DNA of 64,000 bases, taken from assembly GCA_020891255.1 (NCBI GenBank), contig BQFW01000004.1, forward strand, positions 620,001 to 684,000. Direction: 5' to 3'. The notes beneath the pieces were generated by a model. That model did no database searches and was not told where the DNA came from. It saw only the letters and a list, made by a program, of their open reading frames with translations. The position numbers and the translations under genes are program-made. Below are positions 1-64,000 of this stretch, piece by piece; the stretch's first letter is position 1, and each line of letters begins with the position of its first letter. This DNA comes from Entomortierella parvispora E1425. Lineage: Eukaryota; Fungi; Mortierellomycota.

Positions 1-3000
1 TCTTCGACCATCGTTCTGCTGGAGGCTGTGGATGCTTTCAAAAGTGTGCGAACCTACACCCCTCTATCATGCGCGTCGTGTACACCTGTCTATACTGCCA
101 CACCCTCTCCTACCGCGGAATTATCTTTGAATCCTATCGCCAAGTTCCGGGATCATAAAAGGGCTCGACATACCAAAGACAAGGGCATTGTCAATGTTGT
201 GGTTGGAAAGAAATGCATCAGAGAAAGATGGTACGTTGAATTGATATTGAGACACTGCTCTGAGCCCCCAGCACATCTTACTAATCCGCCAATTGTAACA
301 ACCTTAGCGAGATCGTACTCCGAGGACTTGTGAAGGCCGCCGCACAGACAGCCTTTGACACGGCCATGAAAGGCAAGATTGCGTGCCCGCCCGACCTGTC
401 TTTATTGATGGAGCAGAAGTTTCCAGCCTTAGAGAAGAGGGAACTGGGGCGCAATCGGGTTCCGCCACACATTGTTCAGGAAGCTGTGCGGGATATGGAG
501 CTTAAGACTGGCCAGCCCGTGGGATCTGTTACGACTCAAGCCTTTAAAGCCAGACTCTGCGAAGAGAACTCTGACTTTTCATCGATAAAAGTATATTTGG
601 AAACTGCCGAAGAGAAACTTCGACAGATTTGGGACGGTTATGTGCTGGAACACCAACACAATGGCACTCAGGCATCCGTTGTAGCCCCAGCAAGCACCTC
701 ATCGTCCCCCTCATCAGGCAGCATTCAGAACTCTGAACCATCAAAGGAGGGAGCCGACGAGGAGCAAGAGCTGCGTATGTGCGATGTATCCCTTGGAAAG
801 ATCCTCCGGCCAGGAATGTACAAAGAAGCTGAAAGGATACTTACGGACAAGCAGACAAGAGTCTCCAACTATATCGACGAAGTGCAAGTTGCACTCCGGA
901 AAGCGGCAATAGTGGTAAGAGACTGGCGGCTTGCTCTATTATCTCGTCATGTTACTTATTGGTTTATTTCTTTGCTTGACCAAACTATAGACATGTCAGG
1001 GACTTTTGCACACGCAGTCGGAAAACGTCGATTTGAAGTCGTTCCTTCCGAAAGATTTTAAAATAAGGGATCTTTCTCTCGAGAAGAACCCGGTCGTATC
1101 GATAGGAATTGTCTCCAGCACTTTTATGACAAAGTTTGTGAAGACAAAAGACCACGACAGCGATATCGACTCCGACCTCCTCAACCTCTTTGATCAGGCA
1201 ACCATCCAACATCTTTCTTCGAGACTTATTTCAACAGCCTCGGCTTCCGAGCCCCCGCCCAAAAAGCAAAAGCTGGACAGTGGGGATATTGCTCCTGCTG
1301 ATGATGAAAATGACGAGGAGGAAGATAACCAGGAAGATGATGGAGACGACAATACTGAGGTCAAGGATGTCGGTGGTGCAAAGACCAGTAAGGGAAGGGT
1401 CCATCCAGCTTGGGACACATTGGCGTCTATTGTACAGCAAACCACAACCACCACCATCGACCACACTAAAGCGCCGCAAGGGATGGGCCAGGTGAAAAAC
1501 GAGATGATCCGGACCATGGCGACAAATATGAAAAACATTTGGAGCGGGGACATTTATGGTCACGTCAAGAAGGCAGTCGTTCGATACCTTGTCAGGATCC
1601 ATCTTCGCCCTTTGAGTGAGAAGTGGTTTAGAGAGTATAAACAAAAAATGGCCGAAGAAAAGAGAAAGGAAGCCAAGCGACGAAAGTCGATACCAAGATC
1701 CAGACACAAACAGGCGAGAAGGAGGCATCGCAGCCTGCTGAATCAGCTTGACCACACAATCCACAAGTGTGAACTGCACTGGTCAGGATCGACACTCTAC
1801 GTGCGGGATCAGGAGTCTGAAGCTACCGATGTGGAAGTCGAACATCCTTCGCTTTCCGACGGCATGGTCTCTTTGACCCCAAGCTCCCGTGTCTCTAGAG
1901 TCCAGAAGCTGCTCTATTTGATCGGGAACGGACCACTTCCTTTCAACGCCGAGTCAGCTGCTGCTCCCACCGAGGGAGGCCACGATCTCTTGGACGCAGA
2001 GGGGATCGACGACCAGGACGATGAGGTTGGCTTTGAGTTAGATGGGATCGACTGCCAGGAGGAAGATGGCAGTGGGGCAGACGAGTTCTACGACCAGGAC
2101 GATGAGGATGGCTTCGACGAAGTTGTTGCTGAGTTGGAGGTCAGTGAGACAGTAAACGAGCAACAGGCCAAGCAAGGTACAGTGATGGTGTGTGGCCACT
2201 GCATTTGTACTCGGTGAGTAGAGTATTAACACGTTCATTCATCTCATGATAGCGCGAAAAGCTGAGCCTACATCGAAGCACGTGAAGGGGTTGGAAGTAG
2301 TCATTTGCAAACTGCTGGACCTGTCAGAAGCGGATCTTCCGACCGTGATCACGGACGATGACTTCCACGCTTACTTGTTCACGGGCCACAAGTTCCTGCA
2401 TGACGAGATCAAAGTTGCGGCAGGAATTGTCAACCTGCTTCGCCCATTTGCCCCGAGGAAAGACAAATCTGGCCATATTCCACGGCACATACTGGCAACG
2501 GGACCATTCGTCTACTTGGCAAATCTACTTTTACGAGCAATGGGATTTCAAGATTTCACCAGAGAGATTTCTCCCATCTCGTCTGCGGGTAGCATCCATG
2601 CCATTCCTTTAGGATCGATAGGATTGACACAAGTCCTATGTTGTCCTGACAAGGGACACTTTGACGTCCACAGCCAGCGAGGAGAGTTACTTTCCAAACC
2701 AGAGCTAGCAGTCGATCATTCCTCTCTGATCTTTGCCGCGTTCTTCAAAATGGAAACAGTAAATTCCATTTGCAAAGCACATGGACTCGAGTTTGCGAAC
2801 AGGTAAGCGATGCAGAGGTGGTGAAGAGAGGCATGGTACATACAGAGCATTTTTTTCTAACGCACCTCATTTTCTATCGAACTTTAAAACGATCGTAGGA
2901 TGATGTTTGTTGACCACCAGACTGTACGGATCCTGGGGCGTAAAACAAAACTAGGCGCACCTTCGGACTTGACGAAAAAGAAAGGAGGCAAAAAGGCTAC

Positions 3001-4843
3001 AAGGAAGAACTGGCAACCATCGGATGCAGACCTCCGACAGTTGAAATTGGAAGAGTCCAAGTTGGACAAGTCTACGGCCAAGGAACGAGCGGCAGAGTTG
3101 GGAGAAGCGATTAAGGACAGCGAAATTGACATGAAGGGTCTAAATCGCCAAGCAGCAAAACTAGAGCTATCGGTTAAAAAATACAAATCAGAACTCCAGC
3201 GGCTCAAAGGAGACGATCACATGGCCGACGAAAGCGCAGAGGTCGAGGACTGTTTGAACAAGGATCGGCAAGAGCTCTACGACATACGACGTCAAATTAT
3301 TCCGCAAAAAGTTGCCCTCAAAAGTTTGCGGCAGAAGAAGTACGACTACGACCGATACAGCAAATCCTCCTTGTCAGCACCGTCAAAAAAGAAGGACAGG
3401 GAGCAACCTGACGCTCCAACTATGACCACCCCAACTTTGAGCCGACCGGGCTGTATGAACAAGACCGAGTCCGTTGATATCAGCACACTTCTACGCGATA
3501 TTGACGCCAATAATGCAGATCCAACGGCACGCAAAGTGCAACTTGTACCGGGGGGAACGGACCCAGGGTCCCACATACTTTTTAACACCGTCCCAGTCCC
3601 AATGGCTTCGCTCATCAAACTTCAGAACAGATTTGAGGTCTTGGCGGATGGAAAGGACCCGGACGATGGACTGCCGTCACTTGAGAGTATGAAGTTCCCT
3701 GATGCGCACCAGACAACCACTCAGCAGCTACGCCACCATGCTGGATTGAATAAGAGGGCAAAGAAACGACGTCGCTTGATTTCATCCAACAGAGCCGTGT
3801 CAGACGCCCATTCTCTGCTGGCCGAGAACTCCATTAAAAAAGCGCATTGCATCCAGGACGTTGAGAAGGCCCAGACAATCCGGAGAGAGACTCGCACGAC
3901 TCTTCAAGGCTTTGAACAGTCAAGAAAAATGAAGAACAGCCGCCGAAGAGGAGAACTCGAGCTGAAACGCACATATGACAGGGCAGCTGCTGAAGAGAGG
4001 AAAGCGTTCGGGAAGCAACCTTGCGGTAAGTCGTGCAACTTGCAACTTTAGTCTTTAGTCTTGATTTTTTTTTTTTTTTTTTTTTGTGAGATACAACGAC
4101 AGACGACATCGTACTAATTGCAAACTTTTCTGAAAATAGGTGAAGATGCGTTCACGAAAAAGCTAGAGAAGAACGGACAGTGCACCTCTTGCAATACACA
4201 CCACCGACCCGAGCTTGTCCCAGATCCACAAGACCCCTCCAAACGTCGCCTAGTCCTGAAGCACGTTACCGATTGTCCGAAGACCAAGCCCAGAGTAATA
4301 CCCTTGTTCTTACACGGCGCCGCTGGTTCTGGCATAGGCTCCCGTCTGAAGGGTCGCGCTAAAATGGGTGGTAGTAAAATCCCTCAGAGGCACATGTGCT
4401 CCTCTCCGGTTTGCAAGACCAACGAACATCTTTCTTCACAGACGTGCCCGCTATGCTTTCAGCTGCTTCGACTTGCAAGAGGGAGACGGTGGCGAAGAGG
4501 CATCCACAAGCTGGTCCGGCTACATGGGGCAGTCGAGTGTTTTAATCCAGATTGTGCTGCATTCAGGCGCGGATACACACAGAGAGGAAGAGACACGAAC
4601 GCATCGATGAACATTGCTTTGGCAGGATTTTCGCTCCTGCTCTCACCAGAACGCCGCCCAATCGCGCCGTTCGACCCACAGGCCCCCGCTTGGGCGTGCC
4701 CAACAACAACAGACACCAGTGCATCACCAGCTGGATACCAAAAACTTTCCCCTCGCATCGAAGCAGATGCCGAAGCGGACGCGGATATCTGTCCGAGTTA
4801 TGTAAGTACTCTAAGATCAAATTGCTTTCTGGCCCTATTATAA
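1..4843 (+). CDS. Fanzor1-like (TnpB/IS200-IS605-derived) RuvC nuclease, intron-containing, 5' end outside window, >=1467 aa
   Basis: Exons <1-230, 308-914, 991-2176, 2253-2802, 2899-4025 and 4140-4843 are joined by GT..AG introns (77, 76, 76, 96, 114 nt), and every junction keeps the frame. Motifs: RuvC-I GGTDPG (D at 3560-3562), GAAGSGIGSRLKG, RuvC-II TNEHLSSQTCPLC (E at 4424-4426), GAVECFNPDC, RuvC-III RDTNASMNIA (D at 4592-4594). This is the motif order of TnpB/Fanzor. Confidence 0.85.
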
Positions 4844-4954
4844 TTGTTAGCCCGAGTTCAAATCGACCCACTTACTTTGTTTACGCTTCCATTTTATGCT
4901 GACAGACACTGTAAGAAGTCACCGAAGTTCATGATTCACCGCGTTTCACCCCGC

Positions 4955-5075
4955 GAATCTCGGGACTCCACTTTGTTATCAGTCGTGTGGGCGGTCTCCG
5001 TCGTTTGACTACCCGGCTGTCGGAGTAGGCTATGTCATACCCCTGTCGAGGGATCAGAAAGGTGGAGGTTGATTC
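4955..5075 (+). ncRNA. Candidate omegaRNA-like structured RNA downstream of the Fanzor-like gene
   Basis: Hand-found closing helix (GAATC 4955-4959 with GATTC 5071-5075; CTCCACTTT 4966-4974 with AAAGGTGGAG 5058-5067) enclosing hairpins at 4981-5010, 5009-5028 and 5041-5052. The position 3' of the ORF matches known TnpB/Fanzor omegaRNAs. There is no expression evidence. Confidence 0.35.
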
Positions 5076-5547
5076 TTTGTGAGCAGCGGACCATGGACTG
5101 GGCACGATCGAATGTGGATCCACTTTTTTTTCTCTTTTGCTCTCTCCGTTCTTTTTGGTGGCGCTAAGCTCGATTTCGAAATGCAAAGAAGGAAGGAAGG
5201 GAGCAAGCAAACAACGCCTGGATCCTGGACCATGAACCAGGTACAGCTTGTTCCAAGAGACGCGTCCTTGTGCGCGTGTGCAACGCATGGCCCCGAGGGA
5301 AAGAGAAAAAGGAGAGACGGAAGCAGCACCATGGACATGTGACCTGTCATCCTTCTTCGGCGAAGCTTTGACACGGTGGCACAAAAAAGCGCCATCTTAA
5401 GAGGATCACTGCGCGATTCACTTTACATTTTCCCACCCTCCCATCACCTCTTCTTCTTCTTCTTCTTCTTCAGCTCATTACTTCTCAACCACACTCCAAT
5501 CACCCTCCACTTACACCTCCACCTTTTCATTCATATACCCTCCCACA

Positions 5548-6396
5548 ATGATTGCCCTTCCTATCAACTTTGGCAAATGGATTGAGGAGCATGCTGACAA
5601 GTTGCAGCCTCCCGTCAACAATTACCTCGTTCAGCGCGGTGACTTCATCATCATGGCCGTCGGTGGACCCAATGCCCGCACTGACTACCATGTCAACGAG
5701 ACTGAGGTACGTGAGAAAAAGTCATAGTTTTTTTTTTTTTTTGCATGCCTCTCATTGTCTCTGTTTGTAGCTTGACACACTTTGGAAAGAATACTGACTT
5801 GGCTCTCTCTTGTTTTTCTGTCTGCTTAGGAATGGTTTTACCAGTACAAGGGCGACATGCTCCTCAAGGTTGTAGACAACGGCGAGTTCAAGGACATCCC
5901 TATCAAGGAAGGAGAGATGTTCCTGTTGCCAGGCAAGTCGGAACTGATATTTCGACTAAACTCTTGTCGCTATCCGTCATGGAATTCACGCTCATCGTTC
6001 CTTCTTTTCATATCTCTCTCCTATCAACATTTGACGTTTAGCCTGCACTCCTCACAACCCTGTCCGCTTTGAGAACACTGTCGGCATTGTCATTGAGAAG
6101 CAAAGACCTGCGGAAGCCTTGGGTAATGTTTCTTCCGAGATACATGGTTTTCATAAAATGCGAATACAGTTTACTAACCTTTCCGTCCTTCCCCTCTCGC
6201 TCTCTTTCTCGCTCTCATCCTCTTCTAAAAAGATCGTCTCCGTTGGTACTGCGACAAGTGCAAGGAGATCGTCTACGAGGAATCTTTCCACTGCGTCGAT
6301 CTTGGCAAGCAGTTGGCGCCCGTCATTAACCGCTACGCATCTGATATCTCGTTGCGCAAGTGCAAGGCCTGCGGTCACACCAACGCTGCGAAGTAG
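5548..6396 (+). CDS. BNA1: 3-hydroxyanthranilate 3,4-dioxygenase (kynurenine pathway)
   Basis: Exons 5548-5706, 5830-5932, 6042-6122, 6233-6396. Translation [65 protein letters not shown] carries the HAAO cupin and rubredoxin-like CxxC motifs. Intron 2 is GC-AG. Confidence 0.97.
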
Positions 6397-9314
6397 AGGA
6401 TCCCAGAAGAGAATAAATAGTGTCACGCAGAGGCTAGTGCTGCCTCCCCACAACTTACCATCTTGACTTGCCGCCCTGTAGTTCTTTCCGTTTCTGTGGT
6501 CAGATGATCGAATAGAAAAAGTCACCTCCCGCACGCAAGCTCTTGCACGCTGCGTTACAGCTCATTGAGGAGCGTCGATCCCCAGCACCCTATATCATAA
6601 AATCAAAGATCTATGGTTTTTGCCCTACTCGTCGAGAAACGTCCAGCTCCTCCGGCGCAAATCACGAACCTTTAGGTGACCTCGACTTTGAACATCAATG
6701 CCGACCAAGTCAGCGCCCATATCCGGGACCGGGCGCGTTGACTTTCTCTCAGCAGAGAGCATCGATCTGGATTGGACTCGGTCAGAAACGTTCCTCCTGC
6801 CGTCGCTCGCACCTTCACTTGCCGCATTCGTAGATATATACGTACCTTGTGAATCACGTTTTGACCCTCGGGTTGGAGGCGACCATATCTTGGAAACTCA
6901 CCTTCAATCTCTTGAGGCTGTTGCTGGTTGGAACCTCCATGCAACTATGGGATGAAAAGACAGAAAGAGTCAATAGCATGTCTCTGTGACAACATAGCCG
7001 GAACAACCAACAAGGAGCTCCATACGCACCACTCTATTGTTCTGCAATCCTCTCCTCGAGATGGCACCTCTCTGTTGTTGCGGTCCCATTGAAGTGGTTC
7101 AAAATGTTGGATTTGTTTTCGACAGTATCACCACTTCGGTTACAACAGAGACTATCTTGTGGGGTAGTGAGAAAGTGTGCCTTGAGACTTTTCAGTTGCT
7201 TGTCCACGACGGTCGTTCTGTTCTTTGTTGTTGTTCTCAGACAAACGTTGCACCTTATTCTCTTGTCTCTCTGAACAACTCCAACGAAGTCTCAAAATCT
7301 TCATCAGGAGACAAGTTGGCGATACTCTGGGTGAGCAGTGCCTCCATGATGCTGAAGTCATTTTGGTAAGGGGAAAAATCTATATGGTTTGGGGTGAGCG
7401 TGGGAGTAGAAAAGACAATTGAAAGTCGTGCAGGGCAAAGGTGAGGCGCGTCCTGCACCTTTTGAAATCAGGGCAGCAGCAAATGAAGCGAAGAGCGGCG
7501 GCCAACTGGACACAAAGCACACTCAGAAGGGAGAACGAGCATGTGCAATCCACCTAAGACAAAGGAAGCGAGCTCGTGCAAAAGACGCAAGAGCAAAAAA
7601 AAAGGACAACGCGGTGTGCAAAATCGTTGCAGCAGAAGGAGGGGGGTGGGAAGGGAGTGGCAACAAGTGGCAGACAAAAAAAATAAAAAATAAAAAATAA
7701 TTTGAATAAAACTATTCGGGGTATTTACGTATCGAATAAACACTGGCGAATGAAGCAAAGCGCCAAAAAGCAAGGCACCGACGAAGAAGATTGGAAATTG
7801 AGGGCGCTGGGTGAGGTGCGGACAGAACGTGGGATATGGAGCAAAGACTTTGGCACACACTCTCAGACAACACATCCCCGACAACTCGTCGCGAAGTGCA
7901 GCAGCAGAAACTATATAGACCTGGACCTGAATCAGTCAAGGTCAGGGTGCGTTTGGTGAATAGGAAAGGACGGTACAGCGTGCAGGGTATCTACACTTTT
8001 TCTATCGACATCCACAAAAAGGAAAAGAAAGATGAAGGGAAAAAGAAACAAAAAAAAACATGCCCGAACCCACAGCGATTCTACTCAAAGTTGGGGAACA
8101 ACTGAACCGCCAAAGGTCAGCTCTGACCTTGAGATGACCATGTGCCTATGAGGATGGTACACTCACCCCGATACCAACAGGCAACCTCCATCTCTTCTAG
8201 GCCCTGCTGCTGATGATTTAGCGTGAAAACATAAAAAAAAAAATGGCGGATTGGACGAAAGAGGAAGTTGGGAGTTGGGACTCTGGATTCCTCCCACGCC
8301 CTCCACGCCACGTCAAGGAGCAAAGGAGCAGAAAAGCCCAATTGAATCCAGCACAAACTCAGCCTGACGCCCTAGCAAACCACACCAGTCACTGCTCGCG
8401 TAGCTATCTCGCCCAGCCATGATGGCTGCTGAGAAAATAGAAAATCCCTCAATGGCCAAGAATGGTGGACAACTTAAGAGGAACCAATGTTCCTCTTAAG
8501 TTGTCCACCAATCCTCTCCCCTCCACTCCGATAAAAATACCAACGGCCGCTTCGTCCTCATCATCGGGCCAAACCCTGATTCTCATTCTCTCTCTGGATT
8601 CCAACTGGTCTTCCCAGAAGCCCACCATTGAGTACATGTACGTACTGTACCGCCACCACAGCCAGCAGCAAAGTTACAAAAGAGTCTGGACCCTTTTTCC
8701 AACTCCCAGTCTGTTTTCGAATCCCGCCCTGCATCTCCCCCTCCCCTCCTTACTTTTGAATCCCGCAGGGTGAAAAAGTTTTTTTTTCTTTCCGAAGCGC
8801 GTCGTTGATCTCTCGCGTGGGAGGAAAGGAAGAATGCTGACAATACCTGCAGCAGGATCAAACTTTTTTTCCTTCCCTGACTTTGATCATGGTTCCTGCT
8901 TTCAGCCTGACCTTGCTTTTTTCCCGTTCCAATGGTCAACAACCACAAAAAATTGCAGATCAGAAGGTGTTGGCTTTAATTCAGCAAGGGCTATTTTACA
9001 TGGTGAACAAATATTTACAGAGAGAAAACAGAGTTGGGGGGGGGAGAGAACCAAAAGATTCCTGTGAATAAGGACAAGGGTACAGTTACAGATAGAAGGG
9101 GTGAGAAGAGACTATGGTACAAAGGAAAGGGAAACAAAAGAGAATGCCGCGAAGGAAACATAAAAAAAACAGGCAGGGACAAGCCGAGCGTGAGCTTTTG
9201 TTCCTTTGGGCTTCACATGGGCACATCGTGTAGGTGCACGTTTGTTTTGTCCCAAGAAGTGTTGATACAGAAAGAGATAAGAACGAAAGAAAAAAAAAGA
9301 GGATATATCGGGTA

Positions 9315-10352
9315 TTACATGCGACGAGTGCGACGGCCATCCGCCATCACTCCGCAGGAGCTGGTCTCGGCATAGTGGCGAGTCCATTGACCGGCCTGCT
9401 GGGTGCACCAGCTGTCAACGCGGCGGTCGCATTGAGCGATACGCATCAGCGACAGTTGCGCCTTGGAGGGCTGGGCAGACTCGGCAATAGTGGACAGCGT
9501 TGGTCTGGAAGATCTTAAGGAGCCCTCCCCTGCAGCTGCATCTTCAATTGCTGCAGGAAAAGAAGGTACAGAAGAAGAGGCAACCATGCGCCTTTCATTC
9601 TCCGATGCGGAGGGAAGAGTCGAGATCGAACGCCGACCTTGGAGCGAAGGGGAAAAGCGAAGATCCGAGTTGGCCGAGGTCGAAAAGGAGGTATACGAGG
9701 ACGAGCCCTGGGGGTGAACGCGCGCCATCGACGACGAGGACGAGGACGAGATCGAGAAGCGATTGCTGTTGTTTTGGTGAGGGTTATCGTATCCAATCAT
9801 CATATCGTCGTCCATGTATTCGTAGTATTGGCCATGATTCGCATGGTTGCGCTGGTTCTGTCGCCGGGTTTGGTGGCGATGATAGCTATATGTGGATTTG
9901 CTGTTGCTGACTGAGGCAGATCGTCTCATATGTGGTTGCTGCTGTTGTTGCTGCTGTTGGTACTGGTACTGTCTCGTTGGATAATACCCATTGTTTTGGG
10001 ATCGCCGAGACGAAGCCGAGGTGGTAGATGTCGGAGACGAGTTTGTGGGGGAGGAGCTCAGCGAGGGAGGAGTGGAATAAGGAAGCGAGGCACTGTCGGT
10101 GGAGTGGAGGTTGTGTTGGTAGTGGGGGTTGAACGAGTGTCGATCATCGCAAGGGAACAGCTCCTGGATAGCCTCTTTTTGAAGCAAGGCCGCGTTCGAG
10201 TCGCTGTAGTACCGCTGATGCGAGTAGTTGTTGTTGACAACGACGACCGAGGCGGGGATAGGGGTATGGGGGTCGTCGGTGTGGTCGCCGTCCTTTGACA
10301 AGACACGGACACGGTTGCTGATGAACTCGTACAGGGTGTTGAAGCTGCCCAT
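9315..10352 (-). CDS. Hypothetical low-complexity Ser/Gln-rich protein (345 aa)
   Basis: Uninterrupted ORF from ATG 10352 (MGSFNTLYEFISNR..). The ORF-track extension upstream runs through a CT microsatellite and is probably UTR. No recognisable domain. Confidence 0.6.
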   Translation of the reverse strand: MGSFNTLYEFISNRVRVLSKDGDHTDDPHTPIPASVVVVNNNYSHQRYYSDSNAALLQKEAIQELFPCDDRHSFNPHYQHNLHSTDSASLPYSTPPSLSSSPTNSSPTSTTSASSRRSQNNGYYPTRQYQYQQQQQQQQPHMRRSASVSNSKSTYSYHRHQTRRQNQRNHANHGQYYEYMDDDMMIGYDNPHQNNSNRFSISSSSSSSMARVHPQGSSSYTSFSTSANSDLRFSPSLQGRRSISTLPSASENERRMVASSSVPSFPAAIEDAAAGEGSLRSSRPTLSTIAESAQPSKAQLSLMRIAQCDRRVDSWCTQQAGQWTRHYAETSSCGVMADGRRTRRM

Positions 10353-10461
10353 GGTGAAAGTGCAAACGCGCGTTGTGCTTGGGAAGGAGCTGGGTGTGAT
10401 TTTTTGTTCAGAGGAGTGAGAATGTGGTGGGAAAGAAAAGAAGAGAAGAAAGATAGGCGTT

Positions 10462-10541
10462 GAGTGGAGAGTGGAGAGAGGAGAGTGGAGAGAGGAGAGA
10501 GGAGAGAGGAGAGGAGAGGAGAGAGTAGAGAGAGTAGAGAG

Positions 10542-10580
<39 letters not shown>
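10462..10580. repeat. Polypurine GA/GGA/GTA microsatellite tract
   Basis: Continuous GAGTGGA/GAGAG/GAGTAGA repeats ending in (GA)n, ~110 nt upstream of the ATG at 10352. Confidence 0.9.
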
Positions 10581-10581
<1 letters not shown>

Positions 10582-13500
10582 AAGAGATGGCGAGATGAGA
10601 AGGTCGAGAGATGGATTGATGCAAAGAAGAGAGAACAAGAGAAGAAGAGAAGAGAAGAGCAAGCTGAAATAGAAGAAAGAAGGAAGAGGCTCGGACGAGA
10701 GGAGAGAACAAGTCAATCGCATATGATCGCGTGTGGGATGCTGATGGAGGGTGCGATTGAATCGGACTGAATAGGCTCCGCTGCCCGGACTGACTCGCCA
10801 AGAGCAACAACTCTGTTTTCGGACCCTTCCTTGCCGTCCCTCCTTCGCCTGCTTCCCTTCCTTCCTACATCTCCCTGCGATCAAGGCCGTGGGGTGGGGT
10901 TGGCCGGAAGTACCCTTGCTCTGCCTCCCTTTGTTCCTGTCTTCGGGCCTGCTCATTCCTTGTATCTCATTCCTTCGGTGGGTCGTAGGCATGGGCGTGG
11001 GTGGTATTATTTCTCCTTTCCTCTCCTTCCTTCCCCCCTTCACTCCGTATGTGTGAGAGAGAGCGAGCGAGTTTTTAGATCAGTACATATGTACCTACCA
11101 GTGTACATGTACATTGACCAGCATCATCGAGCAGCAACCAGTCCTCTCTCCTCTCGGAGCAAAACAGCAGTTGGGCCAACAGTCCCGACTTTGCTCTGGA
11201 CCAGTCAATGACCATGGAGGGAAATCCTTCCAGCGCCCTTTTGTCAACACCCCTGTTTTTTGCAGTGCTTCTAGCTGCAAAATAAGCCTCTCGCCAGTGG
11301 TGTGCGGACGGACAGGGTCAAAAAAAAAGACAGAGACCGTTGAGACAAGACGGGCTAGGACCATTGGCCAGAACCTCATGGCCACTTTCGCCGTTTTGTG
11401 CTGCAAAAGGTGAGACTGTCAAAATCGATGCCCTCACGTCCCTCTTCTTGTCATGTCACTGGGTCGTCGCTATCCAACCCTCGAAACAGGCAAACAGTGC
11501 GCACGCGCATTGCCCGCAAGGTCTTGCTGATAGACTGCCTGGGAACAGCCTTATCTTTCATGGCACGCTGCCCCTCTCTTTCACTCAATCTACCTATCTG
11601 TCTATCGCCGAGACATCGCAGACAGCAGACAAAAAATCGATAGCTGGCTAGATTCTCGCTCCTCTGGATCGATCGATCTCCACAAGCGTCACTACAGTAA
11701 CAAGGGCTTGAGAAAATCAAAGCAGCAACGGTGTGGATGCACAAGAATAGTGATCGTCTCCAAAAGACATGGACAAGAAGGAGAGCCTCCGTCTCCCCAA
11801 GGCCGATAGACGATGGGGATTGGCTGATACGCCTCCGAGATCCTCTCGTCTCGCACTGTGATTTGCTGGGAGAGGGAGACCTTTTTTTATTTGTTGTTTG
11901 CCACTCTGCGCTCTCGAAGGCAGTTGCTCTTCTCCCTCGTTGCAAACCGTGGCACGCCAATTGATCCTCGAACAAACAAAAGTGTCACTCGTCAGGAGGA
12001 AGAGGAGCTGCCAGCCTAACTGTCACTTCTCATCCGTGCCGCTGTGTTGTTAAGGCGAATTGTCACTTGTCAGCGAACCAAACATGCACATGCCTGTAGA
12101 TTAGTAGCTTTACTTGCTGGACAGGTGTTGACCTTGTCAAGCTGACAAGAGGTTTCTTTGTGAGGTTTCTTTGTGTTCATTTCCTGAAACGATCAGAAGA
12201 ACTAAATGGTACAACGTGACCCTCCATTGCAACCATGCATCACCTCCACAAAAAAAAAAAAGATACACCTTCCATGCTCAACCAAATATCTCATCACGTT
12301 GCTCTCTTCTCGTAATTAAAAAAATGTGTGCCACGCCAGGGTGACCTATCCTTGCATGCAGGAGAGCTCATCTGGTCGTCTTGATTCTCGGCAGTCGTTC
12401 CGCTCCTCTGTTTCTTTTTCTATTCTCTCTCTTCCCTTCTTTCTCCTGTGGAACACGTCAGGAGTACATAGTGCACCAGAAATGAACATTGACAAAGAAA
12501 GCTCAATGGGCTACTTGATGGGCTTGGGCTGTTATTGTAGTGTATGATTGGAGGAACAGTTTTGTTGCAATCGATCATCCATTGTCGACACCCATGCAAT
12601 CTGCTGCCAAAGTAATGTCTTTTTGAGTTGGGTTTAGCCACGTTGTGATTGTGTCGCGTCTATTCTTGCGATACGATAGATGGGGAGCATGCGAGATGTC
12701 ATTTCAGGGGGGAAATCAACCTTATACCAGCAGGTCAGAAAGGTCTTGGCGCGGGGTTATTGATTGGTGCTTAATGGTCCCTGCCAAGTTGTGTGGTGGC
12801 TAGTGAATACAGTGGTAGTGGTGGTGGTGATGATGGAAGTCAAGCACATTTGATTTGTGAAGTGAGACAGGCATGGTGAAGTCAGGCACAATACCTCGGT
12901 CTGCCGCGAAAGGTTTACGGGCCACCGCGAGACAGGCCGATAAAAATAATGTGGTCAGGAACACCAATCAAGAGCGATCAAGTACTCGATGATCGCCAAA
13001 CGTTTTTGAGAGATAACGGTCTAGACTTGCTGGTACCTCTTCCTGTAGGCCAATAACCCTCTGGTTCCTGACCATTATGTCACCATGGCGCCCCTCAGAC
13101 AGATGACCAGTGGCACAACCCAATGAGAGTGCAAGCCCGGCATGCGCCAGTGTCGCTGCTCATGGGAACAGTCGTTTGTGCACCCATCGCCTCTTCTACC
13201 GCAGAAGGGTCGCTTCCGTATCTCCTGGTGGCTGATGGCACAATAAATATAGCCATTTTTTTTTGAAGCAAGGTATCCTCCCGTCACTTGACCATGTCCG
13301 TTGTGCTCAATTCTCGGCGACACCCACCATGTGACCAGTCACTTGATGTGCAATTTCTCATGCTGCACAGTCTTGCGGCCGTTGCATGATTGTGCACAAC
13401 AAGTGGCAGAAGATGTCCAACATGGTTTCCAGAGAATAAGCAGATGTCGACTTTGGTGAACAGAAGTACCAAACGCGCGAACTCCTTTATTCACCATAAC

Positions 13501-14566
13501 CTCACTCCCCTGGTGACGACAATCCTGCAAAAATACGTCAGCCTGCAGGAGCTATGAAAAGGGGCCGGTAGTCAGCTTGATGTGTGATCCCCCACTTTCA
13601 GGAGACGGCGAGTCCCAAGTCTGGATCCTATTGACTGTGAGCATGTTGTGCTACATGGGCTTGCTGGTGGCAGTTGGACTTTACTTTCTCGTTGAAGTGA
13701 ACATGCATTACCTTCCTCGCCGAAATACGTTTAAGAAGGGCTCCTTCTTGCCGCACTCATAGCAACACCCTTCTTCACGTGAGATGGATTCGTTTTCTTG
13801 CTTCTCCACGCCAATCCCGAAATCGTGATCTCGGGAGCGATTGCTCCGGGAGGCAAAGAAAAGGAGAAAAAAAAGGGTTGCCTGTTTGTTTGTCTGTCTG
13901 TCTGTCTGATGGCCGTCCGTTATCTCTGTGCTCAAAAGTGTTTTTGCCTATGCCACTCGCATCAGATGCGCTCATCTTTCTCCTCCTCAGTTGGCCGAGT
14001 TGGCCTCTCTGTCCTACCCTTGTGTCCGATTGCTATCTCTCTGTCGCTGAGCAGACCACAAACCCAGGAAGGCGCGTGTTCTTGCCCTGGAAGGCGCTTT
14101 TCTTTCATGCGACTTTCCGCCCTGATCTTTCCGATGGCATCTTGCCGTATCCATGTGTTTGCTCTCCATCCCTTGACCTTTTGTTTTCATGGAGAAGAAC
14201 TCTCAAGTCCCCTGCTTTTTTTTTCTGCGCCCTCTCTGTGTTCATGCTTGTTTGCTCCAGCATCGTTGCTGGCTCTAGCAGGCCATTGATCGTTTCACTG
14301 CCTCCTCAAACCCCCCTCACATCCTTTTATCCTCGCTCTCCCGTCTTTCGTTATCTTCTTTCTCTTCTCTTTCTTTCTTCTTTTTCTCCCTTTCATCCAC
14401 AAGCAGCCGAATAGATAAACCCCTTCCACACACACACCGGACCACTTCTCCTCTTCCACTTCCTCCATATTCAACTCCACACGACAGTTATCTGCCTGCA
14501 TCGCCTCCCCTCCGGCTCCAGATCCCAAGCTCCCGTTATCTTATCTGCTCATTTAACATCGTCATC

Positions 14567-14860
14567 ATGTCGTCGATCCTCAACGTCCTTCGCTCGGCCC
14601 CCACGCCCACGCGTCACTTTACGTCCCTGCAGATTGTCAGCTCGGTCAAGTCCCAGTCGTCCGCCTTTAACCCGGAGCACCACCCAATTGTGCTCCAGCA
14701 ATTGGTCGAGTCCCTGTCTCCCAAATCTTACCTGGCTTCGAGCTCGACCGCGTCCGCTGTCAAGGAGTCTTTCTCAGGCAAGGCTGCTGCCAAGGCTACC
14801 GCTGGCACTGCCAGTGCTACCACACCTGCCTCCAACCAGAATGCTTCGGATAAGTTGTAA
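14567..14860 (+). CDS. Small hypothetical protein (97 aa), possible mitochondrial presequence
   Basis: ATG ORF after a pyrimidine-rich leader, with C-ending codon bias like the housekeeping genes. The N-terminus MSSILNVLRSAPTPTRHFTS is Ser/Arg-rich and lacks acidic residues. Confidence 0.55.
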   Translation: MSSILNVLRSAPTPTRHFTSLQIVSSVKSQSSAFNPEHHPIVLQQLVESLSPKSYLASSSTASAVKESFSGKAAAKATAGTASATTPASNQNASDKL

Positions 14861-15799
14861 AAAAAACTATGGTGTAGTTTTGTCTCTCGTCTCTCTTGCC
14901 TTGCCATAATCAATGATTTTGGTTTGGCCATCCTTTGTACATTATGGACTTTATGTCTCTTCTCTCTCCCCTCTGTCTCTTTCGCGTTAGCACTACGCCT
15001 CATACCTTGTAAATATTGAAAAGGAATAAAAAATAAATAAAAAAAGACTTTTACTCTCCTTTCTGTGCGAAGTGTGCCTTCATCCTGTATCTGCGTTGGT
15101 AGAGTAGGCTGTGGAGAGGGTGAAGGGAGTCAAACATGCGCGTCTGCCGTAATAAGAAGAGGAGGAAAGTGGTATCAAAAATGCTCGACCTGCGATCTCC
15201 TACTGTTCTCTTCTCCACAACGAAAGGAATGAGGAAGGGGGCTGGGTATTTTGCAAGGTGCTACAAAGCGAAAAGAGAAAACGGTAAAGCGAGTCCATCC
15301 CGACCCTTTTTTTCGCCACGGGTCACTTGGATCTCAAAAACCTCTCTACTGCTGCAGGGTCCTCCTTCCTCCTCCTTTGGCAAGTGGCCAAGTTTTTTTT
15401 CTTCTTTTGAACTTATTTATTTTTCTTTGAGCATTCTACGACCACGACCTTCTTGACAGCCGCCGCGAGACTGAGAGAGAGACAGCCTGGGACTCTTAAC
15501 AAATGGTGACGAGTCGTACCTGGAACAGCGCGAAATGCGGGGATGCCAATGGAATTCAGCCCATTGCATCAGAGCCATCTCTCTCTTTTCTCTTTCTTAC
15601 TCCTCCTCCTCTTCCTCAAAGGACACTGCCATCGGCAGTAAGAACAGTCAGCAGTAAACCAGCGCTGAGTACCAATGACTAGATCAAATGATCGGCGAAA
15701 GTGCTGTGTAAAAGGCGCTGAGCCGGCAGGAGCAAAAAAGAGCTCAATCCCCGGCAAAAAATAGCCCAAGCAAACTCCTCTGCAGCCAACAACCAGTTG

Positions 15800-15885
15800 C
15801 TCATTCTCCTCCTCATTCTCCTCCTCATTCTCCTCCTCATTCTCCTCCTCATTCTCACTCCTCATTCTCACTCCTCATTCTCATC
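15800..15885. repeat. 12-13 bp minisatellite (CTCATTCTCCTC) x7
   Basis: Four exact 12-mers followed by three variants, ~200 nt upstream of the LRR gene. Confidence 0.9.
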
Positions 15886-16091
15886 CTTTTTTTTGTTTTG
15901 ATCTGTTTGCTGCAGGCATTGCTCTGCTTTTGCTCTGCCTCTCTCCGTCTGTCTGGTCGTGCTACTCATCCAACACACCTCTCGGACCAGAGTCTGCTCG
16001 CAAGGACACTTGCGACTCACCAAGGAGCCAAACAACAAGGCCATAGCTTGCACAGTGTCAATACTCTTATACCCAGGCGTGCTCCTGCGCC

Positions 16092-19000
16092 ATGGCACTA
16101 TGGCCCGAAAACGACTTTCACAATCTTGACAGCTCCGTCTTAGCGCCATTCAGGACACCCTTGCCTCTTCAGTTGCCTTCACTTCAATCGCATCAGCATG
16201 ATACACAAGACGATGATGGGGACAATGCCAATTGCAGTTTCTCCAGCATGAGCCTCAATATAAATGAGAAGAGGCTGTCCAGAGACAATCAACTGAAAGA
16301 TGATCCAACTCCGAGGATAGAAGGCTCTTCTGATACCATCCTGCATGGCGGACGATCTCCGTCAAGGTACGAACTTGACAGAGCAAATGGCCAGATATTG
16401 TTCTGGTTTTATTTTGGAAAACTGGTCTAAACATCTCTCTTTTCCTTTTCTCACCTCTTCCTTGCGCTTTTCCTTGCAGTGCTGGTGATAACAACAACAT
16501 GTTCGAGCTTCTCCCGCTGAAGAACACCGCGACAGATCGACAACTGGAGGCACGGATCCGCGATGCATCACTTCATCCCCTGCACCGCCATGATGATCGG
16601 TCAATAGCAGACCTTGGCATTTTGTCACCGCCAGTCCAGGAGCCGCGACCTTCCAAATCAACACGCCAAAGTCAAATCAAGACAGAAAAACGACCATCAA
16701 TTACCACGCCCATTGAAGTGGCCGAATTGGAGCGTATTCGTGCCGTTGTCCAGGCTTTTCTCTGTCAACGACCTTCGATTCATGAATACACTGTGCCTCG
16801 CCTATTTATTGTGCTTCCAGATGACATGCCTGAAAAGTCATCAGATCGGGACTCAGATTCCACTGGGCGGCGGGATCCATTCAAAGGCCCCGTGCGATAT
16901 CGACTCTATTTTCTATGTGAATGCAGCAACAGCTTTACATTACCACTAGGGAGCGGACTGAATCACCTGCACATTGCAAAGCACGGTGGCTACGGTATTG
17001 ATCCCAGTCGTCAGGAAGAGTTCTTCAATCGGTTTGGCCAAATGATCTTGACACTCTTGATCTTTCTGAAGCACGGACACCATCCAGAGGAGAGCTTGGC
17101 GCCGCAGAACGAAGAGTTACCGGACATGGTGTTGAAGCGAGTCGACAAACTCTCAAGCTTGAAGAAGGCTGATCTGCCAGACTCTATCGTCCCTCACCTG
17201 GATCAAAGAGTCAACAAAATGTTAAACTTTCTGGAGCGATTCAGGGAGACGCCTGAACTGCAAAATTTTCTTGGCGGCGAAAAGAGCGACACTCAAACCT
17301 CGAAGAAAAGACGAAGCAACAGCCTAGGCCTCCATGGGCTGAGTACGTTAGCCGATCTCCATCACCTCTACTCTTTTCTCGGGATCGCCAACGCCAGCGT
17401 TAGATATCAATCAGGACAGCTTGGAAACTTGTACCGGATCGGCAACGCGAGGGGTCAGGTCAGCTGGGTGTGCGTATACCATTATCGATGGACATTCCTG
17501 GAAAAGAACATTGATGAGTTTGAGCGATGGATCGTTACCCGCAGGGGCTTTTTCGACAAACAAACAGGATCGGTATCTATCTCGCTGGTTTCTCGCCAGC
17601 ATGCAAGAACTTTTTGTTCCTGGGTCTCTAACAAGGTCGCGCCGTCCTTGGTCGAGATCCATGTGAAATTGGGATGGAAGTATGGCAAGAATGACCTCAA
17701 AAGACTTGCCGAGACGCTTGCGGATTCTACCGTGACGGTATTGACCCTGGATGGGTGCTCTACCGAAGATGACTCGACCTACAAGATTTTCCACAAAAAA
17801 TACGACCCGATCCTCCATCTGCTCGCTCAAGGACAAATTCAGTCCCTAACACTACTGCACCTGCCCTCCTTCTTCACTCGACTTTCGCCAAAGGTTGTCC
17901 ATGCGCCGTCTCTCCGTCGACTAGAACTTGGGTTTGGAATGACCGTGGACCGGACAGATCAGAGATCCTTTATCAGCTTTCTGGCGTCATGTTCATCGCT
18001 TCAGGAACTGAGTCTTCCTGGTCTCTCGGTTTCCGATTTGCAGATGACGGCAGTCCTTGCTGGGGTGAAGAAAAATGAAAACTTGACAACCTTGGACATA
18101 TCTAGTAGCTGTCTTGATGACGGGGCTGCGATTATTCTGGCACAGGGACTCTTCAACACGGGTGTCTGTCACCTGGATCTATCCAAGAACGAACAATTAA
18201 GCGATGCTGGCGCGGCAAGGGTTATCAGAGCCATTGGACCAAAGCTAACTAGTCTAAAGATGGCACAAACAGGGTTTGGGGATCAGGCAGCGGCAGCACT
18301 TGCCAAGAGCATGGATGGGATCTCGATCAAACATACTCTGCGGGACCAGCTTCAACTTCAACATCGGCTGGACGTAGCGGCACTGACCGCAGGACATCGA
18401 CCTGGCTTGCGAGTTAGGGTTGGTGATGTGCCTCTAACATACCCCGAGTCATCATATTCTCGAGAGCAGACCCATACAGTGGGACATTTGGTTTATCTGG
18501 ACATTGAAGACAATCAATGTACTGCAGAAGGATTTCGGTCATTGGCAAGCATCAAGTCACGGTTCTATCTTCTATATCTGAATTTGGCAGGCAGTTGTGA
18601 CCTTGGAGACGAGGATTGTGGGCTTATTATGGAAAAAATGGCCAGTTCAGCCATGGTAACTCTCCGACTTTCTTGTACGGGATTTGGCAATGCATCGGCT
18701 CTCGCGCTCGCCCACGCCATTAAGACAAACCCGCCCGGAACTCGCGCTACGGACGGTCGGTCATCTGTACATTGTCGATTGGAGGAACTGGATCTACAGG
18801 GCTGCCCGATAGGTTCAGAAGGGTTTGTCGCACTGCAGGAGGCGTTTTCTGAAGTGCAGGCGTTTTCGAGTTTAAAGATACTGGATCTGGGACACTGCGG
18901 GTCGTTACAAGGCGACATGTCGGTGCAACTCTTGAAGACTTTTTTGATTCCAAACGGTGTGGAACGTTTATCCGATGTTCCTTCAATGAATCAATCTCGA

Positions 19001-20437
19001 CGCTCATCCGCCATTCTGCGGTCAGTATCCGCAGCGGGGGTGACTAGGAATCGATCGATTGTGGACGGACTGGAGCCTGGTCGGTGGGCCCACTATCGGT
19101 CAGACTCTACTCCTGTCGTTTCATCCACTCGGAAGGATGAAGTGGAATTGCATGAACTCCGGGAACCCCTAGTCGACTTCCCTCCAACGACAGTCCTTCC
19201 TCTCGTTGGTGGCTTTTTTACAAACATGCGTCAGCTGGACTTGAAGAGCACAAACATCGGCGACAACTCTGCCTGGCTACTATCCCAAGCTCTGATCCAG
19301 CCTTGGATCCTTTTGGAGTCACTCACAGTGCTGGAACCTGCTTTGATGACAAGCCAAGGGCTTACTTGGATCATCGATGCCCTCCGCGAGAACACGACTG
19401 TGACGGAATTTGGGATCGGAAAAAGCGGCTTTCAACACTCTTCCGATCTGGATCTCTTTGGGTCTGGACTCGTCAACCTAATGGAGGTCAACAAACATCT
19501 TCGGATATTAACCACATTAGGGGCGCCATTGGGAGCAATCGCCAAGGGACTATTGTTAAATCACGGTCTTCATTCCATGTACTTGATTCGATCCAAAGGA
19601 CAGTTGGAGGATCTTCAGATGATGGGCCAAGCACTAGGCTTTAATCGTACACTGCTGGTATTCTGGATGGGAGGCTCGGACGACTCCCTCTTTGGCTCAA
19701 CAATGAGATCCGACATGACAACAGCCAGTGCATTCAAAAATCGACAACAACAGTCGCAACACACAGCAGCCGAGAACACATTCCGCAACTTCCATATGCA
19801 GCTTCAGGAGCAACTTCAGGAAGGGGGAAATAACCAGGGTCGGTCCTTCTACAAGAAGATGGGTTCAGCCCTCCGTGCTGGACTTGGATCACTCTCTTCC
19901 AACAACTCTTCTTCACGGTTCACCAGTAGCCGACAATCGTCGCGACGCCATGCACGCACGTTCATGACTCAAGTTACGCCCACCAAGGCGCGCCAGAGTC
20001 GTACTAATAGTAACAGCGGCGGCGGTAGCGGTCATGGCGGGTCGCGGTCGAAACATAGTCATACAGCAGGTGGGGTATTAAGTGCGACCAGTTGGACACG
20101 CAACCCTCTGATTGATGGAATCCGTAGGAACCACAGCCTCATCAAGGTTACGTTAGATACAACCCCGCCTTCGGGACCTTCTACAGCCGCCATAGGAGCC
20201 GCGTCACGGGCGAGTACCTGGAGCTCTAATACGAACACGACGGCCAAGGTACAGGACGCGGGCCGAGGCGGAGGCCATGCTCAGGATCAGATTCAACTGT
20301 TTCAACACGAGTTGGTGCAGAAAAAAATCATGGCTAACCGAAAGCTGTTGAGGGAAAGAGGTCGAGTTGGTGTGGACGAACTTCGGCTTCTAGGCGTGGA
20401 CGACGATGTGATCCGTGAGGTCTGCCACGCTCAATAA
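16092..20437 (+). CDS. Large RNI-like leucine-rich-repeat protein (~1410 aa)
   Basis: Exons 16092-16366 and 16480-20437 (GTACGA..GCAG intron, frame kept). Many LxxLxLxxN/CxIxxxG(A) repeats (LTTLDISSSCLDDGAA, LEELDLQGCPIGSEG, MRQLDLKSTNIGDNSA). The N-terminal region has YRLYFLCEC..HIAKHGGY and GNLYR..WVCVYHY motifs. The start codon choice is uncertain. Confidence 0.8.
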
Positions 20438-20609
20438 AAAGAAAAAAAGTAGTGACTGCCTTAATTTCGATAACAAATAAGCCACAAAAAAAAAAAAAAA
20501 AAAAAAAAGATAAGTTACCTCGGAGTTGCCATTGCATGCAAACCTCAGCTGCTTCTCCATCCTCCATCTCGCCCATCTCTCCCATCTCCATATCCCCCCT
20601 GGCATCACG

Positions 20610-23600
20610 ATGGATGAGCACTTTGCCAAGATTAGGACCCAGCTGGCGTCCAAGCTGGCGAACCAGCAGATGCACGCCACCACTCTTCTCGCCGTTGAGG
20701 AGGTACTACCACAAAAGAGCCTTATGCCTTTCGCCATTGAACCATCACCACCTCTGAGGTCAGGGGAGGACGACCATTGCCCCACTTACTGACAACCTTT
20801 CCCGTTGCTATTTTGTCCTTGTATAGACTTTGAAGGAACAAGGTGCCGAGATTACACCTACTGCCTACTTTGCCACTTTGGTAAATTTCATGTTCTCCTG
20901 TATACAGTTTCCCAGTACCTGCCTGAAAGGACATGACAGGACTAATCGCCAAATATGCCTCTCTTCAACTAGATGTCCCTTCTTGACCAGCAAAAGGATG
21001 ACCCTGAGGTCGAGGAAATGAGGGCCGCGATCCTCAACCTCTTGGCTATTGTCTTCCCCAAGTAAGAGCCTCAAGGAATGGTCCAAAAGCTGCTCATCGC
21101 AGACGAACCTTGCCCAATGCTGACTGTCCTTCATTTTATTTTACAGCGTTCCTGTCAGCGTCCTCCGTTCGCAGTACACTGCTACCTTGAGCGTCATCAC
21201 AACTATCCTGGCCCTTCAACCCCCACCTACAGCCCCCTCTCTGCGCTCTTTGGTTACTTGCTTGGAATATCTCTTGATTGCACAGGATCAGACAACATGG
21301 AACCACACTACGACCTTGAAGGCCCTCCAGACCCTCCTCATTCTTTCCTTGGACTCTCGCCCAAAGCCTAGAAAGCGCGCTCAGGAGGCAGTCCGCAACA
21401 TTGTCACTCGCCCACCCCTGATGATGTTGGTTCACCCAGGCATGAAGGTTGTTGTCCAAACCACCTTGCAGATCCTCAAGGAATCTGGAAACGGTGTCGC
21501 TGGCGCTGCTGGAGCCAAGGATAAGGACAACGCCACTCAGATGATCTTGCATACTCTTCAACTTGTCCGCATGGTCGGAAAGGCCTGGCCTGCAGAGGTA
21601 ACGATACAACAACAAACGAATAGAGATTGACCGCCATGATATGAAAGCCCTGAAAAATGCTAACCTTTGGCTCTGCATCACCTGTTCCTATAGCAATTCC
21701 TTCCCCTCTGCGATATCCTTCTTCATCTTCCTAAACTCAACAACGCCTTCCTCACATCCTCCGCTTTCCAAGTTTTCGAGTCTTTGCTTTCCCCCAAGGA
21801 TTCGCCCGATGCCCCCGCTGTCGTTCATCAGGAAGAGCCTGCCGGTCAGGCTCCTGTCGAGACCATGGATCAGATCGCCTCCAGACTCGCCAAGGTCACT
21901 GAGGTTATGACCGCTGTTCTGGAGCTCAAGCCCAACGCCAACGATGCCACCCTCATGCCCTTGTGGTTGGATGTTGTCCGCGCTGGATTTGTCGAGTCGT
22001 CGAGATTGCAGAAGTTGATGACTGCTGGAGGTCATGGTGCCCAGATCCCCCAGGAGGCTGTTGTCCCACTGATTCAGCTCTTCAAGGTCATCTTCCCCAA
22101 CTTGGACTCCTCTAACCCCGTCTCTGTTCATAACGCCACTGTCGACTGTCTCAAGAACCTTATCTCGCACTGCATTACGGATGAGATGATCGATCTTGCC
22201 GTGCAGGAGATGAAGAAGAACCGTGGACAACAACCCGATAAGAAGAAGCGCAACGTGATCGACACCATCTCTACCACCATCAAGGGAGGATTCGACATTC
22301 GTTACCAGAGCTCTTGGTTGGGAATTCTCGATATCTTGAAGACTCTTTTCGAACGTCTCAACCATGCTGCCAACCCCTTGTTGGTCTCTTTCCTTCCTTT
22401 AATCGACGAACTTCGCTTCACCCCCGCATTCACACAAAAGGCTCATTTGGACGTTGTCTTGTCGACCGCCATCAGCACCGTCGGACCCCGTATCTTCTTG
22501 GACACTTTGCCCTTGAACATTGATAACCCTGAAGAGCGTAAGCGTGGTCGTGCTTGGCTGTTGCCCTTGCTCAAGAGCTCTGTCACCAACACTGAGCTTG
22601 AGTACTTTGCCACGACCTTGATCCCTTTGGCCGATCGTTTGAACCAGAAGGCTCAGGAGTGCCGTGAGAACGGTATGATGAAGAAGGTCTACGAGACCTT
22701 GATTGGTCAGGTCTGGAGTCTTGTCAGTGGATTCTGCGATTTGCCAGTGGATCTGGAGATGGCCTTCACCAAGCAGATTGCTGAGCGTTTCAGCAACGTC
22801 TTGTACTCTGTGCCCGATCTCCGCCCTGTTCTCTGCCAGGCCTTGACTGCCTTGGTCGTGCGCAACCAGGCCATTGTGGCAAGCTCAGAAACCGATGAAG
22901 TTTTGGAGCGCAAGTTTTTGATCACTAAGGAGGAAGCCAGTCGCAACATTGAGCTTTTGCAGCAATATGCTCGCCCTTACCTTATGGTGTTCTTCAACAT
23001 CTTCCAGGCTACTCTTCCCCAGTTCCGTGGATACTTGCTGGAAGTTATGAGAATGTACCTGAGCATCTCGACCCCTACAGACTTGCAGGAGACCTTCTCT
23101 GCAGTTTTGGTTCAGTTGAACACAGCCCTCACGACCGTCCAGCCCCCTGTCCAGCAAGGAGATGCTCCCCCAGTTTCCCACAACCTCATGGATCTTGCCG
23201 ACATCATGGTTCCCTATGTTGATGCCCAAAGCATGTCCAACCTCTACTCTGTTGTTGCATCGCTCTTTGCCAACGATGCCGACGCTGCTCTTCAAAAGAA
23301 GGCCTATAAGATTGTGAACTCGATGGCCGAAACCGAGACTGGCCGTGTGGTCTTGAAGACCAACTTGGAGGAATTGATGCGCAACATTTTGGATACCACG
23401 GCCGCCGCCACGGCGACTGCAAAGCGCGCTCGTTTGTCTTTGATTGGCCAGGTTATCTCGCTTTTGGAGCCCACCGATCTTTACTTTATCCCTTCGATTT
23501 TGTCCGAGGTTGTTGTGGCCACCAAGGAAGTCAATGAGAAGACCCGTGATGTTGCCTATGCACTTTTGGTTGCTATGGGTCACAAGATGAAGGCTGGAGG

Positions 23601-24942
23601 TGTCATCTCGTCTGAGCGTGTTGGCGACATGGAGGGAGGTGCCGTCGAGACCCCTGCCACCATTAGCGAGTACTTCACAATGGTTACTGCCGGTTTGGCT
23701 GGTACCACCCCTCACATGGTCTCTGCTGCGATTACCTCCCTTTCGAGACTCTTGTTTGAGTTCCATAAGGATTTAGAGCCCTCGATGGTTTCAGAGATGA
23801 TTGGAACCATGCACCTGTTTGTCAACTCGTCCAACCGAGAGATTGTCAAGTCTGCCTTGGGCTTCATCAAGGTCACGACTGTCAGTTTGGATGTGGAGGT
23901 TGTCCGTGGTCATTTGCAAGAAATTGTCGGAGGTATGATTCGCTGGAGTCACGAACACAAGGGCCACTTCAAGGTCAAGGTTCGTCATATCTTGGAGCGT
24001 CTTGTTCGTCGTTTCGGATACGATGATGTGGTCGCTTTCGTTCCTGAGGCCGACAAGAAGCTTTTGATCAACATCAAGAAGCGTCGCGAGCGTGCTAAGC
24101 GTAACAAGAAGAACGGCAACTCTGGCATGGACATGGATGGTGAGGAAGAGGAAGAGGAGACTGATGCCAAGAAGTCGACCAAGCCCTTGTACATGCAGAC
24201 CAACTTTGGAAGCGCTTATGAGGATGCTCTTTACGGAAGTGAGAGTGATCTCAGTGACGACGACGAGGATGAGGAGGGCGCCGAAGGCAAGGCCCAACAA
24301 AAGAAGTCCAACAAGAAGAAACAGGGAGCCGAAGCCTGGATCAAGGAGGACGGTGATACCCCCCTCGACTTTTTGGACCGTAATGTGGTCTCGCGCGTCA
24401 CTGCTTCCCACCCAAGCACACAGACTGCTCGTAAGGTCAAAGACTTGTCCTCGGCCTTCAAGACGTCTTCGGATGGCAAGTTGATGATCGAGGACAGCGA
24501 TGATGAGGAAAGTAACGGTGCTGGTGAGGAGGAGGAGATTGATGAGACGGCCATGGAAATGGACCAGGCCGAGAACAACTACCTGGAGTCCTTGCGATCT
24601 GTGGATGGATTCACGCGTGGCCAGGGAGGAAAGATCAAGTTCAACAAGACCAACAAACGTGGTGCGGGCAAGGATGATGATACCGAGATGACTGAAGGCG
24701 GCGCTGGCCCCATCCGCTCCAAGGGAGTGTCTGGCAAGGACCAGCGTGCACCAGCCAAGCTCTTGGGCCAGGACTTCAAGGCCAAGAAGGCAGGTGGTGA
24801 TGTGAAGAAGAAGGGCCGTGTGGATCCTTACGCCTACGTGCCATTGACGTCCCTTCGCAAGGGTGCCAAGGAGGGTCTGAGCTTGACAAACAAGAGCAAG
24901 CAGGACAAGCGCAAGGGAGGCAAGCCCGGAAGACGGTCATAG
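20610..24942 (+). CDS. RRP12: Ribosomal RNA-processing protein 12 (NUC173/HEAT)
   Basis: Exons 20610-20702, 20827-20880, 20973-21061, 21147-21597, 21694-24942, all in frame. Motifs RAWLLPLLK, WSLVSGFCDLP, TPHMVSA, NREIVKSALGFIKV, HFKVKVRHILERLVRRFG, and an acidic/basic tail with DVKKKGRVDPYAY. Confidence 0.97.
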
Positions 24943-25464
24943 AGACTCTACTCTTTTATCTTTTGCTCCCAACCACCTACTACCAAGACCCATTATCATT
25001 TTCATCTCATCCATCATGAAGTTGTAATAAAATTCATACTCTTTTTGCATTCAAAAAAAGCGCCTCACGTAAAAAAATGAAATCGAAGCAAAGCCACCCA
25101 AACGCGTCCAGGGCACGAAATCTCTTTTTCTTTGTTGCCTCCCTCCATTTCATTTGTCCCCATCTCTCGGAAAAGAATCAGGATTGTGCCACCCTATTCG
25201 CAGGAACAGCAAAAGCACAAGCAGGAGAACAAGGACGTAAAGCTTGGCGGTCGGTCGTCATCAACATCGTTATCCATTTCAGTCTTTTTTTTTTGGAACA
25301 AATCATTTTAACTCCCCCTTGTGGCTGCAATCAACTTCCTCTCCACTCATCAGTTAAACTTGAGCCGAAAAGGAAGTCATACCCCCCTGTCCCTCAGACG
25401 TCCTCCAGGCAACAACCCTACATCAAGAGCTTCACAATATACGTCGCTCCATAGAGAACAACAA

Positions 25465-26711
25465 ATGACCTCAAGATCAACCATGGTGCCCCAAGGGCTT
25501 TCAACACCTAGTCGAACGATCAAAAGGGCACGCTATGAACTAGACTCGCCGCCTACGCTGCAGCAACAACCGCAGCAGCAAGCACAGGGACATTCCAGCA
25601 GTGAAGAAGGAGGAGTGGAAAGTCAGCATGAGACGAGCGGTCAGTCCTCAAAGACCCGTCCTGTGGGAGAGGGCGACAACAATGGAGGAGATAAACAAAA
25701 TGGATCCAAGGAGAAGTCGACGTCGAGGAATGAGAAAACATCAGCCGCCTCAAACGTAAACGCCTCCACATCTGTTAGTGATCGTCGTCAGTCAGCAGCG
25801 GCAGCAGCAGTGGTAGACTTGGCGCTGCAAACCGAATTGGAAGAAGTCAGGAAGCTGAACAGGGCCTTTGAGGCGGTGGATGTCAGCATGAGCGATACTA
25901 GGGACAAGCTGAAGGTATTGAAGACCTTTCAAAGATATTGCCCAAGACTAGGTATTTCGATCGAGGAGAGTATAGGATATTCACCAGGCTTCTTTTTTTT
26001 CAATATCATATTATCTGTAGACTTTTTTCAAGACAGCAGACGAGACCAACACACTGTTGGATATGTGGATCAAAGTTTTATCTCAATCAGAACATACACG
26101 GAATCTCTTGCAGGATCAAGAATGGGAGGGCCGACACTTGGTAAACTTTTTGGGACTGGGCTTCATCTAACGTTCCAGCCGGGATTTTTATTTTTTTCAC
26201 TCATGTACCTTTTTCATACTTTTCATTTTTTTTTTTTTTTTCCCTGTAGGAGGAAGCACGGGATCGAGAACGTCAGGAACGGAATGCTGCTTTCCAAAAG
26301 GCCGTGGAGGAGGCCAATCGTCAACAACCAACCGCGACAAAATCGGGAGGAGCATCAAGCAGATTGGCACACAGTAATCACAATAATAATAATCACAGTA
26401 GCCCGTCAGCCAAGTCCAGTCCTCTCAACAGCAGCTCATCGAGTTCACAGCAGCACAGCACGCCTCTTCAGAACAGCAGCAACTCCTCTCAACAAACTGC
26501 CAGTCATAAACCATATAAAAAATCGACGTTGGCACAAGTGGCGGAGGCACATGCCCATGCCTCAGCGATTGCGGCGAATAGGAAGCGAGCCTTGGCAGCA
26601 GCTGCCGCTTCTGGGTCGAATCAAGGATCTGGATCTGGATCTGGATCTGCTGGCGGGTCTCGGTCCAATGGGTCGACTCTGGCACAAGCAAGGACACAAA
26701 ACGGCCGATAG
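25465..26711 (+). CDS. DUO1: DASH/Dam1 complex subunit Duo1-like
   Basis: Exons 25465-25914, 26021-26140, 26250-26711. The spliced core LQTELEEVRKLNRAFE..KTADETNTLLDMWIKVLSQSEHTRNLLQDQEWEG matches the Duo1 domain pattern. Confidence 0.8.
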
Positions 26712-27218
26712 AAGGGAGTAATAAAATCAAAAAAGCATCCAAGTGGAGCATGCACTGAGAAGAGAGGAGAGGAGAAAAGACAAGAAAAAAGACGAAAGTC
26801 AACCCTCTTGTTTTCAGAAATAGACCAACAAAAAGGAGAGCGCTCAGCTCTCGTGGGGTTCATTTCTCTTGTTGCACGCATGGAAGGCAAGGGACTGCTG
26901 TCTGTCTGCGTGTCTTCCCCAAGGAAGCGAACAAGGTGCGAACAGGGCACCGCATCTTGCCCCATGTTCTTTCGTCATTCCCTCTCTTCCATCCCCTCCT
27001 TCCATCCTTCCTTCCCTCCTCTTCCTATTCTCGCTCATTACCATTCCTCCACTTCTGCATCTAACCTTCCCGTCTCTATCTATTACGCGCAGTCAATTAC
27101 ATTCACGGCCTTCACCTGACTCTGCTCCCTCCCACTTACTCTTCATTCTACTCTTCTCCAACGCGTCACTGTCGCGGTTCCACCTTCTTCCTCAAAGTTC
27201 CAATCACCTCGCCAGTCT

Positions 27219-29661
27219 ATGCGATCCCTTCGGGTTTCCATTCCAGAGGCTGCCTCTAGTGGAGGGACCATCACCTTCAAGATTCTTGTTGCCCCATCCT
27301 CACACGATTCCGTAAGACCGTCTTTGATTCCCGTTCTTGCACCAACTGCATTCCATACAACCTAACCAGAACAAGGGAACCCCCTTTTATGTCATTTATA
27401 GCCCTACCCAGTGTTCAGGACATTTCCTCAGGTTCGCTGGCTGCACCAAAAGTTACAGAGTACCTTTGTCGATTATGTGATCCCACCTTTACCGGATGCG
27501 TTGAGCGACAAACTATCAGAGGATGTGGACCAGGTTGAGCAAAAGCGGATCCAGATTGAACGGTTCCTGCAGCGGATATGTCTCCGGTCCGAGTTTGCCA
27601 CCAGCGAGGCCGTTCTTTGGTTTGTTGGGACAGAAATGGTTTGTGCCTCTTTTTTTTGTTTTATTGACTCGTGATGCGTTAGGGGAAGAAGACTTTCCCC
27701 CAGACAAAAAGAGCAAAAAAGTCCTCATTTCTTTTTTTTACTTGTCTCTTTCTTTAGACCCACCTTGATTCCGTGGATCCAAAGAGGACGGGACTAGGAT
27801 TCTTGCGATTCGATAATATCATCAAGCCCAGCTATGATCGAGGATTGAGAATGTATCGTCCTACGGAAAATGTGGAGGAGGTATAACAAACACCAGTTTT
27901 AAGCAGAAAGAAGCCCTGCTTGTTGCGTAGTGCATTGATGTCATATGTGCTGACTTCCGTCAATTTTTTTTTTTTGTTCACGCTGAATTCGTAGAATGAT
28001 CAAGGCGAATTTCAGAGGAGACAGGCTTATCTATTGTCGATGGAACAATCGTTCACTGGACTCTTGGATTCAGGACTACGACTGACCAAGGAGCGAGAAA
28101 GTAAGCGGGAGCGGAAATCTAGAAGGAAGAGGATGCGGCTGTCGGGATGCTTTTTTGTTGTTGTTGTACCAGAAGGGAGACAAAAACAGGTTTTTTTTTT
28201 TCTAATTTTTCCTCTGTTGAAACTAAGCCTTTCCATTTCTCCTTTTACAGAACTTGGGGAGACATATTCACAATTGGGCGATGCTACCATGGAAGTTTTG
28301 AGTAGTAAGTATCGTCTAGGAGATGGGCAGAGGATTGATAACCGGGAGCGTCACCAGGCCCTGGATCAGGAGATGCAGCTGTTTGGAGTGCTTACGGATG
28401 ATCTACGTCTCTCCATGAGACGGCAAGCCAAGACTGAAACCTTTCAGCTTATGGATATGGTCCAGGAATACAGGAGCATGCTTCAAGGGCTGAAGGTAAG
28501 CAAATCTTTGTGCGCCACTCTTCAGCCTTTTGTTCCCCGATCTAACCTAACCTTTCGTAACCTTATCAGGATGTCATGAATTCAAGAACAGATCGGTTAT
28601 CGGACTATGTTGCAGCCACAAAACGAGTTGGGAAACGACAAACCCAGTTGGAACAAGCAATTCAAAAGGCTGCGGCATCAATCCCAGGGGCTTCAGCAGC
28701 GGATGGAGTCGACAAGGCCAAGATTGGACTGGAATCTGCAAATGAGAAACTCGAGTTAGCGCGACAAGAGTTCAATACGAGTCAGGAAGTCGTTACTCGA
28801 GAGCTAATACGGTACGAGAAAGACAAGGCCAAGGAGTGGCAGGCGACTGTTCAGGACTATGCTGGCAGGCAATTGGCCCACGAGAAGGAAAAGCTGGATG
28901 CGTTAGAAAAAGTTTGGGAGAGTATTCAGGAGCTCCGAGTCGAGACTGGCGGTTCAAGCGGTGCACCGAGGAAGGCTGCTGATCTAGGAGTGTCTGGTCA
29001 AGGGCTGGAGGCGACGGCGGGAGGGGATGGCAGTGGACGCTCTCGATCGTATTGGCCTTCTGGACTTGGATCACCTTTTGGACCAGATTTGACAAAGGCC
29101 GATGTAACAGATGAGCCAGCGGACAGCTCATCCTATGCGAGGACCAAACCGACTCCTGCAATCGCGCCCAATCCTGCTGCTGCCGCTGCTGCTGCCGCCG
29201 AGGACTCTCGTGAACGATTACCACATAATGCAGGACATAGCGGAAGCGGTTATAACAGCGGCTACAATTCGGGATACAATAGTGGCTATAACAGCGGATA
29301 CAATAGCGGCACAGATCAGGATGAGGGTATAAACCGATCCAACCCCAACTACTTTCCAGCGGCCAAGCTTAGTCGATCCGGAAGCGGTGCTGCTCGGAAA
29401 GGTGCTCCTACTGGTGCGACTCCCGCAACTGTGTCCAGGAAAGACTCATTGGCGGGCATGGCGACTGCGGCTGCTTCCACCGCCTCACAATCCGCTATTG
29501 AGGCCAGACGTCCGTCTAATAGCGCGGCAGGCCCATTGTCAACCAGCCCTCCACTACCTGTGGAATCACCACTAAAGTCTGATGTCCTTGCTACAGAACA
29601 AGAAGATAAGAACAAGGATGGATACGACCCTCTCATGGTTCAGCCAGGGTTTACAGACTGA
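27219..29661 (+). CDS. Sorting nexin (PX + BAR domain)
   Basis: Exons 27219-27311, 27402-27638, 27758-27880, 27995-28100, 28251-28495, 28570-29661. PX motif VFRTFPQVRWLHQKL..VIPPLPD..RIQIERFLQRI, followed by a helical BAR-like region (ELIRYEKDKAKEWQ) and a low-complexity tail. Confidence 0.8.
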
Positions 29662-29768
29662 TTAATAGATCCCACATAAAACTTTTATTATATACATCTA
29701 TGACGAACAGTGGGGATGGTACAGCTGAAATGGAAACGGCGGCTTTGATTACAAAAGGAGCATTGACT

Positions 29769-31195
29769 TTAGTATGTGATACTCTTCTTCTCGACTGGAT
29801 ATTCAGTCGAGGCTTCATAGCTGTCATGCAGTGGTGGGAGGTCGTCCATCGATGGACGTCCAAGCTGACTAGCACCATCGTCGTCCAAGTCAATAAGGTT
29901 GGGTTGGTAAGGGGGAGGAGCGACGTTGTTGCTGCTGATCAAGACTTGCTGGTGTTGGGTCTGCTTGACAAACTCAGGCCTCGGCGAAGTGATCCTGACC
30001 TCCACTGATATAAGAATGGCAAAAACGACAACGGTTATTAAAAATAAAAGATGATCAAAAAGTGTTCTCCATCCACAAATATCTCCAGAACCACTTACTC
30101 TCGACTCTCAGCTCCTTGGCGTCCTTGGGATCCGTCGACCCACTCGGACGAACCATCATAATGAGCTTTAGACAATGGGTCTTGTTCAAGGCTTTGCTCT
30201 CCAGATCCGCGGCCAACTGTCTTGCCCCCGGTAATTCGACCATCACTATCCTTTCGAATCCATGGTTGGAGTGGGTAGGGTTCCAAGCTTCTGCCTCGTT
30301 TTGTGGGTTGTTCATGATGGGCAAGATAAAGACTGTTTTCTTGTGCTTGCGCTTGCTGGTGTACAGCCTGTTGGGTTCCATCAAGATTGTGTATTGCTTC
30401 ATCTTGACCATGGCACTGTCAATTATCAAGCTCTGACCTCGGAAGGATGAACTTTCAGTAAAAGCCCCAATCTGGACTTTTAACGGTACAATCTGTCCCT
30501 GATACAAAAGATCCGAGGGCAACATGCAAGTGACTGGCAAGACATCCTGCCAGAGCGTCCTGTAGATCCTTGGCTCCATCCTAAGAATCTGGCTTTCTGT
30601 CAATGTCGAGGAATAGACCCAGACACATTGTTTGATGGCCATGTTCCGTCGTGGAAAGTCCCGTGCGAGATGGGCCTTGAACCGATAATGGAACCAACCG
30701 TTCTTTCCCTCGAGCGTGGGTGGCAAACTGGGCTCGAGTTCAACCTGAAATTCATACCGGGTCACGCCTGCGGCAATCGGGATCTTTTTGTCAGAAGCAG
30801 AAGAGGAGGATGCCACGCGGTTGAGAGGAACATCCCAGGATTTCTCTTGGAGAATCGACAGGCCGTGGTAACTGACGGTTGTCTGGCCATAGTGTTCTAT
30901 GGAGAAGGGTTGTTAGTCTCTCCCTCTATCTCTGCTTCCTCGCTCCGTTCTGATATGTTTTTTTTTTTCTGTTGTTCATACCTGTCCACTTTGATTCTGC
31001 ACGAGCTTGAAAGTTGAGGGTGATATCATGACCATGCAATTCTTTGATCGTCCGGAACTCAACATAGCCTGTGATGACGGCGGGTGCCTCCGGGGTGGAA
31101 TAGTAGACAGGCTGGCCTTCTGGACCACGTTCCTGACTATGAAAATAGATTGCGATCGACTTTTCGTTGTCCTTGTTGAAATCTAGGATGGCCAT
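29769..31195 (-). CDS. Alpha-arrestin (arrestin-N/C domains, PPxY motif)
   Basis: Exons 31195-30982, 30896-30099, 30004-29769. Motifs ITGYVEF, ITLNFQARAESKWTE, RYEFQVELEPSLPPT, YRFKAHLAR, THCLKLIM, and C-terminal PPPY. Confidence 0.85.
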
Positions 31196-31779
31196 TTTTG
31201 TTTGAGAGGAAAGGTAGGGGACAGGGCGAGTGCTTTGAGTTGTGTTTTGTTTGTTTCTTTTTTTTCTTGTTGTTCTTCTTTTCTGGATGACAGGCAAAAG
31301 GGTTTGGAAAAAGGTCAAGAGGGAGCAGCTGCAGATCCAGCTCTTTCCTTTTAAACCTTTTAGGAGAGATGCGCAAATTTACCCAGACCCCAAAGTCGAC
31401 GGCGTTTGCAGTGACAAAAAAACGGCGCTCTGATTCCATCGACTTTTTCCATCCAAAGAGAATTGGAGGAGGGATGAACCATAGGAAATTTTTTTAATCG
31501 CTCGTCATGTCTGTGATCGGTTTTACGTCAAGACAATAAAAAATAAGCATTTGCATCTGCGTGGCACAGACGCACTGCCACTGTTACTCTCACTGGTCTA
31601 TTTTTCCCGAGGAAGCAAAAAGGCCCACCAAGCCAGACAATGATGCAACAGCCCGCAGACAAAAAGGAAACATAAGGCACGTATCGACCTTCTTCTTGCA
31701 TTCATACAATGAATTGGCATCAATTGAAGAAAGAGAGAGTGGGTTTATTGGCATGGCGCGCATATGGCCATGTTCTTCC

Positions 31780-33282
31780 TCAACTTCCTACATATTCGCC
31801 GTCATTCTTGCATGCACAATCTGCACCTCTTGCTGATCCAGTCGGCGAAGCCGAGGCTCAGTCGTGGGTGCGGCAGTAGCGGGAGGAGTGTGCAATAGTA
31901 AAGGCCAGGGGAAGAGCACGAAGATTGAATGATGTTTATTGGTATGAAGTCTGGGGTATTTGTACTAAAGGTTGTGAGGTGTTTGTGGTGGTGGCAGTGG
32001 TGGCAATGGTGGCAGTGGTCGTAGCCGACCATTTGTTTTGTGGCTTTGCTGTGAGTGAAGGCGCTGAGAGTGGTATCTGGTGGGCGGTAACTGGTGGATC
32101 GGTAGTAGGATTGGAGGAAGGCTGGGGAGCAGCTATAGGAGGCACCACTAGGCTCGGCGTAGTGGCTGAAGGCTGAGGGGCCACCGTTGTCCCTCTGGCA
32201 CTGGGGCATCTCCATCGCATTTAGCTTGGCCATCACGAACCCCATTCACACAAGTCTCAGTGCAGGTGGCATTGATATTGGGAGGGTACCCGATCTTGTC
32301 GCAACTATACAGGACCTTGGGATCAAGACCACAGGCAAAGAGTCGGTCCGCACAGAAGAACCCAGGTTGGACACAGAGCCCAGCCCATGTATCATTATTT
32401 CCGCCATAATGAGGAAGTGGAACTGTGTCTGGCTTGTGGGCCTGTCTACAATGCGAACGTTTCTTAAGATGGTGGTGGCGTTTACGAAGACGGGCCGAGT
32501 CCTCCTCGAGACTCTCGGCATCAGCACCCTCTACGCCCACATCCTCTTCATCAGCCTCATCATTGCTATCCTCCATATCCTCTTCATCAGCCTCATCATT
32601 GCCATCCTCCATGTCATCTTCATCGTCACCGCCTTCATACCCATCTTCAGCAGAAGAAGCATCGTTCAAGACGATGGGACAAATGGGGGGAGGTTTCTCG
32701 TAGCAAACTCCGTGCATGTTGACATATCGGGGTTCCCCAATGACTTTGCAGTTGGGCTTCTTTCCATTGTTCTGTCCCGAAAATTCTGGGGAATATTCAG
32801 CCTTCACCCCTGTACCATCCATGATGATTGGGGGGAGAATGTCTACTGGGCAGAGAATACGCTCCAACACGACATGATCGCACACCAATTCCACCGCGGA
32901 GCCTATGGATAGATTGCCCTTCTGGTCAGGAACGCAGATTCATCTGAGATATAGGGGCACTCAAAATTCTTTGGAAGCTCATCTTACAGAAATATTTTGG
33001 TTTTTTGTGGTGATGATGTCTACCATGATTCCAAGCTGCTTTTTCTTCGCCTGCCTTGTCGGCAGGTGCGTGATGGCTATGGTCCTTGGCGTGCTTCTCT
33101 GCCTGGAGTTGGTTACCCGAATTCTGGTGGTGGTGATTTTGCTCAACAGCATTTGCATGCGGATGATGCTGTTGTTGTTGCTGTCTGTGTTGATGAGGGT
33201 CATGCGCTTGCGCTTGCAAGGCACCAAGGCAAATCGCCGCTACCAAAGTCAAGCCTGCAAACCTTGGCGATTGGAGTTTCAT
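31780..33282 (-). CDS. Secreted His-rich / Cys-rich / mucin-like protein; 3' part frameshifted in this sequence
   Basis: Signal-like N-terminus MKLQSPRFAGLTLVAAICLGALQAQA. Exon 33282-32988, intron 32987-32903, then an ORF with Cys modules (CVQPGFFCADRLFACGLDPKVLYSC) and an acidic tract. Thr/Pro-rich and further Cys segments (CSSPGLYYC, CACKNDGEY) continue in other frames below ~32205. Confidence 0.6.
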
Positions 33283-33595
33283 ATCGTCTACAAGGGAGAG
33301 TCAGGTCGTTTTGACAGCAAAAACAAAATACAGGAAAGTGAGACTGGAGAGAAAGCAAGCAGAGGGAGAATGGGAGGAGGAGAAAAGAGTGCACGTCGTA
33401 ATGGCAGCTCTACATATACCTTTCTCTCGTTTCCCCATTTTGGTTCGCAATCATTCTCAAGAACTTGGGAATTTTAATTTCTTTCAGGACTAGAAAAGGA
33501 GGTGACCCTCTCTTCCCCTTTATTCTTTTTCTTATTGTTGTTGTTTGTTGTTGTTCTTGTTGTTGTTGTTCTTGTTGTTGTTGTTCTTTTGTCGT

Positions 33596-36500
33596 TTAGT
33601 GGGCAACCCCTGCTCCCACGAGTGCTTCGCGACTTTGCCAAAAGTGCTCTCGGTGTGACTGGATAGGATCTCGATTGGGCTGAGCAAGGAGAATGTGAGA
33701 GGGATTTGGATCAGTACTGCAGCTGCCACTGCCAGCAGATGACGACTTGATGGCGAGGTTGTCGACATTACAACCATTAGTGGTAGTTGCTGTTTTTGCT
33801 GAATTAAGCGTGGAAGGATACTGGCTCTTGGATGGTTGCTTTTGTTGCTGCCTATGACTGGCACTGTATTGTCCAAAGTGTTGTTGGACACGAGGATCCT
33901 TTTGGATTTCCATCTCTTGGAAAGACAGTGCCATCTTTTGGTAGTGCTCTTGTTGCTCCAACTGCAGCAATTCTTGACTCTTTCGGAATTGCGTACTGCT
34001 GCCCCCATAGACAGAGGTCGGTAGGACCGAAGTGGTCGATGCTGACGGACTCCACTCGGATGTGGGGCAACCTTCCTTCTCCCCATCAGATAACTGCGTC
34101 TTGTTGCCATTGTAGTTGGTCTGATTTCGGGTTCTTGCATTGATCTGCAAGAACCGAACCAAGATTACAGTAAACAAGTGGTTCTCAGCTCTGGCTCCTT
34201 CCTCGGCACTGATACGATCGCTATGGATTGAGCATCTTCGTGATCCGCCGGCCATTTGCTCCAGAATCTTTTGATCAAAAACTGTAGAGAACAAGGCCGG
34301 GGCCACTTGTTGAACCAACCGATTGAGCGTCAATCGGTTCAACATTTGGTATTCTAGCACCTCTGCGCACAGATGCAGGACCTCCAGGAGGATGACTCGA
34401 TTCATGGCTGGTAGTGCATCCAGGAACATTTGCAAATCAAAGTGCTCTCTGGACCACGTCAAGACGGAGGACGAAGGGGCCCGAGGGGAGGACTGGCCGT
34501 TGAGGACGGGCAGTGCTGGGATGATGGGCAAAGATGCACCAAGGGTATCAAAAGTTGACAGAGGCACGGGTGCCGACAGCGGAAGCGATGGCGTCGATCG
34601 AGCTCCACCTGAAGAGTTGGATCTATCCAAGAGTGGTGGCAGAGAAGGGGGTGCTGTTGAGGCCCGCTTGGGGGGGAGTTGTGGTGCGTTGCCTTGTTGG
34701 AAATAATATTCCATGATGGCATACGGCACGACGGGATTCGACATTTGTGAGAGCAAGTTCAACATTAGACTGGCAACAGTGTCGATCCTCAGACACTCGG
34801 TCGTATACAGATCAGAGCGGACTTGATCCGTCATGAGCGAGATCATGGCCGAGATGACCTTCTTGGGCGAGGGATTCAAAAAGATGTTGGGATGACCAAG
34901 TCCTACGGAGAGAAGATGGTTTGTTAACAAGGGCACAAGAGAGCAACCTATGGTGGTCGCACAAAAGAGCAATTACGCGTTATTGCGCGTCCATGAATTC
35001 CAATGGTGGATCTAGTTTTACCTCGACGACGGATCTCATCCGCACACTGGATGACGGCTCTGTACACAAACTCGGCGCGGAGGCGCTTGCCACTCGATGG
35101 CACTAATACACCCGGATGTGAAATTGAGGGGAGGGAAAGAGAAGTCGATTAGTGTCATTCCCACAACAAACGTAGGATCATTGGATGAGGTCCAAGGGGC
35201 GCTCGGAGGTTAACCATGGTGCCTTGCATACTGAAAAACATCAAACCGGTTCCCCTGTTTATCAGTTACAGCCAAATCCCATGGGGCCATGGAGATCATA
35301 CCAGAGCCCACATAGCGTCATCCTGTGGCAATCCAACAAACACTTACCAAATACTCCAGACGTCTCCAAATCGACCATCATTTCGTTCTTGGCTCCAATG
35401 CCTCCCCTTCCAGCCCATCGACCAGATCTGGATAGCTGTGGAGATGAAGACAGAGGCAGCTGTTGATCGCTCTGCAACAACATGTTGGACAAGGACTTCC
35501 GTCGAGATTTCTTGTCCCCCGTGGTCTGTGAGACGCCTAACAAAACAGAACTATCGAGACTAGCGCGCTTAAGACTGTTGCTATTCTTGCTGTTCTGGTT
35601 GCTGGACAGTGCGGTTGAGATTAAGACGGGCGAAAGAGAGGTGGCGGAGGTTGGGGGGAACGGCGGCTGTGGCGGCAAGACGGCGGAAGGATGGCGTCGA
35701 TGGGAGGGTTGATAGTCTCGGGGAAGATGTGATGTTGACATTTCCTGGAGCATGGGCATTGACCGCGATTTTGGGTGGAAGAGGACAGTGAGCGAGTTCA
35801 CAGAAGCTCGCTTCATCTTTTTTTTCTCTGTATCCATGTGCAGCGGTTCAGGCTGTTGCTGATGTTCTGTACCAGAAGAAGACGCTGAAGGTAGGGTGGA
35901 AGAACGAATGGGAAGTGAAGCGCGGTTGACGCCTTTGCTATTGCTGCTGTTGTTGTTCGAGGTTGACAATGAACCAGTGGAGATGGGAGACAGAGCTGAA
36001 TGCCCTGGTTGTTGTGGATGCTGATGTTGGCGTGGTGGTTGAAAATTCTGGTTGGGCTCGAGAGAAGAAGACTGGGGAGGATGGCTGTTTTTATGGATGT
36101 TGTTGCTGTTGCTGGTATTGGCATTGGCATTGGCATTGGAGCTGTGGATGCTTTGGCGATAATGTGAGTCGGACAGAGATCCAGGAGGCGGAATAAGCAA
36201 ACTATCACTTCCTGGGTCTCCAGAGGATTTACTCCTGCGGTCGGCAACAGAGGGTACGGCAGCAGCTGCAGGGTTACTGAAATGTTGCTTGCTCAAGACT
36301 TCGGGGCTTTGTAGCCACGAGGGTTCAGAGGAAGACATGCTCAAAGGAGAGAAATCCGATAAAGAGGGGGGCAAGGACAATGAGGATGCCGAGGAAAGCG
36401 TAGGCGTTGCAGAGTGAGATGACTTTGATGATTTGGATGAGGAGGTCGATGCATCGCTGTAGTGGCCCGAAGTGCTGTATCGATTCAGCTCCTCTGCCAT

Positions 36501-36632
36501 CGCCGTTGTCTTTTTGTCACCATCGCTGTTCACAAGAGTGGAGCTACGGCGTTTGCCAGACTCGAGCGAGTTGTTAGAGGGAGGCGGACTCCTGCCTTTG
36601 ATGGTAGTGAGGCGTCGGAGAAAGGAGGGCAT
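33596..36632 (-). CDS. RhoGAP-domain-like protein with long Ser-rich N-terminus
   Basis: Exons 36632-35348, ~35254-35172, 35102-35022, 34902-33596. Segments GVFG, CADEIRRRGLGHPNIF, HTVASL-like DTVASLMLNLLSQMSNPVVP, LPAMNRVILLEVLHLC, NRLTLNRLVQQVAPALF. One base is missing at the G-run at the exon 2 acceptor (~35252-35255) for the frame to be kept. Confidence 0.72.
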
Positions 36633-38946
36633 GATCGTGAGTGTGCTTGGGTATTTGGCGTGAGGGATGAACAAGTATTCTTTTGTGAGGAGGAGAGGGG
36701 GGAGGAGGAGGAGGAAAGGGAGGAAGGAAAAAAAAGTGAAGGGTCAGCGCTGAGACTTGGATGATGGCGAGCACGAGGCTATGTTTTTGTGTCCAAGAAT
36801 TAAGATCGACGAATCGTTTCCGCAAATTGCGGCCGACGAGGAGGATTCAACTCTAATGATAATGATGATGATGATGATGATTGTGATGATTGTGATGATG
36901 ACTGCGTGATGTTGTGAAGATAATAGCCGGACGCATTTACCCAAGAGATGGGGCACATCGACGGGGATAGAAAACACACAAAGGAAGAAACGTAACTAGT
37001 TTCAAGGGCAGAGTAAACAAACAGGCCTGGCCAAGTCCACATCCACTGCACCGATGCTCGAGAGTGGAAGAGCGATGGCAGCACGAGGAGGAACAGAAGC
37101 AATCTATCTGTCCTGAAGAAAAGCAGTAGGGGAGGCTACGGCGCGCAGCGGGAGGGAAAAGCACACGGACCAAGGAGAGCACCGCCAAATGGTTTGCTTT
37201 CGCCAACGCATGCCTGACATTGCGTGCGAGCGAGCGCTTGCCACACAGAAAAAAGAAAAACTGAGAACAGGGAATTCATGGATAAACTGAGATGGACTCA
37301 AGCTAGCGCGCCTGTGGTACACCATTTCATATCGGAAAAAAGAGATGGAAAGGGGGTGGGGACCGAGTGCCAATTCAGGTTCAGACCCAGGTCCAGATCA
37401 GGTCATGTCATCATGGCTCCCTTTTCTTTCTCAATCGTCTAGAAATGACTATCATTATGATCATTTTGGCTCAATTACTCAACTATAGTGGGCCCTGCTA
37501 GTGCACCTTGGATCCTGTTTCGATGGCTCCACCCTACAACGCTCCAGTCGTTAAGAGTAACACTGGTGCAAAACGGCCCTCATCCTCTCTACGCTCTGTA
37601 TGATAAAGTCTGATAAACCTCCTCTTGGGCGCGAATGGCAGCAGGAGCCAGTTGAAAAGTAAGGGATCCAAGGGATCGGCAATGACACCAATCGTTCCCC
37701 AGACTAGCCCAAAACGAGCCAATATCTCTGGCGCCAGGAGGAATTAACCTCACACGACCCAAAAAAACACTCAATTGCGATGATCATCTCTACTGTACCT
37801 GTTTGGATCTAGATCTTGAGGAGAGGGCCGATCCGGGTATCTTTGTCAAAGTTAAGGGAAGGAAAAAATGTTCGTAGTCTGGGATGATAGTGGATGGACA
37901 AGTGGTTCAGACTGGTGGTGGTGAGGGCGGGATTGCAGCTAGGGATGTAGGCAAAAGAGAAACAAGCTGACGAGAGTTGTCCTGATCGGAGGAATGCTCT
38001 GTTCTTTTTATAGTTGTTGAGAAAGTGACTGAAAAAACAATCGACAGATGGAAAGACGACTGGAACAGGAAAAAAGGGGAAAGACGGTGGTGGTGGGGGG
38101 GATGTAGGGAAGAACCATCCTGGGTGCAAAAATAGATGTGGGGGAGTGGCACGGCTAGCACAAAGATAAGTCCAGGCGTGGGGATTATCCAGTGTTGCCT
38201 CTCTGCAGAGATATTCCGTTCGAACAGAGATGAACAGCAAAAGAAACATCGATATGGCATGGCCACACTCGTGGGTCGCGCAGGAACAAGATTACAAAAG
38301 CAACACCGTGAACACCGCCCAGGTCTTTTTTTTTTTTTTTTTTTTTTTTTTTGTTCTGGAGTTTTGATGGATCAACACAACAAACAACAAACAGCTTTGC
38401 AGAGACAAGTCATGGGTAAACACTTTTGACCTTTCACCCCGGTGTTGTGGCGGGGCCCTGGGGAGTCGAAAATGGATGATTGTTGACAGTCGGTGAGAAA
38501 GGTGAAGGCGCAAGCGCACAGGAACGACTGATCCTGATCCAGACACCACATGCCGAGAGTAGAGCATGTAGTTGTTTCTCTTTTGATAAAGAATCCATCG
38601 CTACAGCAACCATGATGAGTACAAAGTGTAATGGGAAGAGTTCTGAAAAAGATCCTATCTTGGGCAAACAAGGAGGCATTGAGTGCCTATGTATGGCTCC
38701 TTTCCTCCTTCCCCTTCTTGTCGGTTGTGGAGTGCATCAAGGGGAAAGGGAACAAGAGCGCAACCTCGGGTGTCATCCCTACAAGCTGCATATTCATCAG
38801 ATCATGACCCCCTCGTTTGAACGCCTATTGGTAGAACGTTAGATATGCAGTGTATGGAGTATGGATGGAGGATGGGGGCACGTTGTTTGAAGCACAGCCT
38901 CTAGCCTTTTCTGCAAGATTGATCTAATTTATTCAAAGCATTTTTT

Positions 38947-40323
38947 TTATAGAAGAGTGGTGATAATTGCGAATAACCCAACCAAGGCATTGGGAAGGAC
39001 TTCATTAAAACCATCGAATCGCCGCTTGCCCATGGACGACGGCTTCAAGGGGGAGATGACAGATCCCCCTGGTACTGGCTCGCCAGAAAGTCCTTCGTTT
39101 CCGAGCGAGGCACTTGTTACATTGACCTTGGCAATCCCAATACGGTTGGCGCCTGGCGTGAAATCATATACGGCGTAAATCTGCCTCAGAAATGGGTCGC
39201 CGAGGATGTACATTTCATAATTACCCAAAGGCATCACTAGGGAGACACACGACGAAGATCCTGGACCTGCAGCGGCGATATAGTCTTGATAGGGTACCTC
39301 GTACTGAACTCCATTGAAAGAGATCCCAAAAGAATAGTTTCCCGTGCAAGGCAATGTGTAGAGCTGATCCGTGGCAGAGAAGGAGGATCCAGGGATGTTT
39401 GCGTGGTAAGCCTGCGCGAACGTGGTGGGCACAGCAATGAAGGACGTTCCCGTGTCGAAGAGCCAAGGTGATTTGCTATATCCATTTACTGGCACTCCTC
39501 CGACAAAGACATTGTCAGCGTCCACGTACCACATCCCTGTGCGGACCCCTGGTGCTGTTGAAATGGGCATCTGGTTCAAAGATCCCACGTACTTTGTCTC
39601 GTCGATTCCTCCAAATAAGAATGACCCTCCTTGGCTCTGCTTTAGAGTTGCCGCCAAATAAACCGAAAACACGTTCATGTCCAGCAGCTTGTCCTTGTAA
39701 ATGGTCGCTAGTGGTGGAATGGCGTTTGCGACGGGCGAACTTGGCATCAAACCAACGAGACCAGAAATACCAGGACCATAGCTTGAAAGATCCAGGCCGC
39801 TCCGCGTTATATCCAAGATCTGTTGGTTCTTGACGATGAGACCTCCTAGCGTGACCGTATCAGCAACAATCGGTCCACTACCCCATGTACCGTCGCCATA
39901 AGAGATATTGTACGAATAGGGTGTCTTTGCGCAGGAAGTGCAGGTGTAGTGGGTCATGTCGTTGCAATGCGTTCCTTGGCATTGGTTCGAAGTGATTACG
40001 ATCATGTCGCTGCCCGTGTCAAAGATAACTTGGAACGATTGAGGCGGATTCCCGAGTTGGATAGTGCCCGCATATCCCAGATTCTTGGCATTGGTCACAA
40101 CAGAGTTGCCAAGGTACTTTGAGGAAAAGAGCTTGCTGCCTAATGGGTTGCCCATGCTCGTATCAAACGATTCAGCTACGGGTTTCTTGACAAACACTTC
40201 GACCGTACCCGCATGGATCGGTGATGGTGCCGATGATAAGGTGCTGAGGAGGAAGAGGAGGAACAGAAAACCCTTGGGGCAGCACTTTAAGCTGGATTGG
40301 GGTGGTGGTATTGATGTCGACAT
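38947..40323 (-). CDS. Pepsin-like (A1) aspartic protease, secreted, possible GPI/TM tail
   Basis: Two catalytic motifs, FDTGS (D at 40020-40018) and FDTGT (39456-39454), plus YAGTIQLGNPPQSF, ISYGDG, ILGDPFLRQIYAVYD and a hydrophobic C-terminus. Likely start is ATG 40323, with hydrophobic signal segment FLFLLFLLSTLSS. Confidence 0.95.
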   Translation of the reverse strand: MSTSIPPPQSSLKCCPKGFLFLLFLLSTLSSAPSPIHAGTVEVFVKKPVAESFDTSMGNPLGSKLFSSKYLGNSVVTNAKNLGYAGTIQLGNPPQSFQVIFDTGSDMIVITSNQCQGTHCNDMTHYTCTSCAKTPYSYNISYGDGTWGSGPIVADTVTLGGLIVKNQQILDITRSGLDLSSYGPGISGLVGLMPSSPVANAIPPLATIYKDKLLDMNVFSVYLAATLKQSQGGSFLFGGIDETKYVGSLNQMPISTAPGVRTGMWYVDADNVFVGGVPVNGYSKSPWLFDTGTSFIAVPTTFAQAYHANIPGSSFSATDQLYTLPCTGNYSFGISFNGVQYEVPYQDYIAAAGPGSSSCVSLVMPLGNYEMYILGDPFLRQIYAVYDFTPGANRIGIAKVNVTSASLGNEGLSGEPVPGGSVISPLKPSSMGKRRFDGFNEVLPNALVGLFAIITTLL

Positions 40324-40512
40324 TGGTCGTGTGGTCACTCGTGGTTGCCGGTGGGAGCTTGCTGTTGTTGGCGATGATAATGCTGTTAATAAGAGGGAGG
40401 GAGAGCGCGAGGTCGATAAAGAGGATGGTGCTTCCAGCCAGCGCTCGAGAAAGGAAGGGATGAGTGAGGGCAGAAAAGAGAACGCTGTGGTCATGGGCAT
40501 GTGGTTTACAGC

Positions 40513-40626
40513 GGAGTGTATCCTCTGGATTGAAGTGTATCCTCTGGATTGAAGTGTATCCTCTGGATTGAAGTGCATCCTCTGGATTGAAGTGTATCCT
40601 CTGGATTGAAGTGTATCCTCTGGATT
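40513..40626. repeat. 19-bp tandem repeat (GAAGTGTATCCTCTGGATT) x6
   Basis: Six head-to-tail units with only two substitutions and no spacers, ~190 nt upstream of the protease ATG. Confidence 0.97.
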
Positions 40627-41482
40627 GGCTTGTGCAATGCTGCACAGTGAGAGAGCTCGGAAGACGACAAAGCAACGGTCGCTGCGAGAAAAGAGATTGT
40701 GACACAACGGAATGGGAGAGAATGGGGAAAGAGATGCAGCCAATGGAGGTGTGGATGCAATGGACAGAAGAAAGGACTGCCAGCCCATGTCTCTCCTCCT
40801 CACTCTTGGCTTGGCTCTCTCTTCTATCTCTGCCATTGCATTCGAGAGCGTCTCCCTCCCTCTTATCTCTCTCCGCGCATCGTCGGTCGACCAAAGGCAA
40901 AAGAAAAGAAAAAAAAAAAAAAGGTGTCTTACTGTACGTCCAAGACGCGTCTCTGCCCGCGTGTCACGGCCGCGTCTCTGTGCCAAAGAGACCCCTATAG
41001 TCATTGCTACCCTACTCTGTGTAGGAGCTCACCTACTTTATGTGTTTCCACGCTGTTGTGGCCCCACTCAATCCTGGTTCAATAATGTTTATGGATGGAT
41101 GCCCCTTTCTATTGCTCTCTTCCATCGCTAAACTCATGACCAGACAGGCACGCATCTCCCTTTGCTCTCCGTGAAGAGCCATAGCTCCGTGTCATTTCCA
41201 CGTAACCTTTGCTCTCGCCCCTGTCCAAGATCATATCGGATATGCACTGCTATGTAGCTAGCTGTATAACCGTCATTGCCGTCATTTTTTTCTTTGGGGT
41301 AACGAGCTCAACGCATCGGTCATTCTTTTTGACAACAGCGGGTCGGCTATCATTAAGGGTATACATTTTTTTTATTGCAACTTTGATCTTTCTACATACT
41401 GCGGTCTAAAGCGCCTAGTAAATAAAGAAGTGGAGTGCGAGACCAAACTATCTACAACCTGAGCAAAGCCGCGTGGTCGTCG

Positions 41483-42225
41483 TTGCAGCCCCGAAACGAC
41501 TCCAATGGTACCAACCATCGGACACGCTCTTGTGGGCATCACTTTACTCTGCTTTTCATGACTTGTCAGCCTTCCGACCCCCTGAGCAGGGACAGCTCAA
41601 AGCTCCGTTGGCATCGGCTTGTTCTGTCGTCACTGCTTACCAAGGACTGCTCCATTCGGCTCTGATCGAGGCCTGGAGGCCAATTATTAAAGGCCCTCGC
41701 TCTGTCGTGGTCGCCGTTGCTCATCAGTTTATTCGTCGTCTGGACAGGGATGCCTTAGCTCGGCTCTGGAAGACGCGCTGCGAAGTGACTATTGCATGGG
41801 AGAAGACACAAGGTATCCGCCCCAAGATGAAGAAGCAAGCCCAGACTGGGCAACCGTGGAACAATGCCTCTGGTACGATCTTACCACCGGACACTTGCCA
41901 ATGCGGAAAGCCTAACACCGACCACCATCAAGGCCTCTGCCCTGGTGCCCAAGACAATCCCACGCTGGCCGACCAGCGCTTACTGGCTTGTGTGCGTGGC
42001 CAGGTTCACTTATCGACATTAGAAAAGATGGGGAAGATCCATTTTTTGTAACATTTTACTCTTCTTTATTACACGGTGACGAGCCGTGGCATTTGTTGCG
42101 CGGGGATCCGGGGTCTTTGTTCGTCTGGACCACGCGGCTTTGCTCAGGTTGTAGATAGTTTGGTATCGCACTTCACTTCTTTGGCTCGACATAGCAAATA
42201 AAATGTTGCAAAAAAAAAAAAAAAA
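41483..42225 (+). mobile_element. 5'-truncated non-LTR retrotransposon copy nested in the previous element
   Basis: C-terminal ORF2 coding sequence to the stop at 42051, then 3'UTR and a 16-nt poly-A (42210-42225), flanked by the exact 20-bp repeat GCAAAGCCGCGTGGTCGTCG (41463-41482 and 42226-42245). Confidence 0.85.
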
Positions 42226-42881
42226 GCAAAGCCGCGTGGTCGTCGACCGCCACACAACTTTGCCTAGTAAGCGACAACGGGCAACACACGCAGGCCTTTG
42301 GGCAGTTTTGGCATCAGTAGTAGCAGAACGTGAGGGCCGCACAGAGGTTGAGTGGGTGCGTGGGCACAGTGGCGACCAGGGCAACGAAACGGCGGATGCT
42401 ATCGCAACAAAGGCGGTTGAACAGGACACGACACCATGGCAGGCGGACCTCAGCACCCAGGACGACATCACCTTTATTGCATCTTGCCATGGACAACAGT
42501 TGGAGTCCGACTTGCGCCAGTTCCTCAAGCAACAGACCACTATTCGCCGCCACCAAACATGGACAGCACAGAATCGAGTTAAGAGAGCGATCAGCGACTT
42601 GGACGACGTGGAGTGGCGATCTGCTCTCTCGATCATCCACGCCAAACGGCCAGTCCATACTTTCTTCAGTAGCAGAGGGGACACTACCCGACGCACACAG
42701 CACATCGAAAAACTGCATGGGATGCTACCAACACTCACAGTCATGCAAGCGCGCTACCCAGACATGTACGAAGACGCACTCTGCTGTCGATGTGGCGACG
42801 CGCAGGAGGACAACAACCATGTGTGGACTTGTCCGAACTCAGTCAACCAACAAAGGCAGATATGGGAGGAAGCAGTGGCCA

Positions 42882-43338
42882 CTATTCCAAAGTGGGGCAG
42901 AGCTGCCATCACCAGAGCCAATGAGGAAGCTACCAAAAGACATCGTAAGCAACAAGCCCGCACACCCAACGTTGCCGCCCCGAGAGCACTTCAATGGCAT
43001 CAGCCATCGGACACGGCTCTGTGGACATCACTGTACGCTGCATTCCACGACTTGCCAACAATAAGATCTCCTGAAGTGTAACAGTCCTTGGTAGGCAGTG
43101 ACGATCGACCGTGCCGATGGCAGTGGAGAGGCAGTCTGTCCCACTTCAGGAGATCTTATTGTTGGCAAGTCGTGGAATGCAGCGTACAGTGATGTCCACA
43201 GAGCCGTGTCCGATGGCTGATGCCATTGAAGTGCTCTCGGGGCGGCAACGTTGGGTGTGCGGGCTTGTTGCTTACGATGTCTTTTGGTAGCTTCCTCATT
43301 GGCTCTGGTGATGGCAGCTCTGCCCCACTTTGGAATAG
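42882..43338. repeat. 197-bp perfect inverted repeat with 63-bp spacer
   Basis: 42882-43078 is the reverse complement of 43142-43338. The ORF track shows an identical translation on both strands. Confidence 0.95.
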
Positions 43339-43446
43339 CACATCATTAAGGGTATACATTTGTGCACGTGACTTGATGTCGAGACCGGTGAAACAGTAAC
43401 TGCTATGAAGACTTCAAAAGAGAACACATAACATCAAAAAGTGTCT

Positions 43447-43518
43447 GGTCTGCTGGCCCAATGGAAAGGCGTCTGACTACGAATCAGGAGATTGCAGGTT
43501 CGACCCCTGCGTAGATCA
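43447..43518 (+). tRNA. tRNA-Arg(ACG)
   Basis: Acceptor stem GGTCTGC/GTAGATC, D-arm TGGCCCAATGGAAAGGC, anticodon arm TCTGA-CTACGAA-TCAGG, T-arm GCAGG-TTCGACC-CCTGC. Confidence 0.93.
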
Positions 43519-43610
43519 TAGGAACTTTCTTTTTATAACCAACGTGTTTTTTTGTTTAGCCCCGCGCGTGGCATTCTGCCACGGAAGGAAGGTGGATTTT
43601 TTTTTCGAAG

Positions 43611-44308
43611 AATCTAACCAACGACTCAGTCGTTTGTTAGTTTTCCACCGACCATGGGGGGACTTTCCTTTTTGAGCCTCTTATCCGTCGACCTTGACAT
43701 CTCGTATCCGCCGACCATTAACCACCGACCCCTCTCTAAACCACCGACCTTCCTGTCTCTCATCCACCGACCGCTCTCTAATTCGCCGACCTAACCATTG
43801 CCGTATCCGCCGACTTGTCTTCATCTTATCTGCGGACGACCCCTTCCTTAGTCCTCGACCTAACCAAGGTACTTTGTTCATGTCAACGAAAAAAAATCTA
43901 GATCGGTGACTTATAGACCGGCGGTGTCTTTCTCACCAACCGCTGTCCTTTCGAGCAGCCGGTCACCAACAGCAGAAGTTTCAAGGACCCAGCTGGCCAA
44001 GCTACAAGGGAGATATTGCTAGACACATTGGTATAAGATCCATGGTATCTACTTTTCACAAGTTCAGGAGAGAGTAATTACTTCGCAACTTTTGGTAAGT
44101 TTGAACCCCCCCAAAATTCCACAAGTCGGCGGCTACGGAAGTGTCGGTGGTCAAGAAACGGAGTGGTCGGCGGATGAGGGGCGGATTAGAGAGGGGTCGG
44201 TGGTTAATGGTCAGCGGATACGAGATGTCAAGGTCGACGGATAAGGCGCCCAAAAAGGAAAGTCCCCCCATGGTCGGTGGAAAACTAACAATGGTCGTTG
44301 GTTAGATT
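43611..44308. mobile_element. ~700-bp MITE / non-autonomous TIR element
   Basis: ~130-bp imperfect terminal inverted repeats (AATCTAACCAACGAC..GTTAGTTTTCCACCGACCATGGGG..CCGACCCCTCTCTAA at 43611-~43745 vs ~44186-44308). No coding capacity. AT9-like runs on both flanks may be a TSD but this is not resolvable. Confidence 0.75.
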
Positions 44309-45887
44309 TCTTATTTTTTTTTGCTTTACTCTGTCAAAGGTCTCGTAGGCAACACTGATGTTCATTCTCGATCAAGAGGCGACATACAGTTGAAAGACAG
44401 GCGGAGGAGGATATGGCCCCACTCCCTGATGGGTTTGCGCCTGTGGTATACTCCCCGGGTTGAGGTGCCAGTAGATCAGGAATCGAGGGGGAAGTGGAAG
44501 GAAGATAATCGGGGTGGAGTAAGACCAGCATGGTCAATGGGCCGATTTTTTTTTTGTCCAATTTTTTTTTCTCCTGACATTCACACTTTCACTCTCGCAC
44601 AAACTCCCCCCAAAACACCACACAACCCTGCTGCTGGCGCCCCTCCTTTCTGAGGCTCTGCTCGGGCTTCCACCCTTCGCGCGAAGACTACTTTCTGGAC
44701 TCGGTTCAGGCTGACGTCTTCACTTGCGCTATGCGTAAAGATTGCTGGGGGGCACTTAGCTCGTGCTGACGCACTCACGTTGATTTGCTAAGTAGCGGGG
44801 AGAAGAGAACAATGAAAAAAAAATCGATTGGTAGCGGCAACGCATGGTTGAGATAAGCAGAGCTGTAGACGCTAGGATCGTAGACGCTTTTTTGCAGGTA
44901 GATCGAGTATGAAAAGGTCATGGTTGGAGGATACCAAGGTCGGAGGAGAACTAGTCTATCAATAATTAGGGGTTGGCTGGACAATGGCGCGTCAGAACAG
45001 GCCCACCGCATGGCCGGTTCTGGTGACATCCCTATGTTTGTACGTACTACAGCATCGGCCTAGTTTATATCTATCTCCTACAAAATTTCAGGTACTCTGT
45101 TGATCATGTCCTATTTGGTGTTTGTCTGCCTACCAAGACTATGGGCATTCTCATGGAACACCACTGGACAAAAGCTCGAAGCAGTCGCACTCTTCATGTA
45201 GCTTGATGGCACTTTTTTTTTTTTTTTTTTTTTTTTGGCAAAGGACCCCCGAGGGGATGCCCGATGGACTGTGGCGGCCTACCTGCCAGATAGCTCTCCA
45301 GTTGCGCACATTCCAGATCCAAACTGTGATCCAGTCCAACAAACGACTCGATCGGAGAGAATAATAGAGGAGTTTGGGAATCGGTTTTGCCACCAAACGT
45401 GTGATAAAATTTTTCCTGTCTTGAAGAGGTGACCAAAAAGATTTTTCTTCTTTCACTTTTTCTTTCCCAAGCCCTTCTTCATCCTCCCTTCGCTCTCTCG
45501 TTATTCACTATTCACCTCATACCACCTCGCCGACAGTTGCCACCACGATGACTGCAGCACCCTTATTTGCTTGACTTTTTTTTTTTTTTTTTGCGGTCGT
45601 CCATCCCCCATTGTTGTATCGACACTCCCAGTCCAGCTCCTTTTTGACAAGAAACCCCTGGCAAGGTGCCCCACCACCACTCCTTGTTCATCACTACCTC
45701 TTCAACAGCACACTTCCAGAGCTTTTCCTGGTCCACCCAAGTCCACCTGGGTCCATCTGCCACATTCTGATACCTTTGACAATTGCTTTGTTGTTCGGTT
45801 GCCTGTTGTTCGGTTGCCTGGTCAACTGGGTCGGGTCAAGTGCCCAGTTGACCTAGTGGACCCACCGACAGGAAGCTCAGCACCTCC

Positions 45888-45927
<40 letters not shown>

Positions 45928-45928
45928 A

Positions 45929-46370
45929 CCTCACCACCTCAGTGTTCTTTCAAACTTGCCTACCTGCCTGCAGACGTTTCGCTGTCGACTTGAGAAGAAA
46001 GAAAAAAAGCGATCCCTTCCAGAGTTGTTGTTCTTGCCGACAGTGAGTGGCCTGCCCTCCACCCCACCACCACAGCACCTCTACTCGCTCTCTGTGCCTC
46101 ACCACCTCAGTGTCCTTTCAAACCTTCCTACTTGCCTCTCTGTCTGCAGACGTTTCGCTATCGACTTGTCGACTTGAGAGAAAAAAAGAAAAAAAAAGCG
46201 ATCCCTTCCAGAGTTGTCGTTCTTGCCGACAGTAAAAGGGCTGCCCTCTACCACCCCACCACAGCAGCTCTACTCCCCCTCGGTACCTCACCACCTCAGT
46301 GTCCTTCCAAACCTGCCTACCTACCTCTCTATCTGCAGACGTTTCGCTGTCGACTTGTCGACTTGCCAAA
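45929..46370. repeat. ~170-190 bp degenerate tandem repeat x2.5 inside left arm
   Basis: CCTCACCACCTCAGTG..GACGTTTCGCT(G/A)TCGACTTG units begin at 45929, 46097 and 46286, and are mirrored at ~58001-58425. Confidence 0.85.
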
Positions 46371-46427
46371 AAAAAAAAAAGAAAAAAGCGATCCTTTGCC
46401 TTTCCCCTCGCACAAAAGCAAAAGCAA

Positions 46428-46499
46428 AGGTCGATGCGAGGTTCGAACTCGCGTTGCCTGATTCAAAGTCAGGAGTACTAACCGCTATACTAATCAACC
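46428..46499 (-). tRNA. tRNA-Gln(TTG)
   Basis: Reverse complement of the 53263-53334 tRNA, identical over 72 nt. Confidence 0.93.
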
Positions 46500-47059
46500 A
46501 TTTTTGTTATTGAACTTTCTTTTCAACTTTTTCTATTTGAACTTCCGTGCCTGTGTTTGCACGTGATTTCATCTTGAGAAAACCAAAGTTGTCCCTGCAT
46601 TTTTGCATTTTGCACCTCCTCGGCGCCTGCGCTGCATCTTCGGGATAGTCACGGATCGATGGATCACCGTCAATTGCCATGGGTATGTTCGAAAAGGTCT
46701 TGGTCGTCGGTAGAGAAGGTAAGCATGAAAAAGATGTGTTTTTTTCCTTTTTTTTTTGATATCACACACGAACAAGCTACAGAATTTGCTGCGCGGGATA
46801 TCAGCAGCACGACTAGACTCGGACACCATCGAAATGTCAGTCTTTGGGCACTTTTATTGAACAGTTTACTTTTACTCCTACAATTGCGAATAAATGCTGT
46901 TAAGGACGAATTAAAGAAAATTATAGTAAAAAAATCAGTGAGTCATGGTCGTGGTAGAGGACTCGGCAGTGCTAGAATCAGCTTGGTGGGTCCACTAGGT
47001 CATGGGGTGAGGTAGAAATCAACACGTTGGCTCGGGGTATCGCGACTGGCAATCGCTGC

Positions 47060-47093
<34 letters not shown>

Positions 47094-47865
47094 CCGGCAT
47101 CGCGGTCATGGCTGGGCAGAAAAATCCGATCCATCTCTGTGGAATATCCTCTTTTTTTTGACGATATTTCCCATGTACAAGCCAGGGGAAGAATCAAAGC
47201 CGGATTACTAGAATGCTCCTGCAGCGAATGTATTCTGGTATGTCCTCAAGTAAAGTGAAAGACCGATATGATTGAGGTAGACCCGCATCTGGGACGCAAT
47301 GGTGACACACATCTTGAAGCAGGGTGCCATTTTATCAGCGGTGGAATCCAAAAAAAAAAAGTGAAGAGCTGTCATCAATCAATCTGAACGTAGAATGACA
47401 ACGAGTTGAACTTTTTTGAATCTGTGATATGAACGATTTAGGAGTTACGGGTAGAAGACTGTGTTGACTGAGAAGGAGTCTTATATTTGGAGCTGCTTGA
47501 TCAAACCGTCTGTTGTTTTCCTCTGTTCGGGAAAAGATGCTTTCTGTGCGTCTCCCGGCACAATTAGCAGACTCTCCAGTAAAGGCGATGGATTTTGAAA
47601 CTTGCATCACGAATTATCTTTGATAAAGCTAACCCGATGAAGTTTGAAGGGAGGTGAAAGGAATCAGCTGGCATTGAGCGATCGCTCAACAAAGAGAGTC
47701 AAAAATTATATCGAGCAAAATCAAGAAGTGTTGATTGTCATGCTCTTTGTTGAAGGCGCAATTGCAACGTACCAGACTAAGTAGACGCATTATGTATGAT
47801 GGAGGCCTCATAAAGATCATTTATTTGTAGACTGATATTGAAACTCTATAACGGTTTGTCATTAC

Positions 47866-50805
47866 TCACGAAATCAGAATGTTGCACTCTTCGCCTCTTT
47901 TGAACCTGTTCAGTTCTTCGTTAGAGACTTTCCACCTCAGGAGCGCCTTCTTGTTATCATTCCCAGATTTACTTTTCTTGTCCCTCTGTGCAGCCAACAC
48001 CCAGTAGCGCCGTGCGAGTTCCACAGGAAGATCAAAAATAGAAGTCATGTAAACGCGTTCGAATCTGGCCGATGTGCTTTCGTTGGGAAGCGAGCACGTA
48101 TGTGTTGGCGTTTTGAGCGCACCATTTGCGCCACAGTTCGGGAGGAAAGGCCTGCGATAGACGCATTGACGCGGCTTGTTACCACATTTCGCCAAAATAA
48201 TGGGCCACTGGCTTCGCCATTCGTGAGTGATGTATTTTATCATGAAGTCGATCTTGTATGAGTTCACCCAGCGGGTGTCGTTAGGACGAGAGTCGCTATC
48301 CACCTTGAAGCTGCACCGGACATGAGTCTCCAGATATCGATCCAATGCCATGATGATCAAGAATTCCGGGCTTGTGTCGTCGGTGTAATCATTGGAAGGG
48401 GCAGCCATAATCTTGATCCGGTTGGGAATCCATGGGCATCCCACCACAATATTCGAGGCCATTTCCAACTTCCATCCGCCAGCAGCTGTCACATGATCGT
48501 GGTCTTTGTCTGACAGGAGATCAAAGATGTTGTGGGCGTAATACAGCGGCTTCAGGTCGCAAATGTCGATGAGCTTGGCCTTTTCCCCCGTTGTTTCGTG
48601 GCAGTGGTGAGTGGTTTCAAGGCCTCCGATTTCCTCCCTGTCGCAGCCGCGGCATGTGGCGTGGAAATAATAGCTCGTGTTATACTGATCCCTACAGTAC
48701 TGGTCCATGTTGGCGACGGCACACTTGATACTATCCAAGGAGAACCCTGAACGCTCAACCCCGAACCTCTTGTTCCTGGTTATAAAGTCTTGAAGTGCGT
48801 CGGGATTGTTGACAAAATGCTGGGTGCCGTACGAGCGAGCGGACATGGACAAGTATTTGCCCTCCGGGACTTTGACAAACCAGTCTCGATGCTCTGTGCT
48901 ACAAGCCTCTACCGTCGAAGGACAAAACGACTTTAAGTGGTAGATACCCCGATCTTGGCGGTCCTTCAGAAACGTGCGATACTCGTTCCATTGTTCAATG
49001 CGAGCATTGAACTGAGGAGAAAGGTCAGATGGCACCAGTTCAACATTGGCTTGTAACATGGTGTCTGGCACAGGAGCTCCGAGGGCAACGGTCATGTCCC
49101 GCAATGGATAGCCTTTGGTATGGAACTCCTTCTCTGCATTCCTTGCCTTTGATGCATATTGACGTGAGGAAACCAGAGCCAATTGGCAAGCGGCCACCTC
49201 CTTCCGCTTTTCTTCAAACAACTCATGTAAGCTCGGGGAACCGGCAGAACCGGGCTTCTTCCACTCATCTTCGATGAACTGCCTGATTTCTTTCAAATCA
49301 TCAAGGGAACCTAGCAACCCCTTCCAGTCGAGAATGGCATGGCAGGCTGTGATGTACTTTGCCTTGCACAGGTAGTGGAGCTCACAATAAAGAGGAGCCA
49401 GCGAAGGATCATACGCAATATTGCCTGGGTCGCGTTCAGGTAAATGCAGAGCGTAATCTTGGGCCCCGGGGCCATAGCGGATGATAGAGAGGGTGCCGAT
49501 CACATCCATGAAAGCAGGGTGCCTCAGTTCGTCCCATTCGAAAGTATCATCACGCAAGGACTTGATTATATCGGGATCGTCCAGCATAGTTCCGTTAATG
49601 TCCGAGAGTACCTCGCTTGCCCCTGTTACCTGAGCAAGCATGTCTGACTGCAGGATGTTGGCAACCTTGGAAGAATGGCTCACGGCGAGTATGGGGCGTA
49701 GAAGTTGAAGATTCTGACAGAGAAGTGCAGCGGCGACGGCGACATCTTGATGGACTTCTGTAAACTGCCAAAAGTCCAGTCGAGGAATAGAAAGTCCAGG
49801 AATGAGATGACTGCGAATATGATGCTCAGCGCGAGGGGCTCGACCGGCAGTCAAGCTGTTGTAGGCGAAACCTCCCTTCATGGCCTCTAGAGGGATATCC
49901 TTTGAAATCAAGACCGAGAGCACTCGGCCTCTGTCTTTGCAAGTCTGGATGTTTTGGGTGTCCCCGATGATCTCATCCAAAGCTGTATCCGTGACCAAGG
50001 ACTTGGGATCCACTAGTTTTGAAAACACAGCATGGTTGAACTGTTGCTGTTCCTTGATACTGTTTTTCAGGTCGGTATGGGCGGGGGACGTCACCGGTTT
50101 GATCACCGCCAGTGGTGCAGCCTTGGCGAGCAGGGATTCGAGGTCCTTAGAAGGGGTCCAGCGATAAAAGTAGCCACCCGAGGCCGAGTTGAGGCAGTAC
50201 GGAAAGACAGTCGCGATCAGATTTTGCTCAATCTCGTCGTAAATGCTGAGTGCACGGACGTCCGTCTCTTGGTTCACAAGATGGCGGTGCAGTTCATAGA
50301 TCTTTTTTGGGTTTCTGTCGCGGCTAGGGAGGAGGCTCAGCAGGTTCTTGAGGCGACTCCATTTGGGATCCTCCTGGTCGTCTTTGGCGCGGCCTTGTGC
50401 AGTGGATCTGTAGGCCATCCCAACATACGGAATGAGTAGGGTCTTGTCTGGAGATTTATCCAGGATCGCCTGGGCCCACTCTTTGTCTGCGCTGTAGCTA
50501 TCTCTGTACTGCAAGAGTACTGTTCGAGGCACAGAGTAGAGGCGAAGGTAGTATTGAACATAGTCGCCAGAATTGGGTGGCGGCTGTGATTTAGAACAGA
50601 GCTTGAGCGTGGTCTTGGTTTTGGAAATGCTCAAGGGATCCTGAGCAACCTGGAGGAGAGGAGTCCAATTGCCCCGAAAACTTTGGAAAGATTCTTCGAG
50701 GTGGTTGTTAAGAGTTCGGAGAGACTGACGGGTGCGACCAGCATTAATGTGGAAAAGCAGATCCGATCCAGTATCCAAAGGAGCCGAGGATGAACTGGAG
50801 GACAT
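47866..50805 (-). CDS. Intronless 979-aa protein with GIY-YIG-like N-terminal motifs, a UDG-fold-like central segment and Cys/His-rich C-terminus
   Basis: Open 2.94-kb frame from ATG 50805 (MSSSSSSAPLDTG). Motifs YYLRLY..IPYVGMA..GRA..DEIEQNLIA..CLNSASGG, VLISKDIP..AG..LDFW..LRPILAVSHS, CRGC..THHC and CG..THTC. The CDS is well supported; the domain calls are pattern inference. Confidence 0.75.
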   Translation of the reverse strand: MSSSSSSAPLDTGSDLLFHINAGRTRQSLRTLNNHLEESFQSFRGNWTPLLQVAQDPLSISKTKTTLKLCSKSQPPPNSGDYVQYYLRLYSVPRTVLLQYRDSYSADKEWAQAILDKSPDKTLLIPYVGMAYRSTAQGRAKDDQEDPKWSRLKNLLSLLPSRDRNPKKIYELHRHLVNQETDVRALSIYDEIEQNLIATVFPYCLNSASGGYFYRWTPSKDLESLLAKAAPLAVIKPVTSPAHTDLKNSIKEQQQFNHAVFSKLVDPKSLVTDTALDEIIGDTQNIQTCKDRGRVLSVLISKDIPLEAMKGGFAYNSLTAGRAPRAEHHIRSHLIPGLSIPRLDFWQFTEVHQDVAVAAALLCQNLQLLRPILAVSHSSKVANILQSDMLAQVTGASEVLSDINGTMLDDPDIIKSLRDDTFEWDELRHPAFMDVIGTLSIIRYGPGAQDYALHLPERDPGNIAYDPSLAPLYCELHYLCKAKYITACHAILDWKGLLGSLDDLKEIRQFIEDEWKKPGSAGSPSLHELFEEKRKEVAACQLALVSSRQYASKARNAEKEFHTKGYPLRDMTVALGAPVPDTMLQANVELVPSDLSPQFNARIEQWNEYRTFLKDRQDRGIYHLKSFCPSTVEACSTEHRDWFVKVPEGKYLSMSARSYGTQHFVNNPDALQDFITRNKRFGVERSGFSLDSIKCAVANMDQYCRDQYNTSYYFHATCRGCDREEIGGLETTHHCHETTGEKAKLIDICDLKPLYYAHNIFDLLSDKDHDHVTAAGGWKLEMASNIVVGCPWIPNRIKIMAAPSNDYTDDTSPEFLIIMALDRYLETHVRCSFKVDSDSRPNDTRWVNSYKIDFMIKYITHEWRSQWPIILAKCGNKPRQCVYRRPFLPNCGANGALKTPTHTCSLPNESTSARFERVYMTSIFDLPVELARRYWVLAAQRDKKSKSGNDNKKALLRWKVSNEELNRFKRGEECNILIS

Positions 50806-52601
50806 TATTTTGGGAATGATAGCGCGGGAACGGAGCTGAGAAGACTGGGTGAGTCGTACTGCAAAAGCAAATAGCAGAAAAAACAGCAAATAGCAGAAAA
50901 AACAGCAAAAATTTGTGAGGATCAGTACTATGTATATTTTTTCAACGCTGAGAGGCAGATGGAGATTGCAAACGAAGTAAAGGCCAATACTTACGAGCAA
51001 GATATGATGAAGTAAGAGCTGACGCGAAATGTCGTTTGACTTTGCGAAGGATGAACCTAGTACTCGATGCCGTAGAATCAGAGGGTGGTACGTGGTTCCA
51101 AGGCGAAAGGCAAGTAGCCAAACGATCCAGGGGCGAGTAAGGAAAGAGTAGGGGCAGGTGGAGAGAACAATAGAAATAACAGTGAATGAAGCGAACAATG
51201 GGTTGAGAGAACAGTGGGCAACTGGAGGGAACGGTAGGTAGAGAGAACGGTGGGTAGAGAGAACAGTAGGCGAAGAGAACAGGGGGTGGGTGAGAAGGTG
51301 AAGGAACAAGAGATCTGGTTTGAAAACGGGAGGGTACTGAAGGTGCTTTTATCTTCATGACCCGGCGCAGAAGAGAGTGGTGGACAAAAACGAAAGCGAA
51401 AACTTGTGGATACACGCTTTTTTGTTTGATCAAAGACAGTTGCATGCGCACAGTTGATTGTCCCGATACAGATCGGGCAATCAGGCAGATACCGCAAAGC
51501 GTCGAAGCGACCGTTGCGCATCCGAGCGCCACTATTATTATCATTTCGTTCTGGGGGGTACACACTTTTAGTGTGGCAAAGTTCCGACAACATGGGAACA
51601 TGGGAGAAAAGGCAGAGCAAACAAAGAGACGCGCCTGCAGTCGTAGTGGCGGTGATGTCCACGCGCGAGAGATGCGTGCATGCACGAAATCTGAAAATGG
51701 GTGGCTTGTATTTGAACATGTTGGCATGTTGGATAGAATCACTCGGACAAAGAGCATGTTTATTGTGATGCTTGTGAGGCCATAGCTAGGCCGTTTCTGG
51801 GAAAAACAACGACAGGGTAGTACCACAGCTATCAGAAGGGGACATGGTGGTGAAAATATCAGCTACAGATGGCAATAGCTACCTTTGGGTCATTTTTTTT
51901 TATATTGTCCACAACTGGTACCGAAGGAATTTCCATAGTGGACAACTGTGACACAGCTGACGAGACATCACCTGGCCAAACAACTCCAGGGAACGCTTGG
52001 CCTGCATATGTGGTGTCCAGATTGGGTGATAAAGGATGGAGACCGACTGTATTCTCATGTTCGATTTCAATCGCTCCACGCAACAAGAGGGACGCGAGGG
52101 ATTGTCGCGTCGATTGTTGCTGATAAGAGGTCAAAGAGAGGAAGGAGGGAGATCAAAGGAAATGATCACCCACTTTTGTACAGAGCAGAGAATAGCTGAC
52201 ACGAAAATAGACAACAGGCACGTCGATCGAGATGAGAGGATCAGTACGCGCGCGTTGCCCAATTTTGCCTAGGATCTTTGCCTGAGCACATTGGACGGAC
52301 GCCTCAAATCCCGACCGACTGCTGTCCACGCCTGCGACACTGGTCATACAGGGGTTCCGCTATCGATGGTGACACCCCTGCACTCATCTGTAGGTCCATC
52401 TCACTGCCAAATCCGACCGTAGGAACGCTCGCCTTCCGTCCAATTCTATCTCCTCTGACTCGCCATCCACGTTCATAGCTGGTTACTTTGTAGTATAGAC
52501 CTTGCCATATCCTAGTTGGCCCTCACACTATACCATTAAAACCTATGTCCCCAAACTCCATTGTTTGACCGTGCCAGTCTGAAGGGGGAAAAAAAAAAGA
52601 A

Positions 52602-52667
52602 AAAAAAAAGAGGATATTCCACAGAGATGGATCGGATTTTTCTGCCCAGCCATGACCGCGATGCCGG

Positions 52668-52703
<36 letters not shown>

Positions 52704-53392
52704 GCAGCGATTGCCAGTCGCGATACCCCGAGCCAACGTGTTGATTTCTACCTCACCCCATGACCTAGTGGACCCACCAAGCTGATTCTAGCACTGCCGA
52801 GTCCTCTACCACGACCATGACTCACTGATTTTTTTACTATAATTTTCTTTAATTCGTCCTTAACAGCATTTATTCGCAATTGTAGGAGTAAAAGTAAACT
52901 GTTCAATAAAAGTGCCCAAAGACTGACATTTCGATGGTGTCCGAGTCTAGTCGTGCTGCTGATATCCCGCGCAGCAAATTCTGTAGCTTGTTCGTGTGTG
53001 ATATCAAAAAAAAAAGGAAAAAACACATCTTTTTCATGCTTACCTTCTCTACCGACGACCAAGACCTTTTCGAACATACCCATGGCAATTGACGGTGATC
53101 CATCGATCCGTGACTATCCCGAAGATGCAGCGCAGGCGCCGAGGAGGTGCAAAATGCAAAAATGCAGGGACAACTTTGGTTTTCTCAAGATGAAATCACG
53201 TGCAAACACAGGCACGGAAGTTCAAATAGAAAAAGTTGAAAAGAAAGTTCAATAACAAAAATGGTTGATTAGTATAGCGGTTAGTACTCCTGACTTTGAA
53301 TCAGGCAACGCGAGTTCGAACCTCGCATCGACCTTTGCTTTTGCTTTTGTGCGAGGGGAAAGGCAAAGGATCGCTTTTTTCTTTTTTTTTTT
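52602..53392. repeat. Right arm, inner part, of large inverted repeat
   Basis: Near-identical reverse complement of 46381-47159, differing mainly in homopolymer lengths. Confidence 0.95.
53263..53334 (+). tRNA. tRNA-Gln(TTG)
   Basis: Acceptor stem GGTTGAT/ATCGACC, anticodon arm CCTGA-CTTTGAA-TCAGG, T-arm GCGAG-TTCGAAC-CTCGC, followed by T-rich terminator-like runs. Confidence 0.93.
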
Positions 53393-53530
53393 GGGTTTAT
53401 CTATTTGACAACCCAGGTTGTTCGTTTTACCTGACAACCCACTCTATATTTGGTTAGTCTCGTTTTTTATTCGGCAACCCACCTGTCATTCCTCAATTGA
53501 CAACCCAGGTTGCCAAACAAACGTTTATTT

Positions 53531-54743
53531 TTATGAGTGCTGTCTAGAATTGTGACCTTCCCCGCTGCACACTCCACACTTCGTTGATTTTTTTTTTGTC
53601 TCCATGCTGCTCTTTATCCGAGAAGTCCTCGGTCTGCCCTTCGTCTTTGTATAGTGAGGATCCTTCATACCTTCTTCGCCTGCCCCCCTCACAATGACAC
53701 GGTTTAGGCCATCTTTAACTGTTTCGAATACTTCTGGATTGGAGTTCACGGTGTCCATGATATTCTTCATCAGGCCAGATATCTCTCCAATGCGGCGTTT
53801 TTTGGAAAGGTTGCGTTTATCAACCCCCGACAGGGATGGCACTGAGGGGAAAACCTTCATGATATCGCTCATGAAAGAAGAAGCAGGCTCTCCCTCTGCA
53901 CTCCCCACCTGAGCGACCGTCTTCTGCGTTTTTGCGCTCAAAAACGCCCCTGAGAGATCAAGATCTGTTAGGTCCTGCAGTTCTTCTTTAAACCACCGCA
54001 TCGGAATAAGCCTGACATGATACTTGCATCTGTCACTAACTTGCATCAGATGGAAATAGTGTCGACATACAAATCCGCTGTTTTGGAGGAGGAGGCAAGT
54101 ACAAATGTACGAGCCATCAGCCAGTAAAAGTATGTGCTGAAGTGACTTTCGCTCCGTGTCCAAGCGGAACGTCACGTCGAAGATTTGTACAATTCGATCA
54201 GAACCAACGATTGTCTGGATGGACTGGAGAGAGCTCATTTCGCGATTGTCTTTTGACGATCTCTCAATCTAAGGACAAAGAGAAGAATAACGGCTTAGTA
54301 CCTCTATCTGGTCTTAGGATTGCGCTTGGGTATTGGAATGATGTACAAGTACTTACTTCCTCGAAATCACCTCCTTCGATTGATCGTGGAGCACAGGCGT
54401 CTATACCTGTGTGTGGATTGGACTGATACAAAACAGAGCGCGACATCTCTAACTTCATCTGACTTTTTGCTGCGATGCCAAGATAGCGATTGTTTGCATC
54501 GATAACATCGGCAAACATTTGCTGAACAAACATCGACGTTGCGGGATCAACCGTTGTATCCGTCTTGTAGAGAATATACTTTGAAGTCTGGGCTTCATTT
54601 GATAGCTTCTTTTCAATTGCCTCGAACAGTGCTGGAAGGGACGTCTTGCCATTGACGGCCCTTTTGATGGCCGCATTCATACTCTCCACACGCTGAGTCG
54701 ACTGTGGCTGTATTGATCTGCCGTCGGTCAACCCCTCGGTCAA
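53531..54743 (-). pseudogene. C-terminal remnant of MULE/FAR1-type transposase
   Basis: QSTQRVESMNAAIK motif, intron 54356-54269 (GTAAGT..TAG, frame kept), SWIM finger CTC..CRH, RW motif, KGRP and CGVC-GHN knuckle. The DDE core upstream is missing and is replaced by the tandem array. Confidence 0.85.
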
Positions 54744-56039
54744 ATAAAAAAAAAAGCCTTTGCATGCAACAGTAGACCATTCCTAATTGGGACTTCTGGC
54801 GACTCGCAAGGACTCGCAAGACGGTATGTGTACCATGGTCGGCCAAAAGAAAAAAAAAGATCCATTTTGCCTTCTGTATGCATGCAATTGACAGACATCC
54901 CCTAGGTCATAGAGGATGATAGTCCAGTGGGCTCTGACCTTGTCTGAATCAGAAGACTGGAGCGGGTATCAGCTGTGTTTCTTTCCTCTTGTATTGATCT
55001 ACCCCCGGGTCAACCCTCGGTCAAATAAAAAAAAAAATCCTCTGCATGCAAGTAAACCATTCCTAATTGGGACTTCTGGCGACTCGCAAGGACTCGCAAG
55101 ACGGTACGTGTACCATGGTCGGCCAAAAGAAAAAAAAAGATCCATTTTGCCTTCTGTATGCATGCAATTGACAGACATCCCCTAGGTCATAGAGGATGAT
55201 AGTCCAGTGGGCTCTGACCTTGTCCGGTCCGGAAGACTGGAGCGGGTATCAGCTGTGTTTTCTTTCCTCTTGTATTGATCTACCCCCGGTCAACCCTCGG
55301 TCAAATAAAAAAAAAAATCCTCTGCATGCAAGTAAACCATTCCTAATTGGGACTTCTGGCGACTCGCAAGGACTCGCAAGACGGTACGTGTACCATGGTC
55401 GGCCAAAAGAAAAAAAAAGATCCATTTTGCCTTCTGTATGCATGCAATTGACAGACATCCCCTAGGTCATAGAGGATGATAGTCCAGTGGGCTCTGACCT
55501 TGTCCGGTCCGGAAGACTGGAGCGGGTATCAGCTGTGTTTCTTTCCTCTTGTATTGATCTACCCCCGGTCAACCCTCGGTCAAATAAAAAAAAAAACCTC
55601 TGCATGCAACAGTAGACCATTCCTAATTGGGACTTCTGGCGACTCGCAAGGACTCGCAAGACGGTATGTGTACCATGATCGGCCAAAAGAAAAAAAAAGA
55701 TCCATTTTGCCTTCTGTATGCATGCAATTGACAGACATCCCCTAGGTCATAGAGGGTGACAGTCCAGTGGGCTCTGACCTTGTCCGGTCCGGAAGACTGG
55801 AGCGGGTATCAGCTGTTTTCTTTCCTCTTGTATTGATCTATCCCCGGTCAACCCTCGGTCAAATAAAAAAAAAAGCCTTTGCATGCAACAGTAGACCATT
55901 CCTAATTGGGACTTCTGGCGACTCGCAAGGACTCGCAAGACGGTATGTGTACCATGGTCGGCCAAAAGAAAAAAAAGATACAGTTTGCCCTCTGTATGCA
56001 TGCCATTGACAGACATCCCCTAGGTCATAGAGGATGATG
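54708..56039. repeat. 280-bp tandem repeat, ~4.8 copies
   Basis: The anchor CCTAGGTCATAGAGG recurs at 54901, 55181, 55461, 55741 and 56019. Units are highly similar and there are no spacers. Confidence 0.97.
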
Positions 56040-56195
56040 GTCCCACATGTTCTTCTGGTTCGAAACAAAGGGACTGACTCGACTGACTCGTACATCCAGG
56101 CTTCTTGTGTCAGCAACTCCCACATGTATAAATATGTGTACTTGCGGCATCCAGTTCTGTATCTTGTCCTCCTCATCGTTCTCACCTCTTCCAAC

Positions 56196-57047
56196 ATGCC
56201 TCGTGGTGCTTGCACTTACGGCTATTGCGCGCTAGGTCTCCTCCCCCCTGCCGAACCCAAGACCAAAAATCAGAAGAACCATGTTGCAGGGTATCACGTC
56301 GACAACCCCATCAAGTTCATGTGCGGGTACACTGATCGACAAGTCACCTTTAGTCGAATTCCCACAAAACACATGGATTTCGTCTGCTACTGTGGCCTGA
56401 CGTTCACCCTTAACTCTTCGATCCATCGCCATTACCATTACTGTGCCGTTGCCAGGGACGCCGCCCTAAATGCAATCGCACATCCACCTCCTCCTGGTGC
56501 AGGTGGTGCAGGCGATGGCAATGGCGTTATTGTTGCGCCGGCGCCTCCTTCAACGGCCCTGGTGGTAGCGGAGCGCAGCGTCGGGAGCATTCTGGAGGAA
56601 AAGTTGATTGAGCAACATCAAGCCTTCCTGGAGACGTTCACAGGACAGAGCGCGAAGCTCGTCGAGAGCATGACCCAGTCTCAGTTGTCGTTTCTGAACA
56701 CCTTCACCGCTTCGTATGCTGAACAAGCTGTGGCACATCAGCGCAGCATCGCTGAACATAACCGCTTGGCCTTAGAGGAGCAGCGCACGGCCCTCGAGGA
56801 GCAGCGAGCTGCCATTGAGATGCAGCGAGCAGCTGTTGAGGAACAGAGAGTGTTCTACAATCGCCATCAAAACAATCAAGCAGAGATAATGGCCGAGCAG
56901 AAGCTTACAAGGGACGAGGTTAGAAACCTCATGTCACTCAAGCGCGATCGATCTTTCACGTTGGAAGTCAGCGAGCGAGCACTCAAAGGCCTTCAGAGTG
57001 ACCCATCTTACATGGTCAGCCCCTGCCAGGACGACGAGGACATGTGA
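56196..57047 (+). CDS. Hypothetical 283-aa protein inside the MULE (Cys/His finger-like N-terminus, coiled-coil C-terminus)
   Basis: Open frame from ATG 56196 with CYCGLTFTLNSSIHRHYHYC and heptad-like EEQRTALEEQRAAIEMQRAAVEEQR. An AATAAA signal follows the stop. Confidence 0.6.
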   Translation: MPRGACTYGYCALGLLPPAEPKTKNQKNHVAGYHVDNPIKFMCGYTDRQVTFSRIPTKHMDFVCYCGLTFTLNSSIHRHYHYCAVARDAALNAIAHPPPPGAGGAGDGNGVIVAPAPPSTALVVAERSVGSILEEKLIEQHQAFLETFTGQSAKLVESMTQSQLSFLNTFTASYAEQAVAHQRSIAEHNRLALEEQRTALEEQRAAIEMQRAAVEEQRVFYNRHQNNQAEIMAEQKLTRDEVRNLMSLKRDRSFTLEVSERALKGLQSDPSYMVSPCQDDEDM

Positions 57048-57161
57048 AAGACAGATAGTGCGCAATCCCACGTCGACGAAGTGTAACAGGTTATGTTCGC
57101 AATTATTCAATAAAAATATTCTTGCGAAATATCTTCTGATGCTATGGCGGACGCGGTGGAC

Positions 57162-57885
57162 TTTTTTTTTTTTTACATATTATTTGCTATGTCGAGACAG
57201 TGAAGCGAAGTGCGAGAACAAACTACTAACAATGAAGCCCGAATCCCCGCGCAACAAATGCCACGACTCATCGCTGTTTAATAAAGAATAAAATGTTACA
57301 AAAGTGTCGATATATGAACCTGGCCACGCACACCAGCCAGTAAGCGCTGGTCTGCCAGCTTAGGGTCATCTTGGGCATCTGGGCAACGGCCTTGGTGGTG
57401 GCCGGAGTGAGGTTTACCGCATTGGCAGGTGTCTGGTGGTAAGATCGTACCAGATGCATTGTTCCAAGGTTGGCCTCGCTGTGCTTGCTTCTTCATCTTG
57501 GAGCGGATGCCTTGAGTCTTCTCCCAGGCAATAGTAACCTCGCCGTGTGTCTTCCGGAAACGTGCAAGAGTATCCCTATCCTGACGACGGATAAGTTGAT
57601 GAGCAACTGCGACCACGACCGAGTGAGGGCCTTTAATAATTGGAGTCCAGGCCTTGATCGAAGCGCAGTGTAACACTCCTTGGTAGGCAGTGACGACCGA
57701 CTGAGCCGATGCCAACGGGGCTGGTGCCAACGGGCTGGTGATCTGTCCCCTCACAGGAGGTCAGGTCGTTGGCGAGTCATGGAAGGCAGAGTACAATGAT
57801 GTCCACAAAGCCGTGTCCGATGGCTGGTACCATGGAGGCGGTTTCGGGCGGCAACTTCGGGTTTGCGGGCTTGTTGCGAACGAGG
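57162..57885 (-). mobile_element. Degenerate 3' fragment of the same non-LTR retrotransposon family
   Basis: T13 at 57162-57174 (poly-A), with 3'UTR and coding similarity to 41483-42225 (WEKTQGIR.KMKKQAQ.GQPWNNASGTILPPDTCQCGKP). Confidence 0.85.
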
Positions 57886-57990
57886 TGGAGCTCACTATCT
57901 GACAACCCAGGTTTCCATGCAATTTTCCAAAGTGTGACTGGTGGGTTGTCAAACAAAACGAACAACCTGGGTTGTCAAATAGATAAATCC

Positions 57991-58430
57991 TTTTTTTTTT
58001 TGGCAAGTCGACAAGTCGACAGCGAAACGTCTGCAGATAGAGAGGTAGGTAGGCAGGTTTGGAAGGACACTGAGGTGGTGAGGTACCGAGGGGGAGTAGA
58101 GCTGCTGTGGTGGGGTGGTAGAGGGCAGCCCTTTCACTGTCGGCAAGAACGACAACTCTGGAAGGGATTGCCGGGTGTTTTTTTTCTCAAGTCGACAGCG
58201 AAACGTCTGCAGGCAGAGAGGCAAGTAGGAAGGTTTGAAAGGACACTGAGGTGGTGAGGCACAGAGAGCGAGTAGAGGTGCTGTGGTGGTGGGGTGGAGG
58301 GCAGGCCATTCACTGTCGGCAAGAACAACAACTCTGGAAGGGATCGCTTTTTTTCTTTCTTCTCAAGTCGACAGCGAAACGTCTGCAGGCAGGTAGGCAA
58401 GTTTGAAAGAACACTGAGGTGGTGTGTGTA

Positions 58431-58479
<49 letters not shown>

Positions 58480-58912
58480 CTGAGGTAGTGAACTGGGGGT
58501 GGCAGTGGATAACAGTCTTCTACTCTTTTCGGCTCCAACTGAGTTTTTTTTTTTCTTTGACCAGGGGATGGGCCGACTGCACTGAAAAAAAAAAGAGGTA
58601 GAGAGACCTTTACTCGTCAAAGACAACCCTTTTGGCCAGGTCAGTTGAAAAGAGAAAACTGGCAGAGTTGGAAAAAGTCAACCGTTGCAGTCCTGTCGGT
58701 GGGTCCACAAGGTCAACTGGGCACTTGACCCGACCCAGTTGACCAGGCAACCGAACAACAGGCAACCGAACAACAAAGCAATTGTCAAAGGTATCAGAAT
58801 GTGGCAGATGGACCCAGGTGGACTTGGGTGGACCAGGAAAAGCTCTGGAAGTGTGCTGTTGAAGAGGTAGTGATGAACAAGGAGTGGTGGTGCTGGTGGT
58901 GGGGCACCTTGC
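57991..58912. repeat. Right arm, outer part, of large inverted repeat
   Basis: Reverse complement of 45661-46380 with substitutions and an extra ~190-bp block (~58480-58688). Confidence 0.9.
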
Positions 58913-58970
58913 TGCAAAAAAAAAAAAAAAAAAGGTCGTCACCCCGTGACCCATATCGCTTAGTCACGTG

Positions 58971-59612
58971 TCATCGCGTCGTCGCGAAATTTTCGCCAAT
59001 GACTGGGGCAACATTTGAGATATGAACATGAAGGACTGGAGCAGCAGGAAAAGGAGCGGGAGGACACACTCCTTGGAGTGCATTCTGAGCGATTTCTAGA
59101 TCCATCTGGGCCCGGGTGAGTTCATTCTTGAACTGGCCAAGAGGTTCATTAAACTGAAGGCGGAGAGTTTCATGCTCAACAACCGGAAGAGTGGACAGCA
59201 ACTCCTTCAGCTTGAGAATGAAAGCGGCTTGTTTTAGGGCGATCAATGTGGCAATGTCTTTTTTGATTTGAACGGGTATTCGCATTTGTGCAAACAGATC
59301 GACAGGCTTGTCAATATCCATCTCCATGGTTTGCTGATCACACATGAGATCATTCAGGGATACGGCTATGGACCGAGGGAGTTGAATCACCTGGGGTAGC
59401 TGATCAGAAGCGGGCTGTTGAACAGAAGTGGATGGTATCACGGCTGCAGGAGTAACTGTAGTATTTGCGGGACTTTGGCTTGCGCCTTCGTCGATGGTAG
59501 TCTCGGCTGGAGCAATTGCAGCAAAAGTTCCAGAGGGACCAGCTTCCGTGTTTTTAGGCACGGGAGCAGGAGTGGAAGGAGCTTTTGACGCGTTCCTTGT
59601 TCCAACAACCAT
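58971..59612 (-). CDS. Hypothetical 213-aa ORF (Pro/Ala/Thr-rich then helical), possibly a truncated retroelement ORF1/Gag-like N-terminus
   Basis: Uninterrupted ATG ORF that stops ~60 nt from the end of the inverted arm. No diagnostic motif is visible. Confidence 0.45.
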   Translation of the reverse strand: MVVGTRNASKAPSTPAPVPKNTEAGPSGTFAAIAPAETTIDEGASQSPANTTVTPAAVIPSTSVQQPASDQLPQVIQLPRSIAVSLNDLMCDQQTMEMDIDKPVDLFAQMRIPVQIKKDIATLIALKQAAFILKLKELLSTLPVVEHETLRLQFNEPLGQFKNELTRAQMDLEIAQNALQGVCPPAPFPAAPVLHVHISNVAPVIGENFATTR

Positions 59613-59774
59613 GATGTAACAAAGGAATGCTTCTGAAGGAAAGTAGCGGTAGTTGGGGGAGGAGGGGGCGATAAAGGTATTTCCACGTTAAGAAAGCCGG
59701 TTAGGGGTTACAATGAGGGAACTGTATGAGTAACGGGTTGTATTTCAAGTTCCTATGGAGAGCTGGCTTTAATC

Positions 59775-60125
59775 CTATATCCAATATAGATTACCACTGC
59801 ACTTTTTTCCGGCATTCTGGAGTCCACTGACGGTGCAGTCATTCTCTTGCACTGTACTGAAGTAGCAAACACACAAGGATTGCGAGTTCGAAGCCGAAGA
59901 AGCTATCTTCCTAACGTAACTTGTGGCTCCAGCACATGTGGTAGGGCAGCTGTTGAACAGATCCTGCCAACTCTTGTAATAGCAGTTGCATCCATCTCGA
60001 ATTCCAAAGACCTCAACCTGAGCAACAGACATGCTGGCAAGAGAGCTCAAGAGTGACGGCAATAAAAATGACACTGCCGCGCATCTTGTGGAGGAGTGGT
60101 AGCTAATAAGAAAGTAAAATATCAA
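59775..60125 (-). CDS. Small Cys-rich, probably secreted protein
   Basis: 116-codon ORF with a hydrophobic N-terminal segment (AAVSFLLPSLLSSLASMSVA) and 8 Cys downstream (CNC, CPTTC, CVC, C, C). The true start may be on an upstream exon. Confidence 0.45.
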   Translation of the reverse strand: MIFYFLISYHSSTRCAAVSFLLPSLLSSLASMSVAQVEVFGIRDGCNCYYKSWQDLFNSCPTTCAGATSYVRKIASSASNSQSLCVCYFSTVQENDCTVSGLQNAGKKCSGNLYWI

Positions 60126-60474
60126 TACATAAATGTATCACTGTCAATTTCAAAGAATACAATGCTCCTCAAGGGTCTAAACCAGAATCCTTACTATAGT
60201 GGATATAGATGTGGGAGGTCGGATGTGTTGATAATGCTGTTGTAAGGTAGCGAAGGGAATAAGGGCTTATCTCTGGTGGGGTGATGCTTTCCAGAATGAA
60301 AATTGAGCTTGCTTATATAGTAAAGATAATAATCGGGATTTCGTGGCGTTACAACGTACATGAATTTGGTGGAGACACGGAGGTCAGGAGTATGTGCCTC
60401 TCTTCTGGCTTTATTCAAGGATGAAATGGAGGGAAAGAAAACAAGAAAAAAAATACAAGCAAAAGGACCAAAAA

Positions 60475-60550
60475 AGATGCCAGGGGAGAAAAGGGAAAAG
60501 AGATGCCCGGGAGAAAAGGAAAAAGAGATGCCAGGGGAGAAAAGTAAAAA
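60475..60550. repeat. 25-26 bp tandem repeat x3 (AGATGCCAGGGGAGAAAA..)
   Basis: Units start at 60475, 60501 and 60526 in a purine-rich intergenic tract. Confidence 0.8.
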
Positions 60551-62089
60551 AGCCTCAACGGACATATAAAAAAGGCGGGAGGGACAAGATGCTGGAGAGA
60601 GATGGCGAGAAAAGGTGGCGAGAAAAGGTGGAGCACCAAAAAAAATACCGAAAAACTTGGAAACGCAGGGAGAAAAAAAAAAAAGGTCAGAAAAGCAGGG
60701 GAGACATGATGAGAATGCCCAAAAAAATAGGTGGGACGCCGAAATGGGGGAACTAAAATTGTCAAGGGGTGCAAAAAGTGGGATAACTGGCAAACGGCAC
60801 CCAAGCGTTCACAGCGACGGTTCATTTTGATCCTTCAGCAACTCTAATTATACCACGGAATAGTTCAGTTACCACTGGTCCAAGGTTCGAAGAACTTTCA
60901 ACAGAGATTGGAAAAAAAGGGCAGGGAGAAGAAGGCAAGTAAAAGAAAACCCAAATCTTGGACCCTCGAAAAAAAAAAAAAAAAAAAAAATCTCTGCAAC
61001 CACAGTCGCAGGGAGAGGCGCCTCAGGTTCCATGAGCGAATCTCTGTCAGAAAGTGGTGAGCGGTGCGTGGTCGATATAGCGACTGATAACTACTGCAAG
61101 CCAATCAAGCTTTGAATGGGTGTTGAAGCAGTAGTTGTGCTGGCGAGCGAGTGGATTTTAAAAAGTGCGAGGGTGGCCCTGGTCGACGCTTAAAGATGGA
61201 TAAAGCGATAATGAGAGTGTGGACATAGTTGCGAGCAGGGTTCCAAGGACAAGGCCTTGTTGTTATCAGGGTGTGATAGATAGTCCATCCGACACTGCAC
61301 TTGGAAGACTCACAATGGGTCACCATCATCATTTTCGTTAGATAGCTTAAAAACAATGGGTACGGACAAGTTTTGAAAAGATGTAAAACTGACAGTGGCG
61401 GCATTTACGGAGGCAACAGCTCTTCACAACCGAGGCAAAGGTCCAAAGTACCTTGGGTCAATTGACGTTGGGGATTGAAAAAATAGAGTAGATAGTTCAA
61501 GCAGTGCGATGTGGAGGCAATAGTGATAATGGGAGATCATGGTTCGGTAGGAATGGGCGGAGGATTGGTCTCTTTGCCGTTACAGGCAATAGCTTTCCCA
61601 CAGCCGGGGGCCTTGGGTCAATGGAGGTTCCGGGAGGAAGAATTAAAAAGATAAAATAGGTGGGCTCGAGTCGAGTCTGGTCGACAAGGAGGCCAGGTCA
61701 AGAGAATAAAAGATTGTCCGCAAAGGTGCTCTAGGATCGACGAATAGGCACAGGATGAGTGTACCAAAAAGACAAAGACGGGAGAGCAATGGAGAAAGGA
61801 GAGTGGAAGTAGAGAGAGGTACATGGGAGAGGGAGAAGGAGAGAATAAAAAAAAAAAATGTCCCACAGAAAGCTTTTTTTTTTTTTTTTGGGCTGACGGG
61901 GCACATTCATTCATGGCTTCATCCTTCTCGTCTGTTCATCACCGTTGTCTCCACTCTCCATCTACCCTTACCCTTGACCCTAGGGGCACTCTTTGAACGT
62001 TTTGTTCCTGTCCGTTCTGAACTACGACAACAACGCAAAGCAATACTGTAGGAAAAAAAAAAAAAAAAAAAAAAAAAACAACACACGAG

Positions 62090-64000
62090 ATGGAGCTCGT
62101 CTTTGACGTGGACGACTTTGAGGGCAGGTCCTCCTCCGACATCATCACCACCTCCATCCCGGTCCTTCCGCCAGACCTGCTTCTTCACTGTCTGAAATAC
62201 CTCCCCGTCTCTTCTCTTCCTGCTGTCGCGCAGGCATGTCGGCGACTCAAAGTGATTGTGTACAGCGATGAACTCTGGCAGTCAAAACTTCAGGCCATGG
62301 GCTATGGCTTTGGTGGAAGAAATGTCAAAAGGGGCGGCAACCAGGGTGGGGTTGGTGGTGAAAGTCTGCTGGACAGTCCCATCGATGCCTTGCCAAGGTT
62401 CCCTGTCCACGGTGCCAACCTCTCGGAAATGACTCGCAAACGGATATCGGCCAACACAGCAGAGGCCTACAAGGGAGCGAATGGTCAGCCCAGGGACAGT
62501 CTGTCAAACTTGTCTGATGACGGGTACCGGTCCGATTCTTCAGAGATGACAAAGGTGACCAACAGGATTCAGATCCCAGGATTGCCGGGGGATCCTTATT
62601 CCATGATCCAGGGCCGGAAAGCAAATCAGGGCTCTAGGGATCAGTTCAAGGCGATCTACATGGAATTATGGCCGTATTATGTGGATTTCCGTCAGGCCAA
62701 CAAGGACAGCAAGGTCATCCAAGAGTTTGGGAAATCAGTCTTGGATGTAGCGAGGATGTTGGCTCGACTCTTGGCCTTTTCCAAAGCCCATCTCGCCGTG
62801 GACTCAGATCAGGTAACATAAAAAAAAGGGCAGCCGGAACCCCTCTTCCCTCCTTTTTGTTGTTGTTGTTGTTGTTGATGTGCTACCCAACACCTCCTGC
62901 AGGTGGGACTGAACACGCGATTTTCTTGACCCAAATAGATCAACGAAAACCTGCAGGGAACCTGCGAGTACTTTGAGAACCGGTGTTTGCATCTCTTTGA
63001 AGTCGCGTATGATTCACGCGATATTGCCGAAATGTCGGTAAGGAGTACTAGCATGGATCGGTTGTTTTGATTTGCAGTGTCGTGATGCTGACAGGTGTCT
63101 TCATTTTTCATTGCTAGAAATTTGCGGGCGTACTGCTGGACTTGAACGGGGCTGTGGCATGTATCCAAATCTTTATTCAAAAGAATGGCATCTTTTTCGA
63201 CAACAACTATGAGCCAGGCGAGAACTTGAAGTATGTGTGAGCAAAAGCAGAAATGAGTGCAAGAGAACGAGCCTTCAACAGTCTTAAAAGACCGCAACAA
63301 CAACAAAGAGTCTCACCCTCAGTCAACATCCTTTCCACCCATAGACAATACGAACTTTGGCTGTCGCAACCGGTGGTCGTGCGTGAGAACACTGCATTCC
63401 CAGAGTTTTCACCCCTACGGCTCTTTATGGAGTTTACAGAGATGGAGTTTCAAAAGCAAGGAATCATCATCCACGACGTCTTTCCAGAAGAGGCCGACGT
63501 CCTGTACAGTTTTGCAGAGCGCGTTTTTGAGGATGTCATTTCGGAATATTGTTCTCAACTCTTTGAGCTGTGTAGCATGCGGGACAAATTATTGTACCTA
63601 AAATCAGTCCCCACCGCCTATCGGTACTTGGAGCATCTGGAGACGGTGATCGCGACCATGGAACCACTCAACTTGCCAAAGTACAGGATTGAAAAGTTGC
63701 TGGCCCGAGTCTTTGCGCCTTGGCTGGAACAATATCTAAAGCAGGAACTGGACTGGGTGCAAAAGTCTTGCAAGGATCAAATTGATAAATACGATCGAGC
63801 TGTAAGAAGGATTTCCACACCCGATATCGTCTGGAAAGGAAAAAAAGACCTCAATGCTGAACAAGAGATTTTTTATTTTGTCTTGTTTTAAAAACACCTA
63901 CAGCGCAACAACAGGCATCAGGAACCCAAGCGAATGAATCCACGGAACAGAGAAGTGTTCAAGCGCAACTTTTTAAAGGGATTCCGGAACGTTATTACAC
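62090..64000 (+). CDS. RCY1: F-box protein Rcy1/recyclin-like (F-box + Sec10-like helical region), 3' end outside window
   Basis: Exons 62090-62812, 62939-63037, 63118-63230, 63282-63801, 63904->64000, all in frame. F-box LPPDLLLHCLKYLPVSSLPAVAQACRRL..W, then IFIQKNGIF, DVFPEEADVLYSFAERVFEDVISEY, and FKRNFLKGFRNVI. Confidence 0.85.

Follow-up and report, generated by a model that had tools for sequence, protein, structure and literature searches.

A probably active Fanzor1 gene of unusual architecture in a multi-copy mobile element of a Mortierella-family fungus

The window, by which we mean the whole 64-kb stretch of DNA that was analyzed, begins inside a mobile element of a Mortierella-family fungus. 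Positions 1-4914 are the 3' 4.9 kb of this element, which is at least 5.4 kb long, and carry a gene with at least seven exons in the element as a whole and six introns in the window. The encoded protein has about 1,450 residues within the window and about 1,600 in all. Its rear half is probably an intact Fanzor1-type (TnpB/Cas12-like) DNA cutter which, by analogy with related systems, is probably guided by RNA. The features of the locus are as follows.

1-230, plus strand: exon 1, in frame 1, open from base 1 and truncated at the start of the window; it codes for the final strands of the alpha/beta domain at the family's N-terminus and aligns with P0022, P0014 and P0151; the gene extends upstream of the window.
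231-307, plus strand: intron 1, 77 nt, GTACGT...TTAG, branch site ACTAAT.
308-914, plus strand: exon for a helical part of the N-terminal module, as placed by family alignment.
915-990, plus strand: intron 2, 76 nt, GTAAGA...ATAG.
991-2176, plus strand: exon with the conserved blocks HPxWD and ATNxxxxWxGxIY, a basic run KRRK...RRR and an acidic linker.
2177-2252, plus strand: intron 3, 76 nt, GTACAG...ATAG; an intron occupies the corresponding position in the relative L001.
2253-2802, plus strand: exon in which the core conserved across the family begins; alignment with SpuFz1 starts near nt 2579, a position mapped from model residue 122.
2803-2898, plus strand: intron 4, 96 nt, GTAAGC...GTAG, branch site CTAAC.
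2899-4025, plus strand: exon with a REC-like, long coiled-coil hairpin, the strand GGTDPG of RuvC-I with D1079 at 3560-3562 and, in its 3' part, a helical insertion between RuvC-I and RuvC-II.
4026-4139, plus strand: intron 5, 114 nt, GTAAGT...ATAG, branch site ACTAAT, with a poly-T tract; it divides RuvC-I from RuvC-II/III.
4140-4801, plus strand: exon with a CxxC...H...C knuckle (4175-4279), the glycine-rich strand of RuvC-II (4310-4354), the catalytic E1329 in its relocated position (4424-4426), the cysteines of the zinc ribbon at 4445, 4454, 4538 and 4553, D1385 of RuvC-III (4592-4594) and a protein tail of poor conservation.
4690-4914, plus strand: candidate omegaRNA scaffold or right-end recognition region, with constraint at the nucleotide and not the codon level.
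4802-4905, plus strand: terminal intron 6, 104 nt, GTAAGT...CTGACAG, branch site CACTTAC.
4906-4914, plus strand: mini-exon ACACTGTAA; its final three bases, 4912-4914, give the stop TAA after splicing and close the mobile element.
4915-5547, no strand: single-copy host flank outside the element, at a depth of about 73 and covered by a contig with 0 differences.

The reading frame is open from base 1, and joining exons 1-230, 308-914, 991-2176, 2253-2802, 2899-4025 and 4140-4840 through five GT..AG introns gives a frame of 1,467 codons with 0 internal stops in the visible part. A sequence-only reading of this DNA had proposed this splicing, with host-like introns and with RuvC-I and RuvC-II on different exons, and it holds on these points: donor, branch and acceptor sites are those of ordinary fungal introns, and intron 5 lies between the two motifs. 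The spliced protein is collinear across every junction with database proteins, among them P0005 (40% identical over residues 275-1354) and P0022 (aligned over residues 1-1411), and the gene model follows hypothetical proteins of 1,300-1,800 residues from Mortierellaceae. A word-based protein search matched close Linnemannia and Mortierella relatives only. Introns at matching places are also found in L001, a metagenomic relative whose protein is 30-59% identical and which has a GTAAGT donor at the place of intron 5. Since homologs are collinear, introns match in L001 and synonymous differences are in excess between copies of the element (see below), the gene model is far beyond chance, and as judged by sequence comparison the stop-free frame of six exons and five introns is real. 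For intron 3 an alternative donor, GTGAGT at 2214, was rejected, as it would give a 39-nt intron followed by a stop in the next frame. The gene had also been called intact; this description applies to the visible 4.4 kb of coding sequence, because the gene's 5' end with its start codon falls outside the window, as does the left end of the element.

The catalytic D-E-D triad and the zinc ligands named in the sequence-only reading are all present: D1079 (nt 3560, in GGTDPG), E1329 (nt 4424, in NEHLSSQTCPLC), D1385 (nt 4592, in RGRDTNASMNI) and four zinc-binding cysteines. Its further motifs, LHGAAGSGIGSRLKG and ECFNPDC, are likewise in place in the spliced protein. The signature D-X(125,275)-[TS]-[TS]-X-X-[C4 zinc finger]-X(5,50)-RD, given for Fanzor/TnpB by Bao and Jurka 2013 (PMC3627910), was found by regular expression in the spliced protein, with D1079, S1332 S1333 Q T C1336 xx C1339, C1367 xxxx C1372 and R1384 D1385. 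Fanzors are characterized by a relocated RuvC-II glutamate, introns and several copies (PMC10530073); in all of them this glutamate lies six residues before the zinc finger and the canonical position has been lost (PMC13565253, PMC10530073). Here E1329 lies six residues before C1336 and the canonical strand, PLFLHGAAG, has no acidic residue, indicating a relocation of the Fanzor type.

Searches with sequence profiles gave marginal Pfam and PDB matches (E 0.004-0.02). The OrfB_IS605 and OrfB_Zn_ribbon profiles, which had been proposed as a check, both fell short: PF07282 (OrfB_Zn_ribbon, now Cas12f1-like_TNB) scored 17.6 bits, below the cut-off of 26.3, and no OrfB_IS605 match was found in the exons of the window. 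Six full-length relatives behave alike, with a sub-threshold TNB match only. These scores show divergence and do not speak against the fold result described below. Since the proposed profiles stay below threshold, the family is really invisible to routine annotation, and its public records read “hypothetical protein” with no domain. SpuFz1 was the only specific PDB sequence match and the sole match to the last exon. When a profile of 16 family sequences was searched against PDB, SpuFz1 came second (E 0.007) behind a coiled-coil keratin, with coiled-coil noise making up the rest; the profile brought no gain over the single sequence.

The structure comparison with SpuFz1 that had also been suggested was made on a model of the core of a relative, P0006, which is about 30% identical to the core in the window, and the result was carried over by alignment. 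The AlphaFold model has a pLDDT of 83 and a pTM of 0.73. In a Foldseek search its seven best PDB matches were all Fanzor1 proteins (E 6e-5 to 5e-3), followed by Cas12 proteins, and Fanzor2 appeared at rank 15 (E 0.09). VIA-align superposed the model on SpuFz1 with a Z of 14.8 over 335 residues, covering SpuFz1 residues 40-633. D403, E677 and D733 of the model map onto nt 3560, 4424 and 4592 of the window, and its cysteines map onto nt 4445/4454/4538/4553. The predicted core fold, with WED, REC, split RuvC and zinc ribbon, is thus nearest to Fanzor1 and not to Fanzor2 or Cas12, in agreement with the Fanzor1/TnpB assignment of the sequence-only reading, for which the signature, the relocated glutamate and the SpuFz1 sequence match also argue. 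Residues of about 780 to 1410 are predicted to form a Fanzor1-type WED-REC-RuvC-zinc-ribbon nuclease.

The best structural matches of this model, SpuFz1 of Spizellomyces punctatus (PDB 8GKH, 9CEU-9CEZ) and PpFz1 of Parasitella parasitica (9CF0/9CF1), share with the protein described here the WED, REC, RuvC and zinc-ribbon parts, the RuvC-II glutamate in its relocated place six residues ahead of the zinc finger and the ribbon “...HG..EC.NP.C”, and they too are products of fungal, transposon-borne, intron-bearing genes. However, identity to them is only 13-20%, and our protein is about 2.5 times longer, with roughly 750 conserved residues added at the N-terminus, a long coiled-coil hairpin and, between RuvC-I and RuvC-II, a CxxC...H...C knuckle; its gene also has a spliceosomal intron within the element's final 113 nt. 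Next in structural similarity come Cas12j and Cas12f (Z 11-13); like bacterial TnpB of IS200/IS605 elements such as ISDra2, they have the same RuvC-zinc-ribbon core as our protein. In those proteins the RuvC-II glutamate is canonical, whereas here that position holds a glycine and the glutamate is relocated. Compared with these systems, the host here is eukaryotic with spliceosomal introns, the protein is three to four times larger, and the carrier may be a tyrosine-recombinase (Crypton) element, unlike the HUH elements that carry TnpB. As in these systems, one would expect the guide RNA to come from the element's 3' end and empty sites to be cut.

At its 3' end the gene has a further intron (4802-4905), missed in the sequence-only reading, and because of it the frame ends ...CPSY-TL-stop at 4912-4914 and not, as that reading had it, at 4841-4843. 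In one contig of run X2, a run with no recorded library type, 4801 is followed immediately by 4906. A search for RNA runs from this organism listed none, and this joint is the sole read-based evidence of splicing for the gene, and it is not present in the DNA contigs of run X1. The intron 6 donor is conserved in the relatives L006 and L008, and seven relatives have the same layout. In this family of Mortierellaceae elements a spliceosomal intron lies within the last 83-134 nt of the element and is followed by a final exon of 7-9 nt ending in TAA. A shorter, 49-nt intron (4802-4850) was rejected, as L006 is without that acceptor and the X2 contig uses 4905.

The end of the mini-exon at 4914 is the right end of the element, since the stop codon TAA forms its final three bases. 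Contig depth falls there from about 315 to 73, two other flanks in X1 diverge after 4914 and 4916, another follows the spliced end in X2, and similarity to L006 ends at about 4912. The X2 contig continues for 51 nt into a copy-specific flank; the four known right flanks of the element have no motif in common. Upstream, a high-depth contig reaches at least 509 nt beyond the window. Depth over the element is about 4.3 times that of the flank, a ratio which for assembled contigs gives only an approximate copy number, and at least four copies, about 99% alike, were found with different flanks. A multi-copy repeat with a sharp end at 4914 is what would be expected of a Fanzor1 gene, which belongs to a eukaryotic transposon typically present in several copies. 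Exonic differences between copies are synonymous in 22 of 35 cases, including those at 356, 404 and 833, against 34% expected (p = 5e-4), and none of the 13 amino-acid changes falls in a motif. The protein is under purifying selection across copies. The element has recently multiplied and looks currently or very recently active.

These findings bear on two other explanations. The sequence-only reading had allowed for domestication; this is unsupported, as the gene occurs in several copies and is carried by a transposon. A single-copy host gene domesticated from a Fanzor would agree with the host-like introns and with the ordinary host genes that adjoin, yet we consider it extremely improbable: the repeat has other copies in different flanks and a sharp end, it is absent from three other runs with the same species label, and paralogs in Linnemannia hyalina sit in 10-kb mobile elements. 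Another possibility is a decaying, non-functional Fanzor relic whose visible part is still open by chance, as the 5' end of the gene beyond the window, the internal deletions in the close metagenomic relatives L006 and L007 and the 13 non-synonymous differences from other copies might suggest. Such decay is improbable in view of a spliced 4.4-kb frame without a stop, the retention of every catalytic and zinc residue and the synonymous bias among nearly identical copies. On sequence grounds we favor a real and probably active Fanzor1 with an unusual architecture, that is, a candidate RNA-guided nuclease.

Cryptons are DNA transposons that move by a tyrosine recombinase, which in fungi has a GCR1_C domain. 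In Linnemannia hyalina the related genes belong to Crypton-type elements of 10 kb, next to a tyrosine recombinase gene: two copies, 99% identical over 10.15 kb, carry a recombinase gene with NDC10_II and GCR1_C, and a deletion derivative was found in addition. In L003/L004 the NDC10_II matches have E-values of 1.5e-8 and 5.9e-7 and GCR1_C one of 1.4e-9. Neither terminal inverted repeats nor target-site duplications were found in the three copies, and derivatives without the recombinase exist. No recombinase homolog was found in the metagenomic relative L001 or in the 64-kb window, outside which the upstream part of the element lies; we therefore do not file the copy in the window as an autonomous Crypton. 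It is probably of the same Crypton-like kind as those of L. hyalina, and could be a short form or be mobilized in trans. The Fanzor1-Crypton association is already known (PMC3627910, PMC10711439, PMC13565253), and MCi-2 Fanzor1 elements carry a partial Crypton tyrosine recombinase and have 11-12-bp target duplications (PMC3627910). By description, MCi-2 of Mucor circinelloides resembles the present family as a Mucoromycota Fanzor1 linked to a Crypton-type recombinase, without recognizable terminal inverted repeats and with copies both with and without the recombinase part. In contrast to MCi-2, the L. hyalina relatives have no target duplications, and their recombinase is complete, with both the NDC10_II and the GCR1_C domain present.

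Before the Fanzor core lie about 750 residues, overlooked in the sequence-only reading, that form a conserved, family-specific module. No XPG/FEN1 or other Pfam domain was found in the N-terminal part in the exons of the window or in six full-length relatives. An ESM Atlas feature search with this module gave uninformative scores of about 0.64, and its structure prediction was poor (pLDDT 65, pTM 0.34), with no PDB match at E below 0.4. The module might be the main part of a protein that has kept the Fanzor fold and is no longer an RNA-guided nuclease, for example an accessory DNA-binding or regulatory factor of the Crypton recombinase. The long conserved stretch before the core and an omegaRNA that is a candidate region would fit such a role, and TnpB relatives have repeatedly turned into non-cutting regulators (PMC10705468). 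A triad nearly invariant across 70 family members would be unexpected in a non-catalytic protein, and nucleotide-level constraint in the 3' terminal region also speaks against this role, which we regard as quite improbable next to an active nuclease.

This constraint is seen in comparison with L006, where identity at third codon positions is 0.7-0.8 in 4690-4914 and 0.18-0.59 (mostly about 0.35-0.55) over the stretch that encodes RuvC. A scaffold at 4955-5075 was rejected, as that interval falls in the single-copy flank past the element's end. A consensus fold of the 3' region from two sequences has five compensatory pairs, with covariation sets of two to four sequences. The single-sequence fold of 4600-4930 is not unusually stable (z = -0.45), Rfam gave no match in 1-6000, and the last exon matched no relative among metagenome contigs. 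TnpB and the tested Fanzors suggest by analogy that an RNA made from the element's 3' end would continue into the flank. Its element-derived part may fold as the omegaRNA scaffold, with the flank-derived part acting as the guide, and the ribonucleoprotein could then cut element-free target sites, leading to retention or homing of the element. Gene structure, fold family, catalytic residues, copy number, right end and selection are shown by the analyses above; for this genome we infer the omegaRNA, the cleavage and the link to a recombinase from such systems. A mobile Fanzor1 element with a probable Crypton-type carrier and, by analogy, omegaRNA-guided cutting is the joint explanation that we hold to be best, and with good confidence.

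Fanzors are, to our knowledge, the only known eukaryotic RNA-guided DNA nucleases, and they are being developed as compact genome editors. An intron-containing Fanzor1 in a fungus is in itself an expected find. The architecture described here, with about 2.5 times the usual size, a large conserved N-terminal module and a terminal intron embedded in the stretch expected to yield the guide RNA, has no counterpart among solved or tested Fanzors. The family may serve as a test case for cooperation of a Fanzor with a tyrosine-recombinase (Crypton) transposon, for the role of the added protein mass and for the coexistence of guide-RNA production with spliceosomal splicing. It is conceivable, though we think it unlikely, that splicing of the terminal intron decides the fate of the 3' RNA and, with the N-terminal module, defines a distinct Fanzor1 architecture. 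One outcome would be an mRNA in which the very end of the element completes the stop codon; the other would be a guide RNA, with removal of the intron assembling or destroying the scaffold. The 750-residue module might then carry an inactive OTU-like domain at its tip. A conflict between intron and guide RNA has been described for bacterial IStrons, and if this reading is true the terminal intron would be its eukaryotic, spliceosomal counterpart.

Beyond the single-copy flank lies a 3-hydroxyanthranilate dioxygenase gene, with a Pfam 3-HAO match at 5548-5724.

At its first base the window already lies within a gene. A forward-strand frame open from base 1 and five further ORF fragments are linked through five introns of 76-114 nt, which carry branch sites of the CTAAY/CTRAC type, and removal of these introns gives 1,467 codons with zero internal stops. 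The sequence-only reading had proposed the same assembly, and we could reproduce it together with all of the C-terminal motifs quoted there.

231-307, + strand: intron 1, GT..AG
915-990, + strand: intron 2, GT..AG
2177-2252, + strand: intron 3, GT..AG
2803-2898, + strand: intron 4, GT..AG
4026-4139, + strand: intron 5, GT..AG
3560, + strand: GGTDPG motif with catalytic D1079
+ strand, where first reported: motif LHGAAGSGIGSRLKG
4424, + strand: motif NEHLSSQTCPLC with catalytic E1329
+ strand, where first reported: motif ECFNPDC
4592, + strand: RGRDTNASMNI motif with catalytic D1385

Sequence comparisons indicate that this gene model is real rather than a chance splice. The last exon had 330 matches at E <= 0.001 among 1.84 billion representative proteins, some of them 1,285-1,823 aa long, and a collinear protein alignment runs through every exon junction. 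Among hypothetical proteins of Mortierellaceae, P0005 is 40% identical to the spliced protein over aa 275-1354 and the alignment of P0022 covers aa 1-1411. A metagenomic relative (L001/L002), only 30-59% identical in protein, shows the same row of exon-sized ORFs, with candidate GT..AG introns at corresponding places, some with consensus donors. The public model of P0022 (L012 427-7158, GCA_015502455.1; 1,823 aa) probably overruns the end of its element, predicted at 5684 from the layout of a terminal intron and TAA, so its C-terminal extension of ~300 aa is likely an annotation artefact.

Evidence for a Fanzor from sequence alone is thin. Among Pfam profiles Cas12f1-like_TNB alone gave a match, one below the cut-off (17.6 vs 26.3 bits). 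SpuFz1, the Fanzor1 of Spizellomyces punctatus, was the sole PDB match of the last exon (E 0.018) and came just after a coiled-coil keratin match when a family profile was used (E 0.007). The spliced protein does contain the motif of Bao and Jurka, D-X(125,275)-[TS][TS]-XX-C4-X(5,50)-RD (PMC3627910). E1329 stands six residues ahead of the zinc finger and a glycine occupies the canonical RuvC-II position; this rearranged active site, with the Glu moved next to the zinc finger, has been described for all Fanzors (PMC10530073; PMC13565253).

Structure was decisive for Fanzor1-type identity, as judged from a predicted model of the core of a relative, P0006 (802 aa, ~30% identical to the window protein; 70-row family alignment; pLDDT 83.3, pTM 0.73). 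Foldseek against the PDB placed Fanzor1 entries (PpFz1, SpuFz1, GtFz1) at ranks 1-7 with E 6e-5 to 5e-3, followed by Cas12 proteins and then by Fanzor2 and Cas12f. VIA-align superposed residues 122-762 of the model on 40-633 of SpuFz1, nearly the whole solved chain (Z 14.8, 335 residues aligned). By the family alignment, D403, E677 and D733 of the model correspond to window nt 3560, 4424 and 4592, and its four cysteines to nt 4445/4454/4538/4553; across 70 family sequences, conservation of the E, of the RD pair and of the cysteines is 90% or higher. AlphaFold DB clusters contained more uncharacterised relatives, a few of which bear the name transposase or Cas12f1-like TNB protein. Signature motifs, the PDB sequence match and the fold of the P0006 model bear out the reading of an intron-containing gene for a Fanzor1-type nuclease, of which RNA-guided activity is putative. 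The description of this gene as intact holds for the part inside the window; its 5' end lies outside. Routine annotation overlooks this gene. A fungal, spliced, transposon-borne Fanzor1 is an already known kind.

What distinguishes this gene is its size, a conserved N-terminal module, insertions in the core and a conserved terminal intron. Reported Fanzors average 620 residues (PMC10530073). The Fanzor1-matching part is encoded by nt 2579-4679; it is preceded by ~750 residues in the window and roughly 150-200 more upstream of it. This N-terminal module is conserved in blocks family-wide (alignment A3), was recognised by no library searched, and gave a poor model (pLDDT 65) resembling uncharacterised proteins only. 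Its extreme N-terminus showed weak but concordant OTU-like matches in three structure libraries (AlphaFold DB, E 0.01; ESM Atlas, TM 0.41-0.44 over ~100 residues; PDB, E 0.4-2), and no conservation of the usual OTU catalytic Cys and His was apparent in the family alignment; an OTU-like tip is only a lead from these models. These weak OTU cysteine-protease-like matches concern residues ~20-220 of P0022, a region mostly upstream of window base 1, with its last strands encoded by 1-90. The core insertions are a long coiled-coil hairpin and a CxxC...H...C knuckle between RuvC-I and RuvC-II.

The gene belongs to a recently amplified mobile element. In contigs of X1, the sequencing run holding the window DNA, word depth was ~315 across 1-4861 vs ~73 in adjoining single-copy DNA. 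High-depth contigs extend to 4914 and then split into different flanks, beginning TCTGCGGACC... after 4914 and GCCAGAAAC... after 4916; the window's own flank begins GAAGTCACC..., and a contig of a second run, X2, has a further one, AACAAACC... These different flanks at one end therefore indicate at least four copies, ~99% alike, with the right end at 4914 +/- 2. The metagenomic relative L006 ceases to be similar in nucleotide sequence at the same place, and X1 contigs carry the repeat 509 nt or more beyond the upstream edge of the window. The window copy differs at 35 exonic positions from the sequence that dominates among the other copies; 22 of these differences are synonymous (34% expected for random transitions, p = 5e-4), an excess which supports both the reading frames and a purifying selection that acts on the protein. 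The suggestion of a domesticated gene is contradicted by this multi-copy repeat with its sharp right end and different flanks. The gene is absent from three other runs under the same species label, whose genomes are too diverged for intergenic DNA alignment; in X6, one of the three, matches were confined to pieces of flank at 4930 and beyond.

X1 contigs also enter the element from unrelated sequence at internal points 2090 and 3553; these loose ends may represent truncated or rearranged extra copies. The closest DNA relatives, L006/L007 and L008/L009 (JGI metagenomes 3300029943 and 3300030054, both containing the same contigs), are 67-73% identical across the last exon. L006 and L007 have undergone internal deletion or degeneration, as apparently have L008 and L009.

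The X2 contig fuses 4801 directly to 4906 and continues 51 nt beyond 4914 into copy-specific flank, pointing to a sixth intron:

4802-4905, + strand: intron 6, 104 nt, GTAAGT...CTGACAG, branch site CACTTAC

X2 derives from the same sample as X1, with library type not on record, and the 4801/4906 joint was found in none of the X1 DNA contigs. Most simply, X2 would be a transcriptome and its contig a spliced transcript reading out into the flank; were X2 DNA instead, the contig would be a processed copy, equally implying splicing. With intron 6 removed the frame ends ...CPSY-TL-stop, and the TAA at 4912-4914 forms the final three bases of the element. Seven relatives, which represent several subfamilies (L001, L003, L004, L005, L010, L011 and L012), share this layout: GTAAGT at 83-134 nt from the end, then a canonical branch site, AG, and a final piece of 7-9 nt, mostly TAA-ended (GAA in L005), at the mapped or inferred end. 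The conserved terminal intron puts either the stop codon or the last mini-exon at the very end of the element. In the Linnemannia hyalina subfamily a stop codon precedes the donor, which places the intron within 3' untranslated sequence, so coding does not explain the conservation of this intron. In a literature search of incomplete coverage we found no published description of a Fanzor guide region that holds a spliceosomal intron, and no publication linking Fanzor with Mortierella or Mucoromycota.

Tested Fanzors use as guide RNA a transcript of the element 3' end that runs on for 14-15 nt into flank lacking conservation (PMC13565253). In the window element, the final 225 nt (4690-4914) agree with L006 at 0.7-0.8 of third codon positions, vs 0.18-0.59, mostly ~0.35-0.55, in the RuvC-coding part; the high values at 4690-4914 therefore indicate constraint on nucleotides, not codons. 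Between L. hyalina and L. gamsii, identity reaches 86-94% over the 150 nt that precede the donor, vs 75% in most of the gene (5.2-kb main alignment), and this stretch can form a long hairpin. Consensus folds had a few compensatory pairs, from just two to four sequences, the single-sequence fold of the window 3' region was unremarkable (z = -0.45), and an Rfam search of 1-6000 gave no match. A candidate omegaRNA at the element 3' end is plausible. A location at 4955-5075 is rejected, as these nucleotides belong to the single-copy flank past the right end. A ~25-bp hairpin possible within the 100 nt that lead up to the terminal intron (L003 11436-11495; columns 24-83 of family alignment A7) is nearly invariant among L. 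hyalina, L. gamsii and Mortierella sp. GBA39, and the protein tail encoded over it shows no family-wide conservation; it is a candidate omegaRNA stem of that subfamily.

L. hyalina (GCA_019671135.1) carries two paralogous loci, 99.1% identical along 10.15 kb, in which the giant Fanzor gene is accompanied, upstream and on the opposite strand, by a gene encoding NDC10_II and GCR1_C, the domains by which tyrosine recombinases of fungal Cryptons are recognised.

L003 1470-11620: Crypton-type copy, 10.15 kb
L004 1410-11621: Crypton-type copy, 10.15 kb
L003 ~2099-4869, - strand: recombinase gene (NDC10_II + GCR1_C), unannotated in the public record

L005, a third locus, is a derivative in which the recombinase segment is missing and ~730 nt of extra sequence are present. 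All three share their ends, and neither inverted repeats nor a target duplication accompany them. The window element is related to these Crypton-borne Fanzors of other Mortierellaceae; the Fanzor1-Crypton association itself has been published (PMC3627910, PMC10711439, PMC13565253). No recombinase homologue was found in the 64-kb window or in L001 (repeat unit ~6 kb), which makes a recombinase-less form probable for the window copy, whose upstream part lies outside the window.

Downstream, the neighbouring gene begins ~630 nt past the element end; it is an ordinary 3-hydroxyanthranilate 3,4-dioxygenase gene with introns. Farther along, 45661-58912 forms a large nested inverted-repeat structure with arms 99-100% complementary and an identical tRNA gene in each arm.

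5548-6100, + strand: 3-hydroxyanthranilate 3,4-dioxygenase gene (Pfam 3-HAO, E 2e-18 on first exon)
40477-40646: tandem array, about eight copies of the 19-nt unit AGTGTATCCTCTGGATTGA
46370-47090 vs 52673-53392: inverted-repeat arm pair
45672-45873 vs 58691-58892: inverted-repeat arm pair
46428-46499, - strand: tRNA gene
53263-53334, + strand: tRNA gene
54698-56043: five tandem copies of a 280-nt unit, 82-100% alike, inside the inverted structure

Follow-up and report, generated by a model that had tools for sequence, protein, structure and literature searches.

Locus under study

A 64,000-nt window of the Entomortierella parvispora E1425 genome contains an intronless gene for a nuclease-like protein, bracketed by two inverted arms that each carry a tRNA gene. 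The locus raises the question of whether arms and gene together form a mobile element, with the enclosed enzyme as its driver, or whether a tRNA locus has been duplicated in inverse orientation around a unique segment. Window alignments, assembly depth, structure prediction and homologue loci were used to address this question.

Architecture of the inverted arms and core

Self-comparison and global alignment of the window define two arms that are reverse complements of each other, in a region with an aspartyl-protease gene (38947–41004) on one side and a gene that ends at 58971 on the other. The left arm (positions 45661–47159; 1,499 bp) pairs with a right arm that is divided into an inner part (52602–53392) and an outer part (57991–58912). 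The occurrence of the inverted arms is far beyond chance. The arms enclose a 5,442-bp core (47160–52601) that is unique in the window, has a GC content of 0.49–0.51 and contains one long ORF, that of the 979-aa gene. The first-pass annotation had placed the arms, the 5.4-kb core and the single long intronless ORF in the same way, and both the alignment and the ORF search bear out this layout. The element-like anatomy that it described is real: arms, core, tRNA genes and insert are all seen. Two colinear inverted arm copies flank a unique spacer, as expected of an inverted segmental duplication.

With the insert removed, the arm-to-arm alignment yields 1,460 matches and 25 substitutions over positions 45661–47159. 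The inner part of the right arm shows zero substitutions against positions 46370–47159 and differs only in homopolymer lengths; the same pattern extends over the inner 925 bp of the arms (46235–47159). Nineteen of the 25 substitutions are located in two patches next to indels (45876–45931 and 46183–46200). The diverged zone is the middle of the arms, which contains tandem repeats of 176–189 bp (two 189-bp units at 45995–46372 in the left arm and 176-bp units at 58012–58363 in the right arm; repeat families D4 and D5). The outer part of the right arm consists of tandem repeats, an extra 196 bp relative to the left arm (58495–58690) and an outer 202-bp block, and further differences between the arms are a 9-bp indel and a (CT)n/(CA)n tract that is not the same in the two. 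Near-identity returns at the outer end, where a single base differs between the arms in the outermost 202 bp. The earlier description of near-identical inner and more diverged outer portions accordingly holds only in part: it is borne out for the inner portions, but the divergence lies in the middle.

The right arm is split by a candidate non-autonomous Mutator-like element of 4,598 bp (53393–57990) with 50-nt terminal inverted repeats (TIRs; 53393–53442 and 57941–57990, 92% identity). A 9-bp T/A target duplication is suggested by a run of T13 in the left arm versus T11 + T11 in the right arm. The element also contains 280-bp tandem repeats at positions 54698–56043. Its ORFs matched no Pfam family, and a MuDR-type transposase was not found; if a MULE at all, the insert is non-autonomous. 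Its presence in the right arm is a later event, in agreement with the first-pass annotation, and the ∼8.7 kb estimated there for the structure before insertion corresponds to 8,645 bp for the arms and core without the insert.

Copy number of the arms and core

Copy number was derived from assembler word depth in Logan contigs from one run of the source sample. The core has a depth of 76.2, close to that of the left flank (80.8), and the contig of the inner arm has a depth of 136.4. The arm depth is about twice the single-copy value, indicating that the arms occur twice and the core once. In the same contigs, the core is recovered as one unitig of 5,502 nt, composed of the core and 30 nt of arm at either end. 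The sequence cluster of the encoded protein likewise has one member on one contig.

These values bear on the proposal that two copies of a dispersed repeat flank the gene independently, or that the arrangement is an assembly artefact. The genome is rich in repeats and in transposable elements near tRNA genes, a setting in which such a coincidence could arise. However, the arms are present at about twofold depth and no higher, and their colinearity extends along 1.5 kb that takes in unique sequence as well as a tRNA gene. On these two grounds, the dispersed-repeat alternative of the first-pass annotation is largely refuted. The short-read graph independently reproduces the core unitig with its arm overlaps, and a collapse artefact is unlikely because the E1425 assembly, which has 19 contigs, is Nanopore-based with 409x coverage (PMC8759367). 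Coincidental repeats or misassembly are thus highly improbable as the source of the structure.

tRNA genes and content of the arms

Each arm carries a complete tRNA gene, Pol III terminator included. Rfam identifies a tRNA-Gln(UUG) in the left arm (46428–46499, minus strand; 64 bits), with T-runs just downstream, and another in the right arm (53263–53334, plus strand; 64 bits). Both genes are transcribed outward from the core. An Rfam search of the arms and core at a relaxed threshold detected nothing besides the two tRNAs. No convincing ORF or coding exon was found in the arms, although each contains an exon-like ATG...GTAAGC stretch directed into the core (46679–46724 in the left arm). Overall, the arms resemble any ordinary tRNA locus transcribed by Pol III.

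The arms lack a transposase, and the composite transposon considered in the first-pass annotation is rejected for this reason. Pfam searches of the encoded protein and its relatives, and the fold searches, likewise revealed no transposase of a known class, reverse transcriptase or recombinase.

The enclosed gene

The gene lies on the minus strand of the core as an intact, intronless CDS of 979 aa plus stop (47866–50805), read from the first ATG. The annotated protein EMPS_02793 (889 aa) is identical to this ORF across its first 878 aa, and the 979-aa ORF aligns end to end with homologues. A dN/dS value of 0.35–0.36 against the homologue at locus L002 indicates that the gene is under purifying selection. 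Approximately 1.8 kb of upstream sequence is included in the core, with a CT-rich leader and a putative 5′UTR intron (GTAAGT...CAG; 50859–50994, minus strand) ahead of the ATG. Taken together, the intact ORF, the dN/dS value, the leader and the putative intron give the appearance of an ordinary, expressed gene. Public data for strain E1425 comprise Nanopore reads (16.6 Gbp), Illumina reads and RNA-seq (PMC8759367).

Predicted GIY-YIG and UDG folds

Pfam detected nothing relevant in the 979-aa protein, in six relatives or in any of the 37 alignment members, and sequence searches of the PDB with whole-protein and domain profiles returned no matches. The domain assignments derive from predicted structures and conserved residues.

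Residues 82–209 (50179–50562, minus strand) are predicted to adopt a GIY-YIG nuclease fold, in which a three-stranded sheet is combined with helices, with a pLDDT of 89 for the domain model. In a VIA-wide structure search with this model, which covered 48,161 chains, each of the five best hits is a GIY-YIG nuclease. I-TevI superimposes on the domain model with a Z score of 6.9 (87 of 92 residues aligned, rmsd of 2.8 Å) and on the whole-protein model with a Z score of 5.9; Foldseek on the domain alone gave noise only. Across 28 sequences, Y127, G129 and N206 never vary, E193 is retained in at least 90%, and R139 is the majority residue at its alignment site. We take Y127, R139, E193 and N206 to be spaced as in I-TevI, with Y127 as the tyrosine of the YIG motif. 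The active-site Tyr, Arg, Glu and Asn of GIY-YIG enzymes are present in the sequence, and the domain is putatively catalytic. The GIY-YIG-like, non-DDE enzyme proposed in the first-pass annotation is upheld by the structure matches and the conservation of Y127, G129, E193 and N206.

Residues 243–493 (49327–50079, minus strand) match the uracil-DNA glycosylase (UDG) superfamily fold. The domain aligns with 1l9g (Z score of 15.5, 184 of 191 residues) and with UdgX (Z score of 14.4), with a Foldseek probability of 1.0 and an ESM Atlas TM score of 0.81 (by target). Sequence identity to the structural matches is ∼9–12%, and the canonical motifs are not evident. At the place of family 4 motif A, residues I304, E307, G311, G312, Y315, A320 and G321 are invariant among eight close Mortierellaceae-type members. 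The whole-domain fold is that of family-4 uracil-DNA glycosylases and UdgX, but a Pfam UDG hit is absent. Glycosylase activity is putative, and the role of the domain may be limited to base binding or base flipping.

The C-terminal region (residues ∼700–979; 47869–48708, minus strand) is rich in Cys and His, with CxxC...HHCH and C...C...HxC patterns, and is probably zinc-binding. A feature search of the C-terminal 290 aa gave weak leads only, none of them usable.

The models thus place two folds, GIY-YIG and UDG, in one protein, in a family that has no Pfam model. The GIY-YIG fold is shared with I-TevI, T4 EndoII, the N-terminal domain of UvrC, HIGLE, the 5hmC-specific PD-T4-3 and the endonuclease of Penelope-like elements. 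The present protein differs from these nucleases in that it has no Pfam GIY-YIG hit, contains a helical insert of ∼35 residues between the first and second strands and is fused to the UDG-fold domain and the Cys/His-rich tail. Its gene is nuclear and free-standing, being neither intronic nor joined to a reverse transcriptase. A literature search for a GIY-YIG and UDG fusion found no description. We regard the protein as a putative DNA nuclease, possibly one that recognizes bases carrying damage or modifications; the pairing of the two folds suggests an enzyme that would detect such a base and cleave the DNA close to it, as in DNA repair or in defence of the genome.

Homologue loci and the case for mobility

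GIY-YIG enzymes mobilize homing endonuclease genes as well as Penelope-like elements, and the enclosed gene could play such a part in a mobile or selfish element. This element would be either a low-copy transposon with long TIRs or a 5.4-kb homing-like cassette that inserts into tRNA loci or next to them and whose insertion either produces the inverted repeats or depends on them. The protein family has several features in favour of this explanation. It is patchily distributed across fungi (Mortierellaceae, Rhodotorula, Mycena, Aspergillus and others), evolves fast and often has partial copies nearby. Two Linnemannia genomes share a gene block of ∼5 kb, which has different neighbours in each. 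Patchiness, fast evolution, nearby partial copies and changed neighbours are traits of selfish or mobile genes.

Inverted repeats also surround three homologues at a spacing of 5.3–6.3 kb. At L002, the two contig ends form a perfect inverted repeat of 141 nt with a spacing of 6.3 kb. The inverted arms of L011 (252 bp, 86% identity) are separated by 6.1 kb, and a tRNA-Thr is located immediately inside the left one; at L008, inverted ends of 96 nt are spaced by 5.3 kb. Such repeats are not predicted by a purely accidental duplication. A tRNA gene lies within 3 kb of the homologue at two of eight loci (L011 and L012). The genome contains 192 tRNAs in 38.7 Mb (PMC8759367). By our own calculation, the chance expectation is ∼4.5% per locus, which gives p ∼ 0.04 for two of eight.

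Against mobility, the arms around different homologues are wholly different in sequence, and no bracketing repeat is found at the five homologue loci with adequate flanks (L009, L010, L012, L013 and L017). At L011, the arms are members of a local repeat with three copies and are not included in the block common to L011 and L017. A comparison of the window arms with the homologue loci revealed no similarity anywhere. By tblastx, all that the window flanks have in common with the homologue loci is a transposable element whose ORF is RNase H-like. When the flanks of L002 were aligned sensitively with the core and arms of the window, two very short colinear matches were obtained, both upstream of the ATG, and none in the arms. 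A metagenome scan for further loci yielded one contig, which was already part of the set, and no new locus.

In the window itself, the core is single-copy, the arms occur only twice, and no target-site duplication was found at the outer ends, where the flanks (...CCCCTG and TGCAAAA...) have only TG in common. The locus resembles Polinton/Maverick, foldback and long-TIR hAT or Mutator elements in combining long inverted ends with a gene for a DNA-acting enzyme over 8.6 kb. Unlike those elements, it is single-copy, lacks a target duplication and a DDE enzyme, integrase or known transposase, and ends in ordinary tRNA-locus sequence that is not conserved among loci. The large TIR transposon suggested in the first-pass annotation is poorly supported by these observations, the arms being present here only, and no GIY-YIG TIR transposon is known. 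Mobility in the broader sense, by a low-copy transposon or a homing-like cassette, is judged rather unlikely.

A narrower proposal is that the GIY-YIG/UDG-fold family represents an undescribed fungal selfish element, a nuclease cassette of ∼5–6 kb that would establish itself at tRNA loci and either generate flanking inverted repeats or require them, with the window copy being single and perhaps domesticated or recently arrived. Given that homologues are repeatedly found together with inverted repeats and with partial gene copies, such a new element has a small chance of being real, and the proposal is considered unlikely. If it were true, the recurrence of inverted repeats at 5.3–6.3 kb at four Mortierellaceae loci would be the signature of the selfish element.

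A proposed inverted duplication of a tRNA-Gln locus

The explanation to which we give moderate preference is a two-copy inverted duplication of a tRNA-Gln(UUG) locus of ∼1.5–1.7 kb, in which gene conversion probably homogenizes the copies and the core could change its orientation. The tRNA locus would have been duplicated inversely around the unique 5.4-kb segment, arm-to-arm conversion would maintain the likeness of the arms, and reciprocal recombination between them could invert the core. The enclosed enzyme would not move the structure. Large differences (the 196-bp indel and the 4.6-kb transposable element) persist despite zero substitutions in the inner 925 bp, a pattern that fits homogenization between structural barriers. 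A duplication that took place very recently would give a closely similar picture.

The locus may be an inversion-prone cassette, an option raised in the first-pass annotation. For the gene, inversion of the core is predicted to be neutral: the ∼1.8 kb upstream of it and the likely 5′UTR intron are inside the core and would turn with it. This arrangement also bears on the possibility of a regulated switch, in which core orientation would change the expression of the nuclease or of a neighbouring gene, as in the flip-flop mating-type loci of methylotrophic yeasts. Two near-identical inverted arms around a unique segment, together with the exon-like stretches directed into the core, count in favour of such a switch. 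The gene, however, has its own upstream sequence within the core, the arms lack convincing coding capacity, a site-specific recombinase is missing and the outward tRNA genes would be unaffected by flipping. A regulated switch is therefore very unlikely.

The proposed inverted tRNA-Gln duplication resembles large palindromes or inverted duplications whose likeness is maintained by arm-to-arm gene conversion, such as the plastid inverted repeat with its flip-flop isomers and the palindromes of the primate Y chromosome. In common with them, it has two near-identical inverted arms, found only twice in the genome, and a unique spacer, with hardly any substitutions alongside lasting structural differences. 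In contrast to those systems, the arms here are only 1.5 kb long and consist of a nuclear tRNA-Gln locus, one nuclease-like gene occupies the spacer, and conversion and inversion are predicted processes. A literature search for tRNA inverted repeats in Mortierella returned nothing pertinent. The structure would represent one more small palindrome with a spacer and illustrate how an inverted tRNA-locus duplication is kept alike in a fungus rich in transposable elements.

The layout also recalls the fission-yeast centromere, where a unique core of several kilobases lies between tRNA-bearing inverted imr repeats. A centromere-like arrangement was rejected on size, composition and the selected gene: the arms here are tiny, outer repeats are absent, and the core has ordinary GC content and contains a protein gene under selection.

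Inverted arms and copy number

The left arm (45661-47159) and the right arm (52602-53392 and 57991-58912) form an inverted repeat around the core (47160-52601), as both a repeat finder and self-BLAST of the window confirmed for the positions proposed in the first-pass annotation. Self-BLAST found no second copy of the core within the window. In a global alignment of the arms after removal of the insert that splits the right arm, 1,460 matches and 25 substitutions were observed, with no substitution in the inner 925 bp and one in the outer 202 bp. Nineteen of the substitutions are clustered beside indels in the middle of the arms, where the sequence is composed of 176-189-bp tandem units plus a (CT)n tract. 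Relative to the left arm, the right arm contains an extra 196 bp (58495-58690). Both arms carry a tRNA-Gln(UUG) gene of the same sequence (64 bits, Rfam), which is directed outward from the core and directly followed by T-runs. A 46679-46724 (+) stretch and its right-arm mirror each consist of an ATG, 13 codons and a splice-donor-like GTAAGC, both directed into the core; each could be a first exon or a chance occurrence.

The E. parvispora genome comprises 38.7 Mb in 19 contigs of a Nanopore assembly at 409x coverage, with 192 tRNA genes (PMC8759367). Depth was taken from the Logan contigs of two runs of the probable source sample, and the figures are those of run X1. The word depth was 76.2 for the core versus 80.8 for the left flank and reached 136.4 for the inner-arm contig, and the core was assembled as one 5,502-nt unitig consisting of the 5,442-bp core and 30 nt of each arm. 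Thus, the core occurs once and the arms twice per genome. This result removes the earlier alternative of two dispersed-repeat copies flanking a gene and counts against a multicopy transposon. The single copy of the arms-plus-core structure and its outer flanks, which have only 'TG' in common, also disfavor the large TIR element suggested in the first-pass annotation and argue against mobility in general.

With modest confidence, we favor the view that the tRNA-Gln locus was duplicated locally, in inverted orientation, around a resident gene. Gene conversion between the arms would probably keep them homogenized, and the arms could probably invert the core with no effect on the gene. That such inversion constitutes a regulated switch seems highly improbable, and chance repeats or an artefact are given almost no weight.

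Gene model and protein family

The 979-aa ORF of the core (50805..47866, minus strand) lacks introns and starts with the ATG at 50805. Upstream of the ATG, the core also contains a leader rich in CT and a GTAAGT...CAG stretch resembling a 5'UTR intron. Residues 1-878 are 100% identical to EMPS_02793 (E. parvispora, 2.9-Mb contig), and the 889-aa public annotation diverges from the continuous ORF past residue 878. Because the alignment of full-length relatives reaches residue ~970, the intronless 979-aa ORF is probably the correct model over the 889-aa annotation.

An exhaustive, profile-free search (E <= 0.001) found 104 cluster representatives, with close relatives in Mortierella, Podila, Linnemannia and Gryganskiella and distant ones in Rhodotorula and Mycena. 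Structure matching reached further uncharacterized AlphaFold DB proteins, one of which is named a UDG-like domain protein. The family shares a module at residues ~80-510. Neither the 979-aa protein nor its relatives matched a Pfam family; a UCH domain is added in one distant relative. The closest relative, encoded on a metagenome contig (L002), exhibits 61% amino-acid identity, with dN/dS values of 0.36 in one half and 0.35 in the other at a dS of ~0.8. At L002 2840-2900, this homologue is broken into 553-aa and 428-aa ORFs with a 4-nt overlap, in a poorly conserved linker (residues ~556-570), by either a frameshift, an unrecognized intron or an assembly error.

Predicted folds

The whole protein was modeled by AlphaFold2 (mean pLDDT 82, pTM 0.67). 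In the predicted model, residues 243-493 resemble family-4 UDG (Z 15.5, 184 of 191 residues, rmsd 2.8 Å) and UdgX (Z 14.4), and both Foldseek and ESM Atlas concur on the UDG fold. Residues 82-209 of the whole-protein model match the I-TevI catalytic domain (Z 5.9). When the GIY-YIG domain was modeled by itself (pLDDT 89), the best five of 48,161 chains were I-TevI (Z 6.9), the GIY-YIG enzyme PD-T4-3, T4 EndoII, HIGLE and the UvrC N-terminal domain. Across 28 family members, Y127, G129 and N206 are invariant, E193 is nearly invariant and R139 is the majority residue at its position. The spacing of these conserved residues resembles that of Y17, R27, E75 and N90 of I-TevI. The C-terminal 280 residues are Cys/His-rich, and neither the AlphaFold2 model nor a feature search yielded a fold assignment for them.

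Homologue loci and mobility

A selfish or mobile cassette is considered unlikely, although several homologue loci provide points in its favor. The L002 contig (k141) terminates in perfect 141-nt inverted copies, and from these contig ends we infer a unique segment flanked by inverted repeats, with the same signature as the Logan unitig of the window. At L008, 96-nt inverted ends lie 5.3 kb apart, the right one overlapping the 3' end of the CDS. In Linnemannia elongata (L011), the gene is located between 252-bp arms (86% identity, 6.1 kb apart), with a tRNA-Thr gene (7502-7573) 48 nt inside the left arm, and at L012 a tRNA-Met gene is found 0.8 kb downstream of the gene. Partial family copies occur within a few kb of the full gene in five loci (L007 4672-5076, +; L008 11-103, -; L010 2630-3433, -; L011 8057-8692, +; L013 5462-6457, -), and three of these copies are inverted. 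Moreover, a ~5-kb gene block with 80% nucleotide identity is common to two Linnemannia genomes (L011 8633-13372 and L017 7494-13040) with differing neighboring genes, reflecting either paralogues or a moved block.

However, the window arms are an ordinary tRNA locus, in which no coding capacity was found, and lack similarity to any homologue locus. No bracketing repeat is present in the several kb of flank at each of L009, L010, L012, L013 and L017. The L011 arms belong to a three-copy local repeat of alternating orientation (7203-7454, 13552-13804, 13708-14099 and 18151-18530), whose copies enclose the family gene and, after it, an unrelated 889-aa gene. Because the repeat that supplies these arms is a local one and the arms fall outside the block common to L011 and L017, inverted arms are not a conserved component of a mobile unit.

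Insert in the right arm and nearby repeats

The insert interrupting the right arm (53393-57990; 4,598 bp) has 50-nt TIRs and a 9-bp target duplication, deduced from T13 in the left arm versus T11 on either side of the insert. No Pfam family was found for its ORFs. Given the TIRs, the target duplication and ORFs of this kind, the insert is a candidate non-autonomous Mutator-like element. It contains approximately five 280-bp tandem units (54698-56043) that are 85-100% alike.

Another insert segment (57162-57886) is related to a ~1.8-kb element at 41481-43250, which carries an RNase H-like ORF (42203-43081) between 170-bp TIRs (41481-41649 and 43082-43250). Protein-level relatives of this element adjoin the homologous gene at L002 5037-5457, L011 8630-8895 and L017 7494-7640. 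A 208-bp fold-back (43611-43818 and 44121-44308; 80% identity, 303-bp spacer) is directly preceded by a tRNA-Arg(ACG) gene at 43446-43519.

Follow-up and report, generated by a model that had tools for sequence, protein, structure and literature searches.

The locus described here lies in a 64,000-nucleotide stretch of the genome of the soil fungus Entomortierella parvispora, referred to as the window. At its centre is EMPS_02793, listed as a hypothetical protein at NCBI and located at positions 47866-50805 on the minus strand. The gene sits in a 5.44-kb core (47160-52601) that is flanked by an inverted repeat of about 1.5 kb. The left arm of this repeat (45661-47159) holds tandem repeats of 176-189 bp and a tRNA-Gln gene. 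The right arm has an inner part (52602-53392), which is 99-100% complementary to 46370-47159, and an outer part (57991-58912), whose counterpart is 45661-46378; identity there is 86-100%, and the tandem repeats account for the differences. The two parts are separated by a nested 4.6-kb DNA transposon (53393-57990) that is MULE-like by its ends. Its terminal inverted repeats are 50 nt long, and its insertion into a run of T's duplicated 9 bp of the target (11 and 11 T's at its site versus 13 in the unfilled arm). At least 10 copies are present in the genome, one of them, on contig 11, being 100% identical. Each arm also carries a tRNA-Gln(UUG) gene, at 46428-46499 on the minus strand (64 bits) and, in an identical copy, at 53263-53334 on the plus strand. 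These are the only two genes of this kind found in the genome, and the gene is probably essential. The locus is thus unusual in that such a tRNA gene is present solely as an inverted pair around EMPS_02793. The gene and the core each occur once in the genome, and the arms occur only as the arm pair.

EMPS_02793 belongs to a single open frame that extends from 47866 to 51309 on the minus strand in the ORF listing of the window. The Met at 50805 is the first that matches the starts of relatives, and it gives a protein of 979 amino acids with an intact reading frame and a stop at 47866-47868. Upstream of this Met, the frame is of low complexity and non-coding in appearance. The NCBI gene model contains a 3' intron that removes the second of two Cys/His modules. 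Since homologues in a 100-sequence family alignment keep C874, C904, P927 and R932, all beyond the NCBI splice point, the 3' end was read through, and the NCBI intron is probably an erroneous splice. The full-length reading corrects the public gene model. The gene is single copy in the 38.9-Mb assembly searched. Two neighbouring genes and an assembly artefact were ruled out as explanations: there is a single ORF, the two arms are distinguished by the inserted transposon and by variation in the tandem repeats, and the locus lies in the interior of a 2.9-Mb contig. Scanned ORFs of at least 91 amino acids in the 5.4-kb core gave no Pfam matches. The predicted structure of the whole protein has a pLDDT of 83.5 and a pTM of 0.72, and residues 1-290 reach a pLDDT of 90.5. 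EMPS_02793 is one polypeptide of four parts: a GIY-YIG domain, a divergent domain of the uracil-DNA glycosylase (UDG) superfamily, a helical middle and two Cys/His zinc modules.

GIY-YIG nucleases carry the pattern Y..Y(I/V)G..R..E..N in that order. The original prediction proposed this fold from a series of short motifs, all of which were located where it had placed them: YYLRLY (from 50553), PYVG (50430-50419), the downstream Arg (R139, at 50391), EIEQ (50235-50224) and LNSASGG (50193-50173). The domain spans residues 82-209 (50179-50562, minus strand). It is built from a first strand with Y86 and R88, a helical hairpin (94-117), a second strand with Y127-x-G129, a helix with R139 and D143, a third strand, a helix with E193 and a loop, N206-S-A-S-G-G. 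The model shows the three-stranded antiparallel sheet and flanking helices of the superfamily (a beta-beta-alpha-beta-alpha core), and the residues of catalytic type are all present. In the 100-sequence alignment they are nearly invariant (Y86 67/70, R88 69/70, Y127 78/79, G129 79/80, R139 78/80, E193 79/80, N206 81/83), with the putative catalytic Y, R, E and N conserved at 96-99%. Because the motifs are conserved in this alignment, they exceed what chance would produce. The spacings from Tyr-x-Gly to Arg, to the metal-binding Glu and to the downstream Asn are 12, 54 and 13 residues, which we take to resemble those of I-TevI. The distance between the two Tyr motifs departs from the superfamily: 41 residues, including the two-helix hairpin 94-117 in the model, stand where 10-11 are expected.

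A structure search ranked I-TevI first among 48,161 chains, followed by EndoII and PD-T4-3, which bears out the proposed fold. A phage 'intron associated endonuclease' was among the matches in a BFVD search. Foldseek, including a second look, listed no GIY-YIG chain for the N-terminal model, and the ESM Atlas returned nothing usable for either half of the protein, one GIY-YIG cluster at 0.81 being below significance. The PF01541 profile does not detect EMPS_02793 (no Pfam match at E<=1); its matches in a genome scan are homing endonucleases of the mitochondrion and one other locus in the nucleus. An hhalign run of the GIY-YIG-like profile, either with the hairpin or with it removed, against 2-3 mitochondrial GIY-YIG proteins of this genome gave no match, the template being too thin to weigh against the fold. 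The domain appears catalytically intact from its residues and is a predicted endonuclease.

UDG-superfamily folds start with a beta-strand followed by GxDP..G..G and have a later 'l.P..iv' strand. A UDG-like fold had been proposed from the VLISKDIPLEAMKGG...LRPILAVSHS block, which was found at about 49925-49670 as claimed. The proposal held up at the level of fold, and neither a mismatch of folds nor a loss of conservation at the putative catalytic residues was found for the two domains. Residues 243-500 (49306-50079, minus strand) form an alpha/beta fold with a central four-stranded parallel sheet. The motifs on this fold are specific to the family. Motif A after beta1 (GQDPY, GEAPG, GINPG or GMNPG) is replaced by [ST]-K302-D303-[IV]-[TP]-x-E. 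These residues are followed by G321, D/N344-x-W346 on beta2, H352, and P371 and S378 on beta3. After beta4, where motif B (HPSPLS or HPS) would be expected, there is no conserved His and D459-x-G461-x-x-K-Y465-D-P467 is found instead. The four 4Fe-4S cysteines of family-4 UDGs are lacking, as no Cys in residues 243-500 reaches 70% conservation. A genome scan with PF03167 missed EMPS_02793 even at E<=10 and found two other loci: a UNG of the canonical family-1 type, which carries DPYH...HPSPLS motifs, and one more locus of the UDG family. An hhalign comparison of the UDG-like profile with that UNG, a template too thin to weigh against the fold, gave nothing.

The absence of motif A, the motif-B His and the Fe-S cysteines means that the UDG-like domain may not be a glycosylase and may instead be a binding module. 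A catalytically dead domain, acting as a scaffold or as a DNA- or protein-binding module in what would be a GIY-YIG nuclease with accessory domains, is a possibility to be taken seriously, though a minority one. UDG folds have been reused in non-catalytic or polymerase-attached roles (8q3r, a poxvirus polymerase subunit; 9qhs; phage polymerases). The conservation of the domain points the other way. In the 100-sequence alignment K302 is kept in 77/90 sequences (86%), D303 in 85/90 (94%), P371 in 88/90 (98%), S378 in 82/87 (94%) and G461 in 96%, and residue 344 is D or N in 83/86. Residues at the UDG pocket-motif positions rank with the most strongly conserved of the entire protein, which argues that the function of the pocket is preserved. 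K302, D303, D344 and others would lie in this pocket, a placement made by the secondary-structure register of the predicted model and not by superposition. By the same register only, D303 would be the counterpart of the catalytic Asp of family-1 UDGs and D/N344 would take the place of the uracil-reading Asn of UNG.

The remainder of the protein consists of a mostly helical middle region and the zinc modules. The middle region or linker (residues 501-700; 48706-49305, minus strand) has conserved R602, W642 and F643 and low-confidence loops at 552-569 and 678-688; a limited structure search gave no fold match for it. The first zinc module (residues ~705-765; 48511-48693, minus strand) is a CCHC beta-ribbon, C718-x2-C721...H733-x-C735, followed by a conserved H758-D/N759 (...NIFDL). 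Its ligands are conserved at 94-100% (C718 54/54, C721 49/50, H733 48/49, C735 46/49), and the model places beta-strands at 713-754. A PDB search with the 100-sequence profile gave a weak zinc-ribbon-like match to ribosomal S31e/S27a. The second Cys/His module (residues ~866-925; 48031-48210, minus strand), which is the one lost through the intron predicted by NCBI, contains C874, C881, C891, H902 and C904, followed by ...SIFDL. Both C-terminal Cys/His clusters (residues 718-735 and 874-904) are present as first described, each with its ...IFDL segment. The two modules resemble each other only modestly: they align locally with a score of 36, whereas shuffled sequences score 22.9 +/- 3.9, and 36 is attained by 11 of 2000 shuffles.

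EMPS_02793 is a member of an old, fast-evolving and unannotated fungal family. A profile search yielded 239 representative relatives, all of them 'hypothetical proteins' from fungi (Mortierellomycota, Mucoromycota, Basidiomycota), and at least 55 of the 150 relatives listed span both domains in a single stretch (profile positions ~120-590). Neither Ascomycota nor non-fungal organisms were represented among the 30 members with names checked. A word-based protein search found three proteins only, to which the 100-sequence profile added none. Pfam gave no match for EMPS_02793 and 39 relatives, save stray UCH and HMG fusions in two gene models. PDB sequence searches with the single sequence, a 3-sequence profile and the 100-sequence profile returned noise apart from the weak zinc-ribbon hint. 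The family is patchily distributed, with many fragmentary gene models among the relatives. Its tree is congruent with fungal taxonomy (the Mortierellomycota clade has 100% support) and contains very long branches inside one fungal family, in which protein identity between genera is only 35%. Divergent paralogues are found inside Rickenella, Mycena filopes and a Microbotryomycetes genome. Between EMPS_02793 and a 61%-identical relative (L007), dN/dS is 0.31 over 629 codons. Taken separately, the GIY-YIG domain has a ratio of 0.33, the UDG-like domain one of 0.30 and the N-terminal 81 residues one of ~1.1. The overall ratio and those of the two domains indicate that EMPS_02793 is under purifying selection. 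A metagenome scan gave one 2.8-kb contig that has no tRNA gene and no common upstream sequence.

The most likely prediction for EMPS_02793, to which we assign a probability of roughly 55%, is that it nicks or cleaves DNA in a base-directed way and serves a selfish or conflict-related role. DNA would be bound by the zinc modules together with the UDG-like domain, and the latter would flip one particular base, whether damaged, mismatched or modified, out of the helix. It would then either excise this base by means of the K302-D303 loop and D/N344 or just read it. The GIY-YIG domain would subsequently cut the phosphodiester backbone beside the flipped-base site. UDG-superfamily glycosylases are not known to have a lyase activity of their own, so a fused nuclease would supply the incision. 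The outcome would be a self-contained enzyme that finds a base and then nicks or breaks the DNA. As to its biological role, a selfish (homing-like) or conflict- and defence-related one is more likely than housekeeping repair, given that the family is patchily distributed, diverges rapidly, has paralogues within single genomes and occurs in a transposon-rich setting. The taxonomy-congruent tree and the single copy in this genome are as readily explained by an ordinary host gene as by a selfish one.

A rival proposal is that EMPS_02793 is a free-standing nuclear homing or drive endonuclease. Its target would lie within or close to the tRNA-Gln region, or would be an allelic site that lacks the gene, and repair of the break would spread the gene; repeated cutting and gene conversion would have homogenised the inverted arms as a by-product. 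Its closest GIY-YIG structure is indeed a homing endonuclease, I-TevI, and the protein evolves fast with conserved catalytic residues. Over their inner 790 bp the arms show 99-100% identity despite the later landing of a transposon in one arm, which fits ongoing conversion, and the location of EMPS_02793, with one of the only two detected copies of a probably essential tRNA gene on either side, would make its deletion costly. Nonetheless, the tree follows taxonomy, and inverted tRNA-Gln(CUG) pairs occur elsewhere in the genome (contig 8) without such a gene, so the arm arrangement may be ordinary. On balance, this proposal is doubtful.

A host genome-maintenance enzyme is unlikely, and somewhat more so. 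Such an enzyme would perform specialised base-excision or incision repair with an active glycosylase and an incision nuclease, and it would be inherited vertically in fungi. The combination of glycosylase and nuclease has the same logic as the COG1833-EndoIII fusion (PMC1564403), and the well-supported, taxonomy-following tree, the purifying selection on both domains and the single copy in E. parvispora would all suit it. However, the canonical UNG and the second UDG locus elsewhere in the genome, the 35% identity between genera, the paralogues and the N-terminal dN/dS of ~1.1 argue against housekeeping. The paralogue expansions lie in transposon-rich Mycena genomes, long branches occur within one fungal family, Ascomycota and non-fungal organisms are missing among the members checked by name, and the canonical UDG catalytic motifs are absent.

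It is least probable that 45661-58912 is a DNA transposon with long terminal inverted repeats, EMPS_02793 serving as its 'transposase' or mobility gene and the 1.5-kb repeats as its ends: near-perfect inverted repeats around a one-gene core, the transposon-rich neighbourhood with its nested multi-copy element and the patchy family with fragmentary gene models would agree with this, but the gene and core are single-copy, the arms exist only as a pair, the boundaries at 45660/58913 show no target-site duplication, a transposase fold did not turn up, the upstream sequence is not common to L007, the arms look like host DNA and not element termini because they hold the only two tRNA-Gln(UUG) genes found, and GIY-YIG enzymes hydrolyse DNA, with none known to carry out strand transfer.

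The reading of EMPS_02793 as a base-directed nicking enzyme can be extended. Tentatively, the family may represent a new class of eukaryotic nuclear base-directed endonucleases, in which a re-tooled UDG pocket would pick a modified or unusual base (e.g., a cytosine or adenine derivative) and the GIY-YIG domain would break the strand. Such a protein could be a selfish homing or drive element or a genome-defence nuclease, lodged between the only two tRNA-Gln(UUG) genes in an inverted arrangement that might guard it against deletion. Both folds are well known. Their union in one protein, along with re-invented pocket motifs, characterises a conserved family of three fungal phyla. The combination of GIY-YIG, UDG-type and zinc modules is absent from Pfam, and no description of it was found in the literature searched. 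If active, EMPS_02793 would link the recognition of a single base to DNA cleavage within one compact eukaryotic enzyme. It would bear on fungal genome conflict (transposon control, homing, drive) and on DNA-modification biology in early-diverging fungi and basidiomycetes, and it could find use as a tool, possibly as a scaffold for modification-dependent nicking.

Each part of the protein can be compared with known systems. For the nuclease, 87 of the 92 residues of the I-TevI catalytic domain (1ln0) align with the beta-beta-alpha-beta-alpha core of EMPS_02793, and the conserved Tyr, Tyr-x-Gly, Arg, Glu and Asn follow one another as they do in I-TevI, T4 endonuclease II (2wsh) and PD-T4-3 (9u75). 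EMPS_02793 differs from canonical GIY-YIG domains in the long hairpin-bearing segment between the Tyr strands, in the additional invariant R88 and D143, and in being missed by PF01541 and Foldseek. The UDG-like domain shares 8-14% sequence identity with family-4 UDGs and UdgX (Thermus thermophilus UDGA, 1ui0; Thermotoga, 1l9g; Mycobacterium UdgX, 6ail). In contrast to these, it is without the GE[AG]PG motif A, the HPS motif B and the Fe-S cysteines. It has its own [ST]-K-D-[IV]-[TP] and D-x-G-x-x-K-Y-D-P motifs and a helical insertion of about 50 residues after beta3. It is also embedded in a 979-residue multidomain eukaryotic protein and escapes PF03167.

For the architecture as a whole, the precedent is the COG1833 GIY-YIG domain fused to endonuclease III in Methanococcales, for which incision beside the excised base has been proposed (Dunin-Horkawicz et al., 2006; PMC1564403). 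No other GIY-YIG/glycosylase fusion was found in the literature searched. Like EMPS_02793, this protein joins a GIY-YIG nuclease and a DNA glycosylase-type part in one polypeptide. Its glycosylase belongs to the helix-hairpin-helix enzymes and has an AP-lyase activity of its own, whereas EMPS_02793 has a UDG fold, and it is archaeal and lacks the zinc modules of the fungal protein. UDG-family enzymes have also been co-opted against modified phage DNA, as in Brig1 and Brig2 (PMC11078745; bioRxiv 10.1101/2025.10.29.685425). These are divergent members of the UDG family, like the domain of EMPS_02793, and they recognise non-standard bases in foreign DNA. Brig1, Brig2 and the modification-dependent (type IV) GIY-YIG restriction enzymes are prokaryotic and have a glycosylase only or other reader folds. 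The likeness to EMPS_02793 considered here is one of fold. In PD-T4-3, a GIY-YIG nuclease is coupled to a modified-base reader.

The open frame at 47866-51309 (minus strand), on contig 4 of the 38.9-Mb, 20-contig assembly (window 620001-684000), encodes a product 100% identical to EMPS_02793, which NCBI lists as a hypothetical protein of the mortierellomycotan soil fungus Entomortierella parvispora (genome announcement, PMC8759367). Every motif quoted in the original prediction was found in its place in the translation. Low-complexity sequence fills the 168 codons ahead of the Met at 50805, where the proteins of relatives begin; the protein is therefore taken to have 979 residues. In the NCBI model, 889 aa long, about 750 nt following Cys874 are spliced out. 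Across this stretch the homologues still align and conserve C874, C904, P927 and R932 (33-41 sequences), so the unspliced frame appears to be the better model. The NCBI intron (47430-48183) is unusually long for E. parvispora, and its splicing deletes the conserved second Cys/His module and appends a 15-residue tail. EMPS_02793 was single-copy in an assembly search.

Sequence searches of Pfam and the PDB and a word-based protein search returned nothing past three close proteins. When 1.84 billion representatives were searched with a profile, 239 relatives passed E<=1e-3 and 100 passed the stricter E<=1e-10. At least 55 of 150 relatives among the matches listed were matched in one stretch over profile positions about 120-590, and the two-domain module is thus the conserved unit. 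All 30 members whose names were checked are fungal 'hypothetical proteins', from Mortierellomycota (Mortierella, Podila, Linnemannia), Mucoromycota (Apophysomyces, Phascolomyces) and Basidiomycota (Mycena, Rickenella, Rhodotorula, Rhodosporidiobolus, Microbotryomycetes, Tilletia). Among 39 family members, the only Pfam domains are one UCH and one HMG box, carried by two long gene models. The core-region tree agrees with taxonomy, with 100% support for the Mortierellomycota clade; its branches are very long, and Rickenella mellea holds divergent paralogues. Judged by name, Mycena filopes and Microbotryomycetes JL201 hold further paralogues. The closest relative, at 61% protein identity, lies on the metagenome contig L007. 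A change of reading frame at 2439-2451 divides it between two predicted proteins, P0002 and P0006; a frameshift, an error in sequencing or a very small intron could be the cause. Nothing is shared between the DNA upstream of EMPS_02793 and that of L007.

Conservation was scored on the 100-sequence family alignment. The near-invariant residues are Y86, R88, Y127, G129, (T131), R139, D143, E193, N206, S207, A208, G210 and G211 in the N-terminal domain; K302, D303, G321, D/N344, W346, H352, P371, S378, G461, Y465 and P467 in the second domain; and R602, W642, C718, C721, H733, C735, H758, D/N759, D822, W846, C874, C904 and R932 at the C-terminus. EMPS_02793 retains all of these bar T131, which is Ala. 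Against the L007 relative, dN/dS was 0.31 over 629 codons, 0.33 for residues 82-209, 0.30 for residues 243-500, 0.17 beyond residue 500 and about 1.1 for the first 81 residues. On such sequence evidence, EMPS_02793 is a functional gene under selection.

The GIY-YIG-like fold proposed for the N-terminal domain was supported. Residues 1-290 were modelled separately (pLDDT 90.5) and searched against 48,161 chains; rows other than the GIY-YIG structures matched just the helical hairpin at 235-290. The predicted order for residues 82-209 (beta 82-93, inserted hairpin 94-117, beta 122-132, R139 helix, beta 168-176, E193 helix, N206 loop) fits the GIY-YIG fold, and the catalytic-type residues are 96-99% conserved in the family. 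This topology and conservation make membership likely.

The suggestion of a UDG-like fold also held. The AlphaFold2 model from the 100-sequence alignment (pLDDT 83.5, pTM 0.72) was mostly above 90 for residues 10-550, and its best Foldseek matches in the PDB were family-4 UDGs, UdgX and TDG (E 7e-3, probability 1.0). VIA re-alignment gave 15.3 for the family-4 UDG 1ui0 (rmsd 2.8 A, 183/192 residues, model residues 249-500), about 14 for UdgX, 11.6 for SMUG1 and about 11 for TDG. In a search independent of Foldseek, UDG-superfamily structures took ranks 1-14 of 48,161 chains; the predicted UDG fold is thus firmly supported. In the family alignment this domain lacks the canonical motif A, the histidine of motif B and the Fe-S cysteines of family 4. 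Placed by secondary-structure register rather than superposition, [ST]-K302-D303-[IV]-[TP] would replace the motif A of canonical UDGs, D/N344-x-W346 would lie where UDGs carry the base-reading Asn at the end of beta2, and D459-x-G461-x-x-K-Y465-D-P467 would take the position of motif B. Because these positions are strongly conserved, a pocket seems to have been preserved; it may excise a base or only bind one. That the module is non-catalytic is a possible, if rather unlikely, alternative; it concerns the role of this domain only and is compatible with the others considered below.

Two C-terminal Cys/His clusters had been noted, each followed by a similar segment. Both are present, as a CCHC beta-ribbon and a second Cys/His module that resembles it weakly. 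A limited search assigned no fold to residues 570-979, which contain them.

Taken as a whole, EMPS_02793 may be a base-selecting protein that cuts DNA beside a flipped base (probability about 0.55). The zinc modules and the UDG-like domain would bind DNA, the UDG-like pocket would select and perhaps excise the flipped base, and the GIY-YIG domain would then cut the adjoining backbone. UDG-type enzymes without a lyase make no incision of their own, and the GIY-YIG domain would supply it. The fast evolution, the paralogues and the patchy distribution, together with a neighbourhood rich in transposons, make a selfish or conflict-related role more likely than a housekeeping one. The rival reading as a homing- or drive-type element is doubtful. 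A specialised repair enzyme of the host is a still weaker candidate: the tree congruent with taxonomy and the single copy leave room for it, but the genome has, at other places, a canonical family-1 UNG (DPYH...HPSPLS) and a further locus of the UDG family, so EMPS_02793 is not the housekeeping enzyme.

Two inverted arms, each about 1.5 kb long and 96-100% identical to one another, enclose a 5.44-kb core (47160-52601) that contains the gene; the left arm is at 45661-47159 and the right at 52602-53392 and 57991-58912. Tandem repeats of 176-189 bp within both arms (45916-46372 and 58012-58363) cause most of their difference. A 4.6-kb transposon (53393-57990) interrupts the right arm. It is bounded by 50-nt terminal inverted repeats and a 9-bp T-run duplication, and its copies in the genome number at least 10, including a 100% identical one on contig 11. 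The ORFs of this element at 53531-54743 (minus) carry a SWIM-like Cys/His motif and have no Pfam match, and it contains a 280-bp tandem array (54698-56043). Each arm holds an identical tRNA-Gln(UUG) gene, at 46428-46499 (minus) and 53263-53334 (plus). Neither an exact search nor a relaxed anticodon-arm/T-arm pattern found a third UUG copy in the assembly, which has six tRNA-Gln(CUG) copies at other places. If the count of two holds, the sole decoder of CAA is the inverted pair around EMPS_02793. Two tRNA-Gln(CUG) genes are also inverted, about 250 bp apart, on contig 8 (1696847-1697125), so such pairs are not unique to this locus. The arms look more like host DNA than like transposon ends: they would be an inverted pair of tRNA-Gln genes that either is homogenised by conversion or was duplicated recently. 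That EMPS_02793 is the gene of a long-TIR transposon is the least probable alternative, with no further core or arm copies in the genome and no target-site duplication at the outer arm ends. The core ORFs of at least 91 aa that were scanned gave no Pfam match. Upstream of the arms lie a seven-copy 19-bp tandem repeat (40477-40646), a 203-bp near-perfect palindrome (42882-43338; 99% identity, 51-nt spacer) and a tRNA-Arg(ACG) gene (43446-43519); further repeat families are common to 41481-43338 and 57162-57886.

The fusion of a GIY-YIG domain to a UDG fold carries motifs of its own and is conserved across three fungal phyla. It has no Pfam family or annotation, and literature searches found no report of it. 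Both folds are already known, as is glycosylase-nuclease coupling in principle. Precedents for the base-selecting nuclease favoured here are the COG1833-endonuclease III fusion (PMC1564403), the UDG-family defence enzymes Brig1 and Brig2 (PMC11078745; 10.1101/2025.10.29.685425) and GIY-YIG restriction enzymes with modified-base readers (PDB 9u75).
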